Positions 1 to 62,022 of a stretch of 62,022 bases of DNA are shown here, piece by piece. The stretch spans positions 1 to 62,022 of the forward strand of contig JAXEXP010000174.1 of the NCBI GenBank assembly GCA_034113365.1. The letters are read 5' to 3'. The position numbers and the translations under genes are program-made. How positions within the stretch are numbered: the stretch's first letter is position 1; each line of letters opens with the position of its first letter. Source of the DNA: Candidatus Spyradocola sp. (GTDB lineage Bacteria; Bacillota; Clostridia; Christensenellales; UBA1750). The notes beneath the pieces are model-generated. The model was given only the letters and a program-made list of their open reading frames with translations, was not told where the DNA came from and made no database searches.

Positions 1-138
1 CTTAATCCATAGGCAGATGGAAAATCGCTTCCGATACAGAAAAATTCGTGTGCGGCAAGGCCGTGCGCGAATTTTTCTGCAATTCGAAAAAGATGAGTAT
101 TCATCTTTTTCGAGCCTGTCGACTTTGTCGACAGGCTG
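1..138. mobile_element. MITE-like element, copy 1 (partial, truncated by the window start)
   Basis: Near-identical to 15365-15496 and to the reverse complement of 9436-9567. Ends in TTTGTCGACAGGCTG and directly abuts a terminator hairpin. Confidence 0.8.
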
Positions 139-140
139 AG

Positions 141-177
141 CCGCCGTTTTCACCCTGTTTCAAGGGGAAAACGGCGG
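141..177 (-). terminator. Intrinsic terminator hairpin downstream of the YfcC-family gene
   Basis: Imperfect stem CCGCCGTTTTC..CC / GGGGAAAACGGCGG about 30 nt past the stop at 210. Confidence 0.6.
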
Positions 178-209
178 TATTTTCTTGCCCAAAACGCTGC
201 GAAAAAGCC

Positions 210-1670
210 CTATGCGTAGCCCACGGAAACCGCGAAAATCAGCAGCAAAGCCGTCAGAATCAGCACCACAAGCTGCAGTTTCCACGTCCATTTGAACCAT
301 TTGGTGTACGGAATATCCATCATCCCCAGCACGATCAGCAGCATCGCGTTGGTGGGGAAAAACACGTTGGTGAACCCGTCTCCGAAGCAGAACGCCAGCA
401 CCACGCTCTGCCGCGTCAGCCCGATCAGGTCGGCCAGCGGCACGATCAGCGGCATGATCAGGAAGGCTTTTGACGCCGCGCTGGACACAAAAAACTGGAA
501 AACCAGCACGATCGCATACAGGATCAGGATCGCCGCAAAGGGCGTCATGCCCTGTAAAAGCGTGTATGCGCCGTGCAGCAGCGTGTCCAGTATGGCGCCC
601 TGTTCGATGATGTGGCGCACCGACATCGACAGCAAAATCAGCACCGCGCCGGGCGCCATGCTCAGCACGCCCGACCCGAAATCCTTCCACATTCCCTTGG
701 GATTGTACCGCGATATGCCCCCCGCGATCAGCGCGCCGCAGGGCAAAGCCAGCGCCATCACCACCATCGTGTAGTCCGAAAGCCCCGGGATCGTCAGCGC
801 CAGCAGCACATAGCCGAACACGCACCCCAGCGCGATCACAAACGCCAAAGCCGCCCTTCCGACTGCCTTATTGGCCAGTATTTCGTCGTTTCCGGAGGCC
901 GTCAGCGTGCTTCTGCGCGCCTCATCCTGCGCAAACGTGTAGGAAACCTGCGGATTTTTCTCCACCTTTTTGGCGTGATGCACCAGAAATACGCACAGGA
1001 GCGCGTAGATCAGCACGAACACGATCAGCCGCAGCCACAGCCCCGAGAACAGCGGAACGCCCGCCAGCTTCTGTGCCACAGCCACCGTAAACGGGTTGAA
1101 CGTGCCCGCCGCGAAGCCAAAGCCCACCGAAAGCAGGCTCATCCCAACGCCTGTGAGCGTATCCCACCCCAGCGCGAGCGAAAGCAGCACCAGCAGCGGC
1201 ACCAGCGGAACCGTCTCCTCCAGCAGCCCCATCGTCGACCCCAGCGCCATGCAAAGCAGCGAAATCAGGCACAGAAGCAGATATTTTCTGCCCCCAAACC
1301 GCCGTATTGTCGCCGCGATCAGGTATCGGAACACCCCCGCGCGGTCCAGCACGGAGAACGCCCCGCCCACAAGCAGTATGAACACAATGATGACGATCGC
1401 GGTCAGCGCCTGCGCGTCGCCCAGCATCTCGACCGGCGCGGTGAACCACCGCCACACGGGCAGTCTTTCGGCGTCCGGGGTCAGCACATAGGAGCCTTCC
1501 ACCACGATCTCGTTGCCGTTTGCGTCGAGTGTGCGCGCATATTGACCCTGCGGCAGCACGCGCGTGAGCACACCCGCCAGCACCATCAGCGCCACCAGGA
1601 TGGCCACCGTTGTCAGGAACGAGCGGGTGCTCACATGCAGCCCGCCCTTGGCGTTTTTATCGTTTTGCAT
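210..1670 (-). CDS. YfcC family (C4-dicarboxylate anaerobic carrier-like) membrane transporter
   Basis: 486 aa, many TM helices, motifs NPFTVAVAQ..AG.P.FSG..LR and FGDGFTN...PT typical of YfcC/DcuC-like carriers. Confidence 0.85.
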   Translation of the reverse strand: MQNDKNAKGGLHVSTRSFLTTVAILVALMVLAGVLTRVLPQGQYARTLDANGNEIVVEGSYVLTPDAERLPVWRWFTAPVEMLGDAQALTAIVIIVFILLVGGAFSVLDRAGVFRYLIAATIRRFGGRKYLLLCLISLLCMALGSTMGLLEETVPLVPLLVLLSLALGWDTLTGVGMSLLSVGFGFAAGTFNPFTVAVAQKLAGVPLFSGLWLRLIVFVLIYALLCVFLVHHAKKVEKNPQVSYTFAQDEARRSTLTASGNDEILANKAVGRAALAFVIALGCVFGYVLLALTIPGLSDYTMVVMALALPCGALIAGGISRYNPKGMWKDFGSGVLSMAPGAVLILLSMSVRHIIEQGAILDTLLHGAYTLLQGMTPFAAILILYAIVLVFQFFVSSAASKAFLIMPLIVPLADLIGLTRQSVVLAFCFGDGFTNVFFPTNAMLLIVLGMMDIPYTKWFKWTWKLQLVVLILTALLLIFAVSVGYA

Positions 1671-1705
1671 GGGGATTTTTCCTCCGAATCATGCGTTTTT
1701 TGGCG

Positions 1706-2710
1706 TCAAATGCGCCGCACGGTGCCGCGCTCCACCAGCCACACGTCCTGCTGGATGCGCTCGGCAGGGGCGCTCTTGTCGCGGATGTGGCGCACCAGCA
1801 TCTCCACCGTGGCGCGCGCCTTGCCCGCCACGTCCTGCCCCAGCGTGGTCAGCGGCGGCTGCGTCATGCGCGCCAGCGGCAGGTCGTCAAAGCCCATCAC
1901 GGAGACGTCCTGCGGCACGCGGCGGCCCTGTGCGGCCAGCACGAGCATCAGCTGCGCCGCCACGCGGTCCGCCGTGCAGAACAGCGCGGTGGGCGCATCC
2001 GGGCGGTCGAGCAGCGCGTGCAGCATCGCGTCCTGACGCTCCGGCGCGGGCACGGTCAGCACGTTGCGCGGCTCCAAAGACACTCCGTTTGCCGTAAGCT
2101 CCTCGGTAAAGCCCTGCAATCGCAGCTGATCGACGCTGCTTTCCTCGATGCAGTTGCCGATGAATGCCAGATGCCTGTGCCCCATTTTCAGCAGATATTG
2201 CGCCGCGATGCGCCCGCCCGCCAGGTCGTCCACGTAGACGTAGTTCATCGAGGGAATGGGAAAATAGCTGTCCGTGAGCACCGCGGGCACCGAGGACAGC
2301 CCCTTGATGTGCTGCAGATTGCGGTCAAACGCGCCGCAGAGCACCGCCCCGGCCACGTTCCAGCCCAGCAGGTTGCGCTCCACGTCGCGGTAGTCGTCGG
2401 TAAAGCGCAGCAGCGGATAGTAGCCCCTGCGCTGCAGCTCGATGGTCACATCGCCTATGAATTCGGCCATGTAGGGGTTGCGGAACATGTTCTCGCCCTC
2501 GGGGCACTGCGCGATGATGGCCACGATGTGGCTCTCCCGCTGCGCCAGCGAGCGCGCCGCCTGGTTGGGCACATAGCCGCTGCGGCGGATGATCTCCTGT
2601 ATGCGCTCGATGGTGGCCTCGGACACCCGCCCCGTGTTGCCGTTGATGACATTGGAGACGGTGGTCATGCTCACCCCTGCCTCCTGTGCGATCTCTTTGA
2701 GTGTGATCAA
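1706..2710 (-). CDS. LacI family transcriptional regulator
   Basis: N-terminal HTH ITLKEIAQEAGVSMTTVSNVIN, hinge YVPNQAARSL, C-terminal VPQDVSVMGFDD. Confidence 0.95.
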   Translation of the reverse strand: MITLKEIAQEAGVSMTTVSNVINGNTGRVSEATIERIQEIIRRSGYVPNQAARSLAQRESHIVAIIAQCPEGENMFRNPYMAEFIGDVTIELQRRGYYPLLRFTDDYRDVERNLLGWNVAGAVLCGAFDRNLQHIKGLSSVPAVLTDSYFPIPSMNYVYVDDLAGGRIAAQYLLKMGHRHLAFIGNCIEESSVDQLRLQGFTEELTANGVSLEPRNVLTVPAPERQDAMLHALLDRPDAPTALFCTADRVAAQLMLVLAAQGRRVPQDVSVMGFDDLPLARMTQPPLTTLGQDVAGKARATVEMLVRHIRDKSAPAERIQQDVWLVERGTVRRI

Positions 2711-2792
2711 GCTCGCTTCCCCTCGCTTTTTGGTTTGTTTTTCCTACTATATCATATCGGATAATGCGGCGCAAGGACGGAAATCGCGGCCG

Positions 2793-3122
2793 CTATTTCG
2801 CGCCGGTCAGCGCGCAGCCGTGCGCATGGCGCAGCATTTCGGTCAGCAGCTCGTCCGGCGCCTCGTAGTGCCACACTGTCACAAAGTACGGCGCCTGCAC
2901 CGGCGGGCAGTGATAGCCACGCGTGACCGTCTCCGGGTGCTGCGCGCGCCATACCTCGCCCATCAGCCGCGTGCAGCGGAAGGTCACCTTGTCCGTGTTC
3001 AGCTGCGCGAAGATGCGGTTTCTCGGCCCTGCCTTGAAGCAGATGGGTAGCGGGCCGAACGGCGTGCATTCCAGCGCCCCCTCGATGCCCCGGCAGGCCG
3101 TCAGCAGCTGCTGCATGTCCAT
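2793..3122 (-). CDS. MmcQ/YjbR family protein
   Basis: 109 aa with PFGP..CFK and VTRGYH pattern; GGGGG RBS upstream. Confidence 0.75.
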   Translation of the reverse strand: MDMQQLLTACRGIEGALECTPFGPLPICFKAGPRNRIFAQLNTDKVTFRCTRLMGEVWRAQHPETVTRGYHCPPVQAPYFVTVWHYEAPDELLTEMLRHAHGCALTGAK

Positions 3123-3178
3123 CGCGATCCCCCCTGTTTGTTTCCTCTGTTATTATAGCACATCTTGCGGCGCATGTA

Positions 3179-3229
3179 TTGACAAATGGCATCATTTGCG
3201 GTATTCTAGACGCAGGTTAAGCGCTAAAC
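3179..3229 (+). promoter_or_regulatory. SigmaA-type promoter with a LacI-type operator upstream of the GH31 gene
   Basis: TTGACA(3179)-17 bp-TATTCT(3202), followed by near-palindrome GTTAAGCGCTAAAC (3216-3229) with the central AGCGCT typical of LacI-family operators. Confidence 0.7.
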
Positions 3230-3265
3230 GTAATCGAATTTTCGGATAAAAGGAGCGGATTGAGC

Positions 3266-5569
3266 ATGTCTACCACCATTTTGGGTCCGGTCTACCGCAT
3301 CACCTTCCTCACCTCGCGCCTGGTGCGCCTGGAATACCAGCCCGACGGCCGCTTTGAGGACGCGCCCACGACCATGGCGCGCTGCCGGGATTTCCCCGAG
3401 GTGGCGGTCACGCAGGTGCGCGGCGCGCACGGGCTGGAGCTGGACACCGAGCATCTGCACATCGTCTACGACGAGGGGGAGTTTACGGGGCATGGGCTGT
3501 CCATCGCGGTCAAGGGCAATCTGAGCGCGTACACGAGCACTTGGCGTTTTGGTCAGGCGTTCAAGACGCTGGGCGGCACCGCGCGCACGCTGGACACCGC
3601 AAACGGAGCCATCCCGCTGGAGCCGGGTCTGGTATCGCGCGACGGCTTTTCCGTGCTGGACGACAGCGCGTCGATGGAGCTGGACGAGAACGGCGCGTTC
3701 CGCCCGCGCTCTGTCAAGGAGACGGATCTGTATTTCTTTGGCTACGGCCACGATTACGCCCAGTGCCTGAAGGATTTCTACAAGCTCTCGGGCGCGACCC
3801 CCATGCTGCCCCGCTACGCGCTGGGCAACTGGTGGAGCCGCTACCACGAGTACACCGAGGAGACCTACCGAAAGCTGCTGGACGACTTTGCGGCGCACGA
3901 CGTGCCGCTGTCGGTGGCGGTGTTTGACATGGACTGGCACCTGACCGACGTGCCCTACGGCAGCGGCTGGACGGGCTACACGTGGAATAAGGACTTCTTC
4001 CCCGATCCCGCGCGATTCCTGCGCGAGGTGCACGACCGCGGGCTGCGCATCACGCTCAACCTGCACCCGGCGGGCGGCGTGCAGCCCCACGAGGAGCAGT
4101 ACGAGGCCTTCTGCCGCGCGGTGGGCCGCGATCCCGAGCAGAAGCTGGGCATCGACTTTGACGCAGCGGACGACACGTTCATGAAGGCGTATTTCGAGCA
4201 GCTGCACCGCCCGCTGGAGGACGAGGGCGTGGACTTCTGGTGGATCGACTGGCAGCAGGGCGGCGTGAGCAGCGTCGAGGGGCTGGATCCCATGTGGGTG
4301 CTCAACGAGGGGCACTACCGAGACACGCAGCGCAACGGCAGGCGCAGCCTGATCCTGTCGCGCTACGCAGGCCCCGGCTCGCACCGCTGCCCGGTGGGCT
4401 TCTCGGGCGACACCATCGTCACCTGGGACTCGCTGGACTTCCAGCCGTATTTCACCGCGACGGCCTCCAACATCGGCTATCCGTGGTGGAGCCACGACAT
4501 TGGCGGCCACATGAACGGCGCGCGCGACGACGAAATGGCCACGCGCTGGCTGGAATTCGGCGTGTTTTCGCCCATCGTGCGGCTGCATTCCTCCAAGAAT
4601 CTGTTCGCGTCCAAGGAGCCGTGGACGTACGGGCCGCAGGCGTCGGCCATCATGCAGGAGCAGCTGCGCCTGCGCCACCGGCTGGTGCCCTACCTCTACA
4701 CCGCAGCCGAGCGCCTGCATACCGAGGGTGAGCCGCTGATCCGCCCCATGTACTACGGCTGGCCCGAGCGCGAGGAGGCCTATCATGTGCCCAATCAGTA
4801 CCTGTTCGGCAGCGAGATGCTGGTCTGCCCCATCACGCAGCCCATGGATCGCGTGCTGAACGCGGCGGCGGTCAAGGCGTGGCTGCCCGAGGGGCTGTGG
4901 TTCGACCTGCGCACGGGCGCCATCTACACGGGCGATAAGCAGCTGACGCTGTACCGCGGGCTGGAGAGCATCCCGGTGCTGGTCAAGGCGGGCGGCATCG
5001 TGCCGCTGGCGGAGGATCTGCGCGCCGACCGCAACCCGGCGCACCTGACGCTGCGCGTGTTCGCGGGCGCGGACGGCGATTACACGCTCTACGAGGACGA
5101 CGGCGTGAGCCTGGACAGCGCCGCGGTGCGCACGCACATCCATCTGGACTGGGAAAAGGGTGCGCTGAGCCTGAGTGTGGACGGCGAGCGCAGCCTGCTG
5201 CCGGAAAAGCGCGTGTGGAACGTGGAGTGCATCGGGTTCGAGAACACCGCGGTGACGGTGGACGGCATGGCCGTCGAGACGCACTACGACGCATCGCGCA
5301 ACGCGCTGTGCTTCACGGTGGAGCTGGACGCGGACTGCGGCGGTGTGACGGCGGAGTTTGCCCGCGCGGCGCTTGTGCAGGACGACTGGTTCGCGCGCGT
5401 GGAGCAGCGTTTGCAGGGCGTGCAGTCGCTGCTGGACGAGAAGGAGGCCATCTGGAAACTGCTGAAGAAGCGCGGGCGCACGGCGGGCGCGATGAGCACG
5501 CTGCGCGCGATGTGCCAGACCCCCGGCCTGCCGGATTTCCTCGAGGAGGTCGTCTGGGCGCAGGAATAA
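3266..5569 (+). CDS. Glycoside hydrolase family 31 (alpha-glucosidase-like)
   Basis: GNWWSRY, DMDWH, nucleophile region DFWWIDWQQG, acid/base GFSGD, SHDIGG; AAGGAG RBS. Alternative TTG start at 3260. Confidence 0.9.
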   Translation: MSTTILGPVYRITFLTSRLVRLEYQPDGRFEDAPTTMARCRDFPEVAVTQVRGAHGLELDTEHLHIVYDEGEFTGHGLSIAVKGNLSAYTSTWRFGQAFKTLGGTARTLDTANGAIPLEPGLVSRDGFSVLDDSASMELDENGAFRPRSVKETDLYFFGYGHDYAQCLKDFYKLSGATPMLPRYALGNWWSRYHEYTEETYRKLLDDFAAHDVPLSVAVFDMDWHLTDVPYGSGWTGYTWNKDFFPDPARFLREVHDRGLRITLNLHPAGGVQPHEEQYEAFCRAVGRDPEQKLGIDFDAADDTFMKAYFEQLHRPLEDEGVDFWWIDWQQGGVSSVEGLDPMWVLNEGHYRDTQRNGRRSLILSRYAGPGSHRCPVGFSGDTIVTWDSLDFQPYFTATASNIGYPWWSHDIGGHMNGARDDEMATRWLEFGVFSPIVRLHSSKNLFASKEPWTYGPQASAIMQEQLRLRHRLVPYLYTAAERLHTEGEPLIRPMYYGWPEREEAYHVPNQYLFGSEMLVCPITQPMDRVLNAAAVKAWLPEGLWFDLRTGAIYTGDKQLTLYRGLESIPVLVKAGGIVPLAEDLRADRNPAHLTLRVFAGADGDYTLYEDDGVSLDSAAVRTHIHLDWEKGALSLSVDGERSLLPEKRVWNVECIGFENTAVTVDGMAVETHYDASRNALCFTVELDADCGGVTAEFARAALVQDDWFARVEQRLQGVQSLLDEKEAIWKLLKKRGRTAGAMSTLRAMCQTPGLPDFLEEVVWAQE

Positions 5570-5611
5570 AGCGCTTTTGCGGCGAATCCTTTGGGAAAAG
5601 GAGGTGCGGTC

Positions 5612-6772
5612 ATGTTTGACAGAGAGTTGATCGAAAACCGGGCGATGACGGAGCAGGCATGCGCGTTTCACCCGCCCTATCCCGAGCAGATCGGCGATTT
5701 TCTGACGGGAAAGCAGGTGCGCACGGGCGCGCAGGTGCAGCCCGACGGCAGCGTGGTATTCCGCGTGTACGCGCCGCAGGTGAAGAATGCGGTGGTGCAC
5801 TTTACGGCGTTTGCGGACGTAGAGGTGGTGCTTAAAAAGGACGGCGACGGCATCTTTTCGGGCGCGCTGCCCTACGAGCACCGTCTGCGCGGGCCGCAGG
5901 ACGTGGAGTTCTGGCTGGACGGGCAGCTCTTCCTGCACCCGCAGGTGCCGGCGCACTACCGGACGTTTAAGCTGGTCAACTTCGTGGAGCTGCCGGACGA
6001 GGAGAGCGGCATGATCCTGCTGCGCGACGTGCCGCACGGGCAGGTGGTGCGCGAGGTGTACTTCTCCAACGCGATGAACAGTTGGGAGCGCTGCCTGGTG
6101 TATCTGCCGCCGCAGTACCGGCAGGGCGGGGCCTACCCGGTGCTCTACCTGCAGCACGGCGCGACGGAGAACGAAAACGAGTGGGTGTACATGGGCAAGA
6201 TGCCCTACATACTGGACAACCTCATCGCCGACGGCAAGGCCGTGCCCTTCATCGCGGTGATGAACGACGGCATGGAGCGCGCGCCCGGCGAGGGCATGGT
6301 GGACTTTGCCACCTTTGAGCGCATGCTGCTGGAGGACTGCCTGCCCTTTATCGAGAAGAACTACCGCGTGGTCGCGGACAAGGCGCACCGCGCGATGGCG
6401 GGGCTGTCGCTGGGCTCCATGCAGACCAGCGCGATCGGCCTTACGCACCCGGAGCTGTTCGACTATCTGGGGCTGTTCAGCGGCTTCATGCGCTTTGGCA
6501 CGGGGGTGAGCACCAACTTTGCCGACTGGCCGCATCTTGCGGCGCTGGCGGAGGATCCCGGGTTTATCAGCGGCAATTACAGGCTGTTCTTCCGCGCAAT
6601 CGGCGAGAGCGACCGCTTCTTTTCCGTGTTTGCGGAGGACAGCGAGCAGCTGGAGCGCCTGGGCAGCGACAAGCTGCCGGGATATGTGGCGCGCACCTAT
6701 GAGGGCATGACGCACGACTGGGGAGCCTTCCGGCGCGGTCTGCGGGACTTTGCACAGCTTGTTTTCAAGTGA
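5612..6772 (+). CDS. Putative carbohydrate esterase (N-terminal CBM48-like domain plus alpha/beta hydrolase)
   Basis: VYLPP.Y....YPVLYLQHG, GLSLG nucleophile elbow, C-terminal HDW; AGGAGG RBS before ATG 5612. Confidence 0.85.
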   Translation: MFDRELIENRAMTEQACAFHPPYPEQIGDFLTGKQVRTGAQVQPDGSVVFRVYAPQVKNAVVHFTAFADVEVVLKKDGDGIFSGALPYEHRLRGPQDVEFWLDGQLFLHPQVPAHYRTFKLVNFVELPDEESGMILLRDVPHGQVVREVYFSNAMNSWERCLVYLPPQYRQGGAYPVLYLQHGATENENEWVYMGKMPYILDNLIADGKAVPFIAVMNDGMERAPGEGMVDFATFERMLLEDCLPFIEKNYRVVADKAHRAMAGLSLGSMQTSAIGLTHPELFDYLGLFSGFMRFGTGVSTNFADWPHLAALAEDPGFISGNYRLFFRAIGESDRFFSVFAEDSEQLERLGSDKLPGYVARTYEGMTHDWGAFRRGLRDFAQLVFK

Positions 6773-6790
6773 GAGAGCAGAAAAACATGG

Positions 6791-6832
6791 ACGCCCCCGT
6801 CGGGGACTGCTTGCAGTCCCCGACGGGGGCGT
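6791..6832. terminator. Perfect 20-bp-stem palindrome between convergent genes (bidirectional terminator or REP-like)
   Basis: ACGCCCCCGTCGGGGACTGC-TT-GCAGTCCCCGACGGGGGCGT. Confidence 0.7.
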
Positions 6833-6861
6833 TTTGCGCGGGTGGGCGGCCCTGTGCGGGG

Positions 6862-7599
6862 TCAGCGTTTGTAGGTCGGGAGGCCCTCCATGCTGACGAC
6901 CAGACAGTAGACGTCCGGGCGCAGGTGGGTGACGACGTACTCGATGGGGCCGTCTGCGGACAGTGCGATGCGCTGCATTTGCAGCAGCGGCGAGCCCTCG
7001 GGGATGCACAGCTCCTGCGCTTCCTCCGCAGAGGCCACGCAGGCGGTGATGCGCTCGCAGCCCTCCTTGAAGTCCACGTGGAATTCGCGCGAGAGCAGCG
7101 AGTACAGGTCGAACGGGGTGGGAAATCCGTCCAGGCCGGGCGCTACGTCGCGGCGGACGTAGTTGACCATGCGCGCAAAGGGCATGCCGTCGGCATGGAA
7201 GCGGCGCCGGATGCGGTAGACGGTCGTGCCGGGGGCGATCTCCAATGCCTGCGCGGCCTCGGACGGGGCGGGGACGGAGTCCACGCGGAACAGCGCCGTC
7301 TCGGTGCGCGCGCGGTCGTAGCCCGGCGCAAAGCGCTCGGTGATCTCGGTGACGTTGTGGAATTTATGGAAGCCCATCGGCTGATGCTTGTCCGTGACCT
7401 CGGTGCCGTAGCCCTGGCGGACGGTGACGTAGTTGCCCTCCACCAGCTGGGAGACGGCGCGGCGCACCGTGGTGCGGCTGACCTGATAGAGCGCCTGCAG
7501 CTCCTTTTCGGGCGGCAGCAGCGTGCCGGGCGGGTATTGTCCCGACAGGATCTTCTGCTTGAGGTCAAAGGCGACGCGTCTGTAAACGGGGATGGACAT
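6862..7599 (-). CDS. GntR family (HutC/UTRA) transcriptional regulator
   Basis: PVY...LKQKILSGQYPPGTLLPPEKEL...YQVSRTTVRRA..L..QGYGT wHTH plus UTRA-like C-terminus; GGAGG RBS. Confidence 0.92.
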   Translation of the reverse strand: MSIPVYRRVAFDLKQKILSGQYPPGTLLPPEKELQALYQVSRTTVRRAVSQLVEGNYVTVRQGYGTEVTDKHQPMGFHKFHNVTEITERFAPGYDRARTETALFRVDSVPAPSEAAQALEIAPGTTVYRIRRRFHADGMPFARMVNYVRRDVAPGLDGFPTPFDLYSLLSREFHVDFKEGCERITACVASAEEAQELCIPEGSPLLQMQRIALSADGPIEYVVTHLRPDVYCLVVSMEGLPTYKR

Positions 7600-7779
7600 G
7601 AAGCAACCTCCATACGTGCTGAGCTTGGATGGGCCGACGCATCCATCATAACACAATCTGCGGAATATGCAACCGTTGACAGCCCAGCTTTGTACTATGT
7701 TAAAATTTTAGCATTGCAATTTGCCGGTTTTCAGTGGAAAATAGAACCATAAGCAATCCAATGAAAGGAGATGGAACGC

Positions 7780-8583
7780 ATGGCACAAAATGCGATCATG
7801 CGGCTGACCATCCGGTCCGAGGCCCTCAAGACCGTGACGGACGTAAACGTGCTCTATCCCACGCGCAAGACCACCGAGCGCAAGGGCGGGATGATGCACA
7901 ACACCTGCGTCCGCCATGAGCGCTCGCTCAAGGTGCTCTACCTGATCCACGGAGGCGGAGACGACTACTCTGCGTGGATCAACAACACGCGCTTGGCGCT
8001 GTACGCCGAGAAGCATCCCGAGCTGCTCATCGTGATGCCCACGGTGCGCGACTTCCAGTCCTTCCGCACCGACATGGACTACTACGAGTACGTCTCCCGC
8101 GAGCTGCCCGAGTACATCGGCAGGCTGTTCAACATCTCGCACCGGCGCGAGGACACCTACATCGCGGGGCTTTCCATGGGCGGCTATCTGTCCTACCGCA
8201 TCGCGATGCTCAACCCGGAGCGCTACGGCAGGGTGGGCAGCTTCTCCAGCCCGCTGGACATCGTGCAGGACATGATCGAGCGGCACATCGGCTCGGCGGA
8301 GCACGCCGCGCCCGAGGCGCTCATCGGCGACCCCTTCCGCGAGATCCGCACCATCGTGGACAACAACCTCAAGCACCACATCGCAATGCCCGCCTCCTTC
8401 CAGGCCTGCGGCACCGAGGACATGACCTACGCCATCAACTGCGCGATGCGCGCCTTCTTTGAGGGCCGGCGCATGGATCACACCTACATGGAGGGCCCCG
8501 GCGTACACAACTGGTACTTCTGGGATGAGTACATCGACAAATTCCTGGACTGGCTGCCGCTGGATGACAAGGAGGGCGTGTGA
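7780..8583 (+). CDS. Putative esterase (tributyrin esterase / S-formylglutathione hydrolase-like)
   Basis: VLYLIHG, IAGLSMGGY, ACGTED, GVHNWYFWD; AAAGGAG RBS. Confidence 0.88.
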   Translation: MAQNAIMRLTIRSEALKTVTDVNVLYPTRKTTERKGGMMHNTCVRHERSLKVLYLIHGGGDDYSAWINNTRLALYAEKHPELLIVMPTVRDFQSFRTDMDYYEYVSRELPEYIGRLFNISHRREDTYIAGLSMGGYLSYRIAMLNPERYGRVGSFSSPLDIVQDMIERHIGSAEHAAPEALIGDPFREIRTIVDNNLKHHIAMPASFQACGTEDMTYAINCAMRAFFEGRRMDHTYMEGPGVHNWYFWDEYIDKFLDWLPLDDKEGV

Positions 8584-8584
8584 T

Positions 8585-9352
8585 ATGGCAAGAATACAGC
8601 TCAGCTATCCGGGCTACGGCCTGGCTTCCATCGACATGATCGCGCCGCAGTACGGCGACAGCCCCCGGGACGCGCAGATCAGCCGCGAGGACTACTACGC
8701 GGGCAAGCTGCCCGTGCTGTGGCTGCTGCACGGCGGCATGGGCTGCTCGAGCGACTGGCTCCGCTTTACCGAGGTGGAGCGCTTCGCGGCGGAAAAGCGG
8801 CTGTTCGTGGTGTCCATCTCGGGCGAAAACGGCGCGTATGTGGACATGGCGCGCGGCGCGCACTGGGAATCCATACTGACGGAGTACGTCTGGGATATGA
8901 TCCATGACATGTTCCCGCTGGCCTCGGAAAGGCCGGAGGACAACAGCATCGCGGGGCTGTCGATGGGCGGCTACGGAGCGCTGCGCAACGGCCTTAAGCA
9001 CCCCGAGAAGTACGGGCGCATCGGCGCGTTCTCGGCGGGGGTGCGCATCGTGGAGCGCGTGGGCGAGGACAGCGCGTTCGGCCGCGACCTGAAGGACGTG
9101 TTCGGCCAGGAGTGCGTGGGCACGCCCAACGACCTGTTCTGGGCGGCGCAGGCGCGGAAGGATGCGGGCAGGCCCTTCCCGCCCATCTACCTCTCCTGCG
9201 GCACGAAGGACAAGCTCTACAAGGACAACGCCGACCTGCGCGACCATCTGCAGGCGCTGGGCGCGGACGTGACCTGGGACGAGAGCGAGCACGGCCACGA
9301 ATGGGCCTTCTGGAACCGCCAGATCGAGAAATTCATCGACTGGCTGCCGTAA
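8585..9352 (+). CDS. Putative esterase (paralogue of the upstream gene)
   Basis: PVLWLLHG, IAGLSMGGY, SCGTKD, HGHEWAFW; AAGGAGG RBS. Confidence 0.88.
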   Translation: MARIQLSYPGYGLASIDMIAPQYGDSPRDAQISREDYYAGKLPVLWLLHGGMGCSSDWLRFTEVERFAAEKRLFVVSISGENGAYVDMARGAHWESILTEYVWDMIHDMFPLASERPEDNSIAGLSMGGYGALRNGLKHPEKYGRIGAFSAGVRIVERVGEDSAFGRDLKDVFGQECVGTPNDLFWAAQARKDAGRPFPPIYLSCGTKDKLYKDNADLRDHLQALGADVTWDESEHGHEWAFWNRQIEKFIDWLP

Positions 9353-9402
9353 CGGACCGTATTTTTCTCCAAAGCCATTGACGCATACTGATGTATGCAG
9401 TA

Positions 9403-9435
9403 AAGTGGAGTGAAGCAATTGGCTTCATTCCACTT
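9403..9435. repeat. Left direct repeat (33-bp terminator hairpin; candidate target-site duplication)
   Basis: AAGTGGAGTGAAGCAATTGGCTTCATTCCACTT recurs at 9731-9763 with 2 loop mismatches. Confidence 0.85.
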
Positions 9436-9730
9436 CAGCCTGTCGACAAAGTCGACAGGCTCGAAAAAGATGAAACCTCATCTTTTTCGAATTGCAGAAA
9501 AATTCGCGCACGGCCTTGCCGCACACGATTTTTCTGTATCGGAAGCGATTTTCCATCTGCCTATGGGTAAAGAACGGTGGAAACAGAGACTTCGTCCAGC
9601 TTATTCTTTCCTAACGTACAGAAAATCGCTCCTCGGCGGGGTACACGCCCCCGCCTGCGGATTGAAGATGAAGGGGCTGCGGCCCCTTCATGCATCCTCG
9701 GGGAGCACATGCCTGTTTTTTGACAGACTG
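9436..9730. mobile_element. MITE-like element, copy 2 (295 bp, inverted relative to copies 1 and 3)
   Basis: Imperfect terminal inverted repeats CAGCCTGTCGACAAA ... TTTTTTGACAGACTG, no credible ORF, internal hairpins, flanked by 33-bp direct repeats. Confidence 0.85.
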
Positions 9731-9763
9731 AAGTGGAGTGAAGCAATCAGCTTCATTCCACTT
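9731..9763. repeat. Right direct repeat (terminator hairpin followed by T-run)
   Basis: AAGTGGAGTGAAGCAATCAGCTTCATTCCACTT followed by TTTT. Confidence 0.85.
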
Positions 9764-9910
9764 TTTTATATTGATATTCAGGGAAAACAGGACCCAATCG
9801 TCATGGAACATAATGTGGAAGTATGTCTGTTTGCTTTTGGTATGGCAGTTGTGGTAGCATAGAGCGAAGCAGCTGTTTCAGAGAGATGTGTGCTGAGGAG
9901 GAGTTGGCTT

Positions 9911-11341
9911 ATGGAACAGAAAAAGAAGTTCCGATGGGGGGCGTTCATCCGGGCGGTGGCGGTGATCGCGGTGCCGGTGGCGCTGCAGAACCTGCTGACC
10001 ACCACGGGCACCATGGTGGACACCATGATGATCGCGCCGCTGGGCGAGACGACGGTGGGCGCGGTGGGGCTGTGCGCGCAGTTTGCGTCGCTGATGTTTT
10101 CCAGCTACTGGGGATTTGTGGGCGGCGGCATGCTGTTTTTCGCGCAGTATTGGGGCGCAAAGGACGACGACGGCATCGACCGCAGCTATGGCATTACGCT
10201 GACGTGCATGATGTTTGTGGCGGCGGTGTTCACGGCGCTTGCGCTGCTGGCGCCCGAGTGGGTGATGGGCGTGTACACCGACAAGCAGGCCATTGGGCTG
10301 ATCGGCGTGAAGTACCTGCGCGTGGTGGGCTTTGCCTATCCGCTGCAGATCCTCTCCATGGCGATGAGCGCGCTGCTGCGCTCCACCGAACGGGTCAGGA
10401 TCCCGTTCTACGCGGCGATCGCGTCGGTGGCGACGAACATCGCGCTCAACTGGGCGTTCATCTACGGCAAGCTGGGGCTGCCCGCGATGGGCGTGCAGGG
10501 CGCGGCGCTGGCCACGGTGTGCGCCGCCGCGGTCAACGCCGGAGTGATCCTGCTGCTGGCGCGGGCGCAGGGGTACCCGTATCTGTTCCACTTCCGCAGG
10601 CATTTTAAGTGGAACCGCGCCATTGTGGGCGAGTATTTCCGCAAGTGCTTCCCCATCATCTGCAACGAGGTGCTCATCGGCGTGGGCAACATGGTCATCA
10701 ACATGGTGCTGGGGCGTCAGGCGGAGGAGGCCATCGCGGCCATTGCGGTGTTCCGCACGCTGGAGGGCTTTGTGATCGGCTTCTTTGCAGGCTGCTCCAA
10801 CGCGGCGTCGGTGCTGGTGGGCAAGAGCGTGGGCGCGGGCGAGCTGGACGACGCCTACGAGCGCGCCAAACGGCTGGTCCCGCTGTGCGGCGGGTGCATC
10901 CTGGTGGTCATCGGGCTGCTGATCGCGGTGCACAAGCCGCTGCTGACCGCGATGAGCCTGTCGGGCGAGTCCTACCGGCTGGGCGTGGGGCTGCTGTGCG
11001 TCTACGGCGTGGCGGGTGTGATCCGCATGTGCAACTGGACGATGAACGACACCTACCGCTCCGCAGGCGACGCCACGATGGGCACGGTGCTGGAGATCAC
11101 GTTCATGTACCTGATGGTGCTGCCGTGCGTGACGGTCAGCGGGCTGGTGCTGCACGCGCCGTTCCTGGTGATCTTTGCCTGCTGCTTTGTGGACGAGCCG
11201 GTGCGGCTCATCCTGATGCAGCGGCACATGTACTCGGGCAGATGGGTCAAGCCCGTCACGCCCGCGGGCAAGGCGGCGCTGCCCGCCTTCCGGGACAAGC
11301 ACGGCCGGAGGAGGAAGCGCGCTGCGGCCTGCGCGGATTGA
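9911..11341 (+). CDS. MATE family efflux transporter
   Basis: P..LQN......VDTMMIA.LG...VGAVG, AQYWGA, G..GAALAT, GKSVGAG; GAGGAGG RBS. Confidence 0.92.
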   Translation: MEQKKKFRWGAFIRAVAVIAVPVALQNLLTTTGTMVDTMMIAPLGETTVGAVGLCAQFASLMFSSYWGFVGGGMLFFAQYWGAKDDDGIDRSYGITLTCMMFVAAVFTALALLAPEWVMGVYTDKQAIGLIGVKYLRVVGFAYPLQILSMAMSALLRSTERVRIPFYAAIASVATNIALNWAFIYGKLGLPAMGVQGAALATVCAAAVNAGVILLLARAQGYPYLFHFRRHFKWNRAIVGEYFRKCFPIICNEVLIGVGNMVINMVLGRQAEEAIAAIAVFRTLEGFVIGFFAGCSNAASVLVGKSVGAGELDDAYERAKRLVPLCGGCILVVIGLLIAVHKPLLTAMSLSGESYRLGVGLLCVYGVAGVIRMCNWTMNDTYRSAGDATMGTVLEITFMYLMVLPCVTVSGLVLHAPFLVIFACCFVDEPVRLILMQRHMYSGRWVKPVTPAGKAALPAFRDKHGRRRKRAAACAD

Positions 11342-11366
11342 CAAGCGCGCATCCGCGTGCTATACT
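11338..11366 (+). promoter_or_regulatory. SigmaA-type promoter of the thiamine salvage operon
   Basis: TTGACA-17 bp-TATACT. Confidence 0.85.
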
Positions 11367-11372
11367 GACACT

Positions 11373-11469
11373 GTTTTCCGGGGAGCCCGTGGGCACGGGC
11401 TGAGAGGAAGGTGAAACCTTCGACCCGATGGACCTGATGCGGGTAATGCCGCCGTGGGGAGTGGGAAAC
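11373..11469 (+). ncRNA. TPP riboswitch
   Basis: GGGAG..GGCTGAGA..GACCCG..ACCTGAT.CGGGTAATGCCG.CGTGGGGA matches the THI-element consensus and lies directly upstream of thiM. Confidence 0.95.
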
Positions 11470-11480
11470 TCGTACTTTAC

Positions 11481-11511
11481 GGAGCATTGCGTCGCGCGAT
11501 GCTCCTTTTTT
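11481..11511 (+). terminator. Riboswitch expression-platform terminator
   Basis: GGAGCATTGCG-TCG-CGCGATGCTCC-TTTTTT. Confidence 0.85.
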
Positions 11512-11533
11512 GACGCGCGAAAGGGTGAGCGAC

Positions 11534-12337
11534 ATGCTGGGAGAGCGGCTGGACAGCCTGCGGGCGGCGCGCCCGCGGGTGCACTGCATCGCAAACTACG
11601 TCACCGCCAACGACTGCGCCAACCTGCTGCTGGCCTGCGGCGCCTCGCCCATCATGGCGGACGACCCGCAGGAGACGGCGCAGATCACGTCGGCCTGCGC
11701 GGGGCTGGCGGTGAGCCTGGGCACGCCCAGCGCGCGGCGGCTGGAGGGCATGGCGTTGGCGGCGAAGAAGGCCGCCGAGCTGGGCATCCCGGCGGTGCTG
11801 GACCCCGTGGGCGTGGGCGGCTCGGACCTGCGCATGGAGGCGGCGCGGCGCATGCTGGGTGAGGCGAAATTCACCGCCATCCGCGGCAACGGCGCGGAGA
11901 TCGCGGCGCTAAACAGCCTGACGCTCAACGGCGCGGGCATCGACGACGTTTCGCCGTGTGCGGACGGCCTGGAGACGGCGCAGAGATTGGCGCGGCGCAC
12001 GGGCGCGGTGGTGATCCTCTCGGGAGAGCGGGACATCGTGACGGACGGGCGCACGGCGTACCGGGTGAGCAACGGGCACGAGATGATGCGGCTGGTGACG
12101 GGCGCGGGGTGCATGCTCACGGCGCTGGTGGGCGCGTATCTTGCGGCGAACCCGGGGCAGGCGCTGGACGCGGCGCTGGCGGCGGTGTGCGCGATGGGCG
12201 TATGCGGCGAGCGCGCGCACGCGCGGCTGAAGCCCGGTGAGGGCAATGCGAGCTATCGGAATCATTTGATCGACGCGGTGTACGCGCTGACGCCGCAGGA
12301 CTTGGAGAGGGAGGCGCGCTATGCGGTGTATGGATGA
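11534..12337 (+). CDS. thiM: Hydroxyethylthiazole kinase
   Basis: VHCIANYVTANDCANLLLACGASPIMA, VLDPVGVG, IRGN.AEI, VTGAGC. Confidence 0.95.
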   Translation: MLGERLDSLRAARPRVHCIANYVTANDCANLLLACGASPIMADDPQETAQITSACAGLAVSLGTPSARRLEGMALAAKKAAELGIPAVLDPVGVGGSDLRMEAARRMLGEAKFTAIRGNGAEIAALNSLTLNGAGIDDVSPCADGLETAQRLARRTGAVVILSGERDIVTDGRTAYRVSNGHEMMRLVTGAGCMLTALVGAYLAANPGQALDAALAAVCAMGVCGERAHARLKPGEGNASYRNHLIDAVYALTPQDLEREARYAVYG

Positions 12338-12965
12338 GCTGCTGCGACTGTACGCGGTGACGGACCGCGCGTGGACGTTCAGGCAGACGCTGTTTGAGCA
12401 GGTGGAATGCGCGCTGCGCGGCGGCGTGACGCTGGTGCAGCTGCGCGAAAAGTCGATGGAGCGCGCGGCGTTCCTGGAGGAGGCGCTGGAGATCAAGGCG
12501 CTGTGCCATCGGTACGGCGTGCCGCTGATCATCAACGACGACGTGGGGCTTGCGATCAAATGCGGCGCGGACGGCGTGCATGTGGGGCAGAGCGACATGC
12601 GCGCGGGCGACGTGCGGGCGCGCGTGGGCAAGGGCATGATCGTGGGCGTCACGGCCAAGACCGTGGAGCAGGCGCTGGCTGCGCAGGCTGCGGGCGCGGA
12701 CTATTTGGGCTCGGGCGCGGTGTTCGGCACGTCGACCAAGGTGGACGCAAAGCCCATGAGCCTGGACACGCTGCGCAGCATTTGCGCGGCGGTGGACATC
12801 CCGGTGGTGGCCATCGGCGGGGTGAACAAGGGAAATATATCGCTTCTTGCGGGCACGGGCGTCAGCGGCGCGGCGGTGGTATCGGGCATCTTTGCGGCGC
12901 AGGACATCGAGCGGGAATGCCGGGAGCTGCGCGCGCTGGCGGAAGAGATCGCACGGAAAGGATGA
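12321..12965 (+). CDS. thiE: Thiamine-phosphate synthase
   Basis: LYAVTDR, GGVTLVQLREK, IINDDV, ADGVHVGQSD, PVVAIGG. Confidence 0.95.
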   Translation: MRCMDELLRLYAVTDRAWTFRQTLFEQVECALRGGVTLVQLREKSMERAAFLEEALEIKALCHRYGVPLIINDDVGLAIKCGADGVHVGQSDMRAGDVRARVGKGMIVGVTAKTVEQALAAQAAGADYLGSGAVFGTSTKVDAKPMSLDTLRSICAAVDIPVVAIGGVNKGNISLLAGTGVSGAAVVSGIFAAQDIERECRELRALAEEIARKG

Positions 12966-12973
12966 GAAAAACT

Positions 12974-13771
12974 ATGAAAACGGCATTGACCATTGCGGGC
13001 AGCGACAGCAGCGGCGGCGCGGGCATTCAGGCGGACATCAAGACCATGACGGCCAACGGCGTGTACGCGATGAGCGCCATCACGGCGCTGACGGCGCAGA
13101 ACACCACGGGCGTCTACGGCATACTGGAGTCCACGCCGGAGTTCCTGCGCAATCAGCTGGACTGCGTGTTCACGGACATTAGGCCCGACGCGGTGAAGAT
13201 CGGCATGGTGTCGTCGGCGGAGCTGATCCGTGTGATCGCGGAGAGTTTGAAGAAGTACAGCGCGGGCAACGTGGTGGTGGACCCGGTGATGGTGTCCACG
13301 TCGGGCTCGCGGCTGATCTGCGAGGAGGCGGTGGAGACGCTGGAGCGCGAGCTGCTGCCGCTGGCAACGGTGCTCACGCCCAACATCCCCGAGGCGGAGG
13401 TGCTCTGCGGCCTTACCATCGAAAACGAAGCGGACATGGAGCGCGCGGCGGAGGCCATCTGCGGCAAATTCGGCTGCGCGGTGCTGCTCAAGGGCGGCCA
13501 CAACGTCAACGACGCCAACGACCTGCTGGTGCGGCCGGGCGGCAAGCGCTGGTTCAACGGCGAGCGCATCGACAACCCCAACACGCACGGCACGGGCTGC
13601 ACGCTGTCCAGCGCCATCGCGTCCAACCTTGCAAAAGGCTATGATCTGGAGACGGCGGTGGAGCGCGCCAAGGCGTACATTTCCAATGCCTTGGCTGCGA
13701 TGCTGGACCTGGGCGCGGGGCGCGGGCCGATGAACCACATGGCCGCGCTGCACGGCGAATTCGTAGAGTAA
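12974..13771 (+). CDS. thiD: Hydroxymethylpyrimidine / phosphomethylpyrimidine kinase
   Basis: ALTIAGSDSSGGAGIQADIKT, TPNIPEAE, THGTGCTLSSAIA. Alternative start at 12962. Confidence 0.95.
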   Translation: MKTALTIAGSDSSGGAGIQADIKTMTANGVYAMSAITALTAQNTTGVYGILESTPEFLRNQLDCVFTDIRPDAVKIGMVSSAELIRVIAESLKKYSAGNVVVDPVMVSTSGSRLICEEAVETLERELLPLATVLTPNIPEAEVLCGLTIENEADMERAAEAICGKFGCAVLLKGGHNVNDANDLLVRPGGKRWFNGERIDNPNTHGTGCTLSSAIASNLAKGYDLETAVERAKAYISNALAAMLDLGAGRGPMNHMAALHGEFVE

Positions 13772-13783
13772 AGGAGGGTCAGC

Positions 13784-14461
13784 ATGACCTTTGTGGAGGA
13801 ATGCGTGCGCGACAGCCTGCCCATCTGGCAGGAATGTCTGGACACGCCGTTTCTGCGCGGGCTGGCCGACGGCACGCTTGCCGAGGACTGCTTCCTGGGC
13901 TACATCGTGGAGGACAGCCTGTACCTGCGGGAGTACGCCAAGGTGTTCGCGTGGGGGATCCTGCACGCAAAGAGCATGAGCGAGGTGCGGACGTACTACT
14001 CGCTGCTCAGCTACGTCAACGAGAGCGAGGACGCCACGCGGCTCAAGTATCTGGAAAAGTACGGTCTGACGGACGACGAGGTGCAGGCGCTGCCGCTGCG
14101 GCCGGAGAATCAGGCGTATGTGGACGCCATGATCGAGGCGGCGCGGCAGGGCGAGGGCGCGGCGGAGTGCCTGATGGCCTGCCTGCCCTGCATGCTGAGC
14201 TACATCTGGATCTTTGAAAAGCTGGTCGAGGCGCATCCGGGCGCTTTGGATACAGTGTTCGGGCCGCTGGTGCGCGAGTATGTGTCCAAGGAATACGGCG
14301 ACGTATGCCGGCAGTGGGCGGTGTTCGCGGACGGGGTCTGCGAAGGGATGGACGAGGCGCGCAAGGCGCGGTGCAGGGAAGTTTTCCGCGCGTGCTCGCA
14401 GCACGAGTACAACTTCTGGCGCATGTGTGAGAAACCTAGAGACGACATCCGGCGCGTTTGA
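13784..14461 (+). CDS. tenA: Thiaminase II / aminopyrimidine aminohydrolase
   Basis: PFL..L.DGTL....F..YI.ED.LYL, LPC...Y, E..FW motif; thiamine operon context. Confidence 0.85.
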   Translation: MTFVEECVRDSLPIWQECLDTPFLRGLADGTLAEDCFLGYIVEDSLYLREYAKVFAWGILHAKSMSEVRTYYSLLSYVNESEDATRLKYLEKYGLTDDEVQALPLRPENQAYVDAMIEAARQGEGAAECLMACLPCMLSYIWIFEKLVEAHPGALDTVFGPLVREYVSKEYGDVCRQWAVFADGVCEGMDEARKARCREVFRACSQHEYNFWRMCEKPRDDIRRV

Positions 14462-14479
14462 CGCGATTTCAGGATAAAT

Positions 14480-14697
14480 AAACCTTTGAAGCAGGAAGGG
14501 AGGGGCTGCCGTCAGAGGGGGAGCGCCCTGTGACGGGTAGGCAGTTTTACAGCGATGGGAAGCCGTGTTCCGGCGTGAGAGGAGGCCAGTGAGCCTCGAC
14601 CGAGCGGCGGGGGAAGTGGTCCCCGCCGTCCCCTGAGAACCAAGGGGGCGCTGTATGCTTTTGACGCCCCTGCATAGACTGTGAGGAGGTTTTATCA
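14480..14697 (+). promoter_or_regulatory. Structured leader upstream of thiW (degenerate T-box-like; unconfirmed)
   Basis: GC-rich stems. AAGGGGGCGCTGT..ACGCCCCT helix overlaps a possible RBS-sequestering hairpin. Confidence 0.3.
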
Positions 14698-15216
14698 ATG
14701 AAAAGAAATGCGATTCTGAAGCTGGCGCTGGCCGGCGTGCTGTGCGCGGTGGCGGTCGTGGGCAGCATGTTCTCCTTCCCGGTGTTCGGCAGCAAGTGCG
14801 CGCCGGTGCAGCACATGGTCAACATTTTGTGCGCGGTGCTGCTGGGGCCCTGGTGGGGCGTGGGCGTGGCGTTTGTGGCCAGCCTGCTGCGCAATCTGCT
14901 GGGGCTAGGCAGCCTGATGGCGTTCCCGGGCAGCATGTGCGGCGCGCTGCTGTGCGGCGTGGTGTTCTGGAAGTGGAAGAAGCTGATCCCGACGCTGGTG
15001 GCCGAGGTGTTCGGCACGGGCGTCATCGGCGGGCTGCTGGCCTACCCGGTGGGCATCCTGTTCATGAACGTGGACGCGGGCAGCGTGGCGTTTACCGCGT
15101 ACATCATCCCCTTCCTCATCAGCACGGTGGCAGGCTCGGTGCTTGCGGGCGCGTTGATCTTCGCGCTCAAGGCGAGCAAGGCGCTCGACCCGATGCTGCG
15201 CAAGCTGCAGGGCTAA
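14698..15216 (+). CDS. thiW: Energy-coupling factor S component ThiW (thiazole transporter)
   Basis: KCAPVQHMVNILCAVLLGPW, LRNLLGLGSLMAFPGS, EVFGTGVIG. Confidence 0.92.
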   Translation: MKRNAILKLALAGVLCAVAVVGSMFSFPVFGSKCAPVQHMVNILCAVLLGPWWGVGVAFVASLLRNLLGLGSLMAFPGSMCGALLCGVVFWKWKKLIPTLVAEVFGTGVIGGLLAYPVGILFMNVDAGSVAFTAYIIPFLISTVAGSVLAGALIFALKASKALDPMLRKLQG

Positions 15217-15233
15217 GGCAATAAACATAATGA

Positions 15234-15265
15234 AACCGTGTACGGCAAATGGGCTGTACACGGTT
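15234..15265. repeat. Left direct repeat (32-bp terminator hairpin; candidate target-site duplication)
   Basis: AACCGTGTACGGCAAATGGGCTGTACACGGTT recurs at 15497-15528 with one mismatch. Confidence 0.85.
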
Positions 15266-15496
15266 CAGCCTGCCCAAAAATGGCAGAGCCCCCTCCGGGG
15301 AGTGATTTTCTGTAAGTTAGTAGGATAATAGATGGATGAACTCTGAATTCCATCCGTTTTCGAACCATAGGCCGATGGAAAATCGCTTCCGATACAGAAA
15401 AATTCGTGTGCGGCAAAGCCGTGCGCGAATTTTTCTGCAATTCGAAAAAGATGAGAATTCATCTTTTTCGAGCCTGTCGACTTTGTCGACAGGCAG
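15266..15496. mobile_element. MITE-like element, copy 3 (231 bp)
   Basis: Ends CAGCCTGCCCAAAAA ... TTTGTCGACAGGCAG; homologous to copies 1 and 2; flanked by 32-bp direct repeats. Confidence 0.85.
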
Positions 15497-15528
15497 AGCC
15501 GTGTACGGCAAATGGGCTGTACACGGTT
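15497..15528. repeat. Right direct repeat (terminator hairpin with T-run)
   Basis: AGCCGTGTACGGCAAATGGGCTGTACACGGTT followed by TTT. Confidence 0.85.
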
Positions 15529-15535
15529 TTTGCGT

Positions 15536-16930
15536 TCAGCGGTAAGGTTTTACATATAATGGATTCCAGTCGCGGCGGAGGTAGCTGCGCAGGAAGAAGA
15601 GGAACAGCAGCAGGTTGTGGGCGATCATGCAGGCCCACGCGGAGACGAGGCCGAGATGCAGCAGCTGGGTGCACAGGAAGGTGCCCACGATGCGCACGCC
15701 CCACATGCCCAGTATGTTGTAGACAAACGGCGCGCGGGTGCGGCCGACGCCCTGCAGCATGCCTTCGATGATGATGGAGAAGCCGTAGAAGGGCTCGGAG
15801 ACGGCGACCATGCGCAGCACGGTGGCACCCAGCGCCACGACCTCGGGGCTGCGGGAGAACAGGTGCATCAGCGTGGGCGCGAGTGCGAACAACGCGCCGC
15901 CCGAGAGGATCATCAGGCCGATCTCGATGGTGATGAACAGCGCGGCGAGTGCGTTCATGCGCTGTTCGTCCTTGGCGCCGTAGGCGTTGCCCAGCAGCGT
16001 GGCGGCGGCGGTCTGCATGCCGTAGCCGGGGATGTAGAACGCCGATTCCACGGTGTTGGCGATGGTGTGGGCGGCGGTGGAGACCTCGCCCAGGGAATTG
16101 ATCATCGCGGCGAAGGCGACGTAGCCCAGCGACGTGCCGAAGCGCTGCAGCATATTGGGCAGCGCGACGCGCAGGCAGGGGCGCAGGATGGCGCCGTCGG
16201 GGCGCAGGGATTGACCGCGTGGAGAGAGCAGCGGGTGCCGCCACAGCACGACGGCAATGCACACGCCGCCCGCGGCGAACGCGACCGCGCTGGCCACCGC
16301 CGCGCCGATGACGCCCATCCCCGCGCCGGGCAGCGTCAAGCGCAGTCCCAGCAGCGTTACGCTGCGCGCGGGGTAGATGAGCAGCAGGTTGAGCAGCACG
16401 TTGATCAGGTTGACCAGCAGCCCCACCTTCATGGGCGTGCGGGTGTCGCCGCCGGCGCGCAGCACGGTGCCGAAGATGGTGGTGGCGGTGCGGGCCAGCA
16501 TGGGGACGTAGAGTATGAAAAAGTACTGCGAGGCGAGGGGACGGATGGCCTCGTCCACCTGCATCCAGCGGGGCACGAGCCCGGCCAGCGACAGGGGCAG
16601 CACGGTAAACAGCGTGCCCGCGATCAGTGTGGCCAGCACGGCCTGTGCGGCGGCGCGCTTGGCGGCGTCGCGGTCGCCCGCGCCCAGCGCCTTTGCGATG
16701 AAGGCCAGAAAGCCCACCGCGAGCGCCGAGGTGGTGGAGCCCAGCAGCCAGTTGATGGTGGTGGTGGAGCCTACGGCGGCGGTGGCCTGCGTGCCCAGCG
16801 CGCCCACCATTGCCGTGTCGATGTACTGCACCGCGGTGTTCATCAGCTGCTCGAGCATGGTGGGCCAGGCAAGGCCCAGGATCACGCCCATCAGGCTGCG
16901 GTCCAGGCCGCTCCAGCGCTTGTTTTGCAT
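15536..16930 (-). CDS. MATE family efflux transporter
   Basis: LAWPTMLEQL.....QYIDTAMVGALG, LRAGGDTRTPM, GVIGAAVAS; AAGGGAG RBS before MQNKR. Confidence 0.92.
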   Translation of the reverse strand: MQNKRWSGLDRSLMGVILGLAWPTMLEQLMNTAVQYIDTAMVGALGTQATAAVGSTTTINWLLGSTTSALAVGFLAFIAKALGAGDRDAAKRAAAQAVLATLIAGTLFTVLPLSLAGLVPRWMQVDEAIRPLASQYFFILYVPMLARTATTIFGTVLRAGGDTRTPMKVGLLVNLINVLLNLLLIYPARSVTLLGLRLTLPGAGMGVIGAAVASAVAFAAGGVCIAVVLWRHPLLSPRGQSLRPDGAILRPCLRVALPNMLQRFGTSLGYVAFAAMINSLGEVSTAAHTIANTVESAFYIPGYGMQTAAATLLGNAYGAKDEQRMNALAALFITIEIGLMILSGGALFALAPTLMHLFSRSPEVVALGATVLRMVAVSEPFYGFSIIIEGMLQGVGRTRAPFVYNILGMWGVRIVGTFLCTQLLHLGLVSAWACMIAHNLLLFLFFLRSYLRRDWNPLYVKPYR

Positions 16931-17233
16931 GTCAGCACTCCCTTGTGCGTTGTCCGCAAAGAATTCGCGTGAAAAATACGCGCAGAATGTCAGATTCTCT
17001 GCGGAGGGGCAAAACTCCTGCTGCGAGGGCACGATGTTCCTGTTGGATTGATCGGATGGGTTGCAGCTGACGGGGGCTGTATGGTATCTTCGGTGTAGCA
17101 TCCGGCGGCACTGCCGATCAGTGGGAAATATGCCCAACGTCAGGCATGACGACGGCAAGCAGCGGTATTACGACGACGTGGAGGCGGGGCGGGTGAAGTA
17201 TGCGAGCAACCTGCTGCCGCGGGAGGAGGACGC

Positions 17234-17962
17234 ATGAGGCGGGAGCTGGACATCAACGGCGTGAAGGTGACGGCGGAATATGAGCCGGAGGACGTGGAGG
17301 GCGTGTTCGTGCCGTTGCTGGAGGCGCTGACGCGGCGGCAGCGCGGGATGGACGGGCGACTGATCGCGTTCCTTGCGGCGCCGCCGGGCGCGGGCAAGAG
17401 CACGCTGGCGGCAGTACTGGAGCAGCTGTCGCGCGAGCGGCCGGGGCTGACGCGCGTGCAGGCGCTGGGCATGGACGGGTTCCACTACCATGCGGACTAC
17501 ATCGCGGCACACACGGTGCTGCACGGCGGGGTGCGCGTACCGATGGCGCGGGTCAAGGGCGCGCCGGAGAGCTTTGACGTGGACAAGCTGAGAGGCGCGC
17601 TGGAGGCGCTGCGCGGAGCGGACGGCAGGTTCCCGGTGTACGACCGGCGGCTGCACGACGTGGTGGAGGACGCCGTGGCGGTGGACGCGCCCATCGTGCT
17701 GCTGGAGGGCAACTGGCTGCTGCTGGATGAACCCGAATGGCGCGCGCTGCCGCGGGATTACGCGATCTACCTGGACGCGCCGGAGGACGTGGTGCGCGGG
17801 CGGGTGATCGCGCGCAGGCTGGCGACGGGGCGGACGATGGCGGAGGCGCAGCGGCTGTGGACGGAATGCGACGGGCCCAACACGGCGCTGTGCGCGCGCT
17901 GCCACACACAGCCCGACGTACTGCTGCGATGGAACGGTGGGCGGATCGAGCGGGCGGATTGA
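17234..17962 (+). CDS. P-loop nucleoside/pantothenate kinase-like protein (YggC-like)
   Basis: APPGAGKST Walker A, MDGFH, KGAPESFD, PVYDR.LHD, LEGNWLLLD. Confidence 0.85.
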   Translation: MRRELDINGVKVTAEYEPEDVEGVFVPLLEALTRRQRGMDGRLIAFLAAPPGAGKSTLAAVLEQLSRERPGLTRVQALGMDGFHYHADYIAAHTVLHGGVRVPMARVKGAPESFDVDKLRGALEALRGADGRFPVYDRRLHDVVEDAVAVDAPIVLLEGNWLLLDEPEWRALPRDYAIYLDAPEDVVRGRVIARRLATGRTMAEAQRLWTECDGPNTALCARCHTQPDVLLRWNGGRIERAD

Positions 17963-18127
17963 TTTGGTATGTACATATGTATAAAAAATGAGGGGATGGA
18001 TGTTTTCCATATAAAACTCAAACTGTCAAAAATGAAAATGGGCATTGACCTGTAAAACTGCGAAATGATAAAGGGAGTAACGGCGCATTTCGGGCGGTAT
18101 GGCGCTGACCGTGATGATGCAGTTCCA

Positions 18128-18170
18128 CCCTTCAGCCGCCTGCGGGCGGCAGCTCCCCTCAAGGGGAGCC
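18128..18170 (-). repeat. REP-like palindromic repeat
   Basis: Reverse complement GGCTCCCCTTGAGGGGAGCTGCCGCCCGCAGGCGGCTGAAGGG closely matches 39103-39150. Confidence 0.7.
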
Positions 18171-18385
18171 TAAAGGAATCTGCTGCGATTCATATATTGC
18201 GGTGATCCGTAAGCGTTGATGCGACGATATAGTCAGCATTTATTTGAAGGGGGTGGCGACTGATGAGATGTATGTCATTCGCAGCATAACTCCAGACGTA
18301 CTGACACACCTCATCGGCCTGACGTGCAAGCTGCGGCGGGATTTGGCCATACTAGGGGCAAATGGGATCGCGGAGGGATGCGCGG

Positions 18386-19750
18386 ATGGCGGAGGAAAGG
18401 CGAAGCGGCTTCAGCGGGCAGCTGGGGTTTGTGCTGTCGGCGGCGGGCAGCGCGGTGGGGCTGGGGAACCTGTGGCGGTTCCCCTACCTGGCGGCGCGCA
18501 ACGGCGGCGGGCTGTTTCTCGTGGTGTACGCGGTGCTGGTGGCGACGTTCGGGTTTGCGCTGCTGGCGACGGACATCGCGGTGGGGCGGCGGACGCAGTG
18601 CAGCGCGCTGCGGGCGTTTGGAAAGATCCGGCGGGGCTGGGGATTCCTGGGCGGCATGAGCCTGGCGGCGACGGGGCTGGTGCTGTGCACGTATATCGTC
18701 ATCGGCGGGTGGATCCTGAAGTACGCGGCGGCGTACCTGCTGGGCGACGGGGCTGCGGCGGCGCAGGAGGGGTATTTTGAGGCCTTCCGCGCGGCGGGCT
18801 GGGAGCCGGTGGGGTGGATGCTGCTGTATCTGGCGCTGACGCTGGGCATCGTGTCGCTGGGCGTGGAAAAGGGCGTGGAGCGCTTCTCCAAGTGCGTGAT
18901 GCCGGGGCTGCTGGCGCTGACGGCGGTGATCGCAGGGGTGGCGCTCAGCCTGCGGCACACGGACGCGCAGGGCGTGACGCGCACGGGGCTGGAGGGGCTG
19001 AAATACTATCTGACGCCGCGGCTGGAAGGCGTGACGGCGGGCGGGTTCGTGCGCATCCTGCTGGACGCGATGAGCCAGCTGTTCTATTCGCTGAGCGTGT
19101 CCATGGGCGTGATGGTGACCTACGGGTCGTATGTCAAAAAAGAGGTGGATCTGGGGCGCGCGGTGGGGCAGATCGAGCTGTTTGACACGGCAGTGGCGCT
19201 GCTGGCGGGGCTGATGGTGGTGCCCGCGGTGTACGCGCTGGGCGGCGCGGAGGCCATGGCGCAGGGGCCGGGGCTGATGTTCGGCTCGCTGCCGCAGGTG
19301 TTCAGCGCGATGGGCGGGCTGGGCAACGCGGTGGGCGCGGCGTTTTTCATACTGGCGGCGCTGGCCGCGCTGACCTCGAGCGTGTCCATGCTGGAGGCGC
19401 TGACGGCGGGGTGCACGGAGCGGCTGGGCATGGGGCGCGGGCGGGCCAACCTGCTGGCGGCGGGGCTTGCGGCGGTGGGCGGCGCGCTGGTGTGCCTGGA
19501 TTTCGGTGCATCGGGCGGGAAACTGCTGGACGGGCTGGACTGGCTCTCCACCCAGCTTCTGCTGCCCGTGACCTCGCTGCTGACCTGCGTGCTCATCGGC
19601 TGGGTGGCGGGGCCGCAGGTGGTGGTGGAGGAGATGGAGGCGGGCGGCCGCGCCTTCCCGCGCAGGCGGCTGTACGCGGTGATGGTGCGCTTTGTCGCGC
19701 CGGCGGTGCTGGTGATGCTGCTGCTCGCGGCGCTGGGCGTGATGGGGTGA
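18386..19750 (+). CDS. Sodium-dependent transporter (NSS/SNF family)
   Basis: GFVLSAAGSAVGLGNLWRFPY..ARNGGG.F, QLFYSLS, TYGSY. Confidence 0.95.
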   Translation: MAEERRSGFSGQLGFVLSAAGSAVGLGNLWRFPYLAARNGGGLFLVVYAVLVATFGFALLATDIAVGRRTQCSALRAFGKIRRGWGFLGGMSLAATGLVLCTYIVIGGWILKYAAAYLLGDGAAAAQEGYFEAFRAAGWEPVGWMLLYLALTLGIVSLGVEKGVERFSKCVMPGLLALTAVIAGVALSLRHTDAQGVTRTGLEGLKYYLTPRLEGVTAGGFVRILLDAMSQLFYSLSVSMGVMVTYGSYVKKEVDLGRAVGQIELFDTAVALLAGLMVVPAVYALGGAEAMAQGPGLMFGSLPQVFSAMGGLGNAVGAAFFILAALAALTSSVSMLEALTAGCTERLGMGRGRANLLAAGLAAVGGALVCLDFGASGGKLLDGLDWLSTQLLLPVTSLLTCVLIGWVAGPQVVVEEMEAGGRAFPRRRLYAVMVRFVAPAVLVMLLLAALGVMG

Positions 19751-19756
19751 AGAAAA

Positions 19757-19790
19757 CCCCCGTTTGCTCCGGCTTTGGAGGAAACGGGGG
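19757..19790. terminator. Hairpin terminator between convergent genes
   Basis: CCCCCGTTTGCTCC / GGAGGAAACGGGGG. Confidence 0.65.
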
Positions 19791-19796
19791 CGATTT

Positions 19797-20318
19797 CTAT
19801 CTGGAGATGGGCAGTTCGCTGCGCAGCACGACGCGGTAGGCGGGGTGGTAGGCGGCGCGGTAGGCCTCGCTGTGGGAGACCATGGGATAGCCCTGCGCGG
19901 CATACGCGTCCAGATAGTCCGCAAGGTCGCGGGGAGAGAAGGCGAAGCCCAGCGCGGGGAGGTTTTCCCGCAGGAGGGTCAGCTTAGGCAGGAAGCCTTC
20001 GAGGCTGCCGGTGTGCAGCTGCGCGGAGCGCACAAAGGCGTCGTTGAGCTGCCCGGGCGTCAGGCGGGACAGGCAGGTCAGGTGCGCGCGGACGAGGCCG
20101 CCGCCGATGTCCTCAAAGTCCGGGCTGAGGGGGCAGGGCGCAAAGGCTGCGGCTTCCTCGCGGATGCGGGCGAGGCTGCGTTCGGGGTCTGCGATCAGGT
20201 GGCCGCCGCCGAACTCGTTCTGGTAGAGCAGCTTGACGGCGTCGCAGGGCTGCATCAGCGGATAGCGGGCGGCGTGGGCGCGCAGTATGGCGAGCAGCTC
20301 GTCCATATCAGCGCTCAT
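19797..20318 (-). CDS. Conserved hypothetical protein
   Basis: Protein-like ORF (YP.MQP.D.VKL.YQ.EFG.GH; HSE.YR.AY.PAYRVV) overlapping the stop of the upstream ECF gene. Confidence 0.75.
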   Translation of the reverse strand: MSADMDELLAILRAHAARYPLMQPCDAVKLLYQNEFGGGHLIADPERSLARIREEAAAFAPCPLSPDFEDIGGGLVRAHLTCLSRLTPGQLNDAFVRSAQLHTGSLEGFLPKLTLLRENLPALGFAFSPRDLADYLDAYAAQGYPMVSHSEAYRAAYHPAYRVVLRSELPISR

Positions 20319-20844
20319 TGAGGGTCAGCTTGGCCTTGCGCAGCGCCAGCACGATGACGGGGATGAGCACGATGTGCAGTATGATGCCGGGGATGGCGTT
20401 GGTAAAGGCGCCCGCTGCGAAGGCGGTGAAGGAGAACGTGGTGTCGGAGATACCCGTCAGCGCGAACATCACCAGCCCCCAGACTACGCGGCCGCCCAGC
20501 ATGGACAGCAGCAGCGCGACGTAGGTGTAGAGCGGCTTTTTGGGCAGCTTGGCGTAGAGGACGCCGGAGAGCGCGCCGTATGCGGCCAGCTCAAAGGCCA
20601 TGGCGGTGGCGGTGGGGAACAGCGGCGGCATGCCGAAGGCGACGGAGCGCAGCAGCGGCGCGATGAAGCCCACTGCGAGGCCCCACGGCCAGCCGCACAG
20701 GAAGCCGCACAGCAGCACCGGGATGTGCATGGGGCAGAGCATCTGGCCGATCTGGGGGATCTGAGCGGTGAGGAAGGGCAGCACCAGCGCGAGGGCCAGG
20801 CAGATGGCGGAGTAGACGAGCTGTTTGGTGGTAAGAGATCTCAT
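20308..20844 (-). CDS. ECF transporter S component
   Basis: Six-TM pattern with PMHIPVLLCGFLCG...G...G.IAP.L; GAAAGGTG RBS before MRSLTT. Confidence 0.88.
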   Translation of the reverse strand: MRSLTTKQLVYSAICLALALVLPFLTAQIPQIGQMLCPMHIPVLLCGFLCGWPWGLAVGFIAPLLRSVAFGMPPLFPTATAMAFELAAYGALSGVLYAKLPKKPLYTYVALLLSMLGGRVVWGLVMFALTGISDTTFSFTAFAAGAFTNAIPGIILHIVLIPVIVLALRKAKLTLNER

Positions 20845-20867
20845 ATTGGGCACCTTTCTGCGGGACA

Positions 20868-21032
20868 CATAAAAAACGCCGCCCTTTCGTGCAGAAAAGA
20901 CGACGCCTTCATGGCATCCCGAATTCATAAATATTGTGATGGAAAATGCATCCTGTGGAACGTTCGGTTCCGCGCGGGCGCTTCATGCGCGCCGACGGGG
21001 TACAGTATAGCGGAAAATGGCGGATCCGTCAA
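20868..21032 (-). promoter_or_regulatory. SigmaA promoter plus about 155-nt attenuator leader with a premature terminator
   Basis: Minus strand: TTGACG-17-TATACT; two AUGAA-loop hairpins; terminator GGCGTCGTCTTTTC..GAAAGGGCGGCG-TTTTTT ahead of the RBS. Confidence 0.7.
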
Positions 21033-21580
21033 GCGGGGGAGCGGGTTTGCCCTGAAATATCGATCCAATAGCGCTGGATGGCGCCCCCGCTGCACAGGCC
21101 GACGGTGTCCGGGACTTCATTTTCGAGTACGCCGCCGTTTCTGAGTATGGTGCGGCGGGAGGCGGCGTTCGCCTTGGCGCAGGTGATCAGCACGCGCGTC
21201 TCGCCGTACGCGGCGCAGATGGACAGCATCTGCCGCAGCATTTCGGAGGCATAGCCCTTGCGGCGCTCGGAGGGGCGCACGTTGTAGCCGATATTGCCGC
21301 CGTATTGGAGCAGAAATGGCGTGAGCGGATGCCGGAAATCGATGATGCCCACGAGATGATCGTCCCGGGGACGGATGGCGAGGAATACCTCCGAGGGCAC
21401 ATAGCCGTCGCCGTATTTGGCGCGCAGGCGATGCGGAAAGTCGAGCCATTCCGAGTAGGAGCGGACGTCCTCAAGGCCGGCACAGCCGTCAAAGGGCTCG
21501 CCGCAGGCGGTCAGCTCGGCCTTGTACTGCAGGACCTGCTCGGCATGGGAGGGGGTGGGGCGGATCAGATGAAGGAGCAT
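21029..21580 (-). CDS. GNAT family N-acetyltransferase
   Basis: GGNIGYNVRPSERRKGYA..ML, N.ASRR.I..NGG. Confidence 0.9.
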   Translation of the reverse strand: MLLHLIRPTPSHAEQVLQYKAELTACGEPFDGCAGLEDVRSYSEWLDFPHRLRAKYGDGYVPSEVFLAIRPRDDHLVGIIDFRHPLTPFLLQYGGNIGYNVRPSERRKGYASEMLRQMLSICAAYGETRVLITCAKANAASRRTILRNGGVLENEVPDTVGLCSGGAIQRYWIDISGQTRSPA

Positions 21581-21598
21581 AGGAGTCCTCCGGCAGGG

Positions 21599-22018
21599 TC
21601 AGGTGGCGGGGGAGGACGCGAGGGCGGTGATCTTGGCCATGGCGTCCTGCAGGAGGCTGGCGGTGGTGTCGTCGGTGACGCCGGCGACGAGGGTCTCGCA
21701 GCGGTTGACGGGGATGAGCACGCGGGCGGCGCGGCTCTGGCCCACGGCCACGGCCATGGCGGGGGTGACCTCACCCAGCAGCGCGTCGGCGATGACGATG
21801 CCGATGGGGCCGGCGATCACGTCGGCCCTGCGGCAGGCGACGATGACGGCGTTTTCGCCCGTGGCGGCGCTGCGGGCGCCCGCCTTGAGCATGTTGGATG
21901 TGGCGATGCTGTTGGTGCCCACGGCGATGAGCTCGGCGCCGGGCAGCCTTTCGGTGATCTCACGGACCAGCGCGCGGCCGATGTTGCCGCCCTGGCCGTC
22001 GATGACGAGTATGGTCAC
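21599..22018 (-). CDS. DUF3842 family protein
   Basis: ILVIDGQGG.IG, AVGTNS.AT..MLKAGA...ATGENA; GTG start with AGGAGG RBS. Confidence 0.8.
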   Translation of the reverse strand: MTILVIDGQGGNIGRALVREITERLPGAELIAVGTNSIATSNMLKAGARSAATGENAVIVACRRADVIAGPIGIVIADALLGEVTPAMAVAVGQSRAARVLIPVNRCETLVAGVTDDTTASLLQDAMAKITALASSPAT

Positions 22019-22090
22019 GATGGCGTTCCTCCTGATGGGTATTGTGCTCCCATTATAGCAGGTTTTGCGCACGGCCGCCACAGAAGATGC

Positions 22091-22138
22091 AAAAAAGAAA
22101 GGAGCCCGCCGCACTGCCAAGCGCAGTGCGGGAGCTCC
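22091..22138 (-). terminator. Intrinsic terminator after the small-ORF pair
   Basis: GGAGCTCCCGCACTGC..GCAGTGCGGCGGGCTCC-TTTCTTTTTT on the minus strand. Confidence 0.7.
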
Positions 22139-22145
22139 GGTCGGG

Positions 22146-22253
22146 TCACAGGTCGTCGGCGTCCTGCACGGGCTCCTCGCCCACCAGGGGCAGGCCCGTC
22201 CAGGAACCCAGCGGGTCGGTCAGGCTGGGCTGTGTGGCCAGCCCGTCCAGCAC
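22146..22253 (-). CDS. Small acidic hypothetical protein (..TDPLGSWTG.P..EEPVQDADDL), 35 aa; start uncertain
   Basis: Genome-typical codon usage; followed by a terminator; in frame with the upstream N/Q-rich ORF. Confidence 0.55.
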   Translation of the reverse strand: MLDGLATQPSLTDPLGSWTGLPLVGEEPVQDADDL

Positions 22254-22274
22254 TTCGGCCGTGGAGTCTTCCCT

Positions 22275-22385
22275 TCAGTCGCAGTTCTTGCCGCTGTTCT
22301 GGTTCTTGTTCTGATTCTGGTTGTTCTGGTTGGAGTTCTGGTTCTTATTCTGGTTCTGGTTTTTGTTCTGATTCTTGTTCTGCAT
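22275..22385 (-). CDS. 36-aa Asn/Gln-rich peptide MQNKNQNKNQNQNKNQNSNQNNQNQNKNQNSGKNCD (putative spore protein)
   Basis: GAGGTG RBS; synonymous codon variation (AAC/AAT, AAG/AAA) within the repeat; sigmaG-type promoter upstream. Confidence 0.65.
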   Translation of the reverse strand: MQNKNQNKNQNQNKNQNSNQNNQNQNKNQNSGKNCD

Positions 22386-22404
22386 GCTTTCTCACCTCGG
22401 CACT

Positions 22405-22433
22405 TAGTATGTCCGGAGGGAGAGCGGATATGC
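22405..22433 (-). promoter_or_regulatory. SigmaG-type forespore promoter
   Basis: GCATA-17 bp-CATACTA on the minus strand. Confidence 0.65.
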
Positions 22434-22452
22434 AGCGGTTTTTTTTGAAAAA

Positions 22453-23451
22453 TTACGGCTCGAGGGGTTCGCCGTCGCCTTCCTCGCCGCCGGCGGCGTC
22501 GGAGGGCTCAGAGGGCTCAGCGGGCTGTGCGTCCTCGGGAATGTCGCCAGGAATGCTCAGCTGCTGAGCGTAGAGCACAGTGCGGCTCTCGTCGAGGAAC
22601 ACCACGGGCTTGCCCAGGTCGATGTCCGCGCGCTCGCACAGCACGGCGGCGGGCAGGAGCTCCTCGCCCTCGGCGGGGACCGTATAGCTGACGGTGACCA
22701 GCACATAGTAATCGCTGTGCACGATGGAGGTGATGGCGGCCTGGCGGGTATCTGCGACGTCGGGCGCGGCCACGACCAGCACCTTGTTCTGCGGCAGCTC
22801 GCTCTTTTCGTGGTAGCCGAACGCGTAGTACAGCGCGCCGTCGCTCTCGCGCAGGTAGGTCGCGGGCTCAAAGGCGATGTCCTGCGCCACCTGGTCGAAC
22901 AGCGTGGCGTCGATGGAGGCGCGCAGCTCGGCGTCATCCGGCGGGAAGGCGGTTTCGGGCTCGGCGATGGGCTCCACAGGCTCTGGCTCGGGCAGCGACT
23001 CCTCCCAGGCGGTGAGCAGGTCGGCCAGGCCCTGCGCCTGGAAGCTCAGGTACACGCGCACGTTGCGGTCGTCCACCTTGCGGTTGATGGGCACGTTGAT
23101 GAGGTTCTGATAGTCGTCGTAATACAGCGTCATGGTGCCGCCGGAGGTGGTCAGATAGATCTCGTGCGAGGCGTTGAGCTCGGGCGAGTAGCTGTCGGTG
23201 ATCTCGACGGTGACGGGATCCGCGGCATAGAGCAGGTCGCACAGCTGCGTGCACTCGGAGGTCACGGCCTCATAGCTCAGCTGGGGGATGTTGTCGCCCA
23301 GACCCTTGCCCAGGTAGCTGACCGACGCCTTGATGACGTTGGCGCGGGGCAGTATGGTCTCCAGTGTGGTCGCCTTGGGCGCGCAGCCGCTCAGCGCACC
23401 AAGCAGCAGGGCAAACGTCAACAGATATATCAAAAGCCTTTGTTTTTTCAT
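22453..23451 (-). CDS. Hypothetical lipoprotein
   Basis: MKKQRLLIYLLTFALLLGALSG-C lipobox; acidic Pro/Glu linkers. Alternative start at 23460. Confidence 0.75.
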   Translation of the reverse strand: MKKQRLLIYLLTFALLLGALSGCAPKATTLETILPRANVIKASVSYLGKGLGDNIPQLSYEAVTSECTQLCDLLYAADPVTVEITDSYSPELNASHEIYLTTSGGTMTLYYDDYQNLINVPINRKVDDRNVRVYLSFQAQGLADLLTAWEESLPEPEPVEPIAEPETAFPPDDAELRASIDATLFDQVAQDIAFEPATYLRESDGALYYAFGYHEKSELPQNKVLVVAAPDVADTRQAAITSIVHSDYYVLVTVSYTVPAEGEELLPAAVLCERADIDLGKPVVFLDESRTVLYAQQLSIPGDIPEDAQPAEPSEPSDAAGGEEGDGEPLEP

Positions 23452-23580
23452 TTTCCCCATCCTTTTGTCGTTTTCGGCCCGCGAATGGAGCCAGTCGATC
23501 TACCTTATTATACATGCTGCGCGTCTGTTTTGCAACGGCGGCGCGCAGAGACGGCACAGAAAAATATTGCGTTTCAATGG

Positions 23581-23610
23581 GTATGCGCGCGGCGCAGTCG
23601 GGCCACAATA
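23581..23610 (+). promoter_or_regulatory. SigmaF/sigmaG-type promoter
   Basis: GTATG-15 bp-GGCCACAATA ahead of the sporulation lipoprotein gene. Confidence 0.55.
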
Positions 23611-23632
23611 AGCGCGAAGGAGGCGAAAACCT

Positions 23633-24205
23633 TTGAAGCAGAAAATCCGAATGATGATCCTGTTGACACTGGTGGCCGCGGCGCTGGCGGGCTGCGCCTG
23701 CAACGGCGTGACGACGACGCCCTCGCCGCAGCCCAGCGCCATGACCGCCTCGCCCATGCCCTCGCCGATGGAGAGCGCCATGCCCTCGCCCGAGGGAACG
23801 GCGGGCAATGAGAACATGCCCTCGACCTCGCCTGAGAACAGCGGCGCGCCCGGCATGATGGGCGTGGATACCGAGCGGCTCATCACCGAGCTGGAAAAGC
23901 TGAGCGAGGTGGACACCGCGGAGGTGGTGGCCGAGGGCAACCGCGCCATCGTGGGACTGAACTTTGACGCGCAGTACCAGGGCACGCTGACCGAGCGCAT
24001 CGAGGAGATGGTGGTGGAAGCCATCGCGCGCGTGGAGAGCGCCCTGACCGACGTGGCCGTCACCGCAGACCCTACGCTGGTGACCGAGATCAGAACGCTG
24101 GCCCAGGAGACGAAGGGTCAGACGCTGACCGAGGAGCAGAAAACCACGTTCGACGAGCTGTACCGCAAGATCAAGCCCGGGGATACGCAGGGGAATGTCT
24201 CCTAA
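23633..24205 (+). CDS. YhcN/YlaJ family sporulation lipoprotein
   Basis: LAG-C lipobox; EV..A.VV..GN.AIVG and V.VTADP motifs; AAGGAGG RBS with TTG start. Confidence 0.75.
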   Translation: MKQKIRMMILLTLVAAALAGCACNGVTTTPSPQPSAMTASPMPSPMESAMPSPEGTAGNENMPSTSPENSGAPGMMGVDTERLITELEKLSEVDTAEVVAEGNRAIVGLNFDAQYQGTLTERIEEMVVEAIARVESALTDVAVTADPTLVTEIRTLAQETKGQTLTEEQKTTFDELYRKIKPGDTQGNVS

Positions 24206-24218
24206 AACGGGAGAGACG

Positions 24219-24256
24219 AAGGACCTTCGCCGAGAAATGTGCGGCGAGGGTCTTTT
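24219..24256 (+). terminator. Intrinsic terminator
   Basis: AAGGACCTTCGCCG..CGGCGAGGGTCTTTT. Confidence 0.65.
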
Positions 24257-24483
24257 GTGCTTTTGGCATGCGGAAACGTCTGCTTTGGCGATGGGTAAGC
24301 ATGGATGCTGCCTTGCTGCCGGATCAGGAGGAGGTTTTGAGTGGGGCACGGTGCTGAATTTGTGAATTTATTGCGTCAGGGCCGGGGATTGATTGACGGC
24401 GGAAGGTTTGCGCTTTATAATGATGGCATCCCCCGTGTATGGGGCGGCGTACAAAAAATCTGCTGATTTAGGAGGGCACAGTC

Positions 24484-25530
24484 ATGTTCTGTCCCAATCC
24501 CGTTGCGTTCACCGTGTTCGGGCACGACATCTACTGGTACGGCATACTCATCTCGCTGGCGGTGGTCATTGCGGTGGCGATGGTCTACATGCAGGCCAAG
24601 AAGAAGGGCATCGACCCCGACAGCATGCTGGACTACGCGCTGCTGACCATCCCCACGGCCATCGTGTTTGCGCGCATCTACTATGTGATCTTTGAGTGGG
24701 AGCAGTACGCGGACAATCCCATCAGCGTGCTGTACATCTGGAACGGCGGCATCGCCATCTACGGCTCCATCATCGGCGGCGTGATCGCGACGCTGATCTT
24801 CTCCAAGTGGAAAAAGATCAGCTTCTGGACGCTGGCCGATCTGGTCGCGCCCGGGCTGGTGCTGGGGCAGGCCATCGGCCGGTGGGGCAACTTCTTCAAC
24901 CAGGAGGCCTACGGCCCGCTGGTGACCGAGGCGTCCAAGCAGTTCTTCCCCTACGCGGTGTACATCGAGCGTCTGGGCGAGTGGCACATGGCGACGTTCT
25001 TCTATGAGTCCGTGGTGTGCCTTGCGATCTTCATCTTCCTGCTGATCTACCGCGCCAAGGCGAAAAAGGCGCCCGACGGCAACCTGTTTTTGTGGTACTG
25101 GGTGCTCTACGGCATCGAGCGGTTCTTCGTCGAGGGCCTGCGCCAGGACAGCCTGTGGATGTTCAAGGGCGGTCTGCCCATCGGCAACCTGATCTTCTTC
25201 CCCAACGGGCTGCGCGTGTCGCAGGTGCTCAGCCTGGTGATGGTCATTGCGTTCTCCATCGTGCTGCTGGTGCGGTTCGTCAAGCGCCGCAAGGCGGCAG
25301 CGGCACAGCCCGCCGAGCTCGACCCCGAGCTGGTGCTGGTCGGCGACGCGCAGGCGGACGCCGCGGATGAGACAGGCGCTGCGGACGCGGAAAATGCTGC
25401 GGAGGAAGAGGCGGCGGAGACTGCGGAACCCGCGCAGGAGCCGGAGCAGGCGGAGCAAGCGCCTGAAGAGGACGGCGGCGACGCAATCGAGCCCGACGAG
25501 GACAAAAAAGAGGACGGGGATCAGAACTGA
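24484..25530 (+). CDS. lgt: Prolipoprotein diacylglyceryl transferase with an acidic C-terminal tail
   Basis: IYWYG, ARIYYV, GGIAIYG, GQAIGRWGNFFNQEAYG, TFFYES, RFFVEGLR. Confidence 0.95.
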   Translation: MFCPNPVAFTVFGHDIYWYGILISLAVVIAVAMVYMQAKKKGIDPDSMLDYALLTIPTAIVFARIYYVIFEWEQYADNPISVLYIWNGGIAIYGSIIGGVIATLIFSKWKKISFWTLADLVAPGLVLGQAIGRWGNFFNQEAYGPLVTEASKQFFPYAVYIERLGEWHMATFFYESVVCLAIFIFLLIYRAKAKKAPDGNLFLWYWVLYGIERFFVEGLRQDSLWMFKGGLPIGNLIFFPNGLRVSQVLSLVMVIAFSIVLLVRFVKRRKAAAAQPAELDPELVLVGDAQADAADETGAADAENAAEEEAAETAEPAQEPEQAEQAPEEDGGDAIEPDEDKKEDGDQN

Positions 25531-25568
25531 CGCCTGGGAAAAGACCGGACGAAGAAGGGGCGGCACAC

Positions 25569-27023
25569 ATGCGCAATCTATCCATGCTCACGGACCTTTA
25601 CCAGATGACCATGATGAACGGCTACATCAAGGCGGGCACGCGCGACCGCATCGCGGTGTTCGACGTGTTCTACCGGCAGAACCCGGGCGGGGCGGCCTTT
25701 GCGGTGGCCGCGGGCCTGGAGCAGGTCATCGACTACATTGAAAACCTTCACTTCGACGAGAGCGACATCGAATATCTGCGGAGCCTGAACCTGTTTGACG
25801 AGAAGTTCTTTGAGTACCTCAAGGACTTCCGCTTCACAGGCGAGCTGTACGCGGTGCCTGAGGGCACGGTGGTGTTCCCCTACGAGCCGCTGATCCGCGT
25901 CAAGGCGCCCATCTTCGAGGCGCAGCTGATCGAGACGGCGATGCTCAACATCATCAACCACCAGACGCTGATCGCGTCCAAGGCGGCGCGCGTGTGCCAG
26001 GCGGCGCAGGGCGATCTGGTGATGGAATTCGGGCTGCGCAGGGCGCAGGGGCCGGACGCGGGGCTGTACGGCGCGCGCGCGGCGCTGATCGCGGGCTGCG
26101 GCTCGACGAGCAACGTGCTGGCGGGCAAGCTGTTTGATGTGCCGGTGGCGGGCACCCACGCGCACAGCTGGGTGATGTCCTTCCCGGACGAGCTGACGGC
26201 CTTCCGCGCGTATGCGGACGCGTACCCGGACGCGTGCCTGCTGCTGGTGGACACCTACGACACGCTGGGCAGCGGTATGCCCAACGCCATCCAGGTGTTC
26301 CGCGAGCTGCGGGAAAAGGGCCACGAGCCGCTGGGCATCCGTCTGGACAGCGGCGACCTTGCGTATCTGTCGCGGCAGTGCCGGCGCATGATGGACGAGG
26401 CGGGCTTCCCCAACGCCAAGGTGTGCGCGTCGGGCGACCTGGACGAGAACGTGATCTGGGACCTGAAGCAGCAGGGCGCGTGCATCGACTCCTGGGGCGT
26501 GGGCACCAAGCTCATCACCTCGGACGACTGCCCCGCGCTGGGCGGCGTGTACAAGATGAGCGCTGAGGTGATCGACGGGCAGGTGGTGCCCAAGATCAAG
26601 GTGTCGGAGAACCCGGCAAAGGTCACCAACCCCGGCATCAAGAAGGTGCAGCGCATCTACAACAAAGAGGGCATGGCGATGGCGGACATCATCATGCTGG
26701 AGCACGAGGTCATCGACGCGAGCAAGCCGCTGACCATCTTCCACCCGGTGGACACTTGGAAGCGGCAGACCTACACCGACTACACGCTGCGCGACCTGCT
26801 GGTGCCGGTGTTCGTGGACGGCAAGTGCGTCTACGAAAAGCCCACGCTCAAGGAGATCCGCGCGTACCACAAAAAGGAGATCGCGTCGCTGTGGGAGCAG
26901 TACCGCAGGCGGCTCAACCCGCATGTGTACAAGGTGGACCTGTCCTACGAGCTGTACGCGCTGCGGCACAGGCTGCTTAGCCAGGCGCGCACCGAGGCGG
27001 GCGACCTGCCGCCGATGCAGTAA
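25569..27023 (+). CDS. pncB: Nicotinate phosphoribosyltransferase
   Basis: LTDLYQMTM, EFGLRRAQG, GTHAHSWV, LVDTYDT, IRLDSGDL, GGVYK. Confidence 0.95.
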   Translation: MRNLSMLTDLYQMTMMNGYIKAGTRDRIAVFDVFYRQNPGGAAFAVAAGLEQVIDYIENLHFDESDIEYLRSLNLFDEKFFEYLKDFRFTGELYAVPEGTVVFPYEPLIRVKAPIFEAQLIETAMLNIINHQTLIASKAARVCQAAQGDLVMEFGLRRAQGPDAGLYGARAALIAGCGSTSNVLAGKLFDVPVAGTHAHSWVMSFPDELTAFRAYADAYPDACLLLVDTYDTLGSGMPNAIQVFRELREKGHEPLGIRLDSGDLAYLSRQCRRMMDEAGFPNAKVCASGDLDENVIWDLKQQGACIDSWGVGTKLITSDDCPALGGVYKMSAEVIDGQVVPKIKVSENPAKVTNPGIKKVQRIYNKEGMAMADIIMLEHEVIDASKPLTIFHPVDTWKRQTYTDYTLRDLLVPVFVDGKCVYEKPTLKEIRAYHKKEIASLWEQYRRRLNPHVYKVDLSYELYALRHRLLSQARTEAGDLPPMQ

Positions 27024-27108
27024 ATGCCCCTCCCCATGGGGCGAAAAAAGGTGTATAATAGAGGACGACCGTGGAGTCGTTCTCTTTTTACATTTCCGGA
27101 GGTGCGCT

Positions 27109-28002
27109 ATGGGGTTCCGAGATACCCCGGGCAGCGAGGGCTGGCTCGATGTGATCCCGGTAAACGAGGGCTGGTCGGGCGATGAGAAGTACCGCGTGGT
27201 GGGCGAAAATGGGCGGCAGCTGCTGCTGCGCATCAGCCCGGCGGAAAAGGCTGCGCGCAGGCGGGGCGAGTTCGAGACGCTGCGGCGCGTGAACGCGCAG
27301 GTGGCGGCGAACATCCCGCAGACGGTGGAGTTCGGCATGTGTCAGGGCGGCGTATACACGCTGCTGACCTGGGTGCCGGGGCGGCCCGCGGAAGACGTCC
27401 TGCCGGAGCTGACGGCAGAGCAGCAGGCGGACTTGGGCGCACAGGCGGGGCGGATCGCGCGGATGCTGCACGATGTGCCCGCGCCGGAGGGCGTGGAGGA
27501 CTGGCAGGCGCGCTTTTCAAGGAAGATGGCGCGCAAGGTGGAGCAGTACCGTGCGTGTCCCATCAAAATCCCGGAATGTGCGGATTTTGCGGCGTATGTG
27601 CAGGAGAACGGGCGGCTGATCGAAGGGCGGGAGAACCGCTTCCAGCACGGCGACCTGCACGTGGGCAACATGGTGGTGGACAGCGGGCTGCAGCTTGGGC
27701 TGGTGGACTTTGACCGCATGGACTGGGGTGACCCGTGGGAGGAGTTCAACCGCATCACCTGGTCGGCGCAGTGCTCGCCGGTGTTCGCCTCGGCGATGGT
27801 GAAGGCGTATTTCGACGGCGAGGCGCCGGAGGCGTTCTGGCGGCTGCTGGCGCTGTACATGGCGAGCAACCAGCTGTCCTGCATCCCGTGGGCGATGCCG
27901 TTCGGGCAGGGGCAGGTGGACGTGATGATCGAGCAGTGCCGTCAGGTGCGCGCGTGGTACCCCGGGGCGTACGGCGACGGCGCGCCGGTGTGGTTTCGAT
28001 AG
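27109..28002 (+). CDS. Aminoglycoside phosphotransferase (APH)-family / choline kinase-like protein
   Basis: GWSGDEKY, HGDLHVGN, VDFDR..GDP; GGAGG RBS. Confidence 0.85.
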   Translation: MGFRDTPGSEGWLDVIPVNEGWSGDEKYRVVGENGRQLLLRISPAEKAARRRGEFETLRRVNAQVAANIPQTVEFGMCQGGVYTLLTWVPGRPAEDVLPELTAEQQADLGAQAGRIARMLHDVPAPEGVEDWQARFSRKMARKVEQYRACPIKIPECADFAAYVQENGRLIEGRENRFQHGDLHVGNMVVDSGLQLGLVDFDRMDWGDPWEEFNRITWSAQCSPVFASAMVKAYFDGEAPEAFWRLLALYMASNQLSCIPWAMPFGQGQVDVMIEQCRQVRAWYPGAYGDGAPVWFR

Positions 28003-28041
28003 ATGGTTTTTTGATATAAAATCAAAAAGGGGGAGCGGAAC

Positions 28042-28881
28042 ATGAGACTGGGCATTTCGCACGTGCTGCCGCACGAGACGGCGGGGCAATGGGCGCAGGA
28101 GCTGCGCGGAATGGGGCTGTCGGCGGCGGTGTTTCCGGTGGAGTACACGGCGGAGGAGCGCGTCATCGCGGCGTACGCCGACGCGTGCCGGGACAGCGGG
28201 CTGCTGATCGCCGAGGTGGGCGCGTGGAGCAATCCCGTGGCGGAGAACGCCGAGGAGCGCGAAAAAGCGCTGGACAAGTGCATCGGGCAGCTGCGGCTGG
28301 CGGACGAGCTGGGCGCGCGCTGCTGCGTCAACATCGCGGGGGCGTTCGGCGGGGCGCGCTGGGACGGGTTCCACCGGGCGAACTACACGCGGGAGGCGTG
28401 GGAGGCGACGGTGCAGTCCATCCGCACCATCATCGACGCGGTGAAGCCGAAGAACACGGTGTACTGCATGGAGGCGATGCAGTGGATGATCCCCGACGGG
28501 CCGCAGCAGTATCTGGACCTGATTCGGGCGGTGGACCGCGAGGCGTTCGGCGTGCACATCGACGTGACCAACTGGATCTACACGCCCAAGCGCTATCTGT
28601 ACAACCGCGAGTTCATCGACGAGATCTTCGACCTGCTGGGCGACGGCGTGCGCTCCTGCCACCTGAAGGACTCGCACATGGGGCAGGAGATGACCAGCCT
28701 GCTGCATGAGGTGCCGGTGGGGCTGGGCGAGCTGGACATCGCGCACTACATCGAGCGGGCGGAGGCGCTGAGCCCGGAGATGCCGATGGTGATCGAGCAC
28801 CTGAGCGGCGATGCGGCATACCGCGACGCGGTGGTGCGCGTGCAGGACATCGCCCGGGGCGCGGGCGTGGAGATCCGATAG
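28042..28881 (+). CDS. Sugar phosphate isomerase/epimerase (AP endonuclease 2 TIM barrel)
   Basis: E..., HID..N, HLKD, G.GELD, IEH metal motifs. Confidence 0.85.
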   Translation: MRLGISHVLPHETAGQWAQELRGMGLSAAVFPVEYTAEERVIAAYADACRDSGLLIAEVGAWSNPVAENAEEREKALDKCIGQLRLADELGARCCVNIAGAFGGARWDGFHRANYTREAWEATVQSIRTIIDAVKPKNTVYCMEAMQWMIPDGPQQYLDLIRAVDREAFGVHIDVTNWIYTPKRYLYNREFIDEIFDLLGDGVRSCHLKDSHMGQEMTSLLHEVPVGLGELDIAHYIERAEALSPEMPMVIEHLSGDAAYRDAVVRVQDIARGAGVEIR

Positions 28882-28893
28882 GAGGGGAAAAAT

Positions 28894-29661
28894 ATGATCC
28901 GACTGGGCATCTGCACCGGCATTGAGAATGCCGCGGTGATGAAGGAGATCGGCTACGACTATGTGGAAATGGGCATGACGCAGGTGGCGCAGCTGAGCGC
29001 GGAGGACTATGCGGTTTTGCTTGCAAAGGTCAAGGACGCGCCGCTGCCCGTGGAGGCGATGAACGGCATGATCCCGGGGGAGTACCATCTGTGCTCGCCC
29101 GAGGGCACGGGCGCGGCGGTGCGCGCGTACCTGGAGCGCGCGTTTGACCGGGCGCAGGAGCTGGGCGTGAAGATGGTGGTGTTCGGCTCGGGCGGGGCAC
29201 GGCGCCTGCCCGAGGGCATGAGCTTTGCCGACGGGTACCGGTATTTGGCGGAATATCTGAAGCTAGCGGGCGGCATGGCGGCGGAGCACGGGCTGTGCAT
29301 CGCGATCGAGCCGCTGCGCGCGGCGGAGTGCAACATCATCAACCACGTGGCCGAGGCGCAGTACCTGGCGGGGCGCGTGGGGCTGAAAAATGTGGGCGCG
29401 CTGGCCGATCTGTACCACATGATGGCGGGCGGCGAGGACTGCGCGGCGCTGGAGAAGCCCGTGCTGCACTGCCACATCGCCGAGCGGGTCAGGCGCGCCT
29501 ATCCCAAGGCGGGCGACGGCACGCAGAAGGAGTACGCGGAGATGTTCGGCAAGCTGAAGGCGCAGGGCTTCGCCGGGCGCGTGAGCATCGAGGGCGGCTG
29601 CACGGACTTTGTTGCCGACGCGCGCGCGGCCTACGCCGAGCTGGACGGGTACAGAAAATAG
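28894..29661 (+). CDS. Sugar phosphate isomerase/epimerase
   Basis: GYDYVE, VFGSGGAR, IEPL...E.N, D.YH, H.HIA, SIE. Confidence 0.85.
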   Translation: MIRLGICTGIENAAVMKEIGYDYVEMGMTQVAQLSAEDYAVLLAKVKDAPLPVEAMNGMIPGEYHLCSPEGTGAAVRAYLERAFDRAQELGVKMVVFGSGGARRLPEGMSFADGYRYLAEYLKLAGGMAAEHGLCIAIEPLRAAECNIINHVAEAQYLAGRVGLKNVGALADLYHMMAGGEDCAALEKPVLHCHIAERVRRAYPKAGDGTQKEYAEMFGKLKAQGFAGRVSIEGGCTDFVADARAAYAELDGYRK

Positions 29662-29682
29662 AGAGATACGGAGGGCTGGACG

Positions 29683-30831
29683 ATGGATTACAGGCTGAAA
29701 GAGGGCATTGACCGCAGAAACACCAACTGCCTCAAGTGGGACGCGTGCCCGGAGGATGTGCTGCCCATGTGGGTGGCGGACATGGACTTCCCCTGCGCGC
29801 CGGGCATCATGGAGGCGCTGGCGGCGCGCGTGCAGCACCCCGCGATGGGCTACACGCGCCGCAGCCCGCGCGACGATCAGGCGGTGATCGACTATTACGC
29901 GCGCAACCACGGCATCTCCGTCAAAAAGGAGGACATGGTGTTCACGCCGGGCGTGGTGGACTCGCTGCTGCTGGCGGTGCACGCGCTGACCGAGCCGGGC
30001 GAAAAGGTGCTGATCCAGACGCCGGTGTACGGGCCGTTCTACTCGGTGATCGACCGTGCGGGACGCACCAAGGTGGAAAGCCCGCTGGTGCAGGAGACGG
30101 ACGGCAAGTGGGAGATGGATCTGGACGACTTGGACAGCAAGCTGCCCGGCTGCAGGCTGATGCTGCTGTGCTCGCCGCACAACCCCTGCGGCAGGGTGTG
30201 GCCGCGGCAGACGCTGCAGGCGGTGCTGAATCTTTGCAAAAAGCACGGCGTGTACCTGGTGGCGGACGAGATCCACTGCGACTTTGCGCTGGACGGGCGC
30301 AGGAACGTGTCCGTGCTGACGCTGGACGGCGCGGAAACGGGCGTTGCGGCGGCGGTGTCCGCGACCAAGACGTTCAACATCGCGGGGCTGGATCACTCCA
30401 CGTTCCTGATCCCGGACGCCCAAATGCGCGGCAGGATCGCGGCCAAGGCGAGCGAGATCGGCATGAAGGGCGGAAATCTGCTGGGCGTGCTGGCGACGAC
30501 CGCGGCGTACGAGACGGGCGACGAGTGGCTGGCGCAGGTCAAACGCATCGTGCAGGACAACCGCGACCTTGCGGTCAGGGAGCTGACGGCGGCGGGCGCG
30601 AAGGTGTGGCCCAACGAGGGGACGTATCTGCTGTTTGTGGACCTGCGGCCGTTTGGGAAGAGCAGCGACGAGCTGTATGATTTGCTGATGGACAAGGCGA
30701 AGGTGCGGCTGAACAAGGGCACGGACTACGGCAAGGCGGGCGACGGCTTCATGCGGCTGAACCTGGCCACCACGCCCGCGCTGATGCAGGAGGGGCTGCG
30801 GCGCATCTGCGCGCTGCTGCGGGAGCTGTGA
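29683..30831 (+). CDS. MalY/PatB family PLP-dependent C-S lyase / aminotransferase
   Basis: KWD, PMWVADMDF, CSPHNP.GRVW, DEIHCD, SATKTFNIAG, RLNLA. Confidence 0.92.
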   Translation: MDYRLKEGIDRRNTNCLKWDACPEDVLPMWVADMDFPCAPGIMEALAARVQHPAMGYTRRSPRDDQAVIDYYARNHGISVKKEDMVFTPGVVDSLLLAVHALTEPGEKVLIQTPVYGPFYSVIDRAGRTKVESPLVQETDGKWEMDLDDLDSKLPGCRLMLLCSPHNPCGRVWPRQTLQAVLNLCKKHGVYLVADEIHCDFALDGRRNVSVLTLDGAETGVAAAVSATKTFNIAGLDHSTFLIPDAQMRGRIAAKASEIGMKGGNLLGVLATTAAYETGDEWLAQVKRIVQDNRDLAVRELTAAGAKVWPNEGTYLLFVDLRPFGKSSDELYDLLMDKAKVRLNKGTDYGKAGDGFMRLNLATTPALMQEGLRRICALLREL

Positions 30832-31385
30832 GCCGGCTGATCTTCCTGGACACGGAGTACAACTCCGCGGGCGAGCTGGCGCAGCTGGCCTATGTGTGCC
30901 TGGAGCGGGGACGCGTGCGCGCGAAGAACTTCTATTTCCGCATCAGCGAAATGGATGAGTGCGCGGGGCGCGTCAACGGGCTTGAGACGGACTGGCTGCG
31001 CGAGCACGGCGCGGAATATAGCACGGTGCGGGGCGAGGTGCTGGCGGACTTTGCGGGCGCCACGCTGCTGGCGCACAACCTCAACGCGGACAAGCGCGTG
31101 CTGGAAAAGGCGTTCGGGGCGCTTCCCAACGCGTACGGGCTGTGCACGATGTACCGCTTTGCGCGGGTGCTGAAGCTGTCCGGCGGGCGGCCGTACAAGA
31201 TGCCCAGCCTGCGCGAGCTGATGGCGCACTACGGCGTGGCGGAGGAGGCGGTCTCCGCGCAGACGGCGCAGGACTTCGGCTGCGGCGGGGCGGCGCACGA
31301 CGCGCGCTGGGACGCCGAGGCGGTGCGCCTGTGCGCGGTGCGCGCGATGCGCGCGGGCGACTGCCGCAATCTGTTGGACGAATGA
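30828..31385 (+). CDS. DEDDh 3'-5' exonuclease family protein
   Basis: FLDTE, AHN..AD, CTM, P.L.EL, AHDARWD. Confidence 0.85.
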   Translation: MSRLIFLDTEYNSAGELAQLAYVCLERGRVRAKNFYFRISEMDECAGRVNGLETDWLREHGAEYSTVRGEVLADFAGATLLAHNLNADKRVLEKAFGALPNAYGLCTMYRFARVLKLSGGRPYKMPSLRELMAHYGVAEEAVSAQTAQDFGCGGAAHDARWDAEAVRLCAVRAMRAGDCRNLLDE

Positions 31386-31399
31386 AGGAGAACGAGAGC

Positions 31400-32071
31400 A
31401 TGAACGGGCTTTGGACGATCGAGACGCATGCGCACAGCGCGGAGGTGAGCCTGTGCGCCAAGCTGCGCGGCGCGGAAACGGCGCGCGGGGTGAAGGCGGC
31501 GGGCTGCGACGCGCTGATCATGACGGATCACTACACGCCGGAGTTTTTCCCCGAGGGGCTGGAGGGCGCGGCGTATGAGGCGCGCGTCGACGACTTCTTT
31601 GCGGGCTACCGGGCGGCAAAGGCGGAGGGCGAGGCCATCGGCCTTGCCGTGTTCCCGGCGCTGGAGGTGCGCATTTCGGCTGGGCCGGAGGATTATCTGG
31701 TGTACGGCGTGACGATTGAGGAGCTGAAAAAGCTGGGCAATCTGGCGCATCTGACGCTACCGCAGCTGCGGGAGAAGGTGCATTCCACGCAAGATGGGCT
31801 GCTCATTCAGGCGCACCCCTTCCGGGGGTATCTCAAGTGCCAGGACGCGGCGCTGCTGGACGGCGTGGAGGTGTTCAACGGCAACCCCCGCCACGACAGC
31901 CACAACGACAAAGCGCTGGCCTTTGCGCAGGAGCACCATCTGCTGATGACCGCCGGCAGCGACGTGCACGAGAGCATGGACCCCGGCGGCGCGCTGATGG
32001 TGTGCCCGCCCTTTGCGGACATCCGCGGGTTTGCGCAGCTGGTGCGCGAGGGCCGCACCGCGCGCAAGTGA
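31400..32071 (+). CDS. PHP domain metal-dependent hydrolase
   Basis: ETHAHS, TDH, QAHPFR, GVEVFNG, GSDVH. Confidence 0.85.
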   Translation: MNGLWTIETHAHSAEVSLCAKLRGAETARGVKAAGCDALIMTDHYTPEFFPEGLEGAAYEARVDDFFAGYRAAKAEGEAIGLAVFPALEVRISAGPEDYLVYGVTIEELKKLGNLAHLTLPQLREKVHSTQDGLLIQAHPFRGYLKCQDAALLDGVEVFNGNPRHDSHNDKALAFAQEHHLLMTAGSDVHESMDPGGALMVCPPFADIRGFAQLVREGRTARK

Positions 32072-32338
32072 CGGAATCCCTGTTTTCTTCGGAGAACAGG
32101 GATTTTTTACGCCCAAAATGATTTTGAAGATGAAACAATTAGGTACTGGAAAATTGGAAGTTAAACGAAGATTTACTTGTGAAACAGGGGGATTTATGTT
32201 AATATAATGGTGAAAAATGAATACGCGGGGTACGATACAAGCAGCAGGATGCGGTCCGATACGATACAAAGCAGAATGCGCGGCTGGGTCGTGCCTAAAG
32301 TTTTATTTACGAACCTTTTTCAGGAGGTGGAAGGGAGC

Positions 32339-32752
32339 TTGAAACGCAGAGTGGACGCTGCGGTGAAGCGAGAGACGATCTACATCGCGGTGTGGACGGC
32401 AGTGCTCAGCGCGCTGATGGAGGCTGTGTTTCTGATATTGGGCAGATGGGACGTCACGGTGCTGCTGGGCAACCTGCTGGGCGGGCTTGCGGCGGTGCTG
32501 AACTTCTTTTTGATGGGACTGACCGTGCAAAGCGCGGTGGACAAGCCGCAGGACGAGGCGCGCACCGCGATGAAGGCGTCGCAGGCGCTGCGCAGCGTGA
32601 TGCTGCTGGTGGTGCTGGTGGCGGGCGCGGCGGCGCCCTGTTTCCACCTGATCGCCGCGATCCTGCCGCTGTTCTTCCCGCGCATTGCCATCGCGCTGCG
32701 GCCGCTGTGGGACAAGGCCGGGCGCAGGGAGGAAAAAAACGATGAGAAATAA
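32339..32752 (+). CDS. atpI: ATP synthase protein I
   Basis: Four-TM small protein first in the atp operon; TTG start after GGAGG/GGGAG. Confidence 0.7.
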   Translation: MKRRVDAAVKRETIYIAVWTAVLSALMEAVFLILGRWDVTVLLGNLLGGLAAVLNFFLMGLTVQSAVDKPQDEARTAMKASQALRSVMLLVVLVAGAAAPCFHLIAAILPLFFPRIAIALRPLWDKAGRREEKNDEK

Positions 32753-33641
32753 ACCCGGAAGCCGCGCCTTCAAGGCGCTGGACGCGCTGTACCTGGTGCT
32801 GGCGGTGCTGCCGCTGGCCTTCGGCATGGCGCTCAAGGTGCTGACCGAGCCGCCCGCAGACGGCATCGCCATCACGGGCGCGCGCATCTACTTTACGCTG
32901 CCGCTGCCGCTGGGCGGCATGCCCGTGACCGAGGCGCAGGTCAACTCGGTGCTGGTGATGCTGACCATCTTCTGGCTGTGCCGGTACCTGACGCACGGCA
33001 TCTCCGTCAAGTGCGGCACGCGCAGGCAGCACGCCGCCGAATGGATCGTGGGCACCGTGGAAAAGCTGGTCAAGGAGAACATGGGCAGCTATTTTGAGGG
33101 CTTTGCGCCCTTTATCGCAGCGATCCTGGCGCTGTCGGCGCTCTCGAGCCTGCTGTCGCTGCTGGGGATGTACCCGCCCACGTCGGATCTGAACGTGGTG
33201 GCGGGCTGGGCGATCCTGGTGTTCGTGCTGATCACCTATTACAAGTGCAAGTGCGGGCCGCTGCACTACCTCAAGAGCTTTACCGAGCCCGTACCGCTGC
33301 TCACGCCCATGAACATCATCAGCGAGGTGGCAACGCCCATCTCTATGGCCTTCCGTCACTACGGCAACATCCTGTCGGGCACCGTGATCTCGGTGCTGGT
33401 GGCGGCGGGGCTGCAGGGGCTGTCCTCGATGCTGCTGGGCTGGCTGCCCGGCGCGCTGGGCGAGATCCCCTTTCTGCAGATCGGCATACCGGCCGTTCTG
33501 TCCATCTACTTTGACGTGTTCAGCGGGTGTCTGCAGGCGTTCATATTCGCCATGCTGACCATGCTGTACGTCTCCGGCGGATTCCCGGCGGAGGAATACG
33601 AGAGGCGGCAGGCGAAAAAGCGCGCCGCCGGATCCCACTGA
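32742..33641 (+). CDS. atpB: F0 ATP synthase subunit a
   Basis: PPTSDLN, PISMAFRHYGNI, LQAFIFAMLT. Confidence 0.93.
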   Translation: MRNKPGSRAFKALDALYLVLAVLPLAFGMALKVLTEPPADGIAITGARIYFTLPLPLGGMPVTEAQVNSVLVMLTIFWLCRYLTHGISVKCGTRRQHAAEWIVGTVEKLVKENMGSYFEGFAPFIAAILALSALSSLLSLLGMYPPTSDLNVVAGWAILVFVLITYYKCKCGPLHYLKSFTEPVPLLTPMNIISEVATPISMAFRHYGNILSGTVISVLVAAGLQGLSSMLLGWLPGALGEIPFLQIGIPAVLSIYFDVFSGCLQAFIFAMLTMLYVSGGFPAEEYERRQAKKRAAGSH

Positions 33642-33669
33642 CGAACGAAAAAAACGGAGGGTAAGAACC

Positions 33670-33954
33670 ATGTTGGAACTTGCGATTGGTATCATTCTTG
33701 GCTGCTGCGCGCTGGGCGCAGGCGCGGCGATGATCGCCGGTATCGGCCCGGGCATCGGCGAGGGCAACGCGGTTGCAAGCGCCTGTGAGGCCATCGGCCG
33801 CCAGCCCGAGAGCAAGGGTCAGGTGACCACCACCATGCTGATGGGCTGCGCCATCGCCGAGACCACCGGTCTGTACGCGCTGGTCATCGCCATTCTGCTC
33901 ATCTTCGTCGCCCCGAGCAGACTGGTGAGCATACTCGTCAACACCATCGGCTAA
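33670..33954 (+). CDS. atpE: F0 ATP synthase subunit c (Na+-type signature)
   Basis: GIGPGIGEG, RQPE loop, AIAETTGLY. Confidence 0.95.
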   Translation: MLELAIGIILGCCALGAGAAMIAGIGPGIGEGNAVASACEAIGRQPESKGQVTTTMLMGCAIAETTGLYALVIAILLIFVAPSRLVSILVNTIG

Positions 33955-33973
33955 GACTTTGGAGTGAACCGCT

Positions 33974-34489
33974 ATGCAATCGCTGGAAGTCATATCCTTC
34001 AACCTATGGCAGATGCTGATCTCGCTGGCCAACCTGGTGATCCTGTTCTGGATCCTCAAGCGCTTCCTGTTCAAGCCCGTCAAAAAGGTGCTGGCGCAGC
34101 GCCAGGCGGAGCTGGATTCGCAGTACGCCGCGGCGGGCGAGGCGCAGCAGAAGGCCATGCAGGATCAGCAGCAGTGGGCCGAAAAGCTGCGCGGCGCGCA
34201 GGATGAGGCCGACGCGCTGCTCAAGTCCGCCGCAGACGACGCGCGCAGCCGCGGGGAGCGCATCGTGGCCGAGGCGCGCAGCAAGGCCGACGGCATGATC
34301 CGCCAGGCCGAGGCGCAGACCGCGCTGGAGCACAAAAAGGCCGAGCAGGGCATACGCCGCGAGATCGCCGACGCGTCGGTGGAGCTGGCGCAGAAGCTCA
34401 TCGGCCGCGAAATGAACGAGCAGGACCATCGCGCGCTGATCGACGCCTTCATCGACGAGATGGGAGGTGCGGACGGTGGAGCTGAGTAA
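33974..34489 (+). CDS. atpF: F0 ATP synthase subunit b
   Basis: N-terminal TM, LKRFLFKPV...L..R, coiled coil. Confidence 0.93.
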   Translation: MQSLEVISFNLWQMLISLANLVILFWILKRFLFKPVKKVLAQRQAELDSQYAAAGEAQQKAMQDQQQWAEKLRGAQDEADALLKSAADDARSRGERIVAEARSKADGMIRQAEAQTALEHKKAEQGIRREIADASVELAQKLIGREMNEQDHRALIDAFIDEMGGADGGAE

Positions 34490-35003
34490 GAGCTACGCAG
34501 CTGCGCTGTTCTCCCTGGCCGCGGAAAGCGGCGAGCAGGAGGAAGTGAGCCGCGCGCTGGAGACCGTGACGCAGGTGCTGCGCGAGAACCCGGACTACCT
34601 GGAGTTCCTTGCGGCGCCCAGCATCGCCATTGACGAGCGCAGCGCGGCCATCGACCAGGCCTTTGGCGGGCGCGTGCCTGAGCACGTGGCGTCCTTTCTG
34701 CAGGTGCTGTGCCGCAGGGGACACGCGCGCAGCTACTTTGACTGCGCAAAGGAATACCGCAAGCTGTGCGACCACGCAAACCGCATCGCGCCGGCGCGCA
34801 TCACCAGCGCGGTGGAGCTGAGCGGCGCGGAAAAGCAGGCGCTGGTGGAAAAGCTGGAGCGCCTGAGCGGCAAGATCGTGCAGCCGGAGTACATCGTGGA
34901 TGAAACGCTGCTGGGCGGCCTCATCGTGGAGATGGAGGGCAGGGTGCTGGACGGCAGCCTGAAAAAGGACCTGCAGCAAGTAAAGGAAGTGATCGTAAAA
35001 TGA
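34476..35003 (+). CDS. atpH: F1 ATP synthase subunit delta
   Basis: YA.ALF, ITSAVEL, VD..LLGG......VLDGS. Alternative start at 34467. Confidence 0.92.
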
Positions 35004-36493
35004 CCGGAAGCCCCGAAGAGATCGGAAAGATCATCAAGCAACAGATCGCGAGCTATTCTTCCCGGCTGGAGATGAAGGAAAACGGCAGCGTGATCGAGGT
35101 GGGCGACGGCATCGCAAGCGTCTATGGCCTGCGGGAGTGCATGGCAAACGAGCTGCTGGAGTTTGAGGACGGCAGCTTTGGCATGGCGCAGAACCTGGAG
35201 GAGGAGACGGTTTCCGTCGCGCTGCTGACCGACGGCGGCGACATCCGCGAGGGCACCAAGGTGCACCGCACGGGCCGCGTGCTGTCGGTGCCCGTGGGCG
35301 AGCAGCTGCTGGGCCGCGTGGTGGACGCGCTGGGCCAGCCCATCGACGGCAAGGGCCCCATCGAAACGGTGCAGACCCGCCCCATCGAGGCGGAGGCGCC
35401 GGGCATCATCGAGCGCAAGAGCGTGTCGGTGCCGCTGCAGACAGGCATCAAGGCCATCGACAGCATGATCCCCATCGGCAGAGGCCAGCGCGAGCTGCTC
35501 ATCGGTGACCGCCAGACGGGCAAGACCGAGATCGCCATCGACACCATCATCAACCAGAAGGGCACGGGCGTGCTGTGCATCTACGTGGCCATCGGCCAGA
35601 AAAACACCTCCGTGGTGCAGCTGGTGGGTGAGCTGACGCGCGCCGGTGCGATGGAATACACCATCGTGGTATCCGCTTCCGCGTCCGAGTCGGCGCCGCT
35701 GCAGTACGTCGCGCCCTATTCGGGCTGCGCGATGGCGGAATACTTCCGCGAGCAGGGAAAAGACGTGCTGATCGTGTACGACGATCTGTCCAAGCACGCG
35801 GTGGCGTACCGCGCGCTGTCGCTGCTCATCCGCCGCCCGCCGGGACGCGAGGCCTTCCCGGGCGATGTGTTCTACCTGCACTCCAGACTGCTCGAGCGCG
35901 CGGCGTGCGTGGCGCCCGAGTACGGCGGCGGGTCCATCACCGCGCTGCCCATCGTCGAGACGCAGGCAGGCGACGTGTCCGCCTACATCCCCACCAACGT
36001 CATCTCCATCACGGACGGCCAGATCTTCCTGGAGACCGAGCTGTTCCACGCGGGCGTGATGCCCGCCATCAACCCGGGCATCTCCGTCAGCCGCGTGGGC
36101 GGTTCGGCGCAGCTCAAGGCGATGAAGGCCGTGTCGGGCCCGCTGAAGCTGCTCTACTCGCAGTACCGCGAGCTGCAGTCCTTCGCGCAGTTCGGCAGCG
36201 ACCTGGACGCCGACACCAAGAAGCGCCTGGCGCTGGGCGAGCGCATCGTGGAGGTGCTCAAGCAGAACCGCAATGCGCCGGTGCGCGTGGGCTGCCAGGT
36301 GGCCATCATCTACGCGGTGAGCAACGGCTGGCTGGACAAGGTGGAGGTCAACAAGGTCGCCGATTACGAGCGCAGGCTCTACGAGCTGCTGGAAAACAGC
36401 TACGAGGATCTGCTGGAGCGCTTTGAGCAGGGCTATTACGCCGACAAGGACGTGGAGCGGCTCAAGCAGGCGCTTTCGCAGATGCAGAGGTGA
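35000..36493 (+). CDS. atpA: F1 ATP synthase subunit alpha
   Basis: [45 protein letters not shown]. Confidence 0.98.
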
Positions 36494-36499
36494 CGGCGC

Positions 36500-37312
36500 A
36501 TGGGCATGAACACGAAGAAGCTGCGCAACCGCATCCGCAGCGTGGACTCCACCATGCACCTGACGCGCGCGATGGGTCTGGTCGCGGCCTCCAAGATGCG
36601 GCGGGCGACGGAGGCGATGCTGCACGGCAGAGAGTATGCCGCAGCCGTGGAGCGCACGGCCCGGCTGCTCGTGCGCTGCCCCGAGTGCCGCAAGAGCCCC
36701 TACCTGCGCAAAAAGGGCAACGGGCGCACGTGCCTGGTGGTCATCGCGGGGGACAGGGGGCTGGCCGGCGGCTACAACGCCAATGTGTTCCGGCTGGCGA
36801 CGCAGTTCCCCGAGGCGGAATTCCTGCCCGTGGGCAAGCGCGCCTGCGAGCGGTTCGGCGGCGGCGAGCTGACGGCGGAGGGCTTCACCTACGCGGATGC
36901 GGACGAAATGGCGCGCATGCTGTGCGAGGGCTTTGCGCAGGACAAATGGGATCGCGTGGGCGTGATCTATACCCGGTATGAGTCCATGCTGACGCAGACG
37001 GCGGACGTGCGCTGGCTGCTGCCGCTGCGCGCGGGCAAGAGCGCGCCCTGCAGCGTGGTATTTGAGCCCAATGAGGAAGAGATGCTGCAGGCCGTGGTGC
37101 CGGAATACGTCTCGGGCATGCTCATCGCGTCGGTGCGCGAGAGCTTTGCAAGCGAGGTGGCCGCGCGGCGGGCCGCGATGGACTCCGCGGGCAAGAACGC
37201 CAGCGAGATGATCGAGGAACTGCACCTTCAATACAACCGCGCCAGACAGGGCGCCATCACGCAGGAGATCACCGAGATCGTCGCAGGCTCGGGCGGGATC
37301 AAGAGGAGGTAG
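36500..37312 (+). CDS. atpG: F1 ATP synthase subunit gamma
   Basis: RI.SV.ST..LT.AM.LVAASK, DRGLAGGYN, YNRARQGAITQEITEIVAG. Confidence 0.96.
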   Translation: MGMNTKKLRNRIRSVDSTMHLTRAMGLVAASKMRRATEAMLHGREYAAAVERTARLLVRCPECRKSPYLRKKGNGRTCLVVIAGDRGLAGGYNANVFRLATQFPEAEFLPVGKRACERFGGGELTAEGFTYADADEMARMLCEGFAQDKWDRVGVIYTRYESMLTQTADVRWLLPLRAGKSAPCSVVFEPNEEEMLQAVVPEYVSGMLIASVRESFASEVAARRAAMDSAGKNASEMIEELHLQYNRARQGAITQEITEIVAGSGGIKRR

Positions 37313-38979
<1,667 letters not shown>

Positions 38980-38991
38980 CGCAAATGAAAG

Positions 38992-39034
38992 AACACCCCC
39001 TTTCCTCTGAAAATGAGGATAAGGGGGTGTTTTT
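38992..39034 (+). terminator. atp operon terminator
   Basis: AACACCCCCTTTCCTC..GAGGATAAGGGGGTGTT-TTT. Confidence 0.8.
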
Positions 39035-39102
39035 GATCACCACATTATGGAAAGCGCTGGGGAAAACTTCTGATTCAGCGCAAAGAAGGAGAGACATCCT
39101 TT

Positions 39103-39150
39103 GGCTTCCCCTTGAGGGGAAGCTGGCGCCCGCAGGCGACTGATGAGGTG
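39103..39150 (+). repeat. REP-like palindromic repeat
   Basis: GGCTTCCCCTTGAGGGGAAGCTGGCGCCCGCAGGCGACTGATGAGGTG; related copy at 18128-18170. Confidence 0.7.
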
Positions 39151-39184
39151 TCAGTCCAGCGCTACATAACGTAAGGCGACGATC

Positions 39185-41365
39185 CTACGCGACGAGGATG
39201 CGGTCGACGACCAGCTTGCGGAACTCGGGGGTGAGCAGGCAGAAGTAGGCGGTAAAGCCCGTCACGCGCACCACGAGGTCGGGGAAGGCGTCGGGGTTTT
39301 CGTTGGCGGCGAGGATCTGCTGGGCGTTGATGATGTTGATGTTGAGCAGCGTGCCGCCCTTTCTAAAGAGCGTCAGGATGTAGTCGCAGATCTTGTCCAC
39401 CGCCTCGGGGCCGCGCGCCATGCCGGGGTCGAGCTCCAGCTGCACGGGCGCGGTGTTGCCGTAGCCGGGCTGGACCGAGCAGATGGCGTTGGTCATGGCG
39501 GTCAGCGCGCCGTCCTTGCGGAAGCCGGGGTGCGGGTTGGCGCCGTGGTTGATGACCTCGCCGTCGCGGCGGCCGTTGGGCGTGGCGCCCACCGCCTTGC
39601 CCAGCACGATGGTGTTGGACCAGGAGAACCAGCCGGGGATGAACTTGACGGGCGCGAACACCTCGTCCATCGCGTTGACCTGGTCGGTGAAGGAGCGGCT
39701 GATGCGCACCGCCCACTTGTCGCCCAGCGTGTCGCCGCCGCCGTAGCGCTCGGAGGCCGAGAGCATCATGCGGATGTACTCGCCGCGGGGACCCGCGTAG
39801 TTGGAGCGCACGGCCTCGTACATCTCCTCAAAGGTGAGCCGGCCCTCGCGCTCGATGCGCTGCTCCAGCGCGGCAAAGGAGTCGGCGACGGTGGCGATGC
39901 CTGTGCCGTCGATGCACATGTTGTAGTACTGCGCGCCGCCGTGGCTCATGTCCAGCCCCTTTTCCACGGGGCCGTGGGAGATCAGGTTGAGCATCAGCTC
40001 GGGCTCGTTTTTGACCTGATTTTCCAGGTGGAAGCAGATGCCCTCGGCGGTGACGCGCACGGCGCGCGCGGTGTGGGCTTCGTAGCGCCGCCACAGCTCC
40101 TCGATGGACTTCTCGCCGTCAGACGCCATCATCTCGTCCAGCGCCAGGCGGAACACCTTGGCGTTGTTGATCTTGACGCAGTCGTTGAGCGTGTATTCCA
40201 GCCCGGGCAGGCTCATCCAGTGGCAGCCCACGGCCACGCGCTGGCGGGCCAGCTCCACCGGGTAGCCCTTTTTCATGAAGCCCTCGGACAGCGCCTGGTC
40301 GCCCGAGAAGCGCGGCCAGCCGTTCTTGTTTTTGAACAGGTAATCCACCGCGGTGTGCAGGAACTTGCGGTCCATGCCGTCGTGCACGCGCACGGTCAGG
40401 TTGCAGGAGGAATCCAGCCAGTCTGCGGCCTCGAGGATCAGGTAGCTGAAATAGCTGACCATGTCGTGGCCGTCGGGCGACAGGCCGCCCAGCTGATAGT
40501 AGTGCGGGTCGTTGAGCAGCAGGCAGGCGATGTAATACTTGGCCTCGTCCTCGGTGATGAGGCCCGCGGCAAGGTCGCGCTCATAGTAGGGGCGCAGCGT
40601 CTCGTCCAGCTGGCAGCCCGCGCCGTCGCGGTTGTACTCGCGGGAGGCGGTGTTGAACCAGCACATCCACTGGCAGGCCTCGCGCAGCGTGCGCGGCGCG
40701 CCCTCGATCAGGTGCTCGTTGACGTCGCGCATCTGCTGCAGATTTTTGAGCAGCTCGGGATGGGTCTCCACCTTCATGGCCTCGTCGATGGCCTCCACCG
40801 TGCGGCGCGTCCAGACCTGGATGCCGCGGATGGTCTTTTCCTCGGCGTCGTAGAAGTCGTCGTGGCCGGGGTTGAGCGCGCGGTATTTGCGCAGCTTTTC
40901 CAGCAGGCCGCCCCAGCCCAGGGTCAGACCGATGGCGTAATCGCCGCCAAAGTGCGCGTCCGCGCCGATGCCGGGCACGATGCCGTACTTCTGCTGCTCG
41001 GGCTTGAGGTAATCATAGTTCAGGTCGGGGTTGAAGGTGATGGGACGCGTCCAGGCCATGCAGTTCATCCAGCGGTTGGCAAAGGCGTCACACGGGTCGA
41101 TGAACACCGGGTGCGTGGCCATCATGCGGTAGAAGTTCTCGCTCCAGCCGTCGTAGCCCACGAAGGTGCCCGCGGGGTGGTTGAACACCGGGGTGAAGTC
41201 ATAGTCGTCCGGGGGCTTGACCGCGCCGTAATCGTCGCCGTCGGCAAAGGCGCGGATGCCGGCCTTGTCCTGCGTATCCTCCAGCTTGCGCTCGCGCAGT
41301 ATGCGCAGCCGCTCGCGGTAGCTCACGTCCGCATCTGCGGGCAGCTTGTTGATGCGATCTCTCAT
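39185..41365 (-). CDS. Glycyl radical enzyme (PFL-like superfamily), unknown reaction
   Basis: C-terminal glycyl loop DLVVRVTGFTAYF, GATPNGR, GIATVADS.AA, Cys loop AVGCHW; adjacent activase. Confidence 0.9.
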   Translation of the reverse strand: MRDRINKLPADADVSYRERLRILRERKLEDTQDKAGIRAFADGDDYGAVKPPDDYDFTPVFNHPAGTFVGYDGWSENFYRMMATHPVFIDPCDAFANRWMNCMAWTRPITFNPDLNYDYLKPEQQKYGIVPGIGADAHFGGDYAIGLTLGWGGLLEKLRKYRALNPGHDDFYDAEEKTIRGIQVWTRRTVEAIDEAMKVETHPELLKNLQQMRDVNEHLIEGAPRTLREACQWMCWFNTASREYNRDGAGCQLDETLRPYYERDLAAGLITEDEAKYYIACLLLNDPHYYQLGGLSPDGHDMVSYFSYLILEAADWLDSSCNLTVRVHDGMDRKFLHTAVDYLFKNKNGWPRFSGDQALSEGFMKKGYPVELARQRVAVGCHWMSLPGLEYTLNDCVKINNAKVFRLALDEMMASDGEKSIEELWRRYEAHTARAVRVTAEGICFHLENQVKNEPELMLNLISHGPVEKGLDMSHGGAQYYNMCIDGTGIATVADSFAALEQRIEREGRLTFEEMYEAVRSNYAGPRGEYIRMMLSASERYGGGDTLGDKWAVRISRSFTDQVNAMDEVFAPVKFIPGWFSWSNTIVLGKAVGATPNGRRDGEVINHGANPHPGFRKDGALTAMTNAICSVQPGYGNTAPVQLELDPGMARGPEAVDKICDYILTLFRKGGTLLNINIINAQQILAANENPDAFPDLVVRVTGFTAYFCLLTPEFRKLVVDRILVA

Positions 41366-41377
41366 ACGGATCTCCTC

Positions 41378-42268
41378 CTATCCCACGCGCACCGACGGGC
41401 ACACGGCCTGTGCCGCCGCCTGAAGCGCCTGCATGCGTTCCTCGGACAGCGGGCGCGCACCGGCAAACGCGTTGTCCACGTCCAGCGCCTGATACTTGCT
41501 CCCGCCCAGGGGGTTGAAGTTGAGCAGCTCATAGTACGCAAGTCCTGGCAGCTGCCCCACAAAGCCTGCGATGGCGGCGATCTCCGCCTCGCTGTCGTTG
41601 ACGCCCGGGATCACGGGCGTGCGCACGATGAAGGGCTTGCCGCTGCGCGGCAGGCGCGCGATGTTCTCCCGGATGCGCGCATTGCCTGCGCCCGTCCACC
41701 TGCGGTGCGCGTCCTCGTCCCAGAGCTTGAGGTCGCACATCACAAGGTCCAGATCGGGCAGCAGCGCCTCCAGCGTGGAGAAATCCACGTTAAGGTTGCT
41801 CTCGATGGCGGTATGTACGCCCTCTTTGTGCAGCGCGGACAGCAGCTCCGCCGCAAACTGCGGCTGCAGCAGCACCTCGCCGCCCGAGAGCGTGACGCCG
41901 CCGCCGGACTGCGCGTAGTAGTCCACGTCCTGCATCACCTCGTGCAGCACGTCCTGCACGAGGTATTCCTTGCCGCACATCTCCAGCGCGCCGGAGAAGC
42001 ACACCTGTGCACAGGCGCCGTGATCGGCGCACGCGGCGCGGTCGTACACCATCTTGCCGCCCTCCACGCGGTGCGACGGGCAGACCTGCGCGCACGCGCC
42101 GCAGCCCACGCACTTGCTGCGGTAGTAGAGCACCTCCGGCTCCACGTGCAGCGTCTCGGGGTTGTGGCACCAGGCGCAGCGCATGTTGCAGCCCTTGAAA
42201 AACACGGTCGAACGGATGCCCGGCCCGTCATGCAGCGAGAAGCGCTGAATGGCTGTGAGTACCCCCAT
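41378..42268 (-). CDS. Glycyl-radical enzyme activating protein (radical SAM with ferredoxin-like insert)
   Basis: IQRFSLHDGPGIRSTVFFKGC.MRC.WCHNPE (CxxxCxxC), CVGCGAC..VC insert, GGVTLSGGE. Confidence 0.95.
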   Translation of the reverse strand: MGVLTAIQRFSLHDGPGIRSTVFFKGCNMRCAWCHNPETLHVEPEVLYYRSKCVGCGACAQVCPSHRVEGGKMVYDRAACADHGACAQVCFSGALEMCGKEYLVQDVLHEVMQDVDYYAQSGGGVTLSGGEVLLQPQFAAELLSALHKEGVHTAIESNLNVDFSTLEALLPDLDLVMCDLKLWDEDAHRRWTGAGNARIRENIARLPRSGKPFIVRTPVIPGVNDSEAEIAAIAGFVGQLPGLAYYELLNFNPLGGSKYQALDVDNAFAGARPLSEERMQALQAAAQAVCPSVRVG

Positions 42269-42371
42269 TGTTTCCACTCTCTTTCTGTTTATCGCTCGAT
42301 GGGATTCTGATCCGATGGTTTGATGAAAAATTCGTCGCCCTGTATAAAAAGTCCTTCCCGTTCCCCAAGGA

Positions 42372-43835
42372 TCATTCCTCCTGGCCGAAGAGCATCTGGT
42401 CGATGTAGTGTTCGTTGAAGCGGGGGTTGCCGCCGAGGGCGACATGGCGGCTGTGGGCGGCGATGCGCTCGAGCGCGGGGACGCAGGTGCGGTCGAGCAG
42501 GGTCTGCGCGGCGCCCGAGAGCGCGGCGTTGCCCAGCACGCGGACGCGGTCGGTCAGCTCGGGCGGGATGAGGCCGATGGTGGCGGCGCTGCGCACGTTC
42601 AGGTGGCTGCCAAAGCCGCCCGCGATGCACAGCGAGGTGACGTCGGCAAGGCTTGCGTCGGCAGTCTCCAGCAGGGTGAGCATGCCGGCGGCGATGGCGG
42701 CCTTGGCCAGCTGCACGGCGCGTACGTCGCGGGGCTGGAGGGCGACGCCGGGGGCGAGGGGCAGCTCGTCGTCGTCCATGGCGCCGGTCTCGTCGATGAG
42801 CTCGGCGGTCAGGCCCGCCGCGATGGCGTCGATGAGGCCGGAGCCGCACACGCCCACCGCGGGCGCGCCGTCGATGGTGTGGGAGAGGAGCTGACCGTTG
42901 ACCAGCGTGACGCGGTCGATCGCGCCGGGGACGCTGCCGCAGCCGCAGGAGATGCCCGCGCCCTCGAAGGCGGGCCCGGCGGCGGTGGAGGTGACGTAAA
43001 GCGTGCCGTCTTTCCACAGCGCCATCTCGCCGTTGGTGCCGATGTCGCACAGCAGCGCCGTTTCGTCGCGCTCGCAGATGCCGCTGGCCAGCACCGCGCA
43101 GGTGATGTCCGCGCCCACGAAGGCGTTCATGCAGGGGGGCAGGTAGGCCTGGCCGCCAAAGAGCGCGACCGTTGCGCCGAACAGCGTGTCCGCCTCGAAG
43201 GGAGCGCGGGCGAGGCTGTCGGGGCTGCGACCGGTGAGCAGGTAGAGCATGGTGGTGTTGCCCGTGACGACGAGCGCGTCGGGGGCGGGCGTGCCGGAGC
43301 GCGCGAGCAGCTGCTGCACGGCGTCCGTGACCTGCCCGCGCAGCAGGGGAAGCCTGCCGTTCAGCGCGGCGTTGATGCGGCCCATCACGTCGGCGGCGAC
43401 GCTGGCCTGCGGGTTGAGCGCGGCGGCGGTGCCGGTGCAGGAGCCGGTGGAGAGGTCGTACTGGCGCACTGCGATGGTGGTGGTGCCGATGTCCACGGCG
43501 GCGCCGGTGGAGCCGGGCAGGGGGCGCAGGGGGGCGGTGAGGTCGGCTGTGGACGTCTCGATGCGGGCGTCCCCGTGGGCCTCGGGCAGCGTGACGTCGG
43601 CGTCGCCCAGCAGCACGGCTTGACAGCTCAGGCGCGTGCCGGCGCGCTGCTCCGCAGCGTTGGGCGGGGAGACGCGGCCCGTCAGCTGTACGGCGCACTT
43701 GCCGCACGCGCCGCGTCCGCCGCAGGGATGGGGCAGCGAATAGCCCGCGGCCTGCAGCACCTCGTCCAGCACGGGCGTGCCGGAAAAGGAGACGCGCGCG
43801 GTGACGCCGCCGCGATGGATGGTCAGTTCAGGCAT
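42372..43835 (-). CDS. RACo-type ATP-dependent reductive activator of corrinoid protein (ASKHA, DUF4445) with N-terminal 2Fe-2S domain
   Basis: CGGRGACGKC..RLSC, VDIGTTT, DIGTNGE, AAGPAFEG, CGSG, VQLAKAAI.AG, IAGGFG, GNAA. Confidence 0.92.
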   Translation of the reverse strand: MPELTIHRGGVTARVSFSGTPVLDEVLQAAGYSLPHPCGGRGACGKCAVQLTGRVSPPNAAEQRAGTRLSCQAVLLGDADVTLPEAHGDARIETSTADLTAPLRPLPGSTGAAVDIGTTTIAVRQYDLSTGSCTGTAAALNPQASVAADVMGRINAALNGRLPLLRGQVTDAVQQLLARSGTPAPDALVVTGNTTMLYLLTGRSPDSLARAPFEADTLFGATVALFGGQAYLPPCMNAFVGADITCAVLASGICERDETALLCDIGTNGEMALWKDGTLYVTSTAAGPAFEGAGISCGCGSVPGAIDRVTLVNGQLLSHTIDGAPAVGVCGSGLIDAIAAGLTAELIDETGAMDDDELPLAPGVALQPRDVRAVQLAKAAIAAGMLTLLETADASLADVTSLCIAGGFGSHLNVRSAATIGLIPPELTDRVRVLGNAALSGAAQTLLDRTCVPALERIAAHSRHVALGGNPRFNEHYIDQMLFGQEE

Positions 43836-44111
43836 GGTTATCCTCCGAAAATGGGTTGTTGGCTGAAATGAGGGAAGAAACTGCGCCGTTTGGTGTAAAC
43901 AGGTTTGAAGCTGTGCGTTTCAGAAGTAAAGCAGCCTGATGGCAGAATGGCGCTGCTGCGACGAATGGTCAGTCCAGGCATGTTTTTCCTCTGAGAAAAG
44001 GTTATTTGGCTGAAAACTGGAAAGCTGCTGCGCGATCCGTTTCTAAAGGGAGAGGGCCTGACAGCAAAATGACTTGAATACGGCGTTTTACTTGATCGGG
44101 GGGACGGCGGG

Positions 44112-44660
44112 TCATTCCTCGGAGAAGAGCACCATGCCAAAGTAGGTCACGGTGTCGGGGCCGTTGATGTAGCGCAGCGAGGTGGCGCGGCTGGTCTTGT
44201 AGACGTCCACGCCGTAGCTCTCCAGCGAGGGCAGCGCCAGGTCGGGGTGGCGGCAGGGCTGGTCGCCGCGCTTGGCGCAGGTGGGGCACAGGTGGCAGCC
44301 GCCGCAGGTCAGGTGCAGCATGCGCTCGCCCAGCAGGGGCTTGACGGCGCGCTGGATGCGCTGGCTGACCTGCGCGTGCGCATCGCCCGCAGCGGTCATG
44401 CCCTCGAAGTCATAGCTGTCCTCCAGCTGGCCGATGGTCTGGTAGAGTATGCCGTAAGGGTAGCGGCGCAGCTGCTCCATCATGGGACCGATCTCGCCCA
44501 CGTCGGGCGGGCACATCCAGCACTTGCCGTAGTTGCCGCAGCCGTTGCCGGCGCAGATGTCGCGAAATTCCGTGGACGTAACGATGTCGGACTGGTGCAC
44601 GAGCCCAGCCTTGTGCGCGCCGTTTTCGATGAATAACGGAATGAGCTGTTCGTGATCCAT
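44112..44660 (-). CDS. DUF2284 family Cys-rich metal-binding protein
   Basis: C..N.CG.YG.CW.CPP, GGC.LC..C.....PCRHP....PSLE.YG.DV. Confidence 0.85.
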   Translation of the reverse strand: MDHEQLIPLFIENGAHKAGLVHQSDIVTSTEFRDICAGNGCGNYGKCWMCPPDVGEIGPMMEQLRRYPYGILYQTIGQLEDSYDFEGMTAAGDAHAQVSQRIQRAVKPLLGERMLHLTCGGCHLCPTCAKRGDQPCRHPDLALPSLESYGVDVYKTSRATSLRYINGPDTVTYFGMVLFSEE

Positions 44661-44748
44661 AGTGCGTGATCTCCTTTTCGCAAATAAAATCCCGCCCGAT
44701 GAAGCGCGCTCCACCGGACGGGGCTGGGATGGTTCAATGTGGACGCGC

Positions 44749-45384
44749 TCAGCAGGCCGTGCAGAAGCTCACGGCGCGGTCTGCGGCGCTGGCGGCGTCG
44801 GTGGTGTAGGCGTCTGCGCCGATCTGCGCGCGGAACGCCTCGTTGACGGGCGCGCCGCCGATCATGATCTTGACCTTGTCGCGGATGCCGGCGGCCTCGG
44901 CGGCCTTGACCACGTCGCCCATGACGCCCATGGTGGTGGTCAGCAACGCGGAGCAGCAGATGATGTCGCAGTGTTGCTCGATGGCGGTCTGGACGAAGGT
45001 GTCGGCGGAGACGTCGGTGCCCAGGTCGATGACCTCCAGGCCCTTGCCCTCCATCATCATCTTGACCAGGTTCTTGCCGATGTCATGCAGGTCGCCCTGC
45101 ACGGTGCCGATGCACACGCGGCCCGTCGCCTTCACGCCCGCCTGCTGCAGCAGGGGCTTGAGCAGAGACACGCCCTGGTTCATCGCGCGGGCGGCGACCA
45201 GCACCTCGGGCACGAAGATCTCGTTGTTCTTGAACTTCTCGCCGACCTCGTTCATGCCGTCGAGCAGGCCCTTTTCCAGGATCTCCTGCGCGGGGATGCC
45301 CTCGTCGATGGCCTGCTGGACCAGGGTCTTGACGATCTTGGCCTTGCCGGCCTGCAGCTGAACGGAAATTTCCTTAAGATCCAT
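44749..45384 (-). CDS. Corrinoid (cobalamin-binding) methyltransferase protein
   Basis: Cap domain GL..GM..VG.KF...E.FVPE, DLHDIGKN (DxHxxG), SALLTTT, IGGAP; AGGAGG RBS. Confidence 0.95.
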   Translation of the reverse strand: MDLKEISVQLQAGKAKIVKTLVQQAIDEGIPAQEILEKGLLDGMNEVGEKFKNNEIFVPEVLVAARAMNQGVSLLKPLLQQAGVKATGRVCIGTVQGDLHDIGKNLVKMMMEGKGLEVIDLGTDVSADTFVQTAIEQHCDIICCSALLTTTMGVMGDVVKAAEAAGIRDKVKIMIGGAPVNEAFRAQIGADAYTTDAASAADRAVSFCTAC

Positions 45385-45425
45385 ATCGAACTTCCTCCTG
45401 AAAAGTTTTATTGCGGTTTGTGGGA

Positions 45426-46400
45426 TCAGTTGTAGTCGCGCATGCGCTTCCAGACGTCGAGGATCAGCTTGTAGCGCTCGGGCGGCATGCCCTTGAAGGG
45501 CACGTTGCTGGTGCAGAAGATGTAGCCGCCGCCGGGCTTGCCGTAGGTGAGGCAGTATTCGGCGGAATCGATCACGTCCTGCTCGGTGCCGGTCTGCAGC
45601 GCTGCGCAGTGCACGTTGCCGCACAGCGCCACGCGGTCGCCCACCAGGCGCTTGACCTCCCGGATGTCCACGCCCGCCATCGGGTCGAGCGAGTGCAGCG
45701 CGTGCGGCTCGCAGTCCACCAGCTGGTCGAGTATGGGCATGATGTTGCCGTCGGTGTGCTTGATGGCGAACTGGCCGTTCCTGCGCGCCTCGTAAATGAT
45801 GCGGTGCAGGTAGGGCGCGATGAACTGGCCGAACATCCTGGGCGAGAGGAAGGGGCCGGAGTTGTAGCAGTAGTCGCTGCACAGCATCAGTATGTCCACG
45901 CCCATGTCGCGCAGACGCTTGTTGCGCTCGATGGCGTTGCGCGCCATGCGGTCGGCCTCGTCGCACAGCCCCTCGGGGTCGTCGGCGGTGCGGTAGGCAA
46001 AGTCGTACATGCCGTTGCCGTCGGGGATGGAGAAGGTACCGTCGCCGTGGTAGGCAAGGGGCTTGTCTCCGGCGGCCTCGCGCACGTATTTGACGAAGGT
46101 CTTGAACGCCTCCGGGAAGTCCGAACGGTCCTCCAGGCGATCAAAGTCGCCCACGCCGTGCAGCGGGAGTATGGAGTAGTCCAGCTGCTCGTAGACCCAG
46201 ACGGTGTACTCCGCCATCTCGTGCAGCAGGCGGTCCTTTTCGGCGGCGGAAAGCTTGGGGAGGTTCTCGGGGCGGAGCGCTTCGGGCAGCAGGGGCTTGC
46301 CGAAGAACTCCTCGGCGAGCTGGAACTCCAGCTCAAAGGTGGGCACATGGTCGGGAATGCGGCCCGACAGCGCCGCAAAGGCGCGCTCGCGATGCGTCAT
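45426..46400 (-). CDS. Uroporphyrinogen decarboxylase-family (MtaA/CmuA-like) methyltransferase
   Basis: MT.RER....L.G..PD.VP, SDY.....PFLSP..F, HTDGN, LCGNV, GGYIFCTSN. Confidence 0.85.
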   Translation of the reverse strand: MTHRERAFAALSGRIPDHVPTFELEFQLAEEFFGKPLLPEALRPENLPKLSAAEKDRLLHEMAEYTVWVYEQLDYSILPLHGVGDFDRLEDRSDFPEAFKTFVKYVREAAGDKPLAYHGDGTFSIPDGNGMYDFAYRTADDPEGLCDEADRMARNAIERNKRLRDMGVDILMLCSDYCYNSGPFLSPRMFGQFIAPYLHRIIYEARRNGQFAIKHTDGNIMPILDQLVDCEPHALHSLDPMAGVDIREVKRLVGDRVALCGNVHCAALQTGTEQDVIDSAEYCLTYGKPGGGYIFCTSNVPFKGMPPERYKLILDVWKRMRDYN

Positions 46401-46416
46401 AGCCTGCGCCTCCTCA

Positions 46417-47475
46417 TCAGTAGCGGCCCACGCGCTTGACCTCGGCCACGATGCGCTTCATATTGTCCAGCGACACGGCGTTGGGGATGGAGTGGTCGGA
46501 GGAGAAGATGAAGCCGCCGTTCTGCTTGAGCACAGGCACCTTTTCGTCGATCTCGGCCAGGATCGCGTCGGCGTCGCTCCACTTGACGGCGTTGATGCCG
46601 CCGCGCAGCGTCAGCCGGTCGCCGTACTTGCGCTTGATCTCGAACACGTCCATGCCCGCCTTGACCTCCAGCGGGTTGAGCGCGTCCACGCCGGTGGCCA
46701 CGATGTCGGGCAGCAGCGTCATGATGTCGCCGCAGGAGTGCAGCTGCGCGTAGACGCCGTGGTCGTGCGCCCACTTGACGGCGCGGGTGTGGTAGGGCTG
46801 CAGTAGCTCGCGGTACATGTTGGGCGAGAAGAACGTGGTGCCCTTGTAGCCCATGTCGTCGTACCAGAACATCTCGTCAAAGTGATAGCCCGCGTCCCAC
46901 AGCCGGTCGTAGAGCGCGATGGTGTGGTTTAAGTAGGTGTCGAAGATGTCCTCGATAAATTCGGGCTCTTCGATCATGGCGACGAGCAAGTTCTCGGTGC
47001 CCATCATCCACGAATGCGTCACGTCAAAGCCGAACCAGAACACGCCGCGGATCCAGCGGCCCTCGGCGCGCCACTTGTCGTAGTTTTCCTTGAGATAATC
47101 CCAGGGGATGCGGTCGTCGGAAAGCGTCATGCGCTTCTTGGCTTCCTCCCAGGCTTCGGGCGTGGTGACCTTGTAGTCCAGGAACTCCGGGGTGGAGTCC
47201 TCTTCCTTGAAGTGCTTCATCGTCACGCCCCAGGGCGAGGTGCGGATGGCGTAGCGGTCGGTCTCCTCCAGCGTCACCTCGGGGTAGCGTGGGGAGATGT
47301 CGATGTTGATGACGCCGATCTTGTCGATGTCAAAATAATCGCACCAATCCACGTCCGCGGGCATGCCCTCGCGCTTCCAGCGGCGCAGCGTGCCCGCCCA
47401 CGGATCGTCGATGATCGGGATCCGGTCGGCCTCACGGTGGTCATACATGCGCTTGAAGCGCTCCCATGAGTTCAT
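46417..47475 (-). CDS. Uroporphyrinogen decarboxylase-family (MtaA/CmuA-like) methyltransferase
   Basis: ER......E.DRIP, DDMG......SP, HSCG Zn motif, NPLE.KAGMD, GGFIFSSDHS; AAAGGAG RBS. Confidence 0.88.
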   Translation of the reverse strand: MNSWERFKRMYDHREADRIPIIDDPWAGTLRRWKREGMPADVDWCDYFDIDKIGVINIDISPRYPEVTLEETDRYAIRTSPWGVTMKHFKEEDSTPEFLDYKVTTPEAWEEAKKRMTLSDDRIPWDYLKENYDKWRAEGRWIRGVFWFGFDVTHSWMMGTENLLVAMIEEPEFIEDIFDTYLNHTIALYDRLWDAGYHFDEMFWYDDMGYKGTTFFSPNMYRELLQPYHTRAVKWAHDHGVYAQLHSCGDIMTLLPDIVATGVDALNPLEVKAGMDVFEIKRKYGDRLTLRGGINAVKWSDADAILAEIDEKVPVLKQNGGFIFSSDHSIPNAVSLDNMKRIVAEVKRVGRY

Positions 47476-47731
47476 TCTATTCACTCCTTTTGGGATCTGT
47501 AACTTCATGATAATCGATTCTTGCAGGTAAAACAACATGGTTTTCACGATGTGATACGCTTGTCGTGCGGAAAACAAAATTTTGGACAAGGCATTTGTAT
47601 TGTATATTACAAAACGCGGCGGACGGCAATGCACATACGGCGTTAAAGTGAAGCAAAAGCGATACACAAACGCGGGAAAATGCTGTATAATAGGAAGGGT
47701 TTATGGAGCGAAGGAAAGGGGAGGCTGGGCT

Positions 47732-48493
47732 TTGGAGCAGGCGATGAGGACCGAGCTGGTGGTGCGCACCGCAAAGCTGGCGGGGCGGCTGCTGCTGGAA
47801 AACGGAGCGGAGACCTACCGCGTGGAGGACACGGTGAGCTACATCTGCAATCAATACGGCCTGACGGACGTGGAGGTCATCGCGCTGCCCACGGGCGCCA
47901 TCTACTCCTTTGTCGACGAGCAGGGCGTGCCGCACAGCGAGGTGATCCGCACCAAGGTGCGCACCACGAACCTGGGGTGCGTCGCGCGCGTCAACGACAT
48001 CTCCCGCGGCATGACCTCGGGGCGGCTGACGCTGGAGGAGGGCTGCGCGAAGCTGGAGGAGATCAGCCGCACGGGCCCGCAGCCACTGTGGCTGAGCCTG
48101 TTGGCCAACATGCTGTCGGCGGCCTTCTTTGCGCTGCTGTTTGGCGCGCAGTGGTTTGATTTCATCGTCGCGGGCGTGTGCGGCGGCGTGGCGCGGCTGC
48201 TGGGGCTGCTGTTCAGCGAGGACAACATCTCCTCGACCATGTACAGCCTGCTGGCGGGCGCGCTGTCCTCCGTCATTGCGCTGGCAAGCGTCCGCATCTT
48301 CTCCATGGGCAGCCAGACCGCCATCATCACGGGCGCCATCATGCCGCTGCTGCCCGGATTGGCCATCACCAACGCCATCCGCGACACCGTCAACGGCGAC
48401 CTGGTCTCGGGCGTGGCGCGCACGGCGGAGGCGCTGCTCAAGGCGATCGCCATCGCGGCGGGCGTGGGTGTGGTCATCGCGCTGTGGCGGTAA
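47732..48493 (+). CDS. Threonine/serine exporter family protein (ThrE)
   Basis: GRLLLENGAETYRVEDT, IMPLLPGLAITNAIRD..GDL.SG. Alternative ATG at 47744. Confidence 0.9.
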   Translation: MEQAMRTELVVRTAKLAGRLLLENGAETYRVEDTVSYICNQYGLTDVEVIALPTGAIYSFVDEQGVPHSEVIRTKVRTTNLGCVARVNDISRGMTSGRLTLEEGCAKLEEISRTGPQPLWLSLLANMLSAAFFALLFGAQWFDFIVAGVCGGVARLLGLLFSEDNISSTMYSLLAGALSSVIALASVRIFSMGSQTAIITGAIMPLLPGLAITNAIRDTVNGDLVSGVARTAEALLKAIAIAAGVGVVIALWR

Positions 48494-48506
48494 GGAGGGC
48501 GTTGGC

Positions 48507-48953
48507 ATGACGATTGCAAGGCTGTTGTTTGACCTGATCGTCGCGGGCATCGCGACGGCGGGCTTTGGGCTGCTGTTCCGCACGGAAGGGAAGTCGCTGC
48601 TGCCCTGCGCGGTCATCGGCGGCGTGGGCTACATCGTGTACGACTGGATGGCGATGGAACTGGGCTCCGCGCCGGTGGCGGCGTTCATCTCCTGCCTGCT
48701 GGTGGGGCTGGTGGCGGAGGCCGCGGCGCGCATCCTCAAGGGCCCCACGATCGTGTTTGCCACGATGGGCATCATCCCCATGGTGCCCGGCTACGGCATG
48801 TACCGCACGATGGAAGCCGTGGTGCAGGCCGACTATGAGCGGGCGATCTCGGTGGGCATCGAGACCATCATGGTGGCGGGGGCCATCGCGCTGAGCCTGG
48901 GATTTGCCACGGTCATCGCGCGCAGGCTCATCAGCAGGCGCCGCGCGCGGTAG
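48507..48953 (+). CDS. Threonine/serine exporter small subunit (ThrE_2)
   Basis: GF..LF, GIIPMVPG..MY; paired with the upstream gene. Confidence 0.88.
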   Translation: MTIARLLFDLIVAGIATAGFGLLFRTEGKSLLPCAVIGGVGYIVYDWMAMELGSAPVAAFISCLLVGLVAEAAARILKGPTIVFATMGIIPMVPGYGMYRTMEAVVQADYERAISVGIETIMVAGAIALSLGFATVIARRLISRRRAR

Positions 48954-48960
48954 ATCACAT

Positions 48961-49008
48961 AAAAAAGCTCCGAAGAAGCGATTTTTTCCGCTTCTTCGGA
49001 GCTTTTTT
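48961..49008. terminator. Bidirectional terminator
   Basis: AAAAAAGCTCCGAAGAAGCG..CGCTTCTTCGGAGCTTTTTT. Confidence 0.85.
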
Positions 49009-49010
49009 GC

Positions 49011-49208
49011 TCAGTCGTCCGCACTGTCGGGCTTGCGCATGCGGGGGATGCCCATGCCGTGCATGTCCTGCAGGCTGCGGTACTCGGCGTCGTCCTTCGG
49101 CGGCGCGGGGAACAGGCCCGTGCATTCCGTCGCCGAGACCGTCGAGGTGCGGTCGGGGTAGTCGCCCGGCTCCGTCATGGGGTCGGGATCGGGCTTTTTG
49201 GGCGTCAT
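49011..49208 (-). CDS. Small hypothetical protein (..SATECTGL.P.PP..), 65 aa
   Basis: Strong AAAGGAGGTG RBS, typical codon usage, followed by a terminator. Confidence 0.65.
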   Translation of the reverse strand: MTPKKPDPDPMTEPGDYPDRTSTVSATECTGLFPAPPKDDAEYRSLQDMHGMGIPRMRKPDSADD

Positions 49209-49259
49209 GGGATGAACCACCTCCTTTTACGGAGGTTAGTGTTTCAAGCGCGCGGCGTT

Positions 49260-50420
49260 TTATTCGATCACGCGGTCGAACAGCTCGGGGCGCAGCAGGC
49301 CGCCGTTGCCGGTGACGAGGCTCTGCACGCGCGCAAAGCCGGGCGCTTCGCCGTGCCTGGCCTGCCACGCGGCGGCAAGGCCCGCAGCCTCGCCCGTGAC
49401 GGCGCAGGAGGGGATGACGCGCGTCAGATCCCAGCCGCTCTTGTCCGCGCAGCAGCAGCGGCCCGCGGCGTAGAGGTTGTTCAGGTGCTCCGCCTTGATG
49501 GCGCGGTAGGGGATGGAGTAGCGGTGGCCGGGCTGCTTCCAGTTGCCGATCATGCCGATGGCGTCGCGGAACCACGCAAAGTCGTGCGCGTCCTCGGAAA
49601 AGTGCGTGCCCGTCTCCAGCCGCCGCGTCATGCGCAGCCCGTGGTAGGTGGGGATGAGCAGCGGATAGGTCTCTGCATTGCCCTGCGCGCGAAGGTTTTC
49701 GACGTGGGAGACGATCATGCGGCGCATGTCCTGCAGGTGCTGGCTGATCTGCTCGGGGTCGGTGCCTGAGTAGAGGCGGCTGCCCTCGGGGATGGCGTCG
49801 TAGATGGGGTCGGACTGCATGTGCAGCTGCAGCTTGCTTCCGTCAAAGCTGTAATACCAGCCCGTGCGGCGGTTGGTGTCGTCGTCCACGGTGGTCTCGC
49901 CCGCAAAGTAACACAGATCGGCGTCGCCCGTGCAGTCGACGAACGCGCGCGCGGTCAGCGCCATGCGGCCGCGCTTGGTCTCGATGTATGCGGTTTCCAC
50001 CTTGTCGCCCTGCGTCTCCACGCCCGACAGGCGCACGTCGTAGAGCAGGTGCACGCCCGCTTCCTGCAGCAGGCGCTCGGCGGCGATCATCATGGAGGCG
50101 GCGTTGTAGCGCACCTCGTAGCGCGTGCCCTTGCGCTGCCCGGCGGTGGCGGTCTCGTCCGCCCAGACGTCGGGCACCTTGCCCGGGCCCAGGCTCAGCG
50201 CGCACTTTGCCAGCTCCTCGGAGATGGAGGCCGACATCTTTTCGCCCAAACCGTCGTCGATGGGCAGGTAGACGATGATGAGCCCCAGCGTCGCCAGGCC
50301 GCCCAGCGCGTATTCCTTCTCCAGCAGCAGCGTATCCGCGCCCGCGCGCGCCGCCGCCAGCGCCGCCGCAATGCCCGCGATGCCGCCGCCCGCCACGATG
50401 ACGTCATAATCCGTTTTCAT
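49260..50420 (-). CDS. FAD-dependent oxidoreductase
   Basis: YDVIVAGGGIAG.AAA.AAAR.G...LL.E....LGG.AT, VDCTGDAD, Y.IPY......NL..AGRC, TGEAAG. Confidence 0.9.
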   Translation of the reverse strand: MKTDYDVIVAGGGIAGIAAALAAARAGADTLLLEKEYALGGLATLGLIIVYLPIDDGLGEKMSASISEELAKCALSLGPGKVPDVWADETATAGQRKGTRYEVRYNAASMMIAAERLLQEAGVHLLYDVRLSGVETQGDKVETAYIETKRGRMALTARAFVDCTGDADLCYFAGETTVDDDTNRRTGWYYSFDGSKLQLHMQSDPIYDAIPEGSRLYSGTDPEQISQHLQDMRRMIVSHVENLRAQGNAETYPLLIPTYHGLRMTRRLETGTHFSEDAHDFAWFRDAIGMIGNWKQPGHRYSIPYRAIKAEHLNNLYAAGRCCCADKSGWDLTRVIPSCAVTGEAAGLAAAWQARHGEAPGFARVQSLVTGNGGLLRPELFDRVIE

Positions 50421-50648
50421 GCTCCGAACCTCCCCCTGCATCGGTACGGCGAAATACGCCGCTTTCTTTCTATATTGTAGCGCAGATGGTGGGAAAGTAC
50501 AATGCCTTTGATTAGGCGAACGCGGGATTAAGAATCGCGAAAAAGAGTGACCGAAGCCGGGAGTCGTGGTATAATAGATGGTACGATTAAGCGAACAGAC
50601 GATGCGTCCCGGCCGGAAGGGCGGAGCGTGAAAGGGGGAGGAGCCGGC

Positions 50649-52661
50649 ATGCCGGAGTTTAAGATCCATTCTCAGCACAGGCCCACGGGCGACCAGCCGC
50701 AGGCCATTGACAAGCTCGTGGAGGGCATCGAGGACGGGCTGCGCACGCAGGTGCTGCTGGGCGTGACCGGCTCGGGCAAGACCTTTACGATGGCCAACGT
50801 CATCGAGCGCGTGCAGCGGCCGACGCTGGTGCTGGCGCACAACAAGACGCTGGCGGCGCAGCTGTGCTCGGAGTTCAAGGAGCTGTTTCCCGAGAACGCG
50901 GTGGAGTACTTTGTGTCCTACTACGACTACTACCAGCCCGAGGCGTACATCGCCACGACGGACACCTACATCGAGAAGGACTCCTCCATCAACGACGAGA
51001 TCGACCGGCTGCGCCACAGCGCGACGGCGGCGCTGGCCGAGCGGCGGGACGTGATCATCGTCTCGTCCGTGTCGTGCATCTACTCGATGGGCGACCCGTC
51101 GGAGTACGAGAACATGACGCTGTCGCTGCGCGAGGGCATGGAGAAGGATCGCGACGAGGTGATCCGGCTGCTGGTGGAGAACCAGTACGACCGCAACGAC
51201 ATCGACTTTTCACGCGGCACGTTCCGCGTGCGCGGCGACGTGCTGGAGGTATTTCCCGTGGGGCAGCAGAACAAGGCCATCCGGCTGGAGTTCTTCGGCG
51301 ACGAGATCGAGCGCATCAGCGAGTTTGACCCCACCACGGGCGTGGTGTCGGCGCACTTTAAGCACGTGCTGATCTTTCCGGCGACGCATTACGCGATCTC
51401 GCGCGAGACGATGGACCGGCAGATCGACGTCATCGAGCAGGACCTGCAGAAGCAGCTGCAGAAGTTTCGCGACGAGGACAAGCTGCTGGAGGCGCAGCGG
51501 CTGGAGCAGCGCACCAATTACGACATCGAGATGCTGCGGGAGATCGGGTTCTGCACGGGCATCGAGAACTATTCGCGCTACTTTGACGGCAGACAGCCCG
51601 GGCAGGCGCCGTTCACGCTGCTGGACTACTTCCCGAAGGACTTTCTGCTGATGGTGGACGAGTCGCACGTGACCATCCCGCAGGTGCGGGCGATGTATGC
51701 GGGCGACTATGCGCGCAAGAAGAGCCTGGTGGAGTACGGCTTCCGGCTGCCCAGCGCGTTCGACAACCGGCCGCTGAAGTTTGAGGAGTTCGACGAGCGC
51801 GTCGGGCAGAGGATATTCGTCTCCGCGACGCCGGGGCCGTATGAGATGGCGACCGCCGGGCAGGTGGTGGAGCAGATCATCCGCCCCACGGGGCTGATCG
51901 ACCCGGAGATCGTGCTGGTGCCCGCCGAGGGGCAGGTGGACGATCTGGTGGGGCGCATCCGCGAGGTGACGGCGCGCGAGGGACGCGTGCTGGTGACCAC
52001 GCTGACCAAGCGCATGGCCGAGAGCCTGACGGACTACTTAAAGGAGCTGAACATCAAGGTCAACTACCTGCACTCCGACGTCGAGACGCTGGAGCGCACG
52101 CAGATCATCCGCGATCTGCGTCTGGGTAAGTTTGACGTGCTGATCGGCATCAACCTGCTGCGCGAGGGCCTCGACCTGCCCGAGGTGGAGATGGTGGCCA
52201 TCATGGACGCCGACAAGGAGGGCTTCCTGCGCAGCGAGACGTCGCTGATCCAGACCATCGGCCGCGCGGCGCGAAACGTGGACGGCAAGGTCATCATGTA
52301 CGCGGACACGGTGACGGACTCCATGCGCGCGGCGATCGATGAGACCAACCGCAGGCGGCAGATCCAGATGGCCTACAACGAGGAGCACGGCATCGTGCCG
52401 CAGACGGTGCGCAAGGCGGTGGCCGATCTGCTCGTCGTCTCCCGCACGCCCGACGGCGAGGGCGAGAACGTGATGAGCGACGAGGAGAAGCGGCTGGCGA
52501 TCCAGCACCTGGAGGAAAAGATGCTGGAATGCGCGGGGCGGCTGGACTTTGAGGAGGCGGCGAAGTACCGCGACAAGATCCTGGCGCTCAAGGGCGAAAA
52601 GGTGGACGTGGACAAAACGCCCGCAGGACGCCGGCCGACCCGCAAGCGCAGGAGAAAGTGA
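50649..52661 (+). CDS. uvrB: Excinuclease ABC subunit B
   Basis: [48 protein letters not shown]-terminal UVR domain. Confidence 0.98.
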
Positions 52662-52670
52662 TGCAGGCTT

Positions 52671-52824
52671 CAGAGTACTGAGAGATTTCTCGCTGCGCTC
52701 GAAATGAACGCGCCCCGCCGGCTGCGGATGAAGAAGAAGCATCGAGCGGGCGCGTTGTGCGGGCAGGTGCTGCGGAGCGGGCGGAGGGATTTCGAGCGAA
52801 GTCGAGAAATCTCTCAGTACTCTG
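52671..52824. repeat. Long inverted repeat (about 35-bp arms) upstream of the GIY-YIG-like gene
   Basis: CAGAGTACTGAGAGATTTCTCGCTGCGCTCGAAAT (52671-52705) versus ATTTCGAGCGAAGTCGAGAAATCTCTCAGTACTCTG (52789-52824); outer 22 bp perfectly inverted. Confidence 0.85.
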
Positions 52825-52840
52825 TGGGGAGGGGAAAGCA

Positions 52841-53128
52841 GTGAGCCACTTTTTAGTGCTGTCCAACCGGAATGACACCGTCCTGCACGGCGTCGTCTGC
52901 GACGTGATCCATGGCTTCAAGCCGCTGGAGGCGGATGCGTTTTCGGCAAAATACAACCTGACCAAGTGCGTCTACCATGAATCGTTTGATGAGAGAGAAC
53001 AGGCAGAAGCGCGCCTGAGACAATTCTCCAAATGGTCACGCAGCAAAAAGGAGGCGCTGGTCGGCGCATCCAACCCCGCAAGGCGCGATTTGACCGCAAA
53101 GGTATACAGACACGAGGAACATCTTTAG
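52841..53128 (+). CDS. Degenerate small GIY-YIG nuclease-like protein (probably catalytically dead or decaying)
   Basis: F..KYN..K.VY.E.F.....A..R..Q...WSR.KK.AL....NP..RDL matches small standalone GIY-YIG proteins, but the N-terminal Tyr/Arg residues and the conserved Glu appear substituted. Confidence 0.6.
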
Positions 53129-53142
53129 GAGGAAATACCCCC

Positions 53143-55962
<2,820 letters not shown>

Positions 55963-55976
55963 TACTCTATAATAGG

Positions 55977-56005
55977 AAAAGAGAGGTGGATTCCGCCTCT
56001 CTTTT
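55977..56005 (+). terminator. Intrinsic terminator after uvrA
   Basis: AAAAGAGAGGTGG-AT-TCCGCCTCTCTTTT. Confidence 0.75.
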
Positions 56006-56101
56006 GTTTTGTTCCGTCAGACGGGATTCTGAGACGTGTCGGTTGATTTAGCGGGGGAAACCGTGTAGAATGGTTCTATACATATAATACCATTTGGAGG
56101 G

Positions 56102-57124
56102 ATGAGCGACATGATCAGTTTCCGATGCGATTATGAGGAGGGCGCATGCCCGGAGGTGCTGGACGCGCTGGTGCGCACCAACCGCGTCAAGACGCCCGGG
56201 TATGGATATGATGAATACACGCTTGCAGCGGTCGAGGCCATTCGGGAAAAGGCGGCCTGCCCTAGCGCGGAGGTGTTTTTCGTGATGGGCGGCACGCCCG
56301 CCAACGCGATGGTGATCGCGCACGCGCTGCGGCCGTACGAGGCGGCGATCTCGGCGGACTCGGGGCACATCAACGGCCACGAGACGGGCGCGGTGGAGGC
56401 CACGGGCCACAAGATCCTGACGCGGCCCCATGTGGACGGCAAGCTGACGCCCGTCGCGGTGCGGCAGGTCATAGACGAGTACGCGGACGAGCACGTCGTC
56501 AAGCCCGCGCTGGTGTACGTCTCCCAGCCGACGGAGCTGGGCACGCTGTACACACTTGAGGAGCTCACGGCGCTGCGGGCGGTGTGCGATGAGAACGGGC
56601 TGCTGCTCTACTGCGACGGCGCGCGGCTGGCCTCGGCGCTGACGGCGCGGGGCAACGACGTGGGGCTGCCCGAGCTGGCGCGGCTGTGCGACGCGTTCTA
56701 CATCGGCGGCAGCAAGTGCGGCGCGCTGTTCGGCGAGGCGGTGGTGTTCCCCAACGCCGCGCTGGGCAGGAATTTCGCGTACACGCGCAAGCAGCGCGGC
56801 AATCTGCTGGCCAAGGGACGCCTGCTGGGCGTGCAGTTCGGCGCGCTGATGCAGGACGGCGTGTATGAAAAGTACGGCGCGCATCAGAACGCGATGGCGG
56901 ACAAGCTGCGCGCGGGGTTTGCGGCAAAGGGCTACCCCATGCTGGCGCAGACCGTCACCAACCAGCTGTTCCCCGTGCTGGAAAACGCGCAGATCGAGCG
57001 TTTGTCGACGGATTTCGCGTTCCACACCTGGGGCAAGGTGGATGAGAACCACACCGCGATCCGCTTGGTGACCAGCTGGGCGACGGAGGAGCGCGACGTG
57101 GACGCGCTGCTGGAAAGCCTGTAA
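56102..57124 (+). CDS. Low-specificity L-threonine aldolase (beta-eliminating lyase family)
   Basis: F.CDY.EG, GYG.D, GGT.AN, HI..HETGA, PTE.GT.Y, DGARL, GGSKCG, RLVTSW. Confidence 0.9.
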   Translation: MSDMISFRCDYEEGACPEVLDALVRTNRVKTPGYGYDEYTLAAVEAIREKAACPSAEVFFVMGGTPANAMVIAHALRPYEAAISADSGHINGHETGAVEATGHKILTRPHVDGKLTPVAVRQVIDEYADEHVVKPALVYVSQPTELGTLYTLEELTALRAVCDENGLLLYCDGARLASALTARGNDVGLPELARLCDAFYIGGSKCGALFGEAVVFPNAALGRNFAYTRKQRGNLLAKGRLLGVQFGALMQDGVYEKYGAHQNAMADKLRAGFAAKGYPMLAQTVTNQLFPVLENAQIERLSTDFAFHTWGKVDENHTAIRLVTSWATEERDVDALLESL

Positions 57125-57170
57125 GTTTATGCAAAGCGAGTAAAAATATACAGAATCGGGAGGGACAGAC

Positions 57171-59261
57171 ATGGCCGTACTGGACGTGACGGGCAACCGC
57201 CTCTACTGGCAGCAGGACACGGAAAAGATACTCGTCGAGCCGTGGGGCAGGGACTCCCTGCGCGTGCGCATCACGCGCAATGGAGAGTTTGACGGCAAGG
57301 ACTGGGCGCTGGACGAGCCGCACGAGGAGACGCAGGCGCACGCGGAGATCTTCGAGACGGCGCCGCCCAACTTTGCGCAGGACGCGGCGCGGCTGGGGCA
57401 GGGCGAGTACCAGTTCAACGAAAAGCCCGAGAAAAAGCCCAACGCGATGCGCATCACCAACGGCAACATCACCGCGGAGATCGACCGGCACGGGTACATC
57501 CGCTTCCTCAACGGCCGCGGCGAGGAGCTGCTGCGCGAGTACGTGCGCGACCGGTCGGATCTTTCGGAGTTCTGCGTGCCACTGTCGCGCAAGGCGCGGC
57601 TGCTCACGCCCATCCCCGGCTGCTCGGACTGGACGGCGGTGATGAGCTTTGAGGCGCGTCAGGGCGAGCGATTCTACGGGCTGGGGCAGTATCAGGAGGA
57701 CTATCTGAACCTCAAGGGCTGCCAGCTGGAGCTTGCGCAGCGCAATTCGCAGGCCAGCGTGCCCTTCCTGCTGTCCTCGCTGGGGTACGGGTTCCTGTGG
57801 AACAACCCGGCGGTGGGACAGGTGACGCTGGGCGAGAACGTGACCGAGTGGACGGCGGAGCGCACGCGGCAGATCGACTACTGGATCACCGCGGCAGACA
57901 CGCCTGCGCAGATCCTGGAGAACTACACCGCCGTGACGGGGCGCGTGCCCATGATGCGGCGCGACCTGATGGGCTTTTGGCAGTGCAAGCTGCGCTACCA
58001 GACGCAGGACGAGGTGCTGCGCGTGGTGCGCGAGCACAAAAAGCGCGGCCTGCCGCTGGACGTGATCGTGATCGACTTCTTCCACTGGACGGCGCAGGGC
58101 GACTGGCAGTTCGATCCGCGCGACTTCCCCGACCCCGACGCGATGATCCGCGAGCTCAACGAGCTGGGCGTCAATCTGATGGTGTCGGTGTGGCCGACGG
58201 TGGATCAGCGCACCGACAACTACAAAAAGATGAGCGAGCGCGGGTATCTGATGCACATGGACCGCGGCCTGCCCATCCACGGCACCTGGATGGGGCCGTG
58301 CACCTATTATGACGCCATCAACCCCGGCGCGCAGAAGTACGTCTGGGAGCAGGTCAAGCAGCACTACTACGACAAGGGCGTCAAGCTCTTCTGGCTGGAC
58401 GAGGCCGAGCCGGAGATCGACGCGTACGACGCGGACAACTACCGCTACTACGACGGCCCCGCGCTGCTGTGCGCCAACGAGTATCCCCGTTGCTACATCA
58501 AGGGCTTCTACGACGGCATGACCGCGCAGGGCGACGAGGGCGTCTGCCACCTGATCCGCTGCGCCTGGGCGGGCTCGCAGAAGTACGGCGCGCTGCTGTG
58601 GTCGGGCGACGTGGAGTCCACGTTTACCGCGATGCGCAAGCAGCTGTCGGCGGGTCTGAACGCGGGCATGGCGGGCATCGCGTGGTGGACGTGCGACATC
58701 GGCGGGTTCCTCGGCGGATTCACCGCGCACGAGGACTTCCGCGAGCTGCTGGTGCGCTGGTTCCAGTGGGGCGCGTTCCTGCCTGTGATGCGCCTGCACG
58801 GCGACCGCCTGCCCTACACCGAGCCGCCGGTCAAATTCTACGGCCAGGTGGAGCGGTTCGGCACGGGCGCGGGCAACGAGGTCTGGTCGTTCGGCGAGGA
58901 AAACTACGAGATTCTCAAGAAATACATACTCATCCGCGAAAGCCTCAAGCCCTACATCGAGACCGTGATGCGTCAGGCGCACGAGCACGGCACGCCCGTG
59001 ATGCGCGCGCTGTTCTTCCAGTACCCGACCGATCCCGAGGCGGCCAACTACGAGGACGAGTACCTGTTCGGTCCCGATCTGCTGGTCGCGCCGGTGTTCG
59101 AGGCGGGAGCGACGAAGCGCAGCGTGTACCTGCCCGCGGGCGACGACTGGCGCGAGGTGCACACGGGCGCGATCCACGCGGGCGGACAGACTGTCGTGGC
59201 GGACGCGCCCATCGACGTGATCCCGCTGTTCGTGCGCGTGGGCGCAGACCTGCCGCTGTGA
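57171..59261 (+). CDS. Glycoside hydrolase family 31 (alpha-xylosidase-like)
   Basis: GFWQCKLRY, IDFFHW, FWLDEAEP, WSGD, DIGGF, MRLHG. Confidence 0.92.
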   Translation: MAVLDVTGNRLYWQQDTEKILVEPWGRDSLRVRITRNGEFDGKDWALDEPHEETQAHAEIFETAPPNFAQDAARLGQGEYQFNEKPEKKPNAMRITNGNITAEIDRHGYIRFLNGRGEELLREYVRDRSDLSEFCVPLSRKARLLTPIPGCSDWTAVMSFEARQGERFYGLGQYQEDYLNLKGCQLELAQRNSQASVPFLLSSLGYGFLWNNPAVGQVTLGENVTEWTAERTRQIDYWITAADTPAQILENYTAVTGRVPMMRRDLMGFWQCKLRYQTQDEVLRVVREHKKRGLPLDVIVIDFFHWTAQGDWQFDPRDFPDPDAMIRELNELGVNLMVSVWPTVDQRTDNYKKMSERGYLMHMDRGLPIHGTWMGPCTYYDAINPGAQKYVWEQVKQHYYDKGVKLFWLDEAEPEIDAYDADNYRYYDGPALLCANEYPRCYIKGFYDGMTAQGDEGVCHLIRCAWAGSQKYGALLWSGDVESTFTAMRKQLSAGLNAGMAGIAWWTCDIGGFLGGFTAHEDFRELLVRWFQWGAFLPVMRLHGDRLPYTEPPVKFYGQVERFGTGAGNEVWSFGEENYEILKKYILIRESLKPYIETVMRQAHEHGTPVMRALFFQYPTDPEAANYEDEYLFGPDLLVAPVFEAGATKRSVYLPAGDDWREVHTGAIHAGGQTVVADAPIDVIPLFVRVGADLPL

Positions 59262-59279
59262 GGAAGGAGTGTAGCAAAT

Positions 59280-61388
59280 ATGGCCATTTTCCGGCTTGAA
59301 AACAATCAGCTCTACTGGCAGCGGGGCGAGGAAAAGCTGCTGATCCAGCCGTGGGGCAACAACGGCCTGCGCGTGCGCGTCACCCGCGCGGCGCAGCTGG
59401 AGCTTAGCGAAAACTGGGCGCTGCTGCCTGCAGGCGAGCACACCGCGCAGATGGCGATGGTGAAGACCGCGCCCAAAAACCACAAGCAGATGGCTGCCGC
59501 GGGCGGCCCGGGCGAGGACGCGCCCATCGTCCCGGAGGAGAACGCCGCATACATCCGCAACGGAAAGGTCGCGGCGTTCATCGACCGGCACGGCTATCTG
59601 TTCTTCTACAACGAAAAGGGCGAGGAGCTGACGCGCGAGTACGTCCGCAACCGCTCCGACCTGTCGGAGTACTCCGTGCCGCTGGCGATGCAGGGGCGCT
59701 GGCTGCACCCGGGCGTTGGCCGCGACGACTACCGCTGCGCGATGAGCTTTGAGGCCTACGAGGACGAGAAGATCTACGGCATGGGGCAGTATCAGGAGGA
59801 CAGCCTCAACTTAAAGGGTATGAAGTTGGAGCTGGTGCAGCGCAATTCGCAGATCAGCTGCCCGTTCATGGTGTCCTCGCGCGGGTACGGCCTGCTGTGG
59901 AACAACCCGGCGGTGGGGCAGGTGACCTTCGCGCGCAACGTGACCAAGTGGGAGGCGCGCTCCACCCGGCAGATCGACTTCTGGATCACCGCGGGCGGCA
60001 CGCCGGACGAGATCGAGCGCAACTACGCCTCGGCGACGGGCACGGTGCCCATGATGCGCGACGACCTGATGGGCTTCTGGCAGTGCAAGCTGCGCTACCG
60101 CACGCAGGAGGAGCTGCTGAGCGTGGTGCGCGAGCACAAGAGACGCGGCCTGCCGATGGACGCCATCGTGGTGGACTTCTTCCACTGGACCAAGCAGGGC
60201 GACTGGAAGTTCGACCCGGTGGACTGGCCCGATCCCGAGGGCATGGTGGACGAGCTGAAAAAATACGGCGTGAACCTCGTGGTCTCGGTCTGGCCGACGG
60301 TGGACGTGCGCAGCGAGAACTTCCGCGAGCTGGCGGAGAACGACTACCTCATCCGCAACGACCGCGGCATCCGCCTGACCAGCCGCTTCATGGGCGACGT
60401 GACGCTGTGGGACGCGATGAACCCCGGCGCGCGCGAGTTCATCTGGCGCGTCTGCAAGAAGAACTACTACGACAAGGGCATCAAGCTGTTCTGGCTGGAC
60501 AGCGCCGAGCCCATCTACAACAACGACCACATCGACAACCTGCGCTACTACACCGGCCCCGCGCTGCAGGTGAGCAATATGTATCCCATGAACTTTGCCC
60601 GCGCCTTCTACGAAGGCCTTGCAGCCGAGGGCGAACAGGACATCATGTGCCTGATCCGCTGCGGCTGGGCGGGCAGCCAGCGCTACGGCGCGCTGGTGTG
60701 GTCGGGCGACATCCAGAGCAACTTCCGCTCCATGCGCCAGCAGATCACCGCGGGCCTCAACGCCGGCATGGCGGGTCTGCCCTGGTGGACGACGGATATC
60801 GGCGGCTTCCTGTCGGGCTTCCCGGCGCACGACGACTTCCGCGAGGTGCTGGTGCGCTGGTTCGAGTGGGGCTGCTTCCAGCCCGTGATGCGCCTGCACG
60901 GCGACCGCCTGCCCTATCGCAACCCCGAGCCCCTCTACCGCGACGGCGTGGAGCAGTTCGGCTCGGGCGCGGACAACGAGGTCTGGTCGTTCGGCGAGGA
61001 CAACTACGAAATCCTCAAAAAATACCTCCTCCTGCGCGAGTCCCTCAAGCCCTACATCAAGACCCTGATGCGCCAGGCGCACGAGCACGGCACGCCCGTC
61101 ATGCGCCCGCTGTTCTACCACTACCCAGACGACCCCACCGCCTGGGACGTCGACGAAACCTACCTCTTCGGCCGCGACCTCCTCGTCGCCCCCGTCTACA
61201 CCGCCGGCGCGACCACCCGCCGCACCTATCTCCCCGCGGGCGACCGCTGGCGCGAGGTCTCCACCGGCGCCACCTGCGACGGCGGCCAGTGGGTCACCGC
61301 CCACGCCCCGCTGGACGTTATCCCCCTCTTCGTCCGCGACGGCGCGGAAGAACTTGAAAACTATGTTTTTGGCCGTTATTGTGTATAA
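59280..61388 (+). CDS. Glycoside hydrolase family 31 (tandem paralogue)
   Basis: GFWQCKLRY, VDFFHW, FWLDSAEP, WSGD, DIGGF, MRLHG. Confidence 0.92.
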   Translation: MAIFRLENNQLYWQRGEEKLLIQPWGNNGLRVRVTRAAQLELSENWALLPAGEHTAQMAMVKTAPKNHKQMAAAGGPGEDAPIVPEENAAYIRNGKVAAFIDRHGYLFFYNEKGEELTREYVRNRSDLSEYSVPLAMQGRWLHPGVGRDDYRCAMSFEAYEDEKIYGMGQYQEDSLNLKGMKLELVQRNSQISCPFMVSSRGYGLLWNNPAVGQVTFARNVTKWEARSTRQIDFWITAGGTPDEIERNYASATGTVPMMRDDLMGFWQCKLRYRTQEELLSVVREHKRRGLPMDAIVVDFFHWTKQGDWKFDPVDWPDPEGMVDELKKYGVNLVVSVWPTVDVRSENFRELAENDYLIRNDRGIRLTSRFMGDVTLWDAMNPGAREFIWRVCKKNYYDKGIKLFWLDSAEPIYNNDHIDNLRYYTGPALQVSNMYPMNFARAFYEGLAAEGEQDIMCLIRCGWAGSQRYGALVWSGDIQSNFRSMRQQITAGLNAGMAGLPWWTTDIGGFLSGFPAHDDFREVLVRWFEWGCFQPVMRLHGDRLPYRNPEPLYRDGVEQFGSGADNEVWSFGEDNYEILKKYLLLRESLKPYIKTLMRQAHEHGTPVMRPLFYHYPDDPTAWDVDETYLFGRDLLVAPVYTAGATTRRTYLPAGDRWREVSTGATCDGGQWVTAHAPLDVIPLFVRDGAEELENYVFGRYCV

Positions 61389-61401
61389 TGGGAGGAATAT
61401 T

Positions 61402-61923
61402 ATGAGAAAATTAGTGATTGTGTTGCTGGCCGTTGTGATGATTTCCTCTCTTTCTGCATGCTATGCAAAAGCGTCAGAAGAGAATGTCGAGAGTAATGAT
61501 AACATGACAAATATCCATAAAACTAATGAGGTACTGGAGAATGATAAGGATTCAGAATCGGAAAACACATTACAGACAACTAATGGGTCCGAATTCTATT
61601 CAAATAAAGTCTATTCTGTGGGAGAAGATATTCCTGCCGGGGGCTATGTAATTAACTGTACTGATACAGAACATACAATGTTTATAGCTGTTTTTACAAG
61701 TGAAACGGACTACGAGAATTTTAACCGTGCGAAGAAAGCAACATTAGGTGAATTTAGAGAAGCGATTGAGCTTAATGCGTGGACAGATTTCTATCTTGAA
61801 AAGAACGAGAAAGTCTATATTGGCTTGAAGAAAGGATATCTCATCCTTCTAGACGATGGGCTATGTGAGTTTAATGCATATGAAAGTACAGTTTACAAGG
61901 GACTACACAGGGTAGGTATCTGA
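61402..61923 (+). CDS. Hypothetical lipoprotein, AT-rich
   Basis: MRKLVIVLLAVVMISSLSA-C lipobox; Y.VG.DIPAG.Y motif; GGGAGG RBS; base composition sharply different from its neighbours. Confidence 0.75.
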   Translation: MRKLVIVLLAVVMISSLSACYAKASEENVESNDNMTNIHKTNEVLENDKDSESENTLQTTNGSEFYSNKVYSVGEDIPAGGYVINCTDTEHTMFIAVFTSETDYENFNRAKKATLGEFREAIELNAWTDFYLEKNEKVYIGLKKGYLILLDDGLCEFNAYESTVYKGLHRVGI

Positions 61924-62022
61924 CGGGAGGGGTGCCGCCAGTCAGATTTTCCATGTGATGTTCAAGCTGTCGCTTGTGGCGGCTATGGTGGTGATCATCA
62001 AATCCACCACACGCCGCTTGTC

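What the first reader, a model, noticed from the sequence alone, without database searches (positions are those of the whole stretch)
9403..9763. MITE that appears to target intrinsic terminators and duplicate the entire hairpin (33-bp TSD)
Seen: a 295-bp non-coding element with imperfect TIRs (CAGCCTGTCGACAAA / TTTTTTGACAGACTG) is flanked by two direct copies of a 33-bp hairpin (14-bp stem), which is the natural terminator of the esterase operon. The copy at 15266-15496 has the same arrangement with a completely different 32-bp hairpin, and the copy at 1-138 abuts a third, unrelated hairpin. Established: some DDE IS families, such as IS1182 and IS1634, make long variable-length target duplications. 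Inference: targeting depends on structure rather than sequence (staggered cuts at the base of a cruciform). That gives a safe-harbour insertion that keeps termination intact and insulates the element on both sides.
Basis: partly seen in the sequence, partly recalled or inferred. Interest (0 to 1): 0.75.

Follow-up and report, generated by a model that had tools for sequence, protein, structure and literature searches.

The report
Hairpin-duplicating IS1182-type miniature transposon
This 295-base gene-less repeat, present in dozens of copies, sits at the foot of the hairpins that follow genes and carries a full copy of that hairpin on each side; it is likely moved by an IS1182 transposase from the same genome, and both hairpin targeting and whole-hairpin duplication are already reported for other insertion sequences, so it is a clean new example rather than a new principle.

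Summary
Observation confirmed. The element spans 9436-9730 with a 33-bp duplication (2 loop mismatches); the copies at 15266-15496 and 1-138 are as described. Genome-wide, 86 of 94 element ends abut a hairpin foot within 0-2 nt (random sites 156 of 1500). 37 flank pairs duplicate whole hairpins of 19-42 bp in 31 sequence families. A sister species has one hairpin and no element at 9 of 16 co-located sites, including the thiW site. The genome holds fragments of an IS1182-type element with similar ends and the same duplication; full-length relatives pass the IS1182 cut-off. One correction: the U-tract is not duplicated. Only the far copy looks like a terminator (38 of 40 versus 6 of 40), so host transcripts likely run through the element, and 'insulated on both sides' is not supported. 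At this site the insertion also separates a conserved promoter-like sequence from the MATE gene. Precedent: IS1630 (1999, title only), ISCbo5, ISBma2, and the cruciform model drawn for IS1272. This scan noted the same kind of element earlier (19 findings, at least 18 genomes). Verdict: real, new member of a known kind.

The parts
9436..9730 (+). MITE, 295 bp, no transposase gene; interior built of five or more hairpins
   Evidence: no Rfam match at gathering level; the 150-aa ORF across it has no Pfam hit
9436..9450 (+). left terminal inverted repeat; 17 of its first 18 bases match left ends of IS1182 elements in other Clostridia
9716..9730 (+). right terminal inverted repeat; resembles both ends of the resident IS1182 fragments and contains an outward TTGACA hexamer
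9403..9435 (+). upstream copy of the 33-bp target hairpin; not followed by a T-tract
9731..9763 (+). downstream copy of the target hairpin, followed by TTTTATAT; the only copy scored as terminator-like
9378..9406 (+). promoter-like TTGACG-17-TAAAGT overlapping the foot of the upstream hairpin; a matching motif lies just upstream of the orthologous MATE gene in G004 and G002
8576..9352 (+). esterase gene (PF00756) ending 50 nt before the target hairpin; start codon taken by eye
9890..11341 (+). MATE efflux transporter gene downstream of the insertion (TIGR00797)
15266..15496 (-). second MITE copy, 231 bp, internally deleted, between convergent thiW and a minus-strand gene
15234..15265 (.). 32-bp target hairpin, thiW-side copy; single in G004
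15497..15528 (.). 32-bp target hairpin, second copy, 1 mismatch
1..138 (-). third MITE copy, left part only, cut by the contig end
139..179 (.). 41-bp target hairpin of the third copy; mate on contig C83; one related hairpin and no element at this place in G004

Best explanation
The element is a non-autonomous miniature transposon with IS1182-type ends that sits at hairpin feet with the whole hairpin duplicated, and it is likely moved in trans by an IS1182-family DDE transposase that likely recognises an extruded DNA hairpin. Shown: the ends, the copy number, junctions within 0-2 nt of hairpin feet, duplication lengths that follow hairpin length, single hairpins at empty orthologous sites, and the same ends and duplications in IS1182 elements. 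[quoted passage not shown] Supercoiling at gene ends would favour such cruciforms, which would explain why terminators are the usual target and REP-like palindromes are hit too. Because the A/T tracts lie outside the cuts, each tract stays with only one copy. A host transcript is therefore predicted to read through the first hairpin and the element and to stop at the far copy.
For: 86 of 94 ends at a hairpin foot, offsets 0/1/2 nt in 50/26/10 cases. 37 pairs of 19-42 bp, each spanning its predicted hairpin to within 3 nt, 15 of 37 perfect. G004 empty sites with one homologous hairpin at 9 of 16 co-located pairs, judged by eye. Resident IS fragments: four right ends after a DDE_Tnp_1_6 C-terminus and two left ends before a transposase N-terminus; all six abut hairpins, and the C158 and C157 flanks are the same 28-bp hairpin. 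Closest full-length relatives score 396-400 bits on NF033551, cut-off 270. Among related IS from genomes, 22 of 44 evaluable have 23-36-bp whole-hairpin duplications, 6 of 6 in the one record with megabase contigs. G004 has a related element at the hairpin orthologous to C38/C57, in the opposite orientation. T-tract counts 6 of 40 versus 38 of 40.
Against: No intact transposase is assembled in this genome, and the resident IS ends match the MITE only over the first 10-15 bases, so the actual helper is not identified. 6 of 19 evaluable full copies within one contig have unlike hairpins on the two sides; so do most IS relatives without a matching duplication (22 of 44, 23 of 28 metagenome loci). 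I read these as assembly chimeras or recombination between copies: for 5 of the 6 at least one flank matches a flank at another contig end, and G004 synteny backs such pairings. This was not proven for the relatives. 24 of the 37 pairs were joined across contigs by sequence match. No empty allele was seen at site 1 in 4 of 4 runs, and G004 lacks the esterase genes, so this site has no empty comparator. Cruciform extrusion was not tested.
Confidence: 0.85

Rival explanations
1. Insertion is largely random and only copies that land next to terminators survive selection.
For: All 29 non-REP pairs lie within 200 nt of a gene end pointing at them (crude gene calls); insertions are old enough for selection to have acted.
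Against: Selection would not place junctions 0-2 nt from hairpin feet or make duplication length follow hairpin length from 19 to 42 bp; the signal falls to background 10 nt away.
Confidence: 0.03
2. The element brings its own flanking hairpin, for example on a circular intermediate, and recombines into or creates the target.
For: Some flanks belong to repeated palindromes (6 + 2 of 37); unlike flanks occur on some copies.
Against: 31 unrelated hairpin families among 37 pairs; the same hairpin is present once in empty G004 sites.
Confidence: 0.02
3. Targeting goes through the transcription machinery (paused or terminating RNA polymerase, or a single-strand hairpin in the bubble or at the fork) rather than a double-strand cruciform; the duplication outcome is the same.
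For: 29 of 37 targets are hairpins at gene ends; a weak base bias at the foot (A in 70 of 94).
Against: No orientation bias to incoming transcription (gene on the left only 10, right only 8, both 11). REP-like palindromes mostly without T-tracts are hit at no lower a rate (6 pairs against 83 such sites; 29 pairs against 439 terminator-like strand sites; rough counts).
Confidence: 0.1

Closest known systems
IS1182 family, hairpin-targeting members: ISCbo5 and ISBma2 (PMC3098183, PMC2877748; passages read)
   Same: ISCbo5 is listed as IS1182 and, with one exception, sits in hairpins at gene ends thought to be transcription stops. ISBma2, which PMC3098183 equates with it, makes 18-26-bp variable duplications with a GC-rich centre between A and T runs.
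   Different: Those are autonomous. The passages seen do not state outright that the whole hairpin is duplicated. Here duplications reach 42 bp and the element is a gene-less passenger with a hairpin-rich core.
IS1272 / TnSha1 of staphylococci, IS1182 family (PMC5678879 abstract and part 1 of 2 of the Discussion; PMC4923244 passages)
   Same: Targets hairpins, many of them terminators, with no sequence consensus; repeated insertion into one terminator in both orientations. PMC5678879 Fig 13b draws the cruciform route to whole stem-loop duplication.
   Different: IS1272 deletes or replaces the hairpin and leaves no duplication; this element duplicates it.
IS1630 of Mycoplasma fermentans, IS30 family (Calcutt 1999; only its title and secondary passages seen)
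   Same: [quoted passage not shown]
   Different: Different transposase family; autonomous; shorter duplications.
MITEPye1 of Paracoccus yeei (PMC11578231 passages)
   Same: Gene-less, intergenic, folds into stem-loops, ends resemble IS1182-family IRs.
   Different: 159 bp, 4-bp duplications, 1-3 copies per chromosome.
Siguier, Gourbeyre, Chandler reviews of the IS1182 family (not held; wording recalled, cited second-hand in PMC5678879 and PMC4923244)
   Same: Cited as saying that some IS1182 members target palindromes. From recall, they also say some duplicate the entire stem-loop.
   Different: Per PMC5678879 no detailed data were given; the recalled sentence was not checked.

Membership tests
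MITE (non-autonomous IS derivative) | short, no transposase gene | tested here: met
   295 bp; six-frame translation; overlapping 150-aa ORF has no Pfam hit
MITE (non-autonomous IS derivative) | terminal inverted repeats and target duplications | tested here: met
   12 of 15 TIR match; 37 duplications
MITE (non-autonomous IS derivative) | many dispersed copies with empty orthologous sites | tested here: met
   86 BLAST loci, 46 left and 49 right ends; empty sites in G004
MITE (non-autonomous IS derivative) | mobilised in trans by a cognate transposase | not testable with these tools
   inferred from shared ends and shared target behaviour only
IS1182 family (helper) | transposase over the NF033551 cut-off with DUF772, DDE_Tnp_1 and DDE_Tnp_1_6, in full-length relatives | tested here: met
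   L018 394.6, L305 395.7, L304 399.5 bits against 270; Pfam domains for L018 and L305
IS1182 family (helper) | intact IS1182 transposase in this genome | tested here: inconclusive
   only contig-end fragments: C-terminal 67 aa over the PF13751 cut-off but under the NF033551 cut-off, N-terminal 25 aa; the middle is unassembled
IS1182 family (helper) | terminal IRs shared with the element | tested here: met
   left end 17 of 18 identical to L033, L053, L055, L089; resident ends match over 10-15 bases
IS1182 family (helper) | ISfinder subgroup assignment | not testable with these tools
   ISfinder is not available here
IS1272-type stem-loop replacement | target hairpin deleted, no duplication | tested here: not met
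   hairpin present in full on both sides
IS1634 family | IS1634 transposase as helper | tested here: not met
   NF033559 24.1 bits against cut-off 100 for the related transposase L018
IS30 family (IS1630) | IS30 transposase as helper | tested here: not met
   no IS30 model among the NCBIfam hits of the end-sharing transposases; the genome was not searched for IS30 itself; it works like IS1630 but is not a member
Curated structured RNA family | Rfam match at gathering score | tested here: not met
   three weak hits far below gathering in window 9300-9900

The most novel reading that the evidence does not exclude
The interior is an older structured RNA repeat that IS1182 ends captured as cargo. 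End-less copies of the core sit right after stop codons in the sense direction, some at the same locus in two species, and the core shows compensatory changes. Because hairpin-foot insertion leaves the U-tract on the far side, every jump would add this folded module to the 3' end of a host mRNA: a transposon that delivers an RNA structure to transcript ends.
Probability: 0.2. Interest if true: 0.55.

Novelty: new member of a known kind. Interest (0 to 1): 0.3.

Why it matters
It gives an unusually large natural target set (37 duplications in one genome, plus empty sites in a sister species) for a targeting mode that the papers read here describe only by title, as a model drawing or second-hand. 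That makes the cruciform model easy to test with one transposase and designed hairpins. It also corrects the 'insulated safe harbour' picture: only the far hairpin keeps its U-tract, so about 300 nt of structured sequence is predicted to join the host transcript. As a discovery it is modest, since the family habit is known and this scan has noted it in at least 18 other genomes.

Tried and rejected
Siguier 2014 and 2015 reviews and Calcutt 1999 are not held; their content is cited second-hand or from recall. The NF033551 hit on C94 reads by eye as an IS5-like ORF of 323 aa (label recalled, not scanned) and was set aside as the helper. A first end-finding pattern let in false right ends (43 of 66 with hairpins); ends were then anchored to the element, and three missed ends were added by hand. 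Exact-pattern scans for the resident IS left end in metagenome contigs and for the MITE left end in viral contigs found nothing. The esterase next to site 1 has no close orthologue in 7 genus genomes (best 42%), so no empty comparator exists for that site. (site 2, four runs): contigs of more diverged strains stop aligning at 15265 in 3 runs and the part unique to this copy has almost no depth, but no joint was listed, so it is not counted as an empty allele. The idea that the far hairpin copy is kept stronger than the near one was not supported (far stronger 11, near stronger 8, equal 21 of 40). Part of G004 was not read (2.31 Mb with overlaps of about 2.5 Mb; genome 85% complete), so 21 of 37 pairs without a joint hit are unresolved, not negative. 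PMC9208149 and bioRxiv 2024.06.02.596822 passages added only that IS1182 is over-represented between convergent genes. Eight paper searches showed no listing of an IS1182 MITE that duplicates whole terminators; only top listings were seen and subscription journals are missing. No supplements were read; those of PMC2877748 (target table S3) may bear on whether ISBma2 duplicates whole hairpins.

Full report
Observation. The element runs 9436-9730 with imperfect terminal repeats (12 of 15), between two copies of a 33-bp hairpin at 9403-9435 and 9731-9763 that differ at two loop bases. The copy at 15266-15496 is inverted, internally deleted and flanked by a different 32-bp hairpin; the copy at 1-138 abuts a 41-bp hairpin. 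Most of the best-matching runs are pig gut metagenomes and related transposases come mostly from Clostridia records, so a gut Clostridia member is likely (inference).

Family and targets. BLAST gives 86 loci, with 46 left and 49 right ends, three of them added by hand. Of 94 ends with flank, 86 have a hairpin whose foot lies 0, 1 or 2 nt from the junction (50, 26, 10 cases). Controls gave 156 of 1500 random positions, 50 of 940 shuffles and 8 of 93 at a 10-nt offset. I paired 37 of the 46 left ends with a right end by flank match, 13 within a contig and 24 across contig ends; 9 left ends had no unique partner and were dropped. The duplications are 19-42 bp, each spanning its predicted hairpin to within 3 nt, and 15 of 37 are perfect. 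They fall into 31 sequence families; the only shared letter is a bias to A at the first base, 70 of 94. 29 are hairpins at gene ends and 8 are REP-like palindromes. Mismatches between copies are commoner in loops (20 of 157 positions) than in stems (23 of 835). That fits selection on pairing or loop hypermutation; the pairs are not independent and one pair gives 8 differences.

Empty sites. G004, a genome of the same genus with about 85% DNA identity, was read over 2.31 Mb with overlaps. Both flanks co-locate there for 16 of 37 pairs. By eye, 9 show one homologous hairpin and no element (C103, C153, thiW site, C34, C86, C108/C9, C120/C125, C150/C55, C81/C51). One carries a related element (C67) and 6 are uninformative because the REP-like target is absent or the region is rearranged. 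The thiW site is shown directly, and the window-start hairpin is single in G004. At the C38/C57 hairpin G004 has a related element in the opposite orientation with its own whole-hairpin duplication, which suggests repeated targeting, though inversion is possible. For the site in question there is no empty comparator: G004 lacks the two esterase genes, and in 4 of 4 runs from four studies contigs run from both flanks into the element with no skipping joint.

Helper. The genome holds four contig-end copies of a transposase C-terminus followed by an end like the MITE's and a hairpin, and two left ends before a transposase start. The C158 left flank and C157 right flank are the same 28-bp hairpin. 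The closest full-length relatives (L304, L305; 80-82% over the C-terminal 66 aa) and the G040 element pass NF033551 at 395-400 bits against 270. Of 80 related loci from genomes I examined the 66 with near-complete matches; 44 had both ends and enough flank. 22 of 44 have a 23-36-bp duplication equal to the hairpin (21 perfect), 42 of 44 have a hairpin at the right foot, and 6 of 6 copies in the record with megabase contigs are perfect. Against this, only 5 of 28 evaluable metagenome loci have matching duplications, although 21 of 28 have hairpins at both ends. In this genome 6 of 19 evaluable full copies have unlike flanks, and for 5 of them a flank matches another contig end. Assembly through repeats or recombination between copies explains this best, but it is not proven for the relatives.

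Mechanism. DDE transposases join the two 3' ends of the element to staggered positions, and repair duplicates what lies between (established; stated in PMC5678879). A stagger that varies from 19 to 42 bp yet tracks hairpin feet is what joining at the two 5' feet of a cruciform predicts (Fig 13b of that paper). This step is inferred. Random insertion plus selection, and an element that carries its own hairpin, are excluded by the junction precision and the empty sites. A transcription-coupled single-strand route remains possible, but there is no orientation bias (gene on the left only 10, right only 8, both 11) and REP-like palindromes are hit as well.

Consequence for transcription. With my own crude gene calls, 40 genes point into the 29 non-REP sites. 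At least 5 T follow the near copy in 6 of 40 cases and the far copy in 38 of 40. The terminator scan likewise scores only the downstream copy here, plus one internal hairpin on the minus strand. So termination is predicted to be kept but moved to the far side, with the element co-transcribed; insulation on both sides is not supported. At this site a TTGACG-17-TAAAGT motif at 9378-9406 overlaps the first hairpin, and a matching motif lies about 45 nt before the MATE start in G004 and G002. If it is the MATE promoter, the insertion has put a full terminator between it and the gene (inference, untested).

The core. The interior folds into several hairpins. 6 of 83 predicted pairs in 15 copies and 18 of 55 pairs in 28 copies from four genomes show changes on both sides; paired columns vary less than unpaired ones (0.045 versus 0.19). 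No shuffle or tree control was run. End-less copies without duplications follow stop codons in the sense direction at C17, C45, C94, C109, C110, C133 and C134 (by eye). The C45 copy aligns with its G004 orthologue over 231 of 233 nt at 91%, against 94% for the coding flank. These may be decayed old insertions or an older repeat captured by IS ends.

What is known. IS1182 members target hairpins: ISCbo5 sits in gene-end hairpins (PMC3098183 passages), ISBma2 makes 18-26-bp variable duplications (PMC2877748 passages), and IS1272 targets terminators but deletes them (PMC4923244 passages; PMC5678879 abstract and first part of the Discussion). [quoted passage not shown] IS1182-type MITEs are described (PMC11578231 passages). 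Earlier notes of this scan list 19 such findings in at least 18 genomes (unchecked AI notes, not counted as evidence). I file this as a new member of a known kind: MITE criteria are met, the helper family is IS1182 by full-length relatives, and trans-mobilisation is inferred. Interest 0.3.

Noticed in passing
G000 contig C1 around 10660-10930; a similar right end on C101 near 16670: A second non-coding element of about 270 bp whose left end matches the resident IS1182 left end better than this MITE does, with a 24-bp REP-like duplication and REP-like repeats as cargo.
   Followed up: partly
window 9378-9406: Promoter-like motif conserved upstream of the MATE gene in G004 and G002 overlaps the target hairpin; the insertion may cut MATE off from it.
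   Followed up: partly
G000 C45:12543-12775 and G004 L239; also C17, C94:29939, C109, C110, C133, C134: End-less copies of the MITE core directly after stop codons in the sense direction, some shared with G004. The C45 copy lies between genes that look like argG and argH (names recalled, not scanned).
   Followed up: partly
G004 locus orthologous to the C68 right flank: A remnant of about 27 bp made of little more than two IS1182-type ends sits at the foot of the same hairpin that G000's element uses.
   Followed up: no
G000 C158 and C35 left ends; C36 right end: The resident IS has its own hairpin with a T-run just inside the left end and a strong hairpin inside the right end, so it may shield itself from read-through.
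   Followed up: no
G000 C121 (2149 bp) between C39:23311 and C34: A 2-kb segment flanked by MITE copies at two different hairpins; in G004 the two outer flanks are adjacent.
   Followed up: no
G000 C151:1-369: Tandem MITE copies separated by one 34-bp hairpin, suggesting re-insertion at an already duplicated target.
   Followed up: no
window 7771-9352: Two tandem esterase genes present here are missing at the syntenic place in G004, where the regulator gene lies next to MATE.
   Followed up: partly
window 57194-61247: Tandem gene duplication with 2100-bp period and 73-78% identity.
   Followed up: no
window 22272-22391: Low-complexity repeat with 12-18-bp spacing, likely coding.
   Followed up: no
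genome-wide: 83 matches to a REP-like palindrome with core TTCCCC-N-GGGGAA, part of a longer repeat; 6 of the 37 paired insertions sit in it.
   Followed up: no

Follow-up and report, generated by a model that had tools for sequence, protein, structure and literature searches.

The window, that is, the whole stretch of 62,022 nucleotides of Candidatus Spyradocola sp. DNA that was analysed, carries seven intact, co-oriented open reading frames on the minus strand, each with an ATG start and a Shine-Dalgarno-like site, in the order claimed by an earlier note made from the sequence. The gene names given there agree with Pfam and NCBIfam, but "methyltransferase" remains a putative designation for both UroD-family genes. 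Domain matches also confirm the architecture described, with UroD-family proteins, a corrinoid protein and a reductive activator (RACo) on one side and a glycyl radical enzyme (GRE) with its activase on the other. The intergenic gaps are, in order, 16, 41, 88, 276, 103 and 12 nt, the two previously estimated at about 275 and 100 nt having been measured as 276 nt (43836-44111) and 103 nt (42269-42371). The features are as follows:

46417..47475, minus strand: UroD1, 352 aa; Pfam URO-D
45426..46400, minus strand: UroD2, 324 aa; Pfam URO-D
44749..45384, minus strand: corrinoid (B12-binding) methyl-carrier protein (CoP), 211 aa; B12-binding and B12-binding_2
44691..44722, minus strand: 14-bp hairpin and T-rich tail 3' of the corrinoid gene
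44112..44660, minus strand: DUF2284 Cys-rich predicted metal-binding protein, 182 aa; Pfam DUF2284
43836..44111, minus strand: 276-nt spacer between DUF2284 and RACo, without counterpart in the sister genome
42372..43835, minus strand: RACo/RamA-type reductive activator of corrinoid proteins (2Fe-2S and ASKHA), 487 aa
42269..42371, minus strand: RACo-activase deletion junction, 103 nt; the sister genome has 6.1 kb here
41378..42268, minus strand: GRE-activating radical SAM enzyme, 296 aa; TIGR02494
39185..41365, minus strand: GRE of an uncharacterised clade, 726 aa; PFL-like and Gly_radical

The sister genome (G001, identical to G005) is colinear with the window at 84-90% DNA identity but longer at two points, by 6.08 kb at the RACo-activase junction and by 1.0 kb between the corrinoid gene and DUF2284. 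Given that the sister carries the larger block and that the window lies in an assembly of 175 contigs, the adjacency could be read as an artefact in which the assembly lost 6 kb, a reading whose probability is negligible. Contig X2 from an independent run spans 39123-48500 with all seven genes, and the junction is bridged by contigs of two more studies (X6, 39128-42962; X4, 42170-42963); mis-assembly was rejected on the evidence of these contigs from three further studies. The seven-gene order has been found again in independent pig-gut strains, every indel listed among the strains' contigs is intergenic, and all seven genes are intact in several strains. Against the sister genome, dN/dS ranges from 0.04 to 0.17 across the seven genes.

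The corrinoid cassette

The Pfam URO-D matches of UroD1 and UroD2 are weak (71 and 64 bits) and cover the C-terminal half only, and both proteins lie far below the NCBIfam MtaA/CmuA cut-off (40 and 50 against 235). In alignment, UroD1 keeps H246-S-C248 of the metal motif and has S-D-H-S (His) instead of G-C-D at the position of the third MtaA ligand, while UroD2 has H215-T-D and C-T-S-N where MtaA has His-Cys-Cys. In the predicted model of UroD1 (pLDDT 95), 4ay7 (MtaA) and HemE proteins are tied as best fold matches, with a TM of about 0.67; the protein shares 95% identity with its counterpart in the sister genome and 81% with that of locus L168. On the basis of sequence and model, UroD1 is regarded as a putative methyl-donor (MT-I type) methyltransferase of the UroD/MtaA superfamily, with a TIM barrel. 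The UroD2 family is widespread and found mostly away from corrinoid genes, with such a gene at 3/80 metagenome loci of orthologues, and a stand-alone corrinoid gene lies near UroD1 relatives in 1/20 loci, a second match (L252) being MetH.

CoP has the motif DLHDIG at residue 98, in agreement with DxHxxG, and is the only stand-alone corrinoid protein found in the window's genome. RACo shows the Fer2, RACo middle and RACo C-terminal domains (Pfam) of a RACo/RamA activator, and DUF2284, present at 9/20 corrinoid-centred loci, is a regular cassette member. The hairpin at 44691..44722 occurs in both genomes and marks the site where the sister carries an additional 1.0 kb MtaA-like (His-Cys-Cys) gene, absent from the window's genome (best tblastn 26%), a loss which the earlier note overlooked. 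In the sister, DUF2284 and RACo overlap; within the window's 276-nt spacer, 86 nt are a degenerate copy of the start and ribosome-binding site of RACo. An MT-II (pterin-binding) gene was not found in the cluster, and the only Pterin_bind match in this 93%-complete genome lies within MetH on contig C166; an MtaA/CmuA-like protein is encoded elsewhere, on contig C3.

The low scores, the equal closeness of the UroD1 model to MtaA and HemE, the scarcity of corrinoid genes near relatives and the absence of His-Cys-Cys from both proteins would be consistent with UroD1 and UroD2 being other sugar-pathway enzymes on the UroD barrel (e.g., decarboxylases) that drifted beside a corrinoid core, itself now a relic or serving proteins encoded elsewhere after loss of the MtaA-like gene. 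This is considered improbable, as a run of UroD1, UroD2, CoP and MtaA-like genes is kept in a second lineage and both CoP and RACo are under purifying selection (dN/dS against the sister). Moreover, genomes G016, G021 and G024 (G016 being outside the CoP search) have 17-30 UroD2-like matches for one CoP match, which fits one shared CoP with many donor-specific enzymes in trans, and known UroD-family O-demethylases also deviate, their Cys ligands being replaced or missing and some being zinc-independent (PMC10418091; PMC13222342).

By analogy with known systems, UroD1 and UroD2 would each move a substrate methyl group, most likely from an O-methylated sugar, to the Co(I) corrinoid protein, with RACo re-reducing oxidised Co(II) at the expense of ATP and DUF2284 serving as an accessory metal protein. 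In the cassettes of relatives, the MtaA-like His-Cys-Cys enzyme would pass the methyl group on to a thiol acceptor; since this gene is missing in the window species, the exit would be in trans, through the C3 MtaA/CmuA-like protein or the pterin domain of the C166 MetH.

Type 1 mlp gene clusters (Kountz and Balskus, PMC10418091) likewise comprise co-oriented UroD-superfamily genes, a corrinoid protein together with an activator of the Ram/RACE type, with no tetrahydrofolate methyltransferase nearby, and the sister's extra gene has the Mlp His-Cys-Cys set, being Mlp-like by residues rather than by comparison with Mlp1-3 sequences. Such clusters have at least two His-Cys-Cys Mlps, whereas UroD1 (H-S-C...S-D-H) and UroD2 (H-T-D...T-S-N) lack this set and are far from MtaA by score; the ancestral cassette has one Mlp-like gene and the window none, DUF2284 is present, and the neighbours are related to sugar and not to sulfur or selenium. 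The corrinoid O-demethylases (OdmB/VdmB of Acetobacterium, MtvB, MtoB; CdmBCA) share with the cassette a donor-specific UroD-fold MT-I (putative in the window), a corrinoid protein, an ATP-dependent activator and ligand sets other than His-Cys-Cys. Unlike the acetogen-type systems, the cassette has no MT-II gene, and the match of UroD2 to CdmB is weak (E 2e-4). The cassette constitutes a compact, testable handle on the role of the 20-44 UroD-like genes per genome in these uncultured Clostridia.

The glycyl radical enzyme and its activase

The activase passes TIGR02494 (329.6 against a cut-off of 174.35), with Radical_SAM and Fer4 domains, the motifs GPGIR and CxxxCxxC and a ferredoxin insert, and a cognate activase is present at 74/79 GRE loci. 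Installation of a glycyl radical on the GRE by its activase is established for the family. The GRE passes none of the named NCBIfam models (CutC, HypD, HpsG, HpfG, HPAD, IAD, PFL), its best score being 221 bits against cut-offs of 678-1150; its place in the GRE family, with its 10-stranded barrel, Cys loop and C-terminal Gly loop, is indicated by the fold and by C381 and G703, the latter in RVTGF, which occur in 56/56 alignment rows. The Cys381-His-Trp383 loop, another feature missed by the earlier note, has no Glu. All 74 clade sequences have Trp383, His138, Asp395 and Lys398 and a Cys-His/Asn/Ser-Trp loop, and not the Cys-x-Glu that is kept in all characterised GRE eliminases and isomerases (GD, PD, HypD, CutC, IslA, HpsG, PflD, YbiW) (PMC13450708). 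The two adjacent loop Cys of pyruvate/2-ketobutyrate formate-lyase are also missing, G-C-H-W standing against A-C-C-V in the genome's own PFL, separately encoded on contig C10. In a motif-anchored alignment, Lys398 matches the Arg of the R-x-N motif of that PFL, and pyruvate is bound by PFL Arg435 (PMC13450708). An invariant Lys at this carboxylate-binding position suggests that the radical chemistry acts on an oxidised sugar or a sugar acid, the residue roles being drawn from sequence alignment and not from a ligand-bound model.

By fold, the GRE is close to 8yjo (Z 38.0) and 1r8w (Z 37.1), with an rmsd of 2.7-2.8 over about 680 residues. It resembles the PflD/YbiW isomerases and the 1,2-eliminases (glycerol dehydratase 1R8W, propanediol dehydratase, HypD, CutC, HpsG) in fold, single Cys loop, Gly loop and cognate activase, has a His and an Asp equivalent to His164 and the "HDSAF" Asp of glycerol dehydratase, and shares a sugar-linked context with PflD/YbiW. 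It differs from these enzymes in having Cys-x-Trp and not Cys-x-Glu, in its 20-23% identity and length (726 aa against 764-837 aa), in small residues replacing the His-Ser pair of the "GHSISP" strand, and in the invariant Lys398. With pyruvate formate-lyase it shares the lack of a Cys-loop Glu and a basic residue at the Arg435 position, but it has one Cys and not Cys-Cys, a lower fold score (Z 29-30) and a long activase with a ferredoxin insert.

The clade occurs in 24 of 301 genomes of the order, and a wider clade in 41/400 of the class. Gfo/Idh/MocA dehydrogenases are found at 46/79 GRE loci and an ABC permease at 18/79, and the enzyme likely acts on sugars. In the mechanism proposed from these sequences, the activase would install the Gly703 radical, and the thiyl radical on Cys381 would abstract hydrogen from a sugar already oxidised by the NAD-dependent Gfo/Idh/MocA enzymes (a keto-sugar or sugar acid). 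As this substrate would bring its own carbonyl, the base of the usual Cys-x-Glu motif would not be needed. The carboxylate would be held by Lys398 and the leaving hydroxyl protonated by His138, resulting in C-O elimination. Such an elimination has a little under an even chance of being the actual reaction, with C-C cleavage or decarboxylation a distinctly less probable candidate. This large clade has no characterised member, and the locus provides a clean representative. As the loop fits none of the eliminase, isomerase and formate-lyase patterns in a 2026 review, an assay would probably yield new radical chemistry in gut sugar breakdown.

Distribution and origin of the adjacency

No corrinoid gene lies within the flank at any of 79 GRE loci (at least 4.1 kb upstream for 53 and at least 9 kb for 41), that of the sister lying just outside the fetched flank, and DUF2284 and a true RACo each occur at 1/79, the sister again. 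In a wider set, a corrinoid gene was detected at 1/131 GRE loci (L298), in addition to the sister's just outside the flank. Conversely, the GRE was not found at 20/20 corrinoid-centred loci or at 9/9 more, and the run UroD1-UroD2-CoP-MtaA-like(-DUF2284-RACo) recurs without it on three other contigs (L168, L169, L170). Among the 301 genomes, 77 have the corrinoid protein and 14 have both; the two genes share a contig only in G000 and G005 (2/14), most genomes being drafts in which different contigs do not imply distance, and G017, with both genes at contig ends, cannot be judged. The earlier note had suggested that both chemistries may work in one pathway, and had named as refuting evidence that GRE homologues usually occur without the corrinoid module, which is what the comparison shows, although some support remains. 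The neighbourhood comparison it suggested gave a divided outcome: 0/78 non-sister GRE loci have a corrinoid gene in the flank, while a gene run in genome G359 and UroD genes in several paralogous GRE sugar operons speak for an association.

The sister's 6.1 kb block contains a terminator hairpin, an opposite-strand epimerase, a GntR/LacI regulator, an SBP and two permeases (a sugar ABC importer). The hairpin, 12 bp long and 3' of RACo, has a z of -5.7, and none remains in the window's 103-nt spacer (z +1.9). With a terminator and an opposite-strand gene between the halves, no single transcript is possible in the sister. Loci L002 and L006/L114, whose GRE is 90-91% identical, have the same importer block with gyrB-gyrA in the cassette's place and only about 30-40 nt between permease and activase, and in the tree the window and the sister are terminal tips inside the clade that carries the ABC genes. 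Genome comparison shows the history between sister and window, and the tree suggests its polarity. Ancestrally, the GRE would have closed an operon of a regulator and an ABC importer, next to a divergent cellobiose-2-epimerase-like gene; in the ancestor shared by the species and its sister the cassette would have come to lie tail-to-tail with the epimerase; and the window species would then have lost the terminator, the MtaA-like gene and the whole block of epimerase, regulator and importer. As the deletion removed the terminator, read-through from the cassette into the GRE pair is plausible, and may amount to a secondary fusion of two operons. Since close relatives keep the two apart, the B12 methyl-transfer cassette and the activase-GRE pair are probably separate systems, juxtaposed in the window species by what was likely a recent deletion.

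Alternatively, both modules could serve one pathway, in which the cassette removes the methyl group from an O-methylated sugar or sugar acid of plant-glycan origin and the Cys-x-Trp GRE then converts the demethylated, oxidised product, the modules being usually in trans but repeatedly brought together and the deletion selected for a shared promoter. Loss of the junction terminator is in keeping with this, as is the independent run RACo-UroD-(MtaA-like)-(AraC)-CoP-activase-GRE in G359, a genome of another order with 3 UroD genes in all; its last three genes are co-oriented and its GRE pair is paralogous, with a rough, post hoc chance figure of 0.02-0.04 for one such direct adjacency. Nonetheless, this arrangement is absent from its one family relative, G697, and an opposite-strand gene splits the modules in the sister. 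UroD genes lie within the fetched flank in 11/89 GRE clusters (90% identity), a figure inflated by the choice of 20 of the loci partly for UroD-rich genomes, and five loci have a same-strand UroD gene at most 1 kb from the GRE. Same-strand UroD genes directly flank activase-GRE in L282, L286/L287 and L308/L309, the L286 run reading regulator-ABC-activase-GRE-UroD-GH2-GH38-UroD on one strand, and a UroD gene heads the L141 operon. However, no orthology links these proteins with one another or with UroD1 and UroD2 (apart from sister pairs, one 32% pair and the MtaA-like gene, no match reaches 30% over 150 residues), and of the five genomes counted, four have 20-44 UroD genes, many of them within sugar islands. 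Each module has sugar-catabolic genes among its own neighbours: an alpha-fucosidase gene lies next to UroD2 orthologues in L121, L123 and L196, and cassettes are accompanied by GH127, FGGY kinase and arabinose-isomerase-like genes. The corrinoid protein is found in 14/24 GRE genomes as opposed to 77/301 overall, kin not being independent, but 10/24 lack it at E<=1e-55. Taken together, a single pathway is judged unlikely.

Equally unlikely is a wider reading in which gut Clostridia break down O-methylated plant sugars by an anaerobic route not yet described: expanded UroD-family enzymes would demethylate these sugars onto one shared corrinoid protein and Cys-x-Trp GREs would then perform Glu-independent radical chemistry on the oxidised product, with the window locus and G359 as independent one-operon cases. 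If so, B12 demethylation would be coupled to glycyl-radical chemistry on sugars, a coupling not found in the literature searched. Under the preferred reading of two separate systems, the locus illustrates how a deletion can produce a convincing yet secondary seven-gene "operon".

Running against separate systems, all seven genes have stayed intact in several strains although the deletion took away the terminator as well as the regulator and importer that belonged to the GRE, a picture that a selected fusion would also give.

The seven-gene run and its flanks

The earlier note had described seven co-oriented minus-strand genes, an order that open reading frames and Pfam matches have confirmed. 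The features of this part of the window are as follows.

47475 to 39185, minus strand: UroD1 and UroD2 (both URO-D), the corrinoid protein (B12-binding), DUF2284, RACo, a radical SAM activase and a glycyl radical enzyme (GRE; PFL-like)
43948-44033: degenerate tandem duplicate of 43802-43886 (76% over 86 nt), covering the ribosome-binding site and initial codons of RACo
42269-42371: 103-nt spacer between RACo and the activase
39095-39160: palindromic repeat, about 60 nt long, immediately 3' of the GRE
38975-39040: strong hairpin (z -5.5) between converging operons
32207-38960: F1Fo ATP synthase operon between a PHP-domain gene and the GRE
47582-48953: ThrE/ThrE_2 exporter gene pair, divergent from the cassette; an FAD-dependent oxidoreductase and uvrB/uvrA come next

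The gene order is real in the species. A single contig from an independent run extends across 39123-48500, and the RACo-activase junction is bridged by contigs of two further studies. The indels listed between strains are all intergenic, in a comparison covering 4 of the 24 runs that contain the stretch, one of the 4 possibly being the source of the assembly. The DNA runs containing the stretch are mostly from pig gut. The activase lies above its NCBIfam model cut-off; the GRE passed no named GRE model of that collection, and UroD1 and UroD2 fall far under its MtaA/CmuA cut-off.

The palindromic repeat, which we take to resemble a REP-type element, recurs genome-wide in well over 100 copies, full or partial, and contigs break there in every DNA run compared. 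In the sister genome the PHP-domain gene adjoins the GRE, and the match to the ATP synthase beta subunit lies on another contig with only 76% DNA identity. The duplicate of the RACo start opens a 47-codon frame just 5' of RACo and is not found in the sister.

Separate neighbourhoods and the origin of the adjacency

A scan of genomes turned up 85 relatives, of which 80 were kept, and yielded 79 GRE loci with 44-96% identity, 53 of them with at least 4.1 kb upstream. A corrinoid gene occurs in none of these 79 flanks (that of the sister lies just past 10 kb), and a GRE in none of 20 corrinoid-centred loci and 9 further ones. The gene arrangement has been confirmed; the proposal attached to it, that corrinoid-dependent demethylation and GRE chemistry work in one pathway, is not supported as a conserved system. 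DUF2284 and a true RACo are each present in a single GRE locus, that of the sister; a "RACo" at another locus (L029) was rejected as a 97-aa ferredoxin-region match. The GRE loci instead contain Gfo/Idh/MocA dehydrogenases (46 of 79), ABC permeases (18), xylose-isomerase-like barrels (15) and cupins (12), and the closest named relatives of the GRE belong to Christensenella sp. UBA7102 (96%) and Ca. Spyradocola (89-91%).

A cross-count of 301 genomes of the order gave 77 with the corrinoid protein, 24 with the GRE clade and 14 with both; among these 14, the two share a contig only in the genome of the window and in the sister, and in one further genome (G017) both lie at contig ends, leaving their distance undecidable. 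The 20 corrinoid-centred loci include RACo in 13, DUF2284 in 9 and UroD in 14. The complete series UroD1-UroD2-corrinoid protein-MtaA-like-DUF2284-RACo recurs at 65-88% identity in two loci (L168 and L170), where the next gene is not a GRE, and in a third (L169) the run breaks off after the MtaA-like gene. Since the cassette recurs without the GRE and the corrinoid-centred loci are GRE-free, it forms an independent unit. An 81% relative of UroD1 is assigned to Hominenteromicrobium by one source.

The sister contig is colinear with the window and longer at two points. Between RACo and the activase it holds an extra 6.08 kb, which begins directly 3' of RACo with a 12-bp hairpin and U-rich tail (z -5.7), continues with an opposite-strand, cellobiose-2-epimerase-like gene (assigned at family level only, as it scores 308 bits where the cut-off is 800), and leads through a GntR/LacI regulator, a sugar-binding protein and two permeases to the activase and GRE. 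Between the corrinoid protein and DUF2284 lies a third UroD-family gene, MtaA-like and with His-Cys-Cys, for which the 93%-complete genome of the window has no orthologue (best match 26%). An opposite-strand search found the epimerase at 73-100% identity in the sister and three further loci (L002, L006 and L115). In L002 and L006 the same epimerase-regulator-ABC-activase-GRE block is present, with gyrB-gyrA at the position of the sister's cassette, and a 74-sequence tree places the window and the sister as terminal tips nested among carriers of such blocks. This layout, together with the nesting, argues that the GRE was ancestrally the tail of a sugar-import operon and that the adjacency is derived. 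The cassette would later have come to lie beside this operon, tail-to-tail, and two deletions would have produced the present seven-gene run. Against the sister, dN/dS is 0.04-0.17 in all seven genes, an average over the whole branch that cannot date selection to the time after the deletions.

No hairpin was found in the 103-nt spacer (z +1.9), which now makes read-through between RACo and the activase plausible in this species. Contigs from 4 of 6 RNA runs were examined, which cannot show transcript ends and may include DNA, and they were given no weight in the argument; within these limits, no listed piece bridges RACo and the activase, pieces of runs X15 and X16 (both of one study) stop close to where the activase begins (42258 and 42250), a single 3057-nt piece of X16 covers activase and GRE, and one piece of X15 bridges RACo-DUF2284-corrinoid protein. 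A promoter scan gave 3 sites against 1.2 expected, with none before the activase, an uninformative result, and aligned activase upstream regions have only the ribosome-binding site in common, with no further motif.

Proposed methyl transfer and a possible shared route

Known clusters combine UroD-superfamily methyltransferases, a corrinoid protein and an activator without a folate methyltransferase, according to Kountz and Balskus (PMC10418091), where His-Cys-Cys is also given as the mark of S/Se methyltransferases, with one or both Cys exchanged in O-methyltransferases. In alignment, the ligand sets are His-Cys...His in UroD1 and His-Asp...Asn in UroD2. By that rule, the lost MtaA-like gene would encode an S-type methyl-acceptor enzyme, and UroD1 and UroD2 would be O-type or other donor-specific enzymes. 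Corrinoid genes lie near 3 of 80 UroD2-orthologue loci and 1 of 20 UroD1-orthologue loci, some orthologues instead standing beside alpha-fucosidases, dehydrogenases or uronate genes; as they are mostly away from corrinoid genes, this suggests that many donor enzymes share one corrinoid protein. Nine URO-D matches were counted in the genome, along with a single stand-alone corrinoid protein, a single RACo and FTHFS, and its Pterin_bind domain occurs only in MetH. A candidate for accepting the methyl group in trans is an MtaA/CmuA-like protein on contig C3, which scores 132 bits and has Phe in place of the first His. In a fold search the predicted UroD1 structure fits MtaA and HemE equally well, and a single-sequence search found no solved-structure match for it. 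The C3 protein (15044-16420) is fused to a C-terminal CxxC-motif domain, and the gene after it presumably encodes a CobW-type GTPase.

A shared methyl-sugar route joining cassette and GRE is considered unlikely, even though UroD genes were detected with sensitive HMMs in 13 of 131 GRE loci (11 of 89 clusters at 90%, from 128 full-length sequences), some loci being duplicates. A parallel, independent arrangement is found in a genome of another order with only 3 UroD genes (G359), where RACo-UroD and a divergent MtaA-like gene with AraC precede co-oriented corrinoid protein-activase-GRE; that GRE is a paralogue (42%), and the one family relative has the corrinoid protein and GRE on separate contigs, the 16 kb surrounding its GRE containing no cassette. 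This locus (C18:8000-19049) adjoins a beta-galactosidase, and its RACo frame has about 230 additional N-terminal residues. A same-strand UroD gene also lies less than 1 kb from the GRE in L282, L286/L287 and L308/L309 and heads the L141 operon, adjacencies that are unlikely under uniform gene placement by a rough, post hoc estimate. Nonetheless, the genomes concerned have 20-44 UroD genes each, grouped in sugar islands, 20 loci of the survey were chosen from 54 places with a bias to UroD-rich genomes, and the GRE-adjacent UroD proteins are orthologous neither mutually nor to UroD1 or UroD2. The preferred reading is of two modules, likely separate systems.

In these six loci, all sugar operons, UroD stands by or upstream of a Cys-x-Trp activase-GRE pair, accompanied by GH2/GH38, DUF1861, an aldolase or a dehydrogenase. 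UroD-family expansions of 20-44 per genome occur in G016, G213, G278 and G409, with a single corrinoid-protein match each in G213 and G278 where searched. Activase-GRE-kinase-PMI-like genes also occur 5-7 kb upstream of UroD2 orthologues in six metagenome loci (L190, L191, L192, L197, L201 and L222). These loci were discounted as support: their GRE is of a different family (21-22% identity, GCQE loop), all six have the same gene order and do not count as independent cases, and EamA and MntR genes intervene. Another locus (L252: UroD1, MetF-like, MetH, an opposite-strand gene and a GCVE-type GRE) was likewise set aside. Work by Jiang et al. (2024, ACS Catal) on HpyG/HpzG reportedly may connect betaine demethylation with N-methyl-hydroxyproline GREs, in which case it would set a partial precedent.

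The glycyl radical enzyme

The GRE is modelled with confidence (pLDDT 94) in a PFL-like fold whose nearest matches are PflD, glycerol dehydratase and propanediol dehydratase (Z 37-38, 20-23% identity). Its loop reads G-C381-H-W383, and Cys-x-Trp, His138, Asp395 and Lys398 are present in 74 of 74 clade sequences. In profile alignment with glycerol dehydratase, His138 corresponds to the His of "GHVSVDY", which by count we take to be His164, and Asp395 to the Asp of "HDSAF", whereas the Glu position is occupied by Trp. According to a 2026 review (PMC13450708), Cys-x-Glu is kept in eliminases and isomerases as base for the substrate hydroxyl, His164 of glycerol dehydratase protonates the leaving hydroxyl, and Arg435 of PFL binds pyruvate; the terms "corrinoid", "cobalamin", "methyltransferase" and "demethyl" do not occur in that review. 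In the PFL of the same genome, an Arg in R-C-N-M-A-K takes the position of Lys398 in K-I-N-N-A-K, and a basic residue fills this position in 37 of the 45 rows with Cys-x-Trp and in 2 of the 11 other rows. Considering this position, the NAD-dependent sugar dehydrogenases that are the commonest GRE neighbours, and the uronate genes adjoining the Cys-Ser-Trp subclade, we infer that the substrate would be a keto-sugar or sugar acid, undergoing a Glu-independent radical C-O elimination.

In the literature, covered mostly outside subscription papers, we found no cluster of GRE and corrinoid methyltransferases, no UroD-type sugar demethylases and no Cys-x-Trp GRE. Lasting interest lies in the uncharacterised Cys-x-Trp clade and the uncharacterised UroD-corrinoid cassette.

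Several further GREs have been observed. The genome of the window encodes a second Cys-x-Trp GRE (C48:6929-9049; GCNW, 39% identical) with an activase, a GntR/LacI regulator and a divergent ABC importer, a layout repeated in L142-L144. On C46 (L134:7092-10309) a further uncharacterised 707-aa GRE and its activase are placed under an AraC regulator; past the activase, about 3.6 kb on, the same strand carries a UroD-family gene. The 792-aa GCQE-loop GRE (L190:750-3125, also L192 and L197) has an unusual Gly loop, RIHGTF, missed by Pfam Gly_radical; its operon also includes an FGGY kinase and a PMI-like cupin. In L060, L068, L074 and L076, two different GREs are arranged in tandem around one activase, beside large carbohydrate-binding-module proteins.
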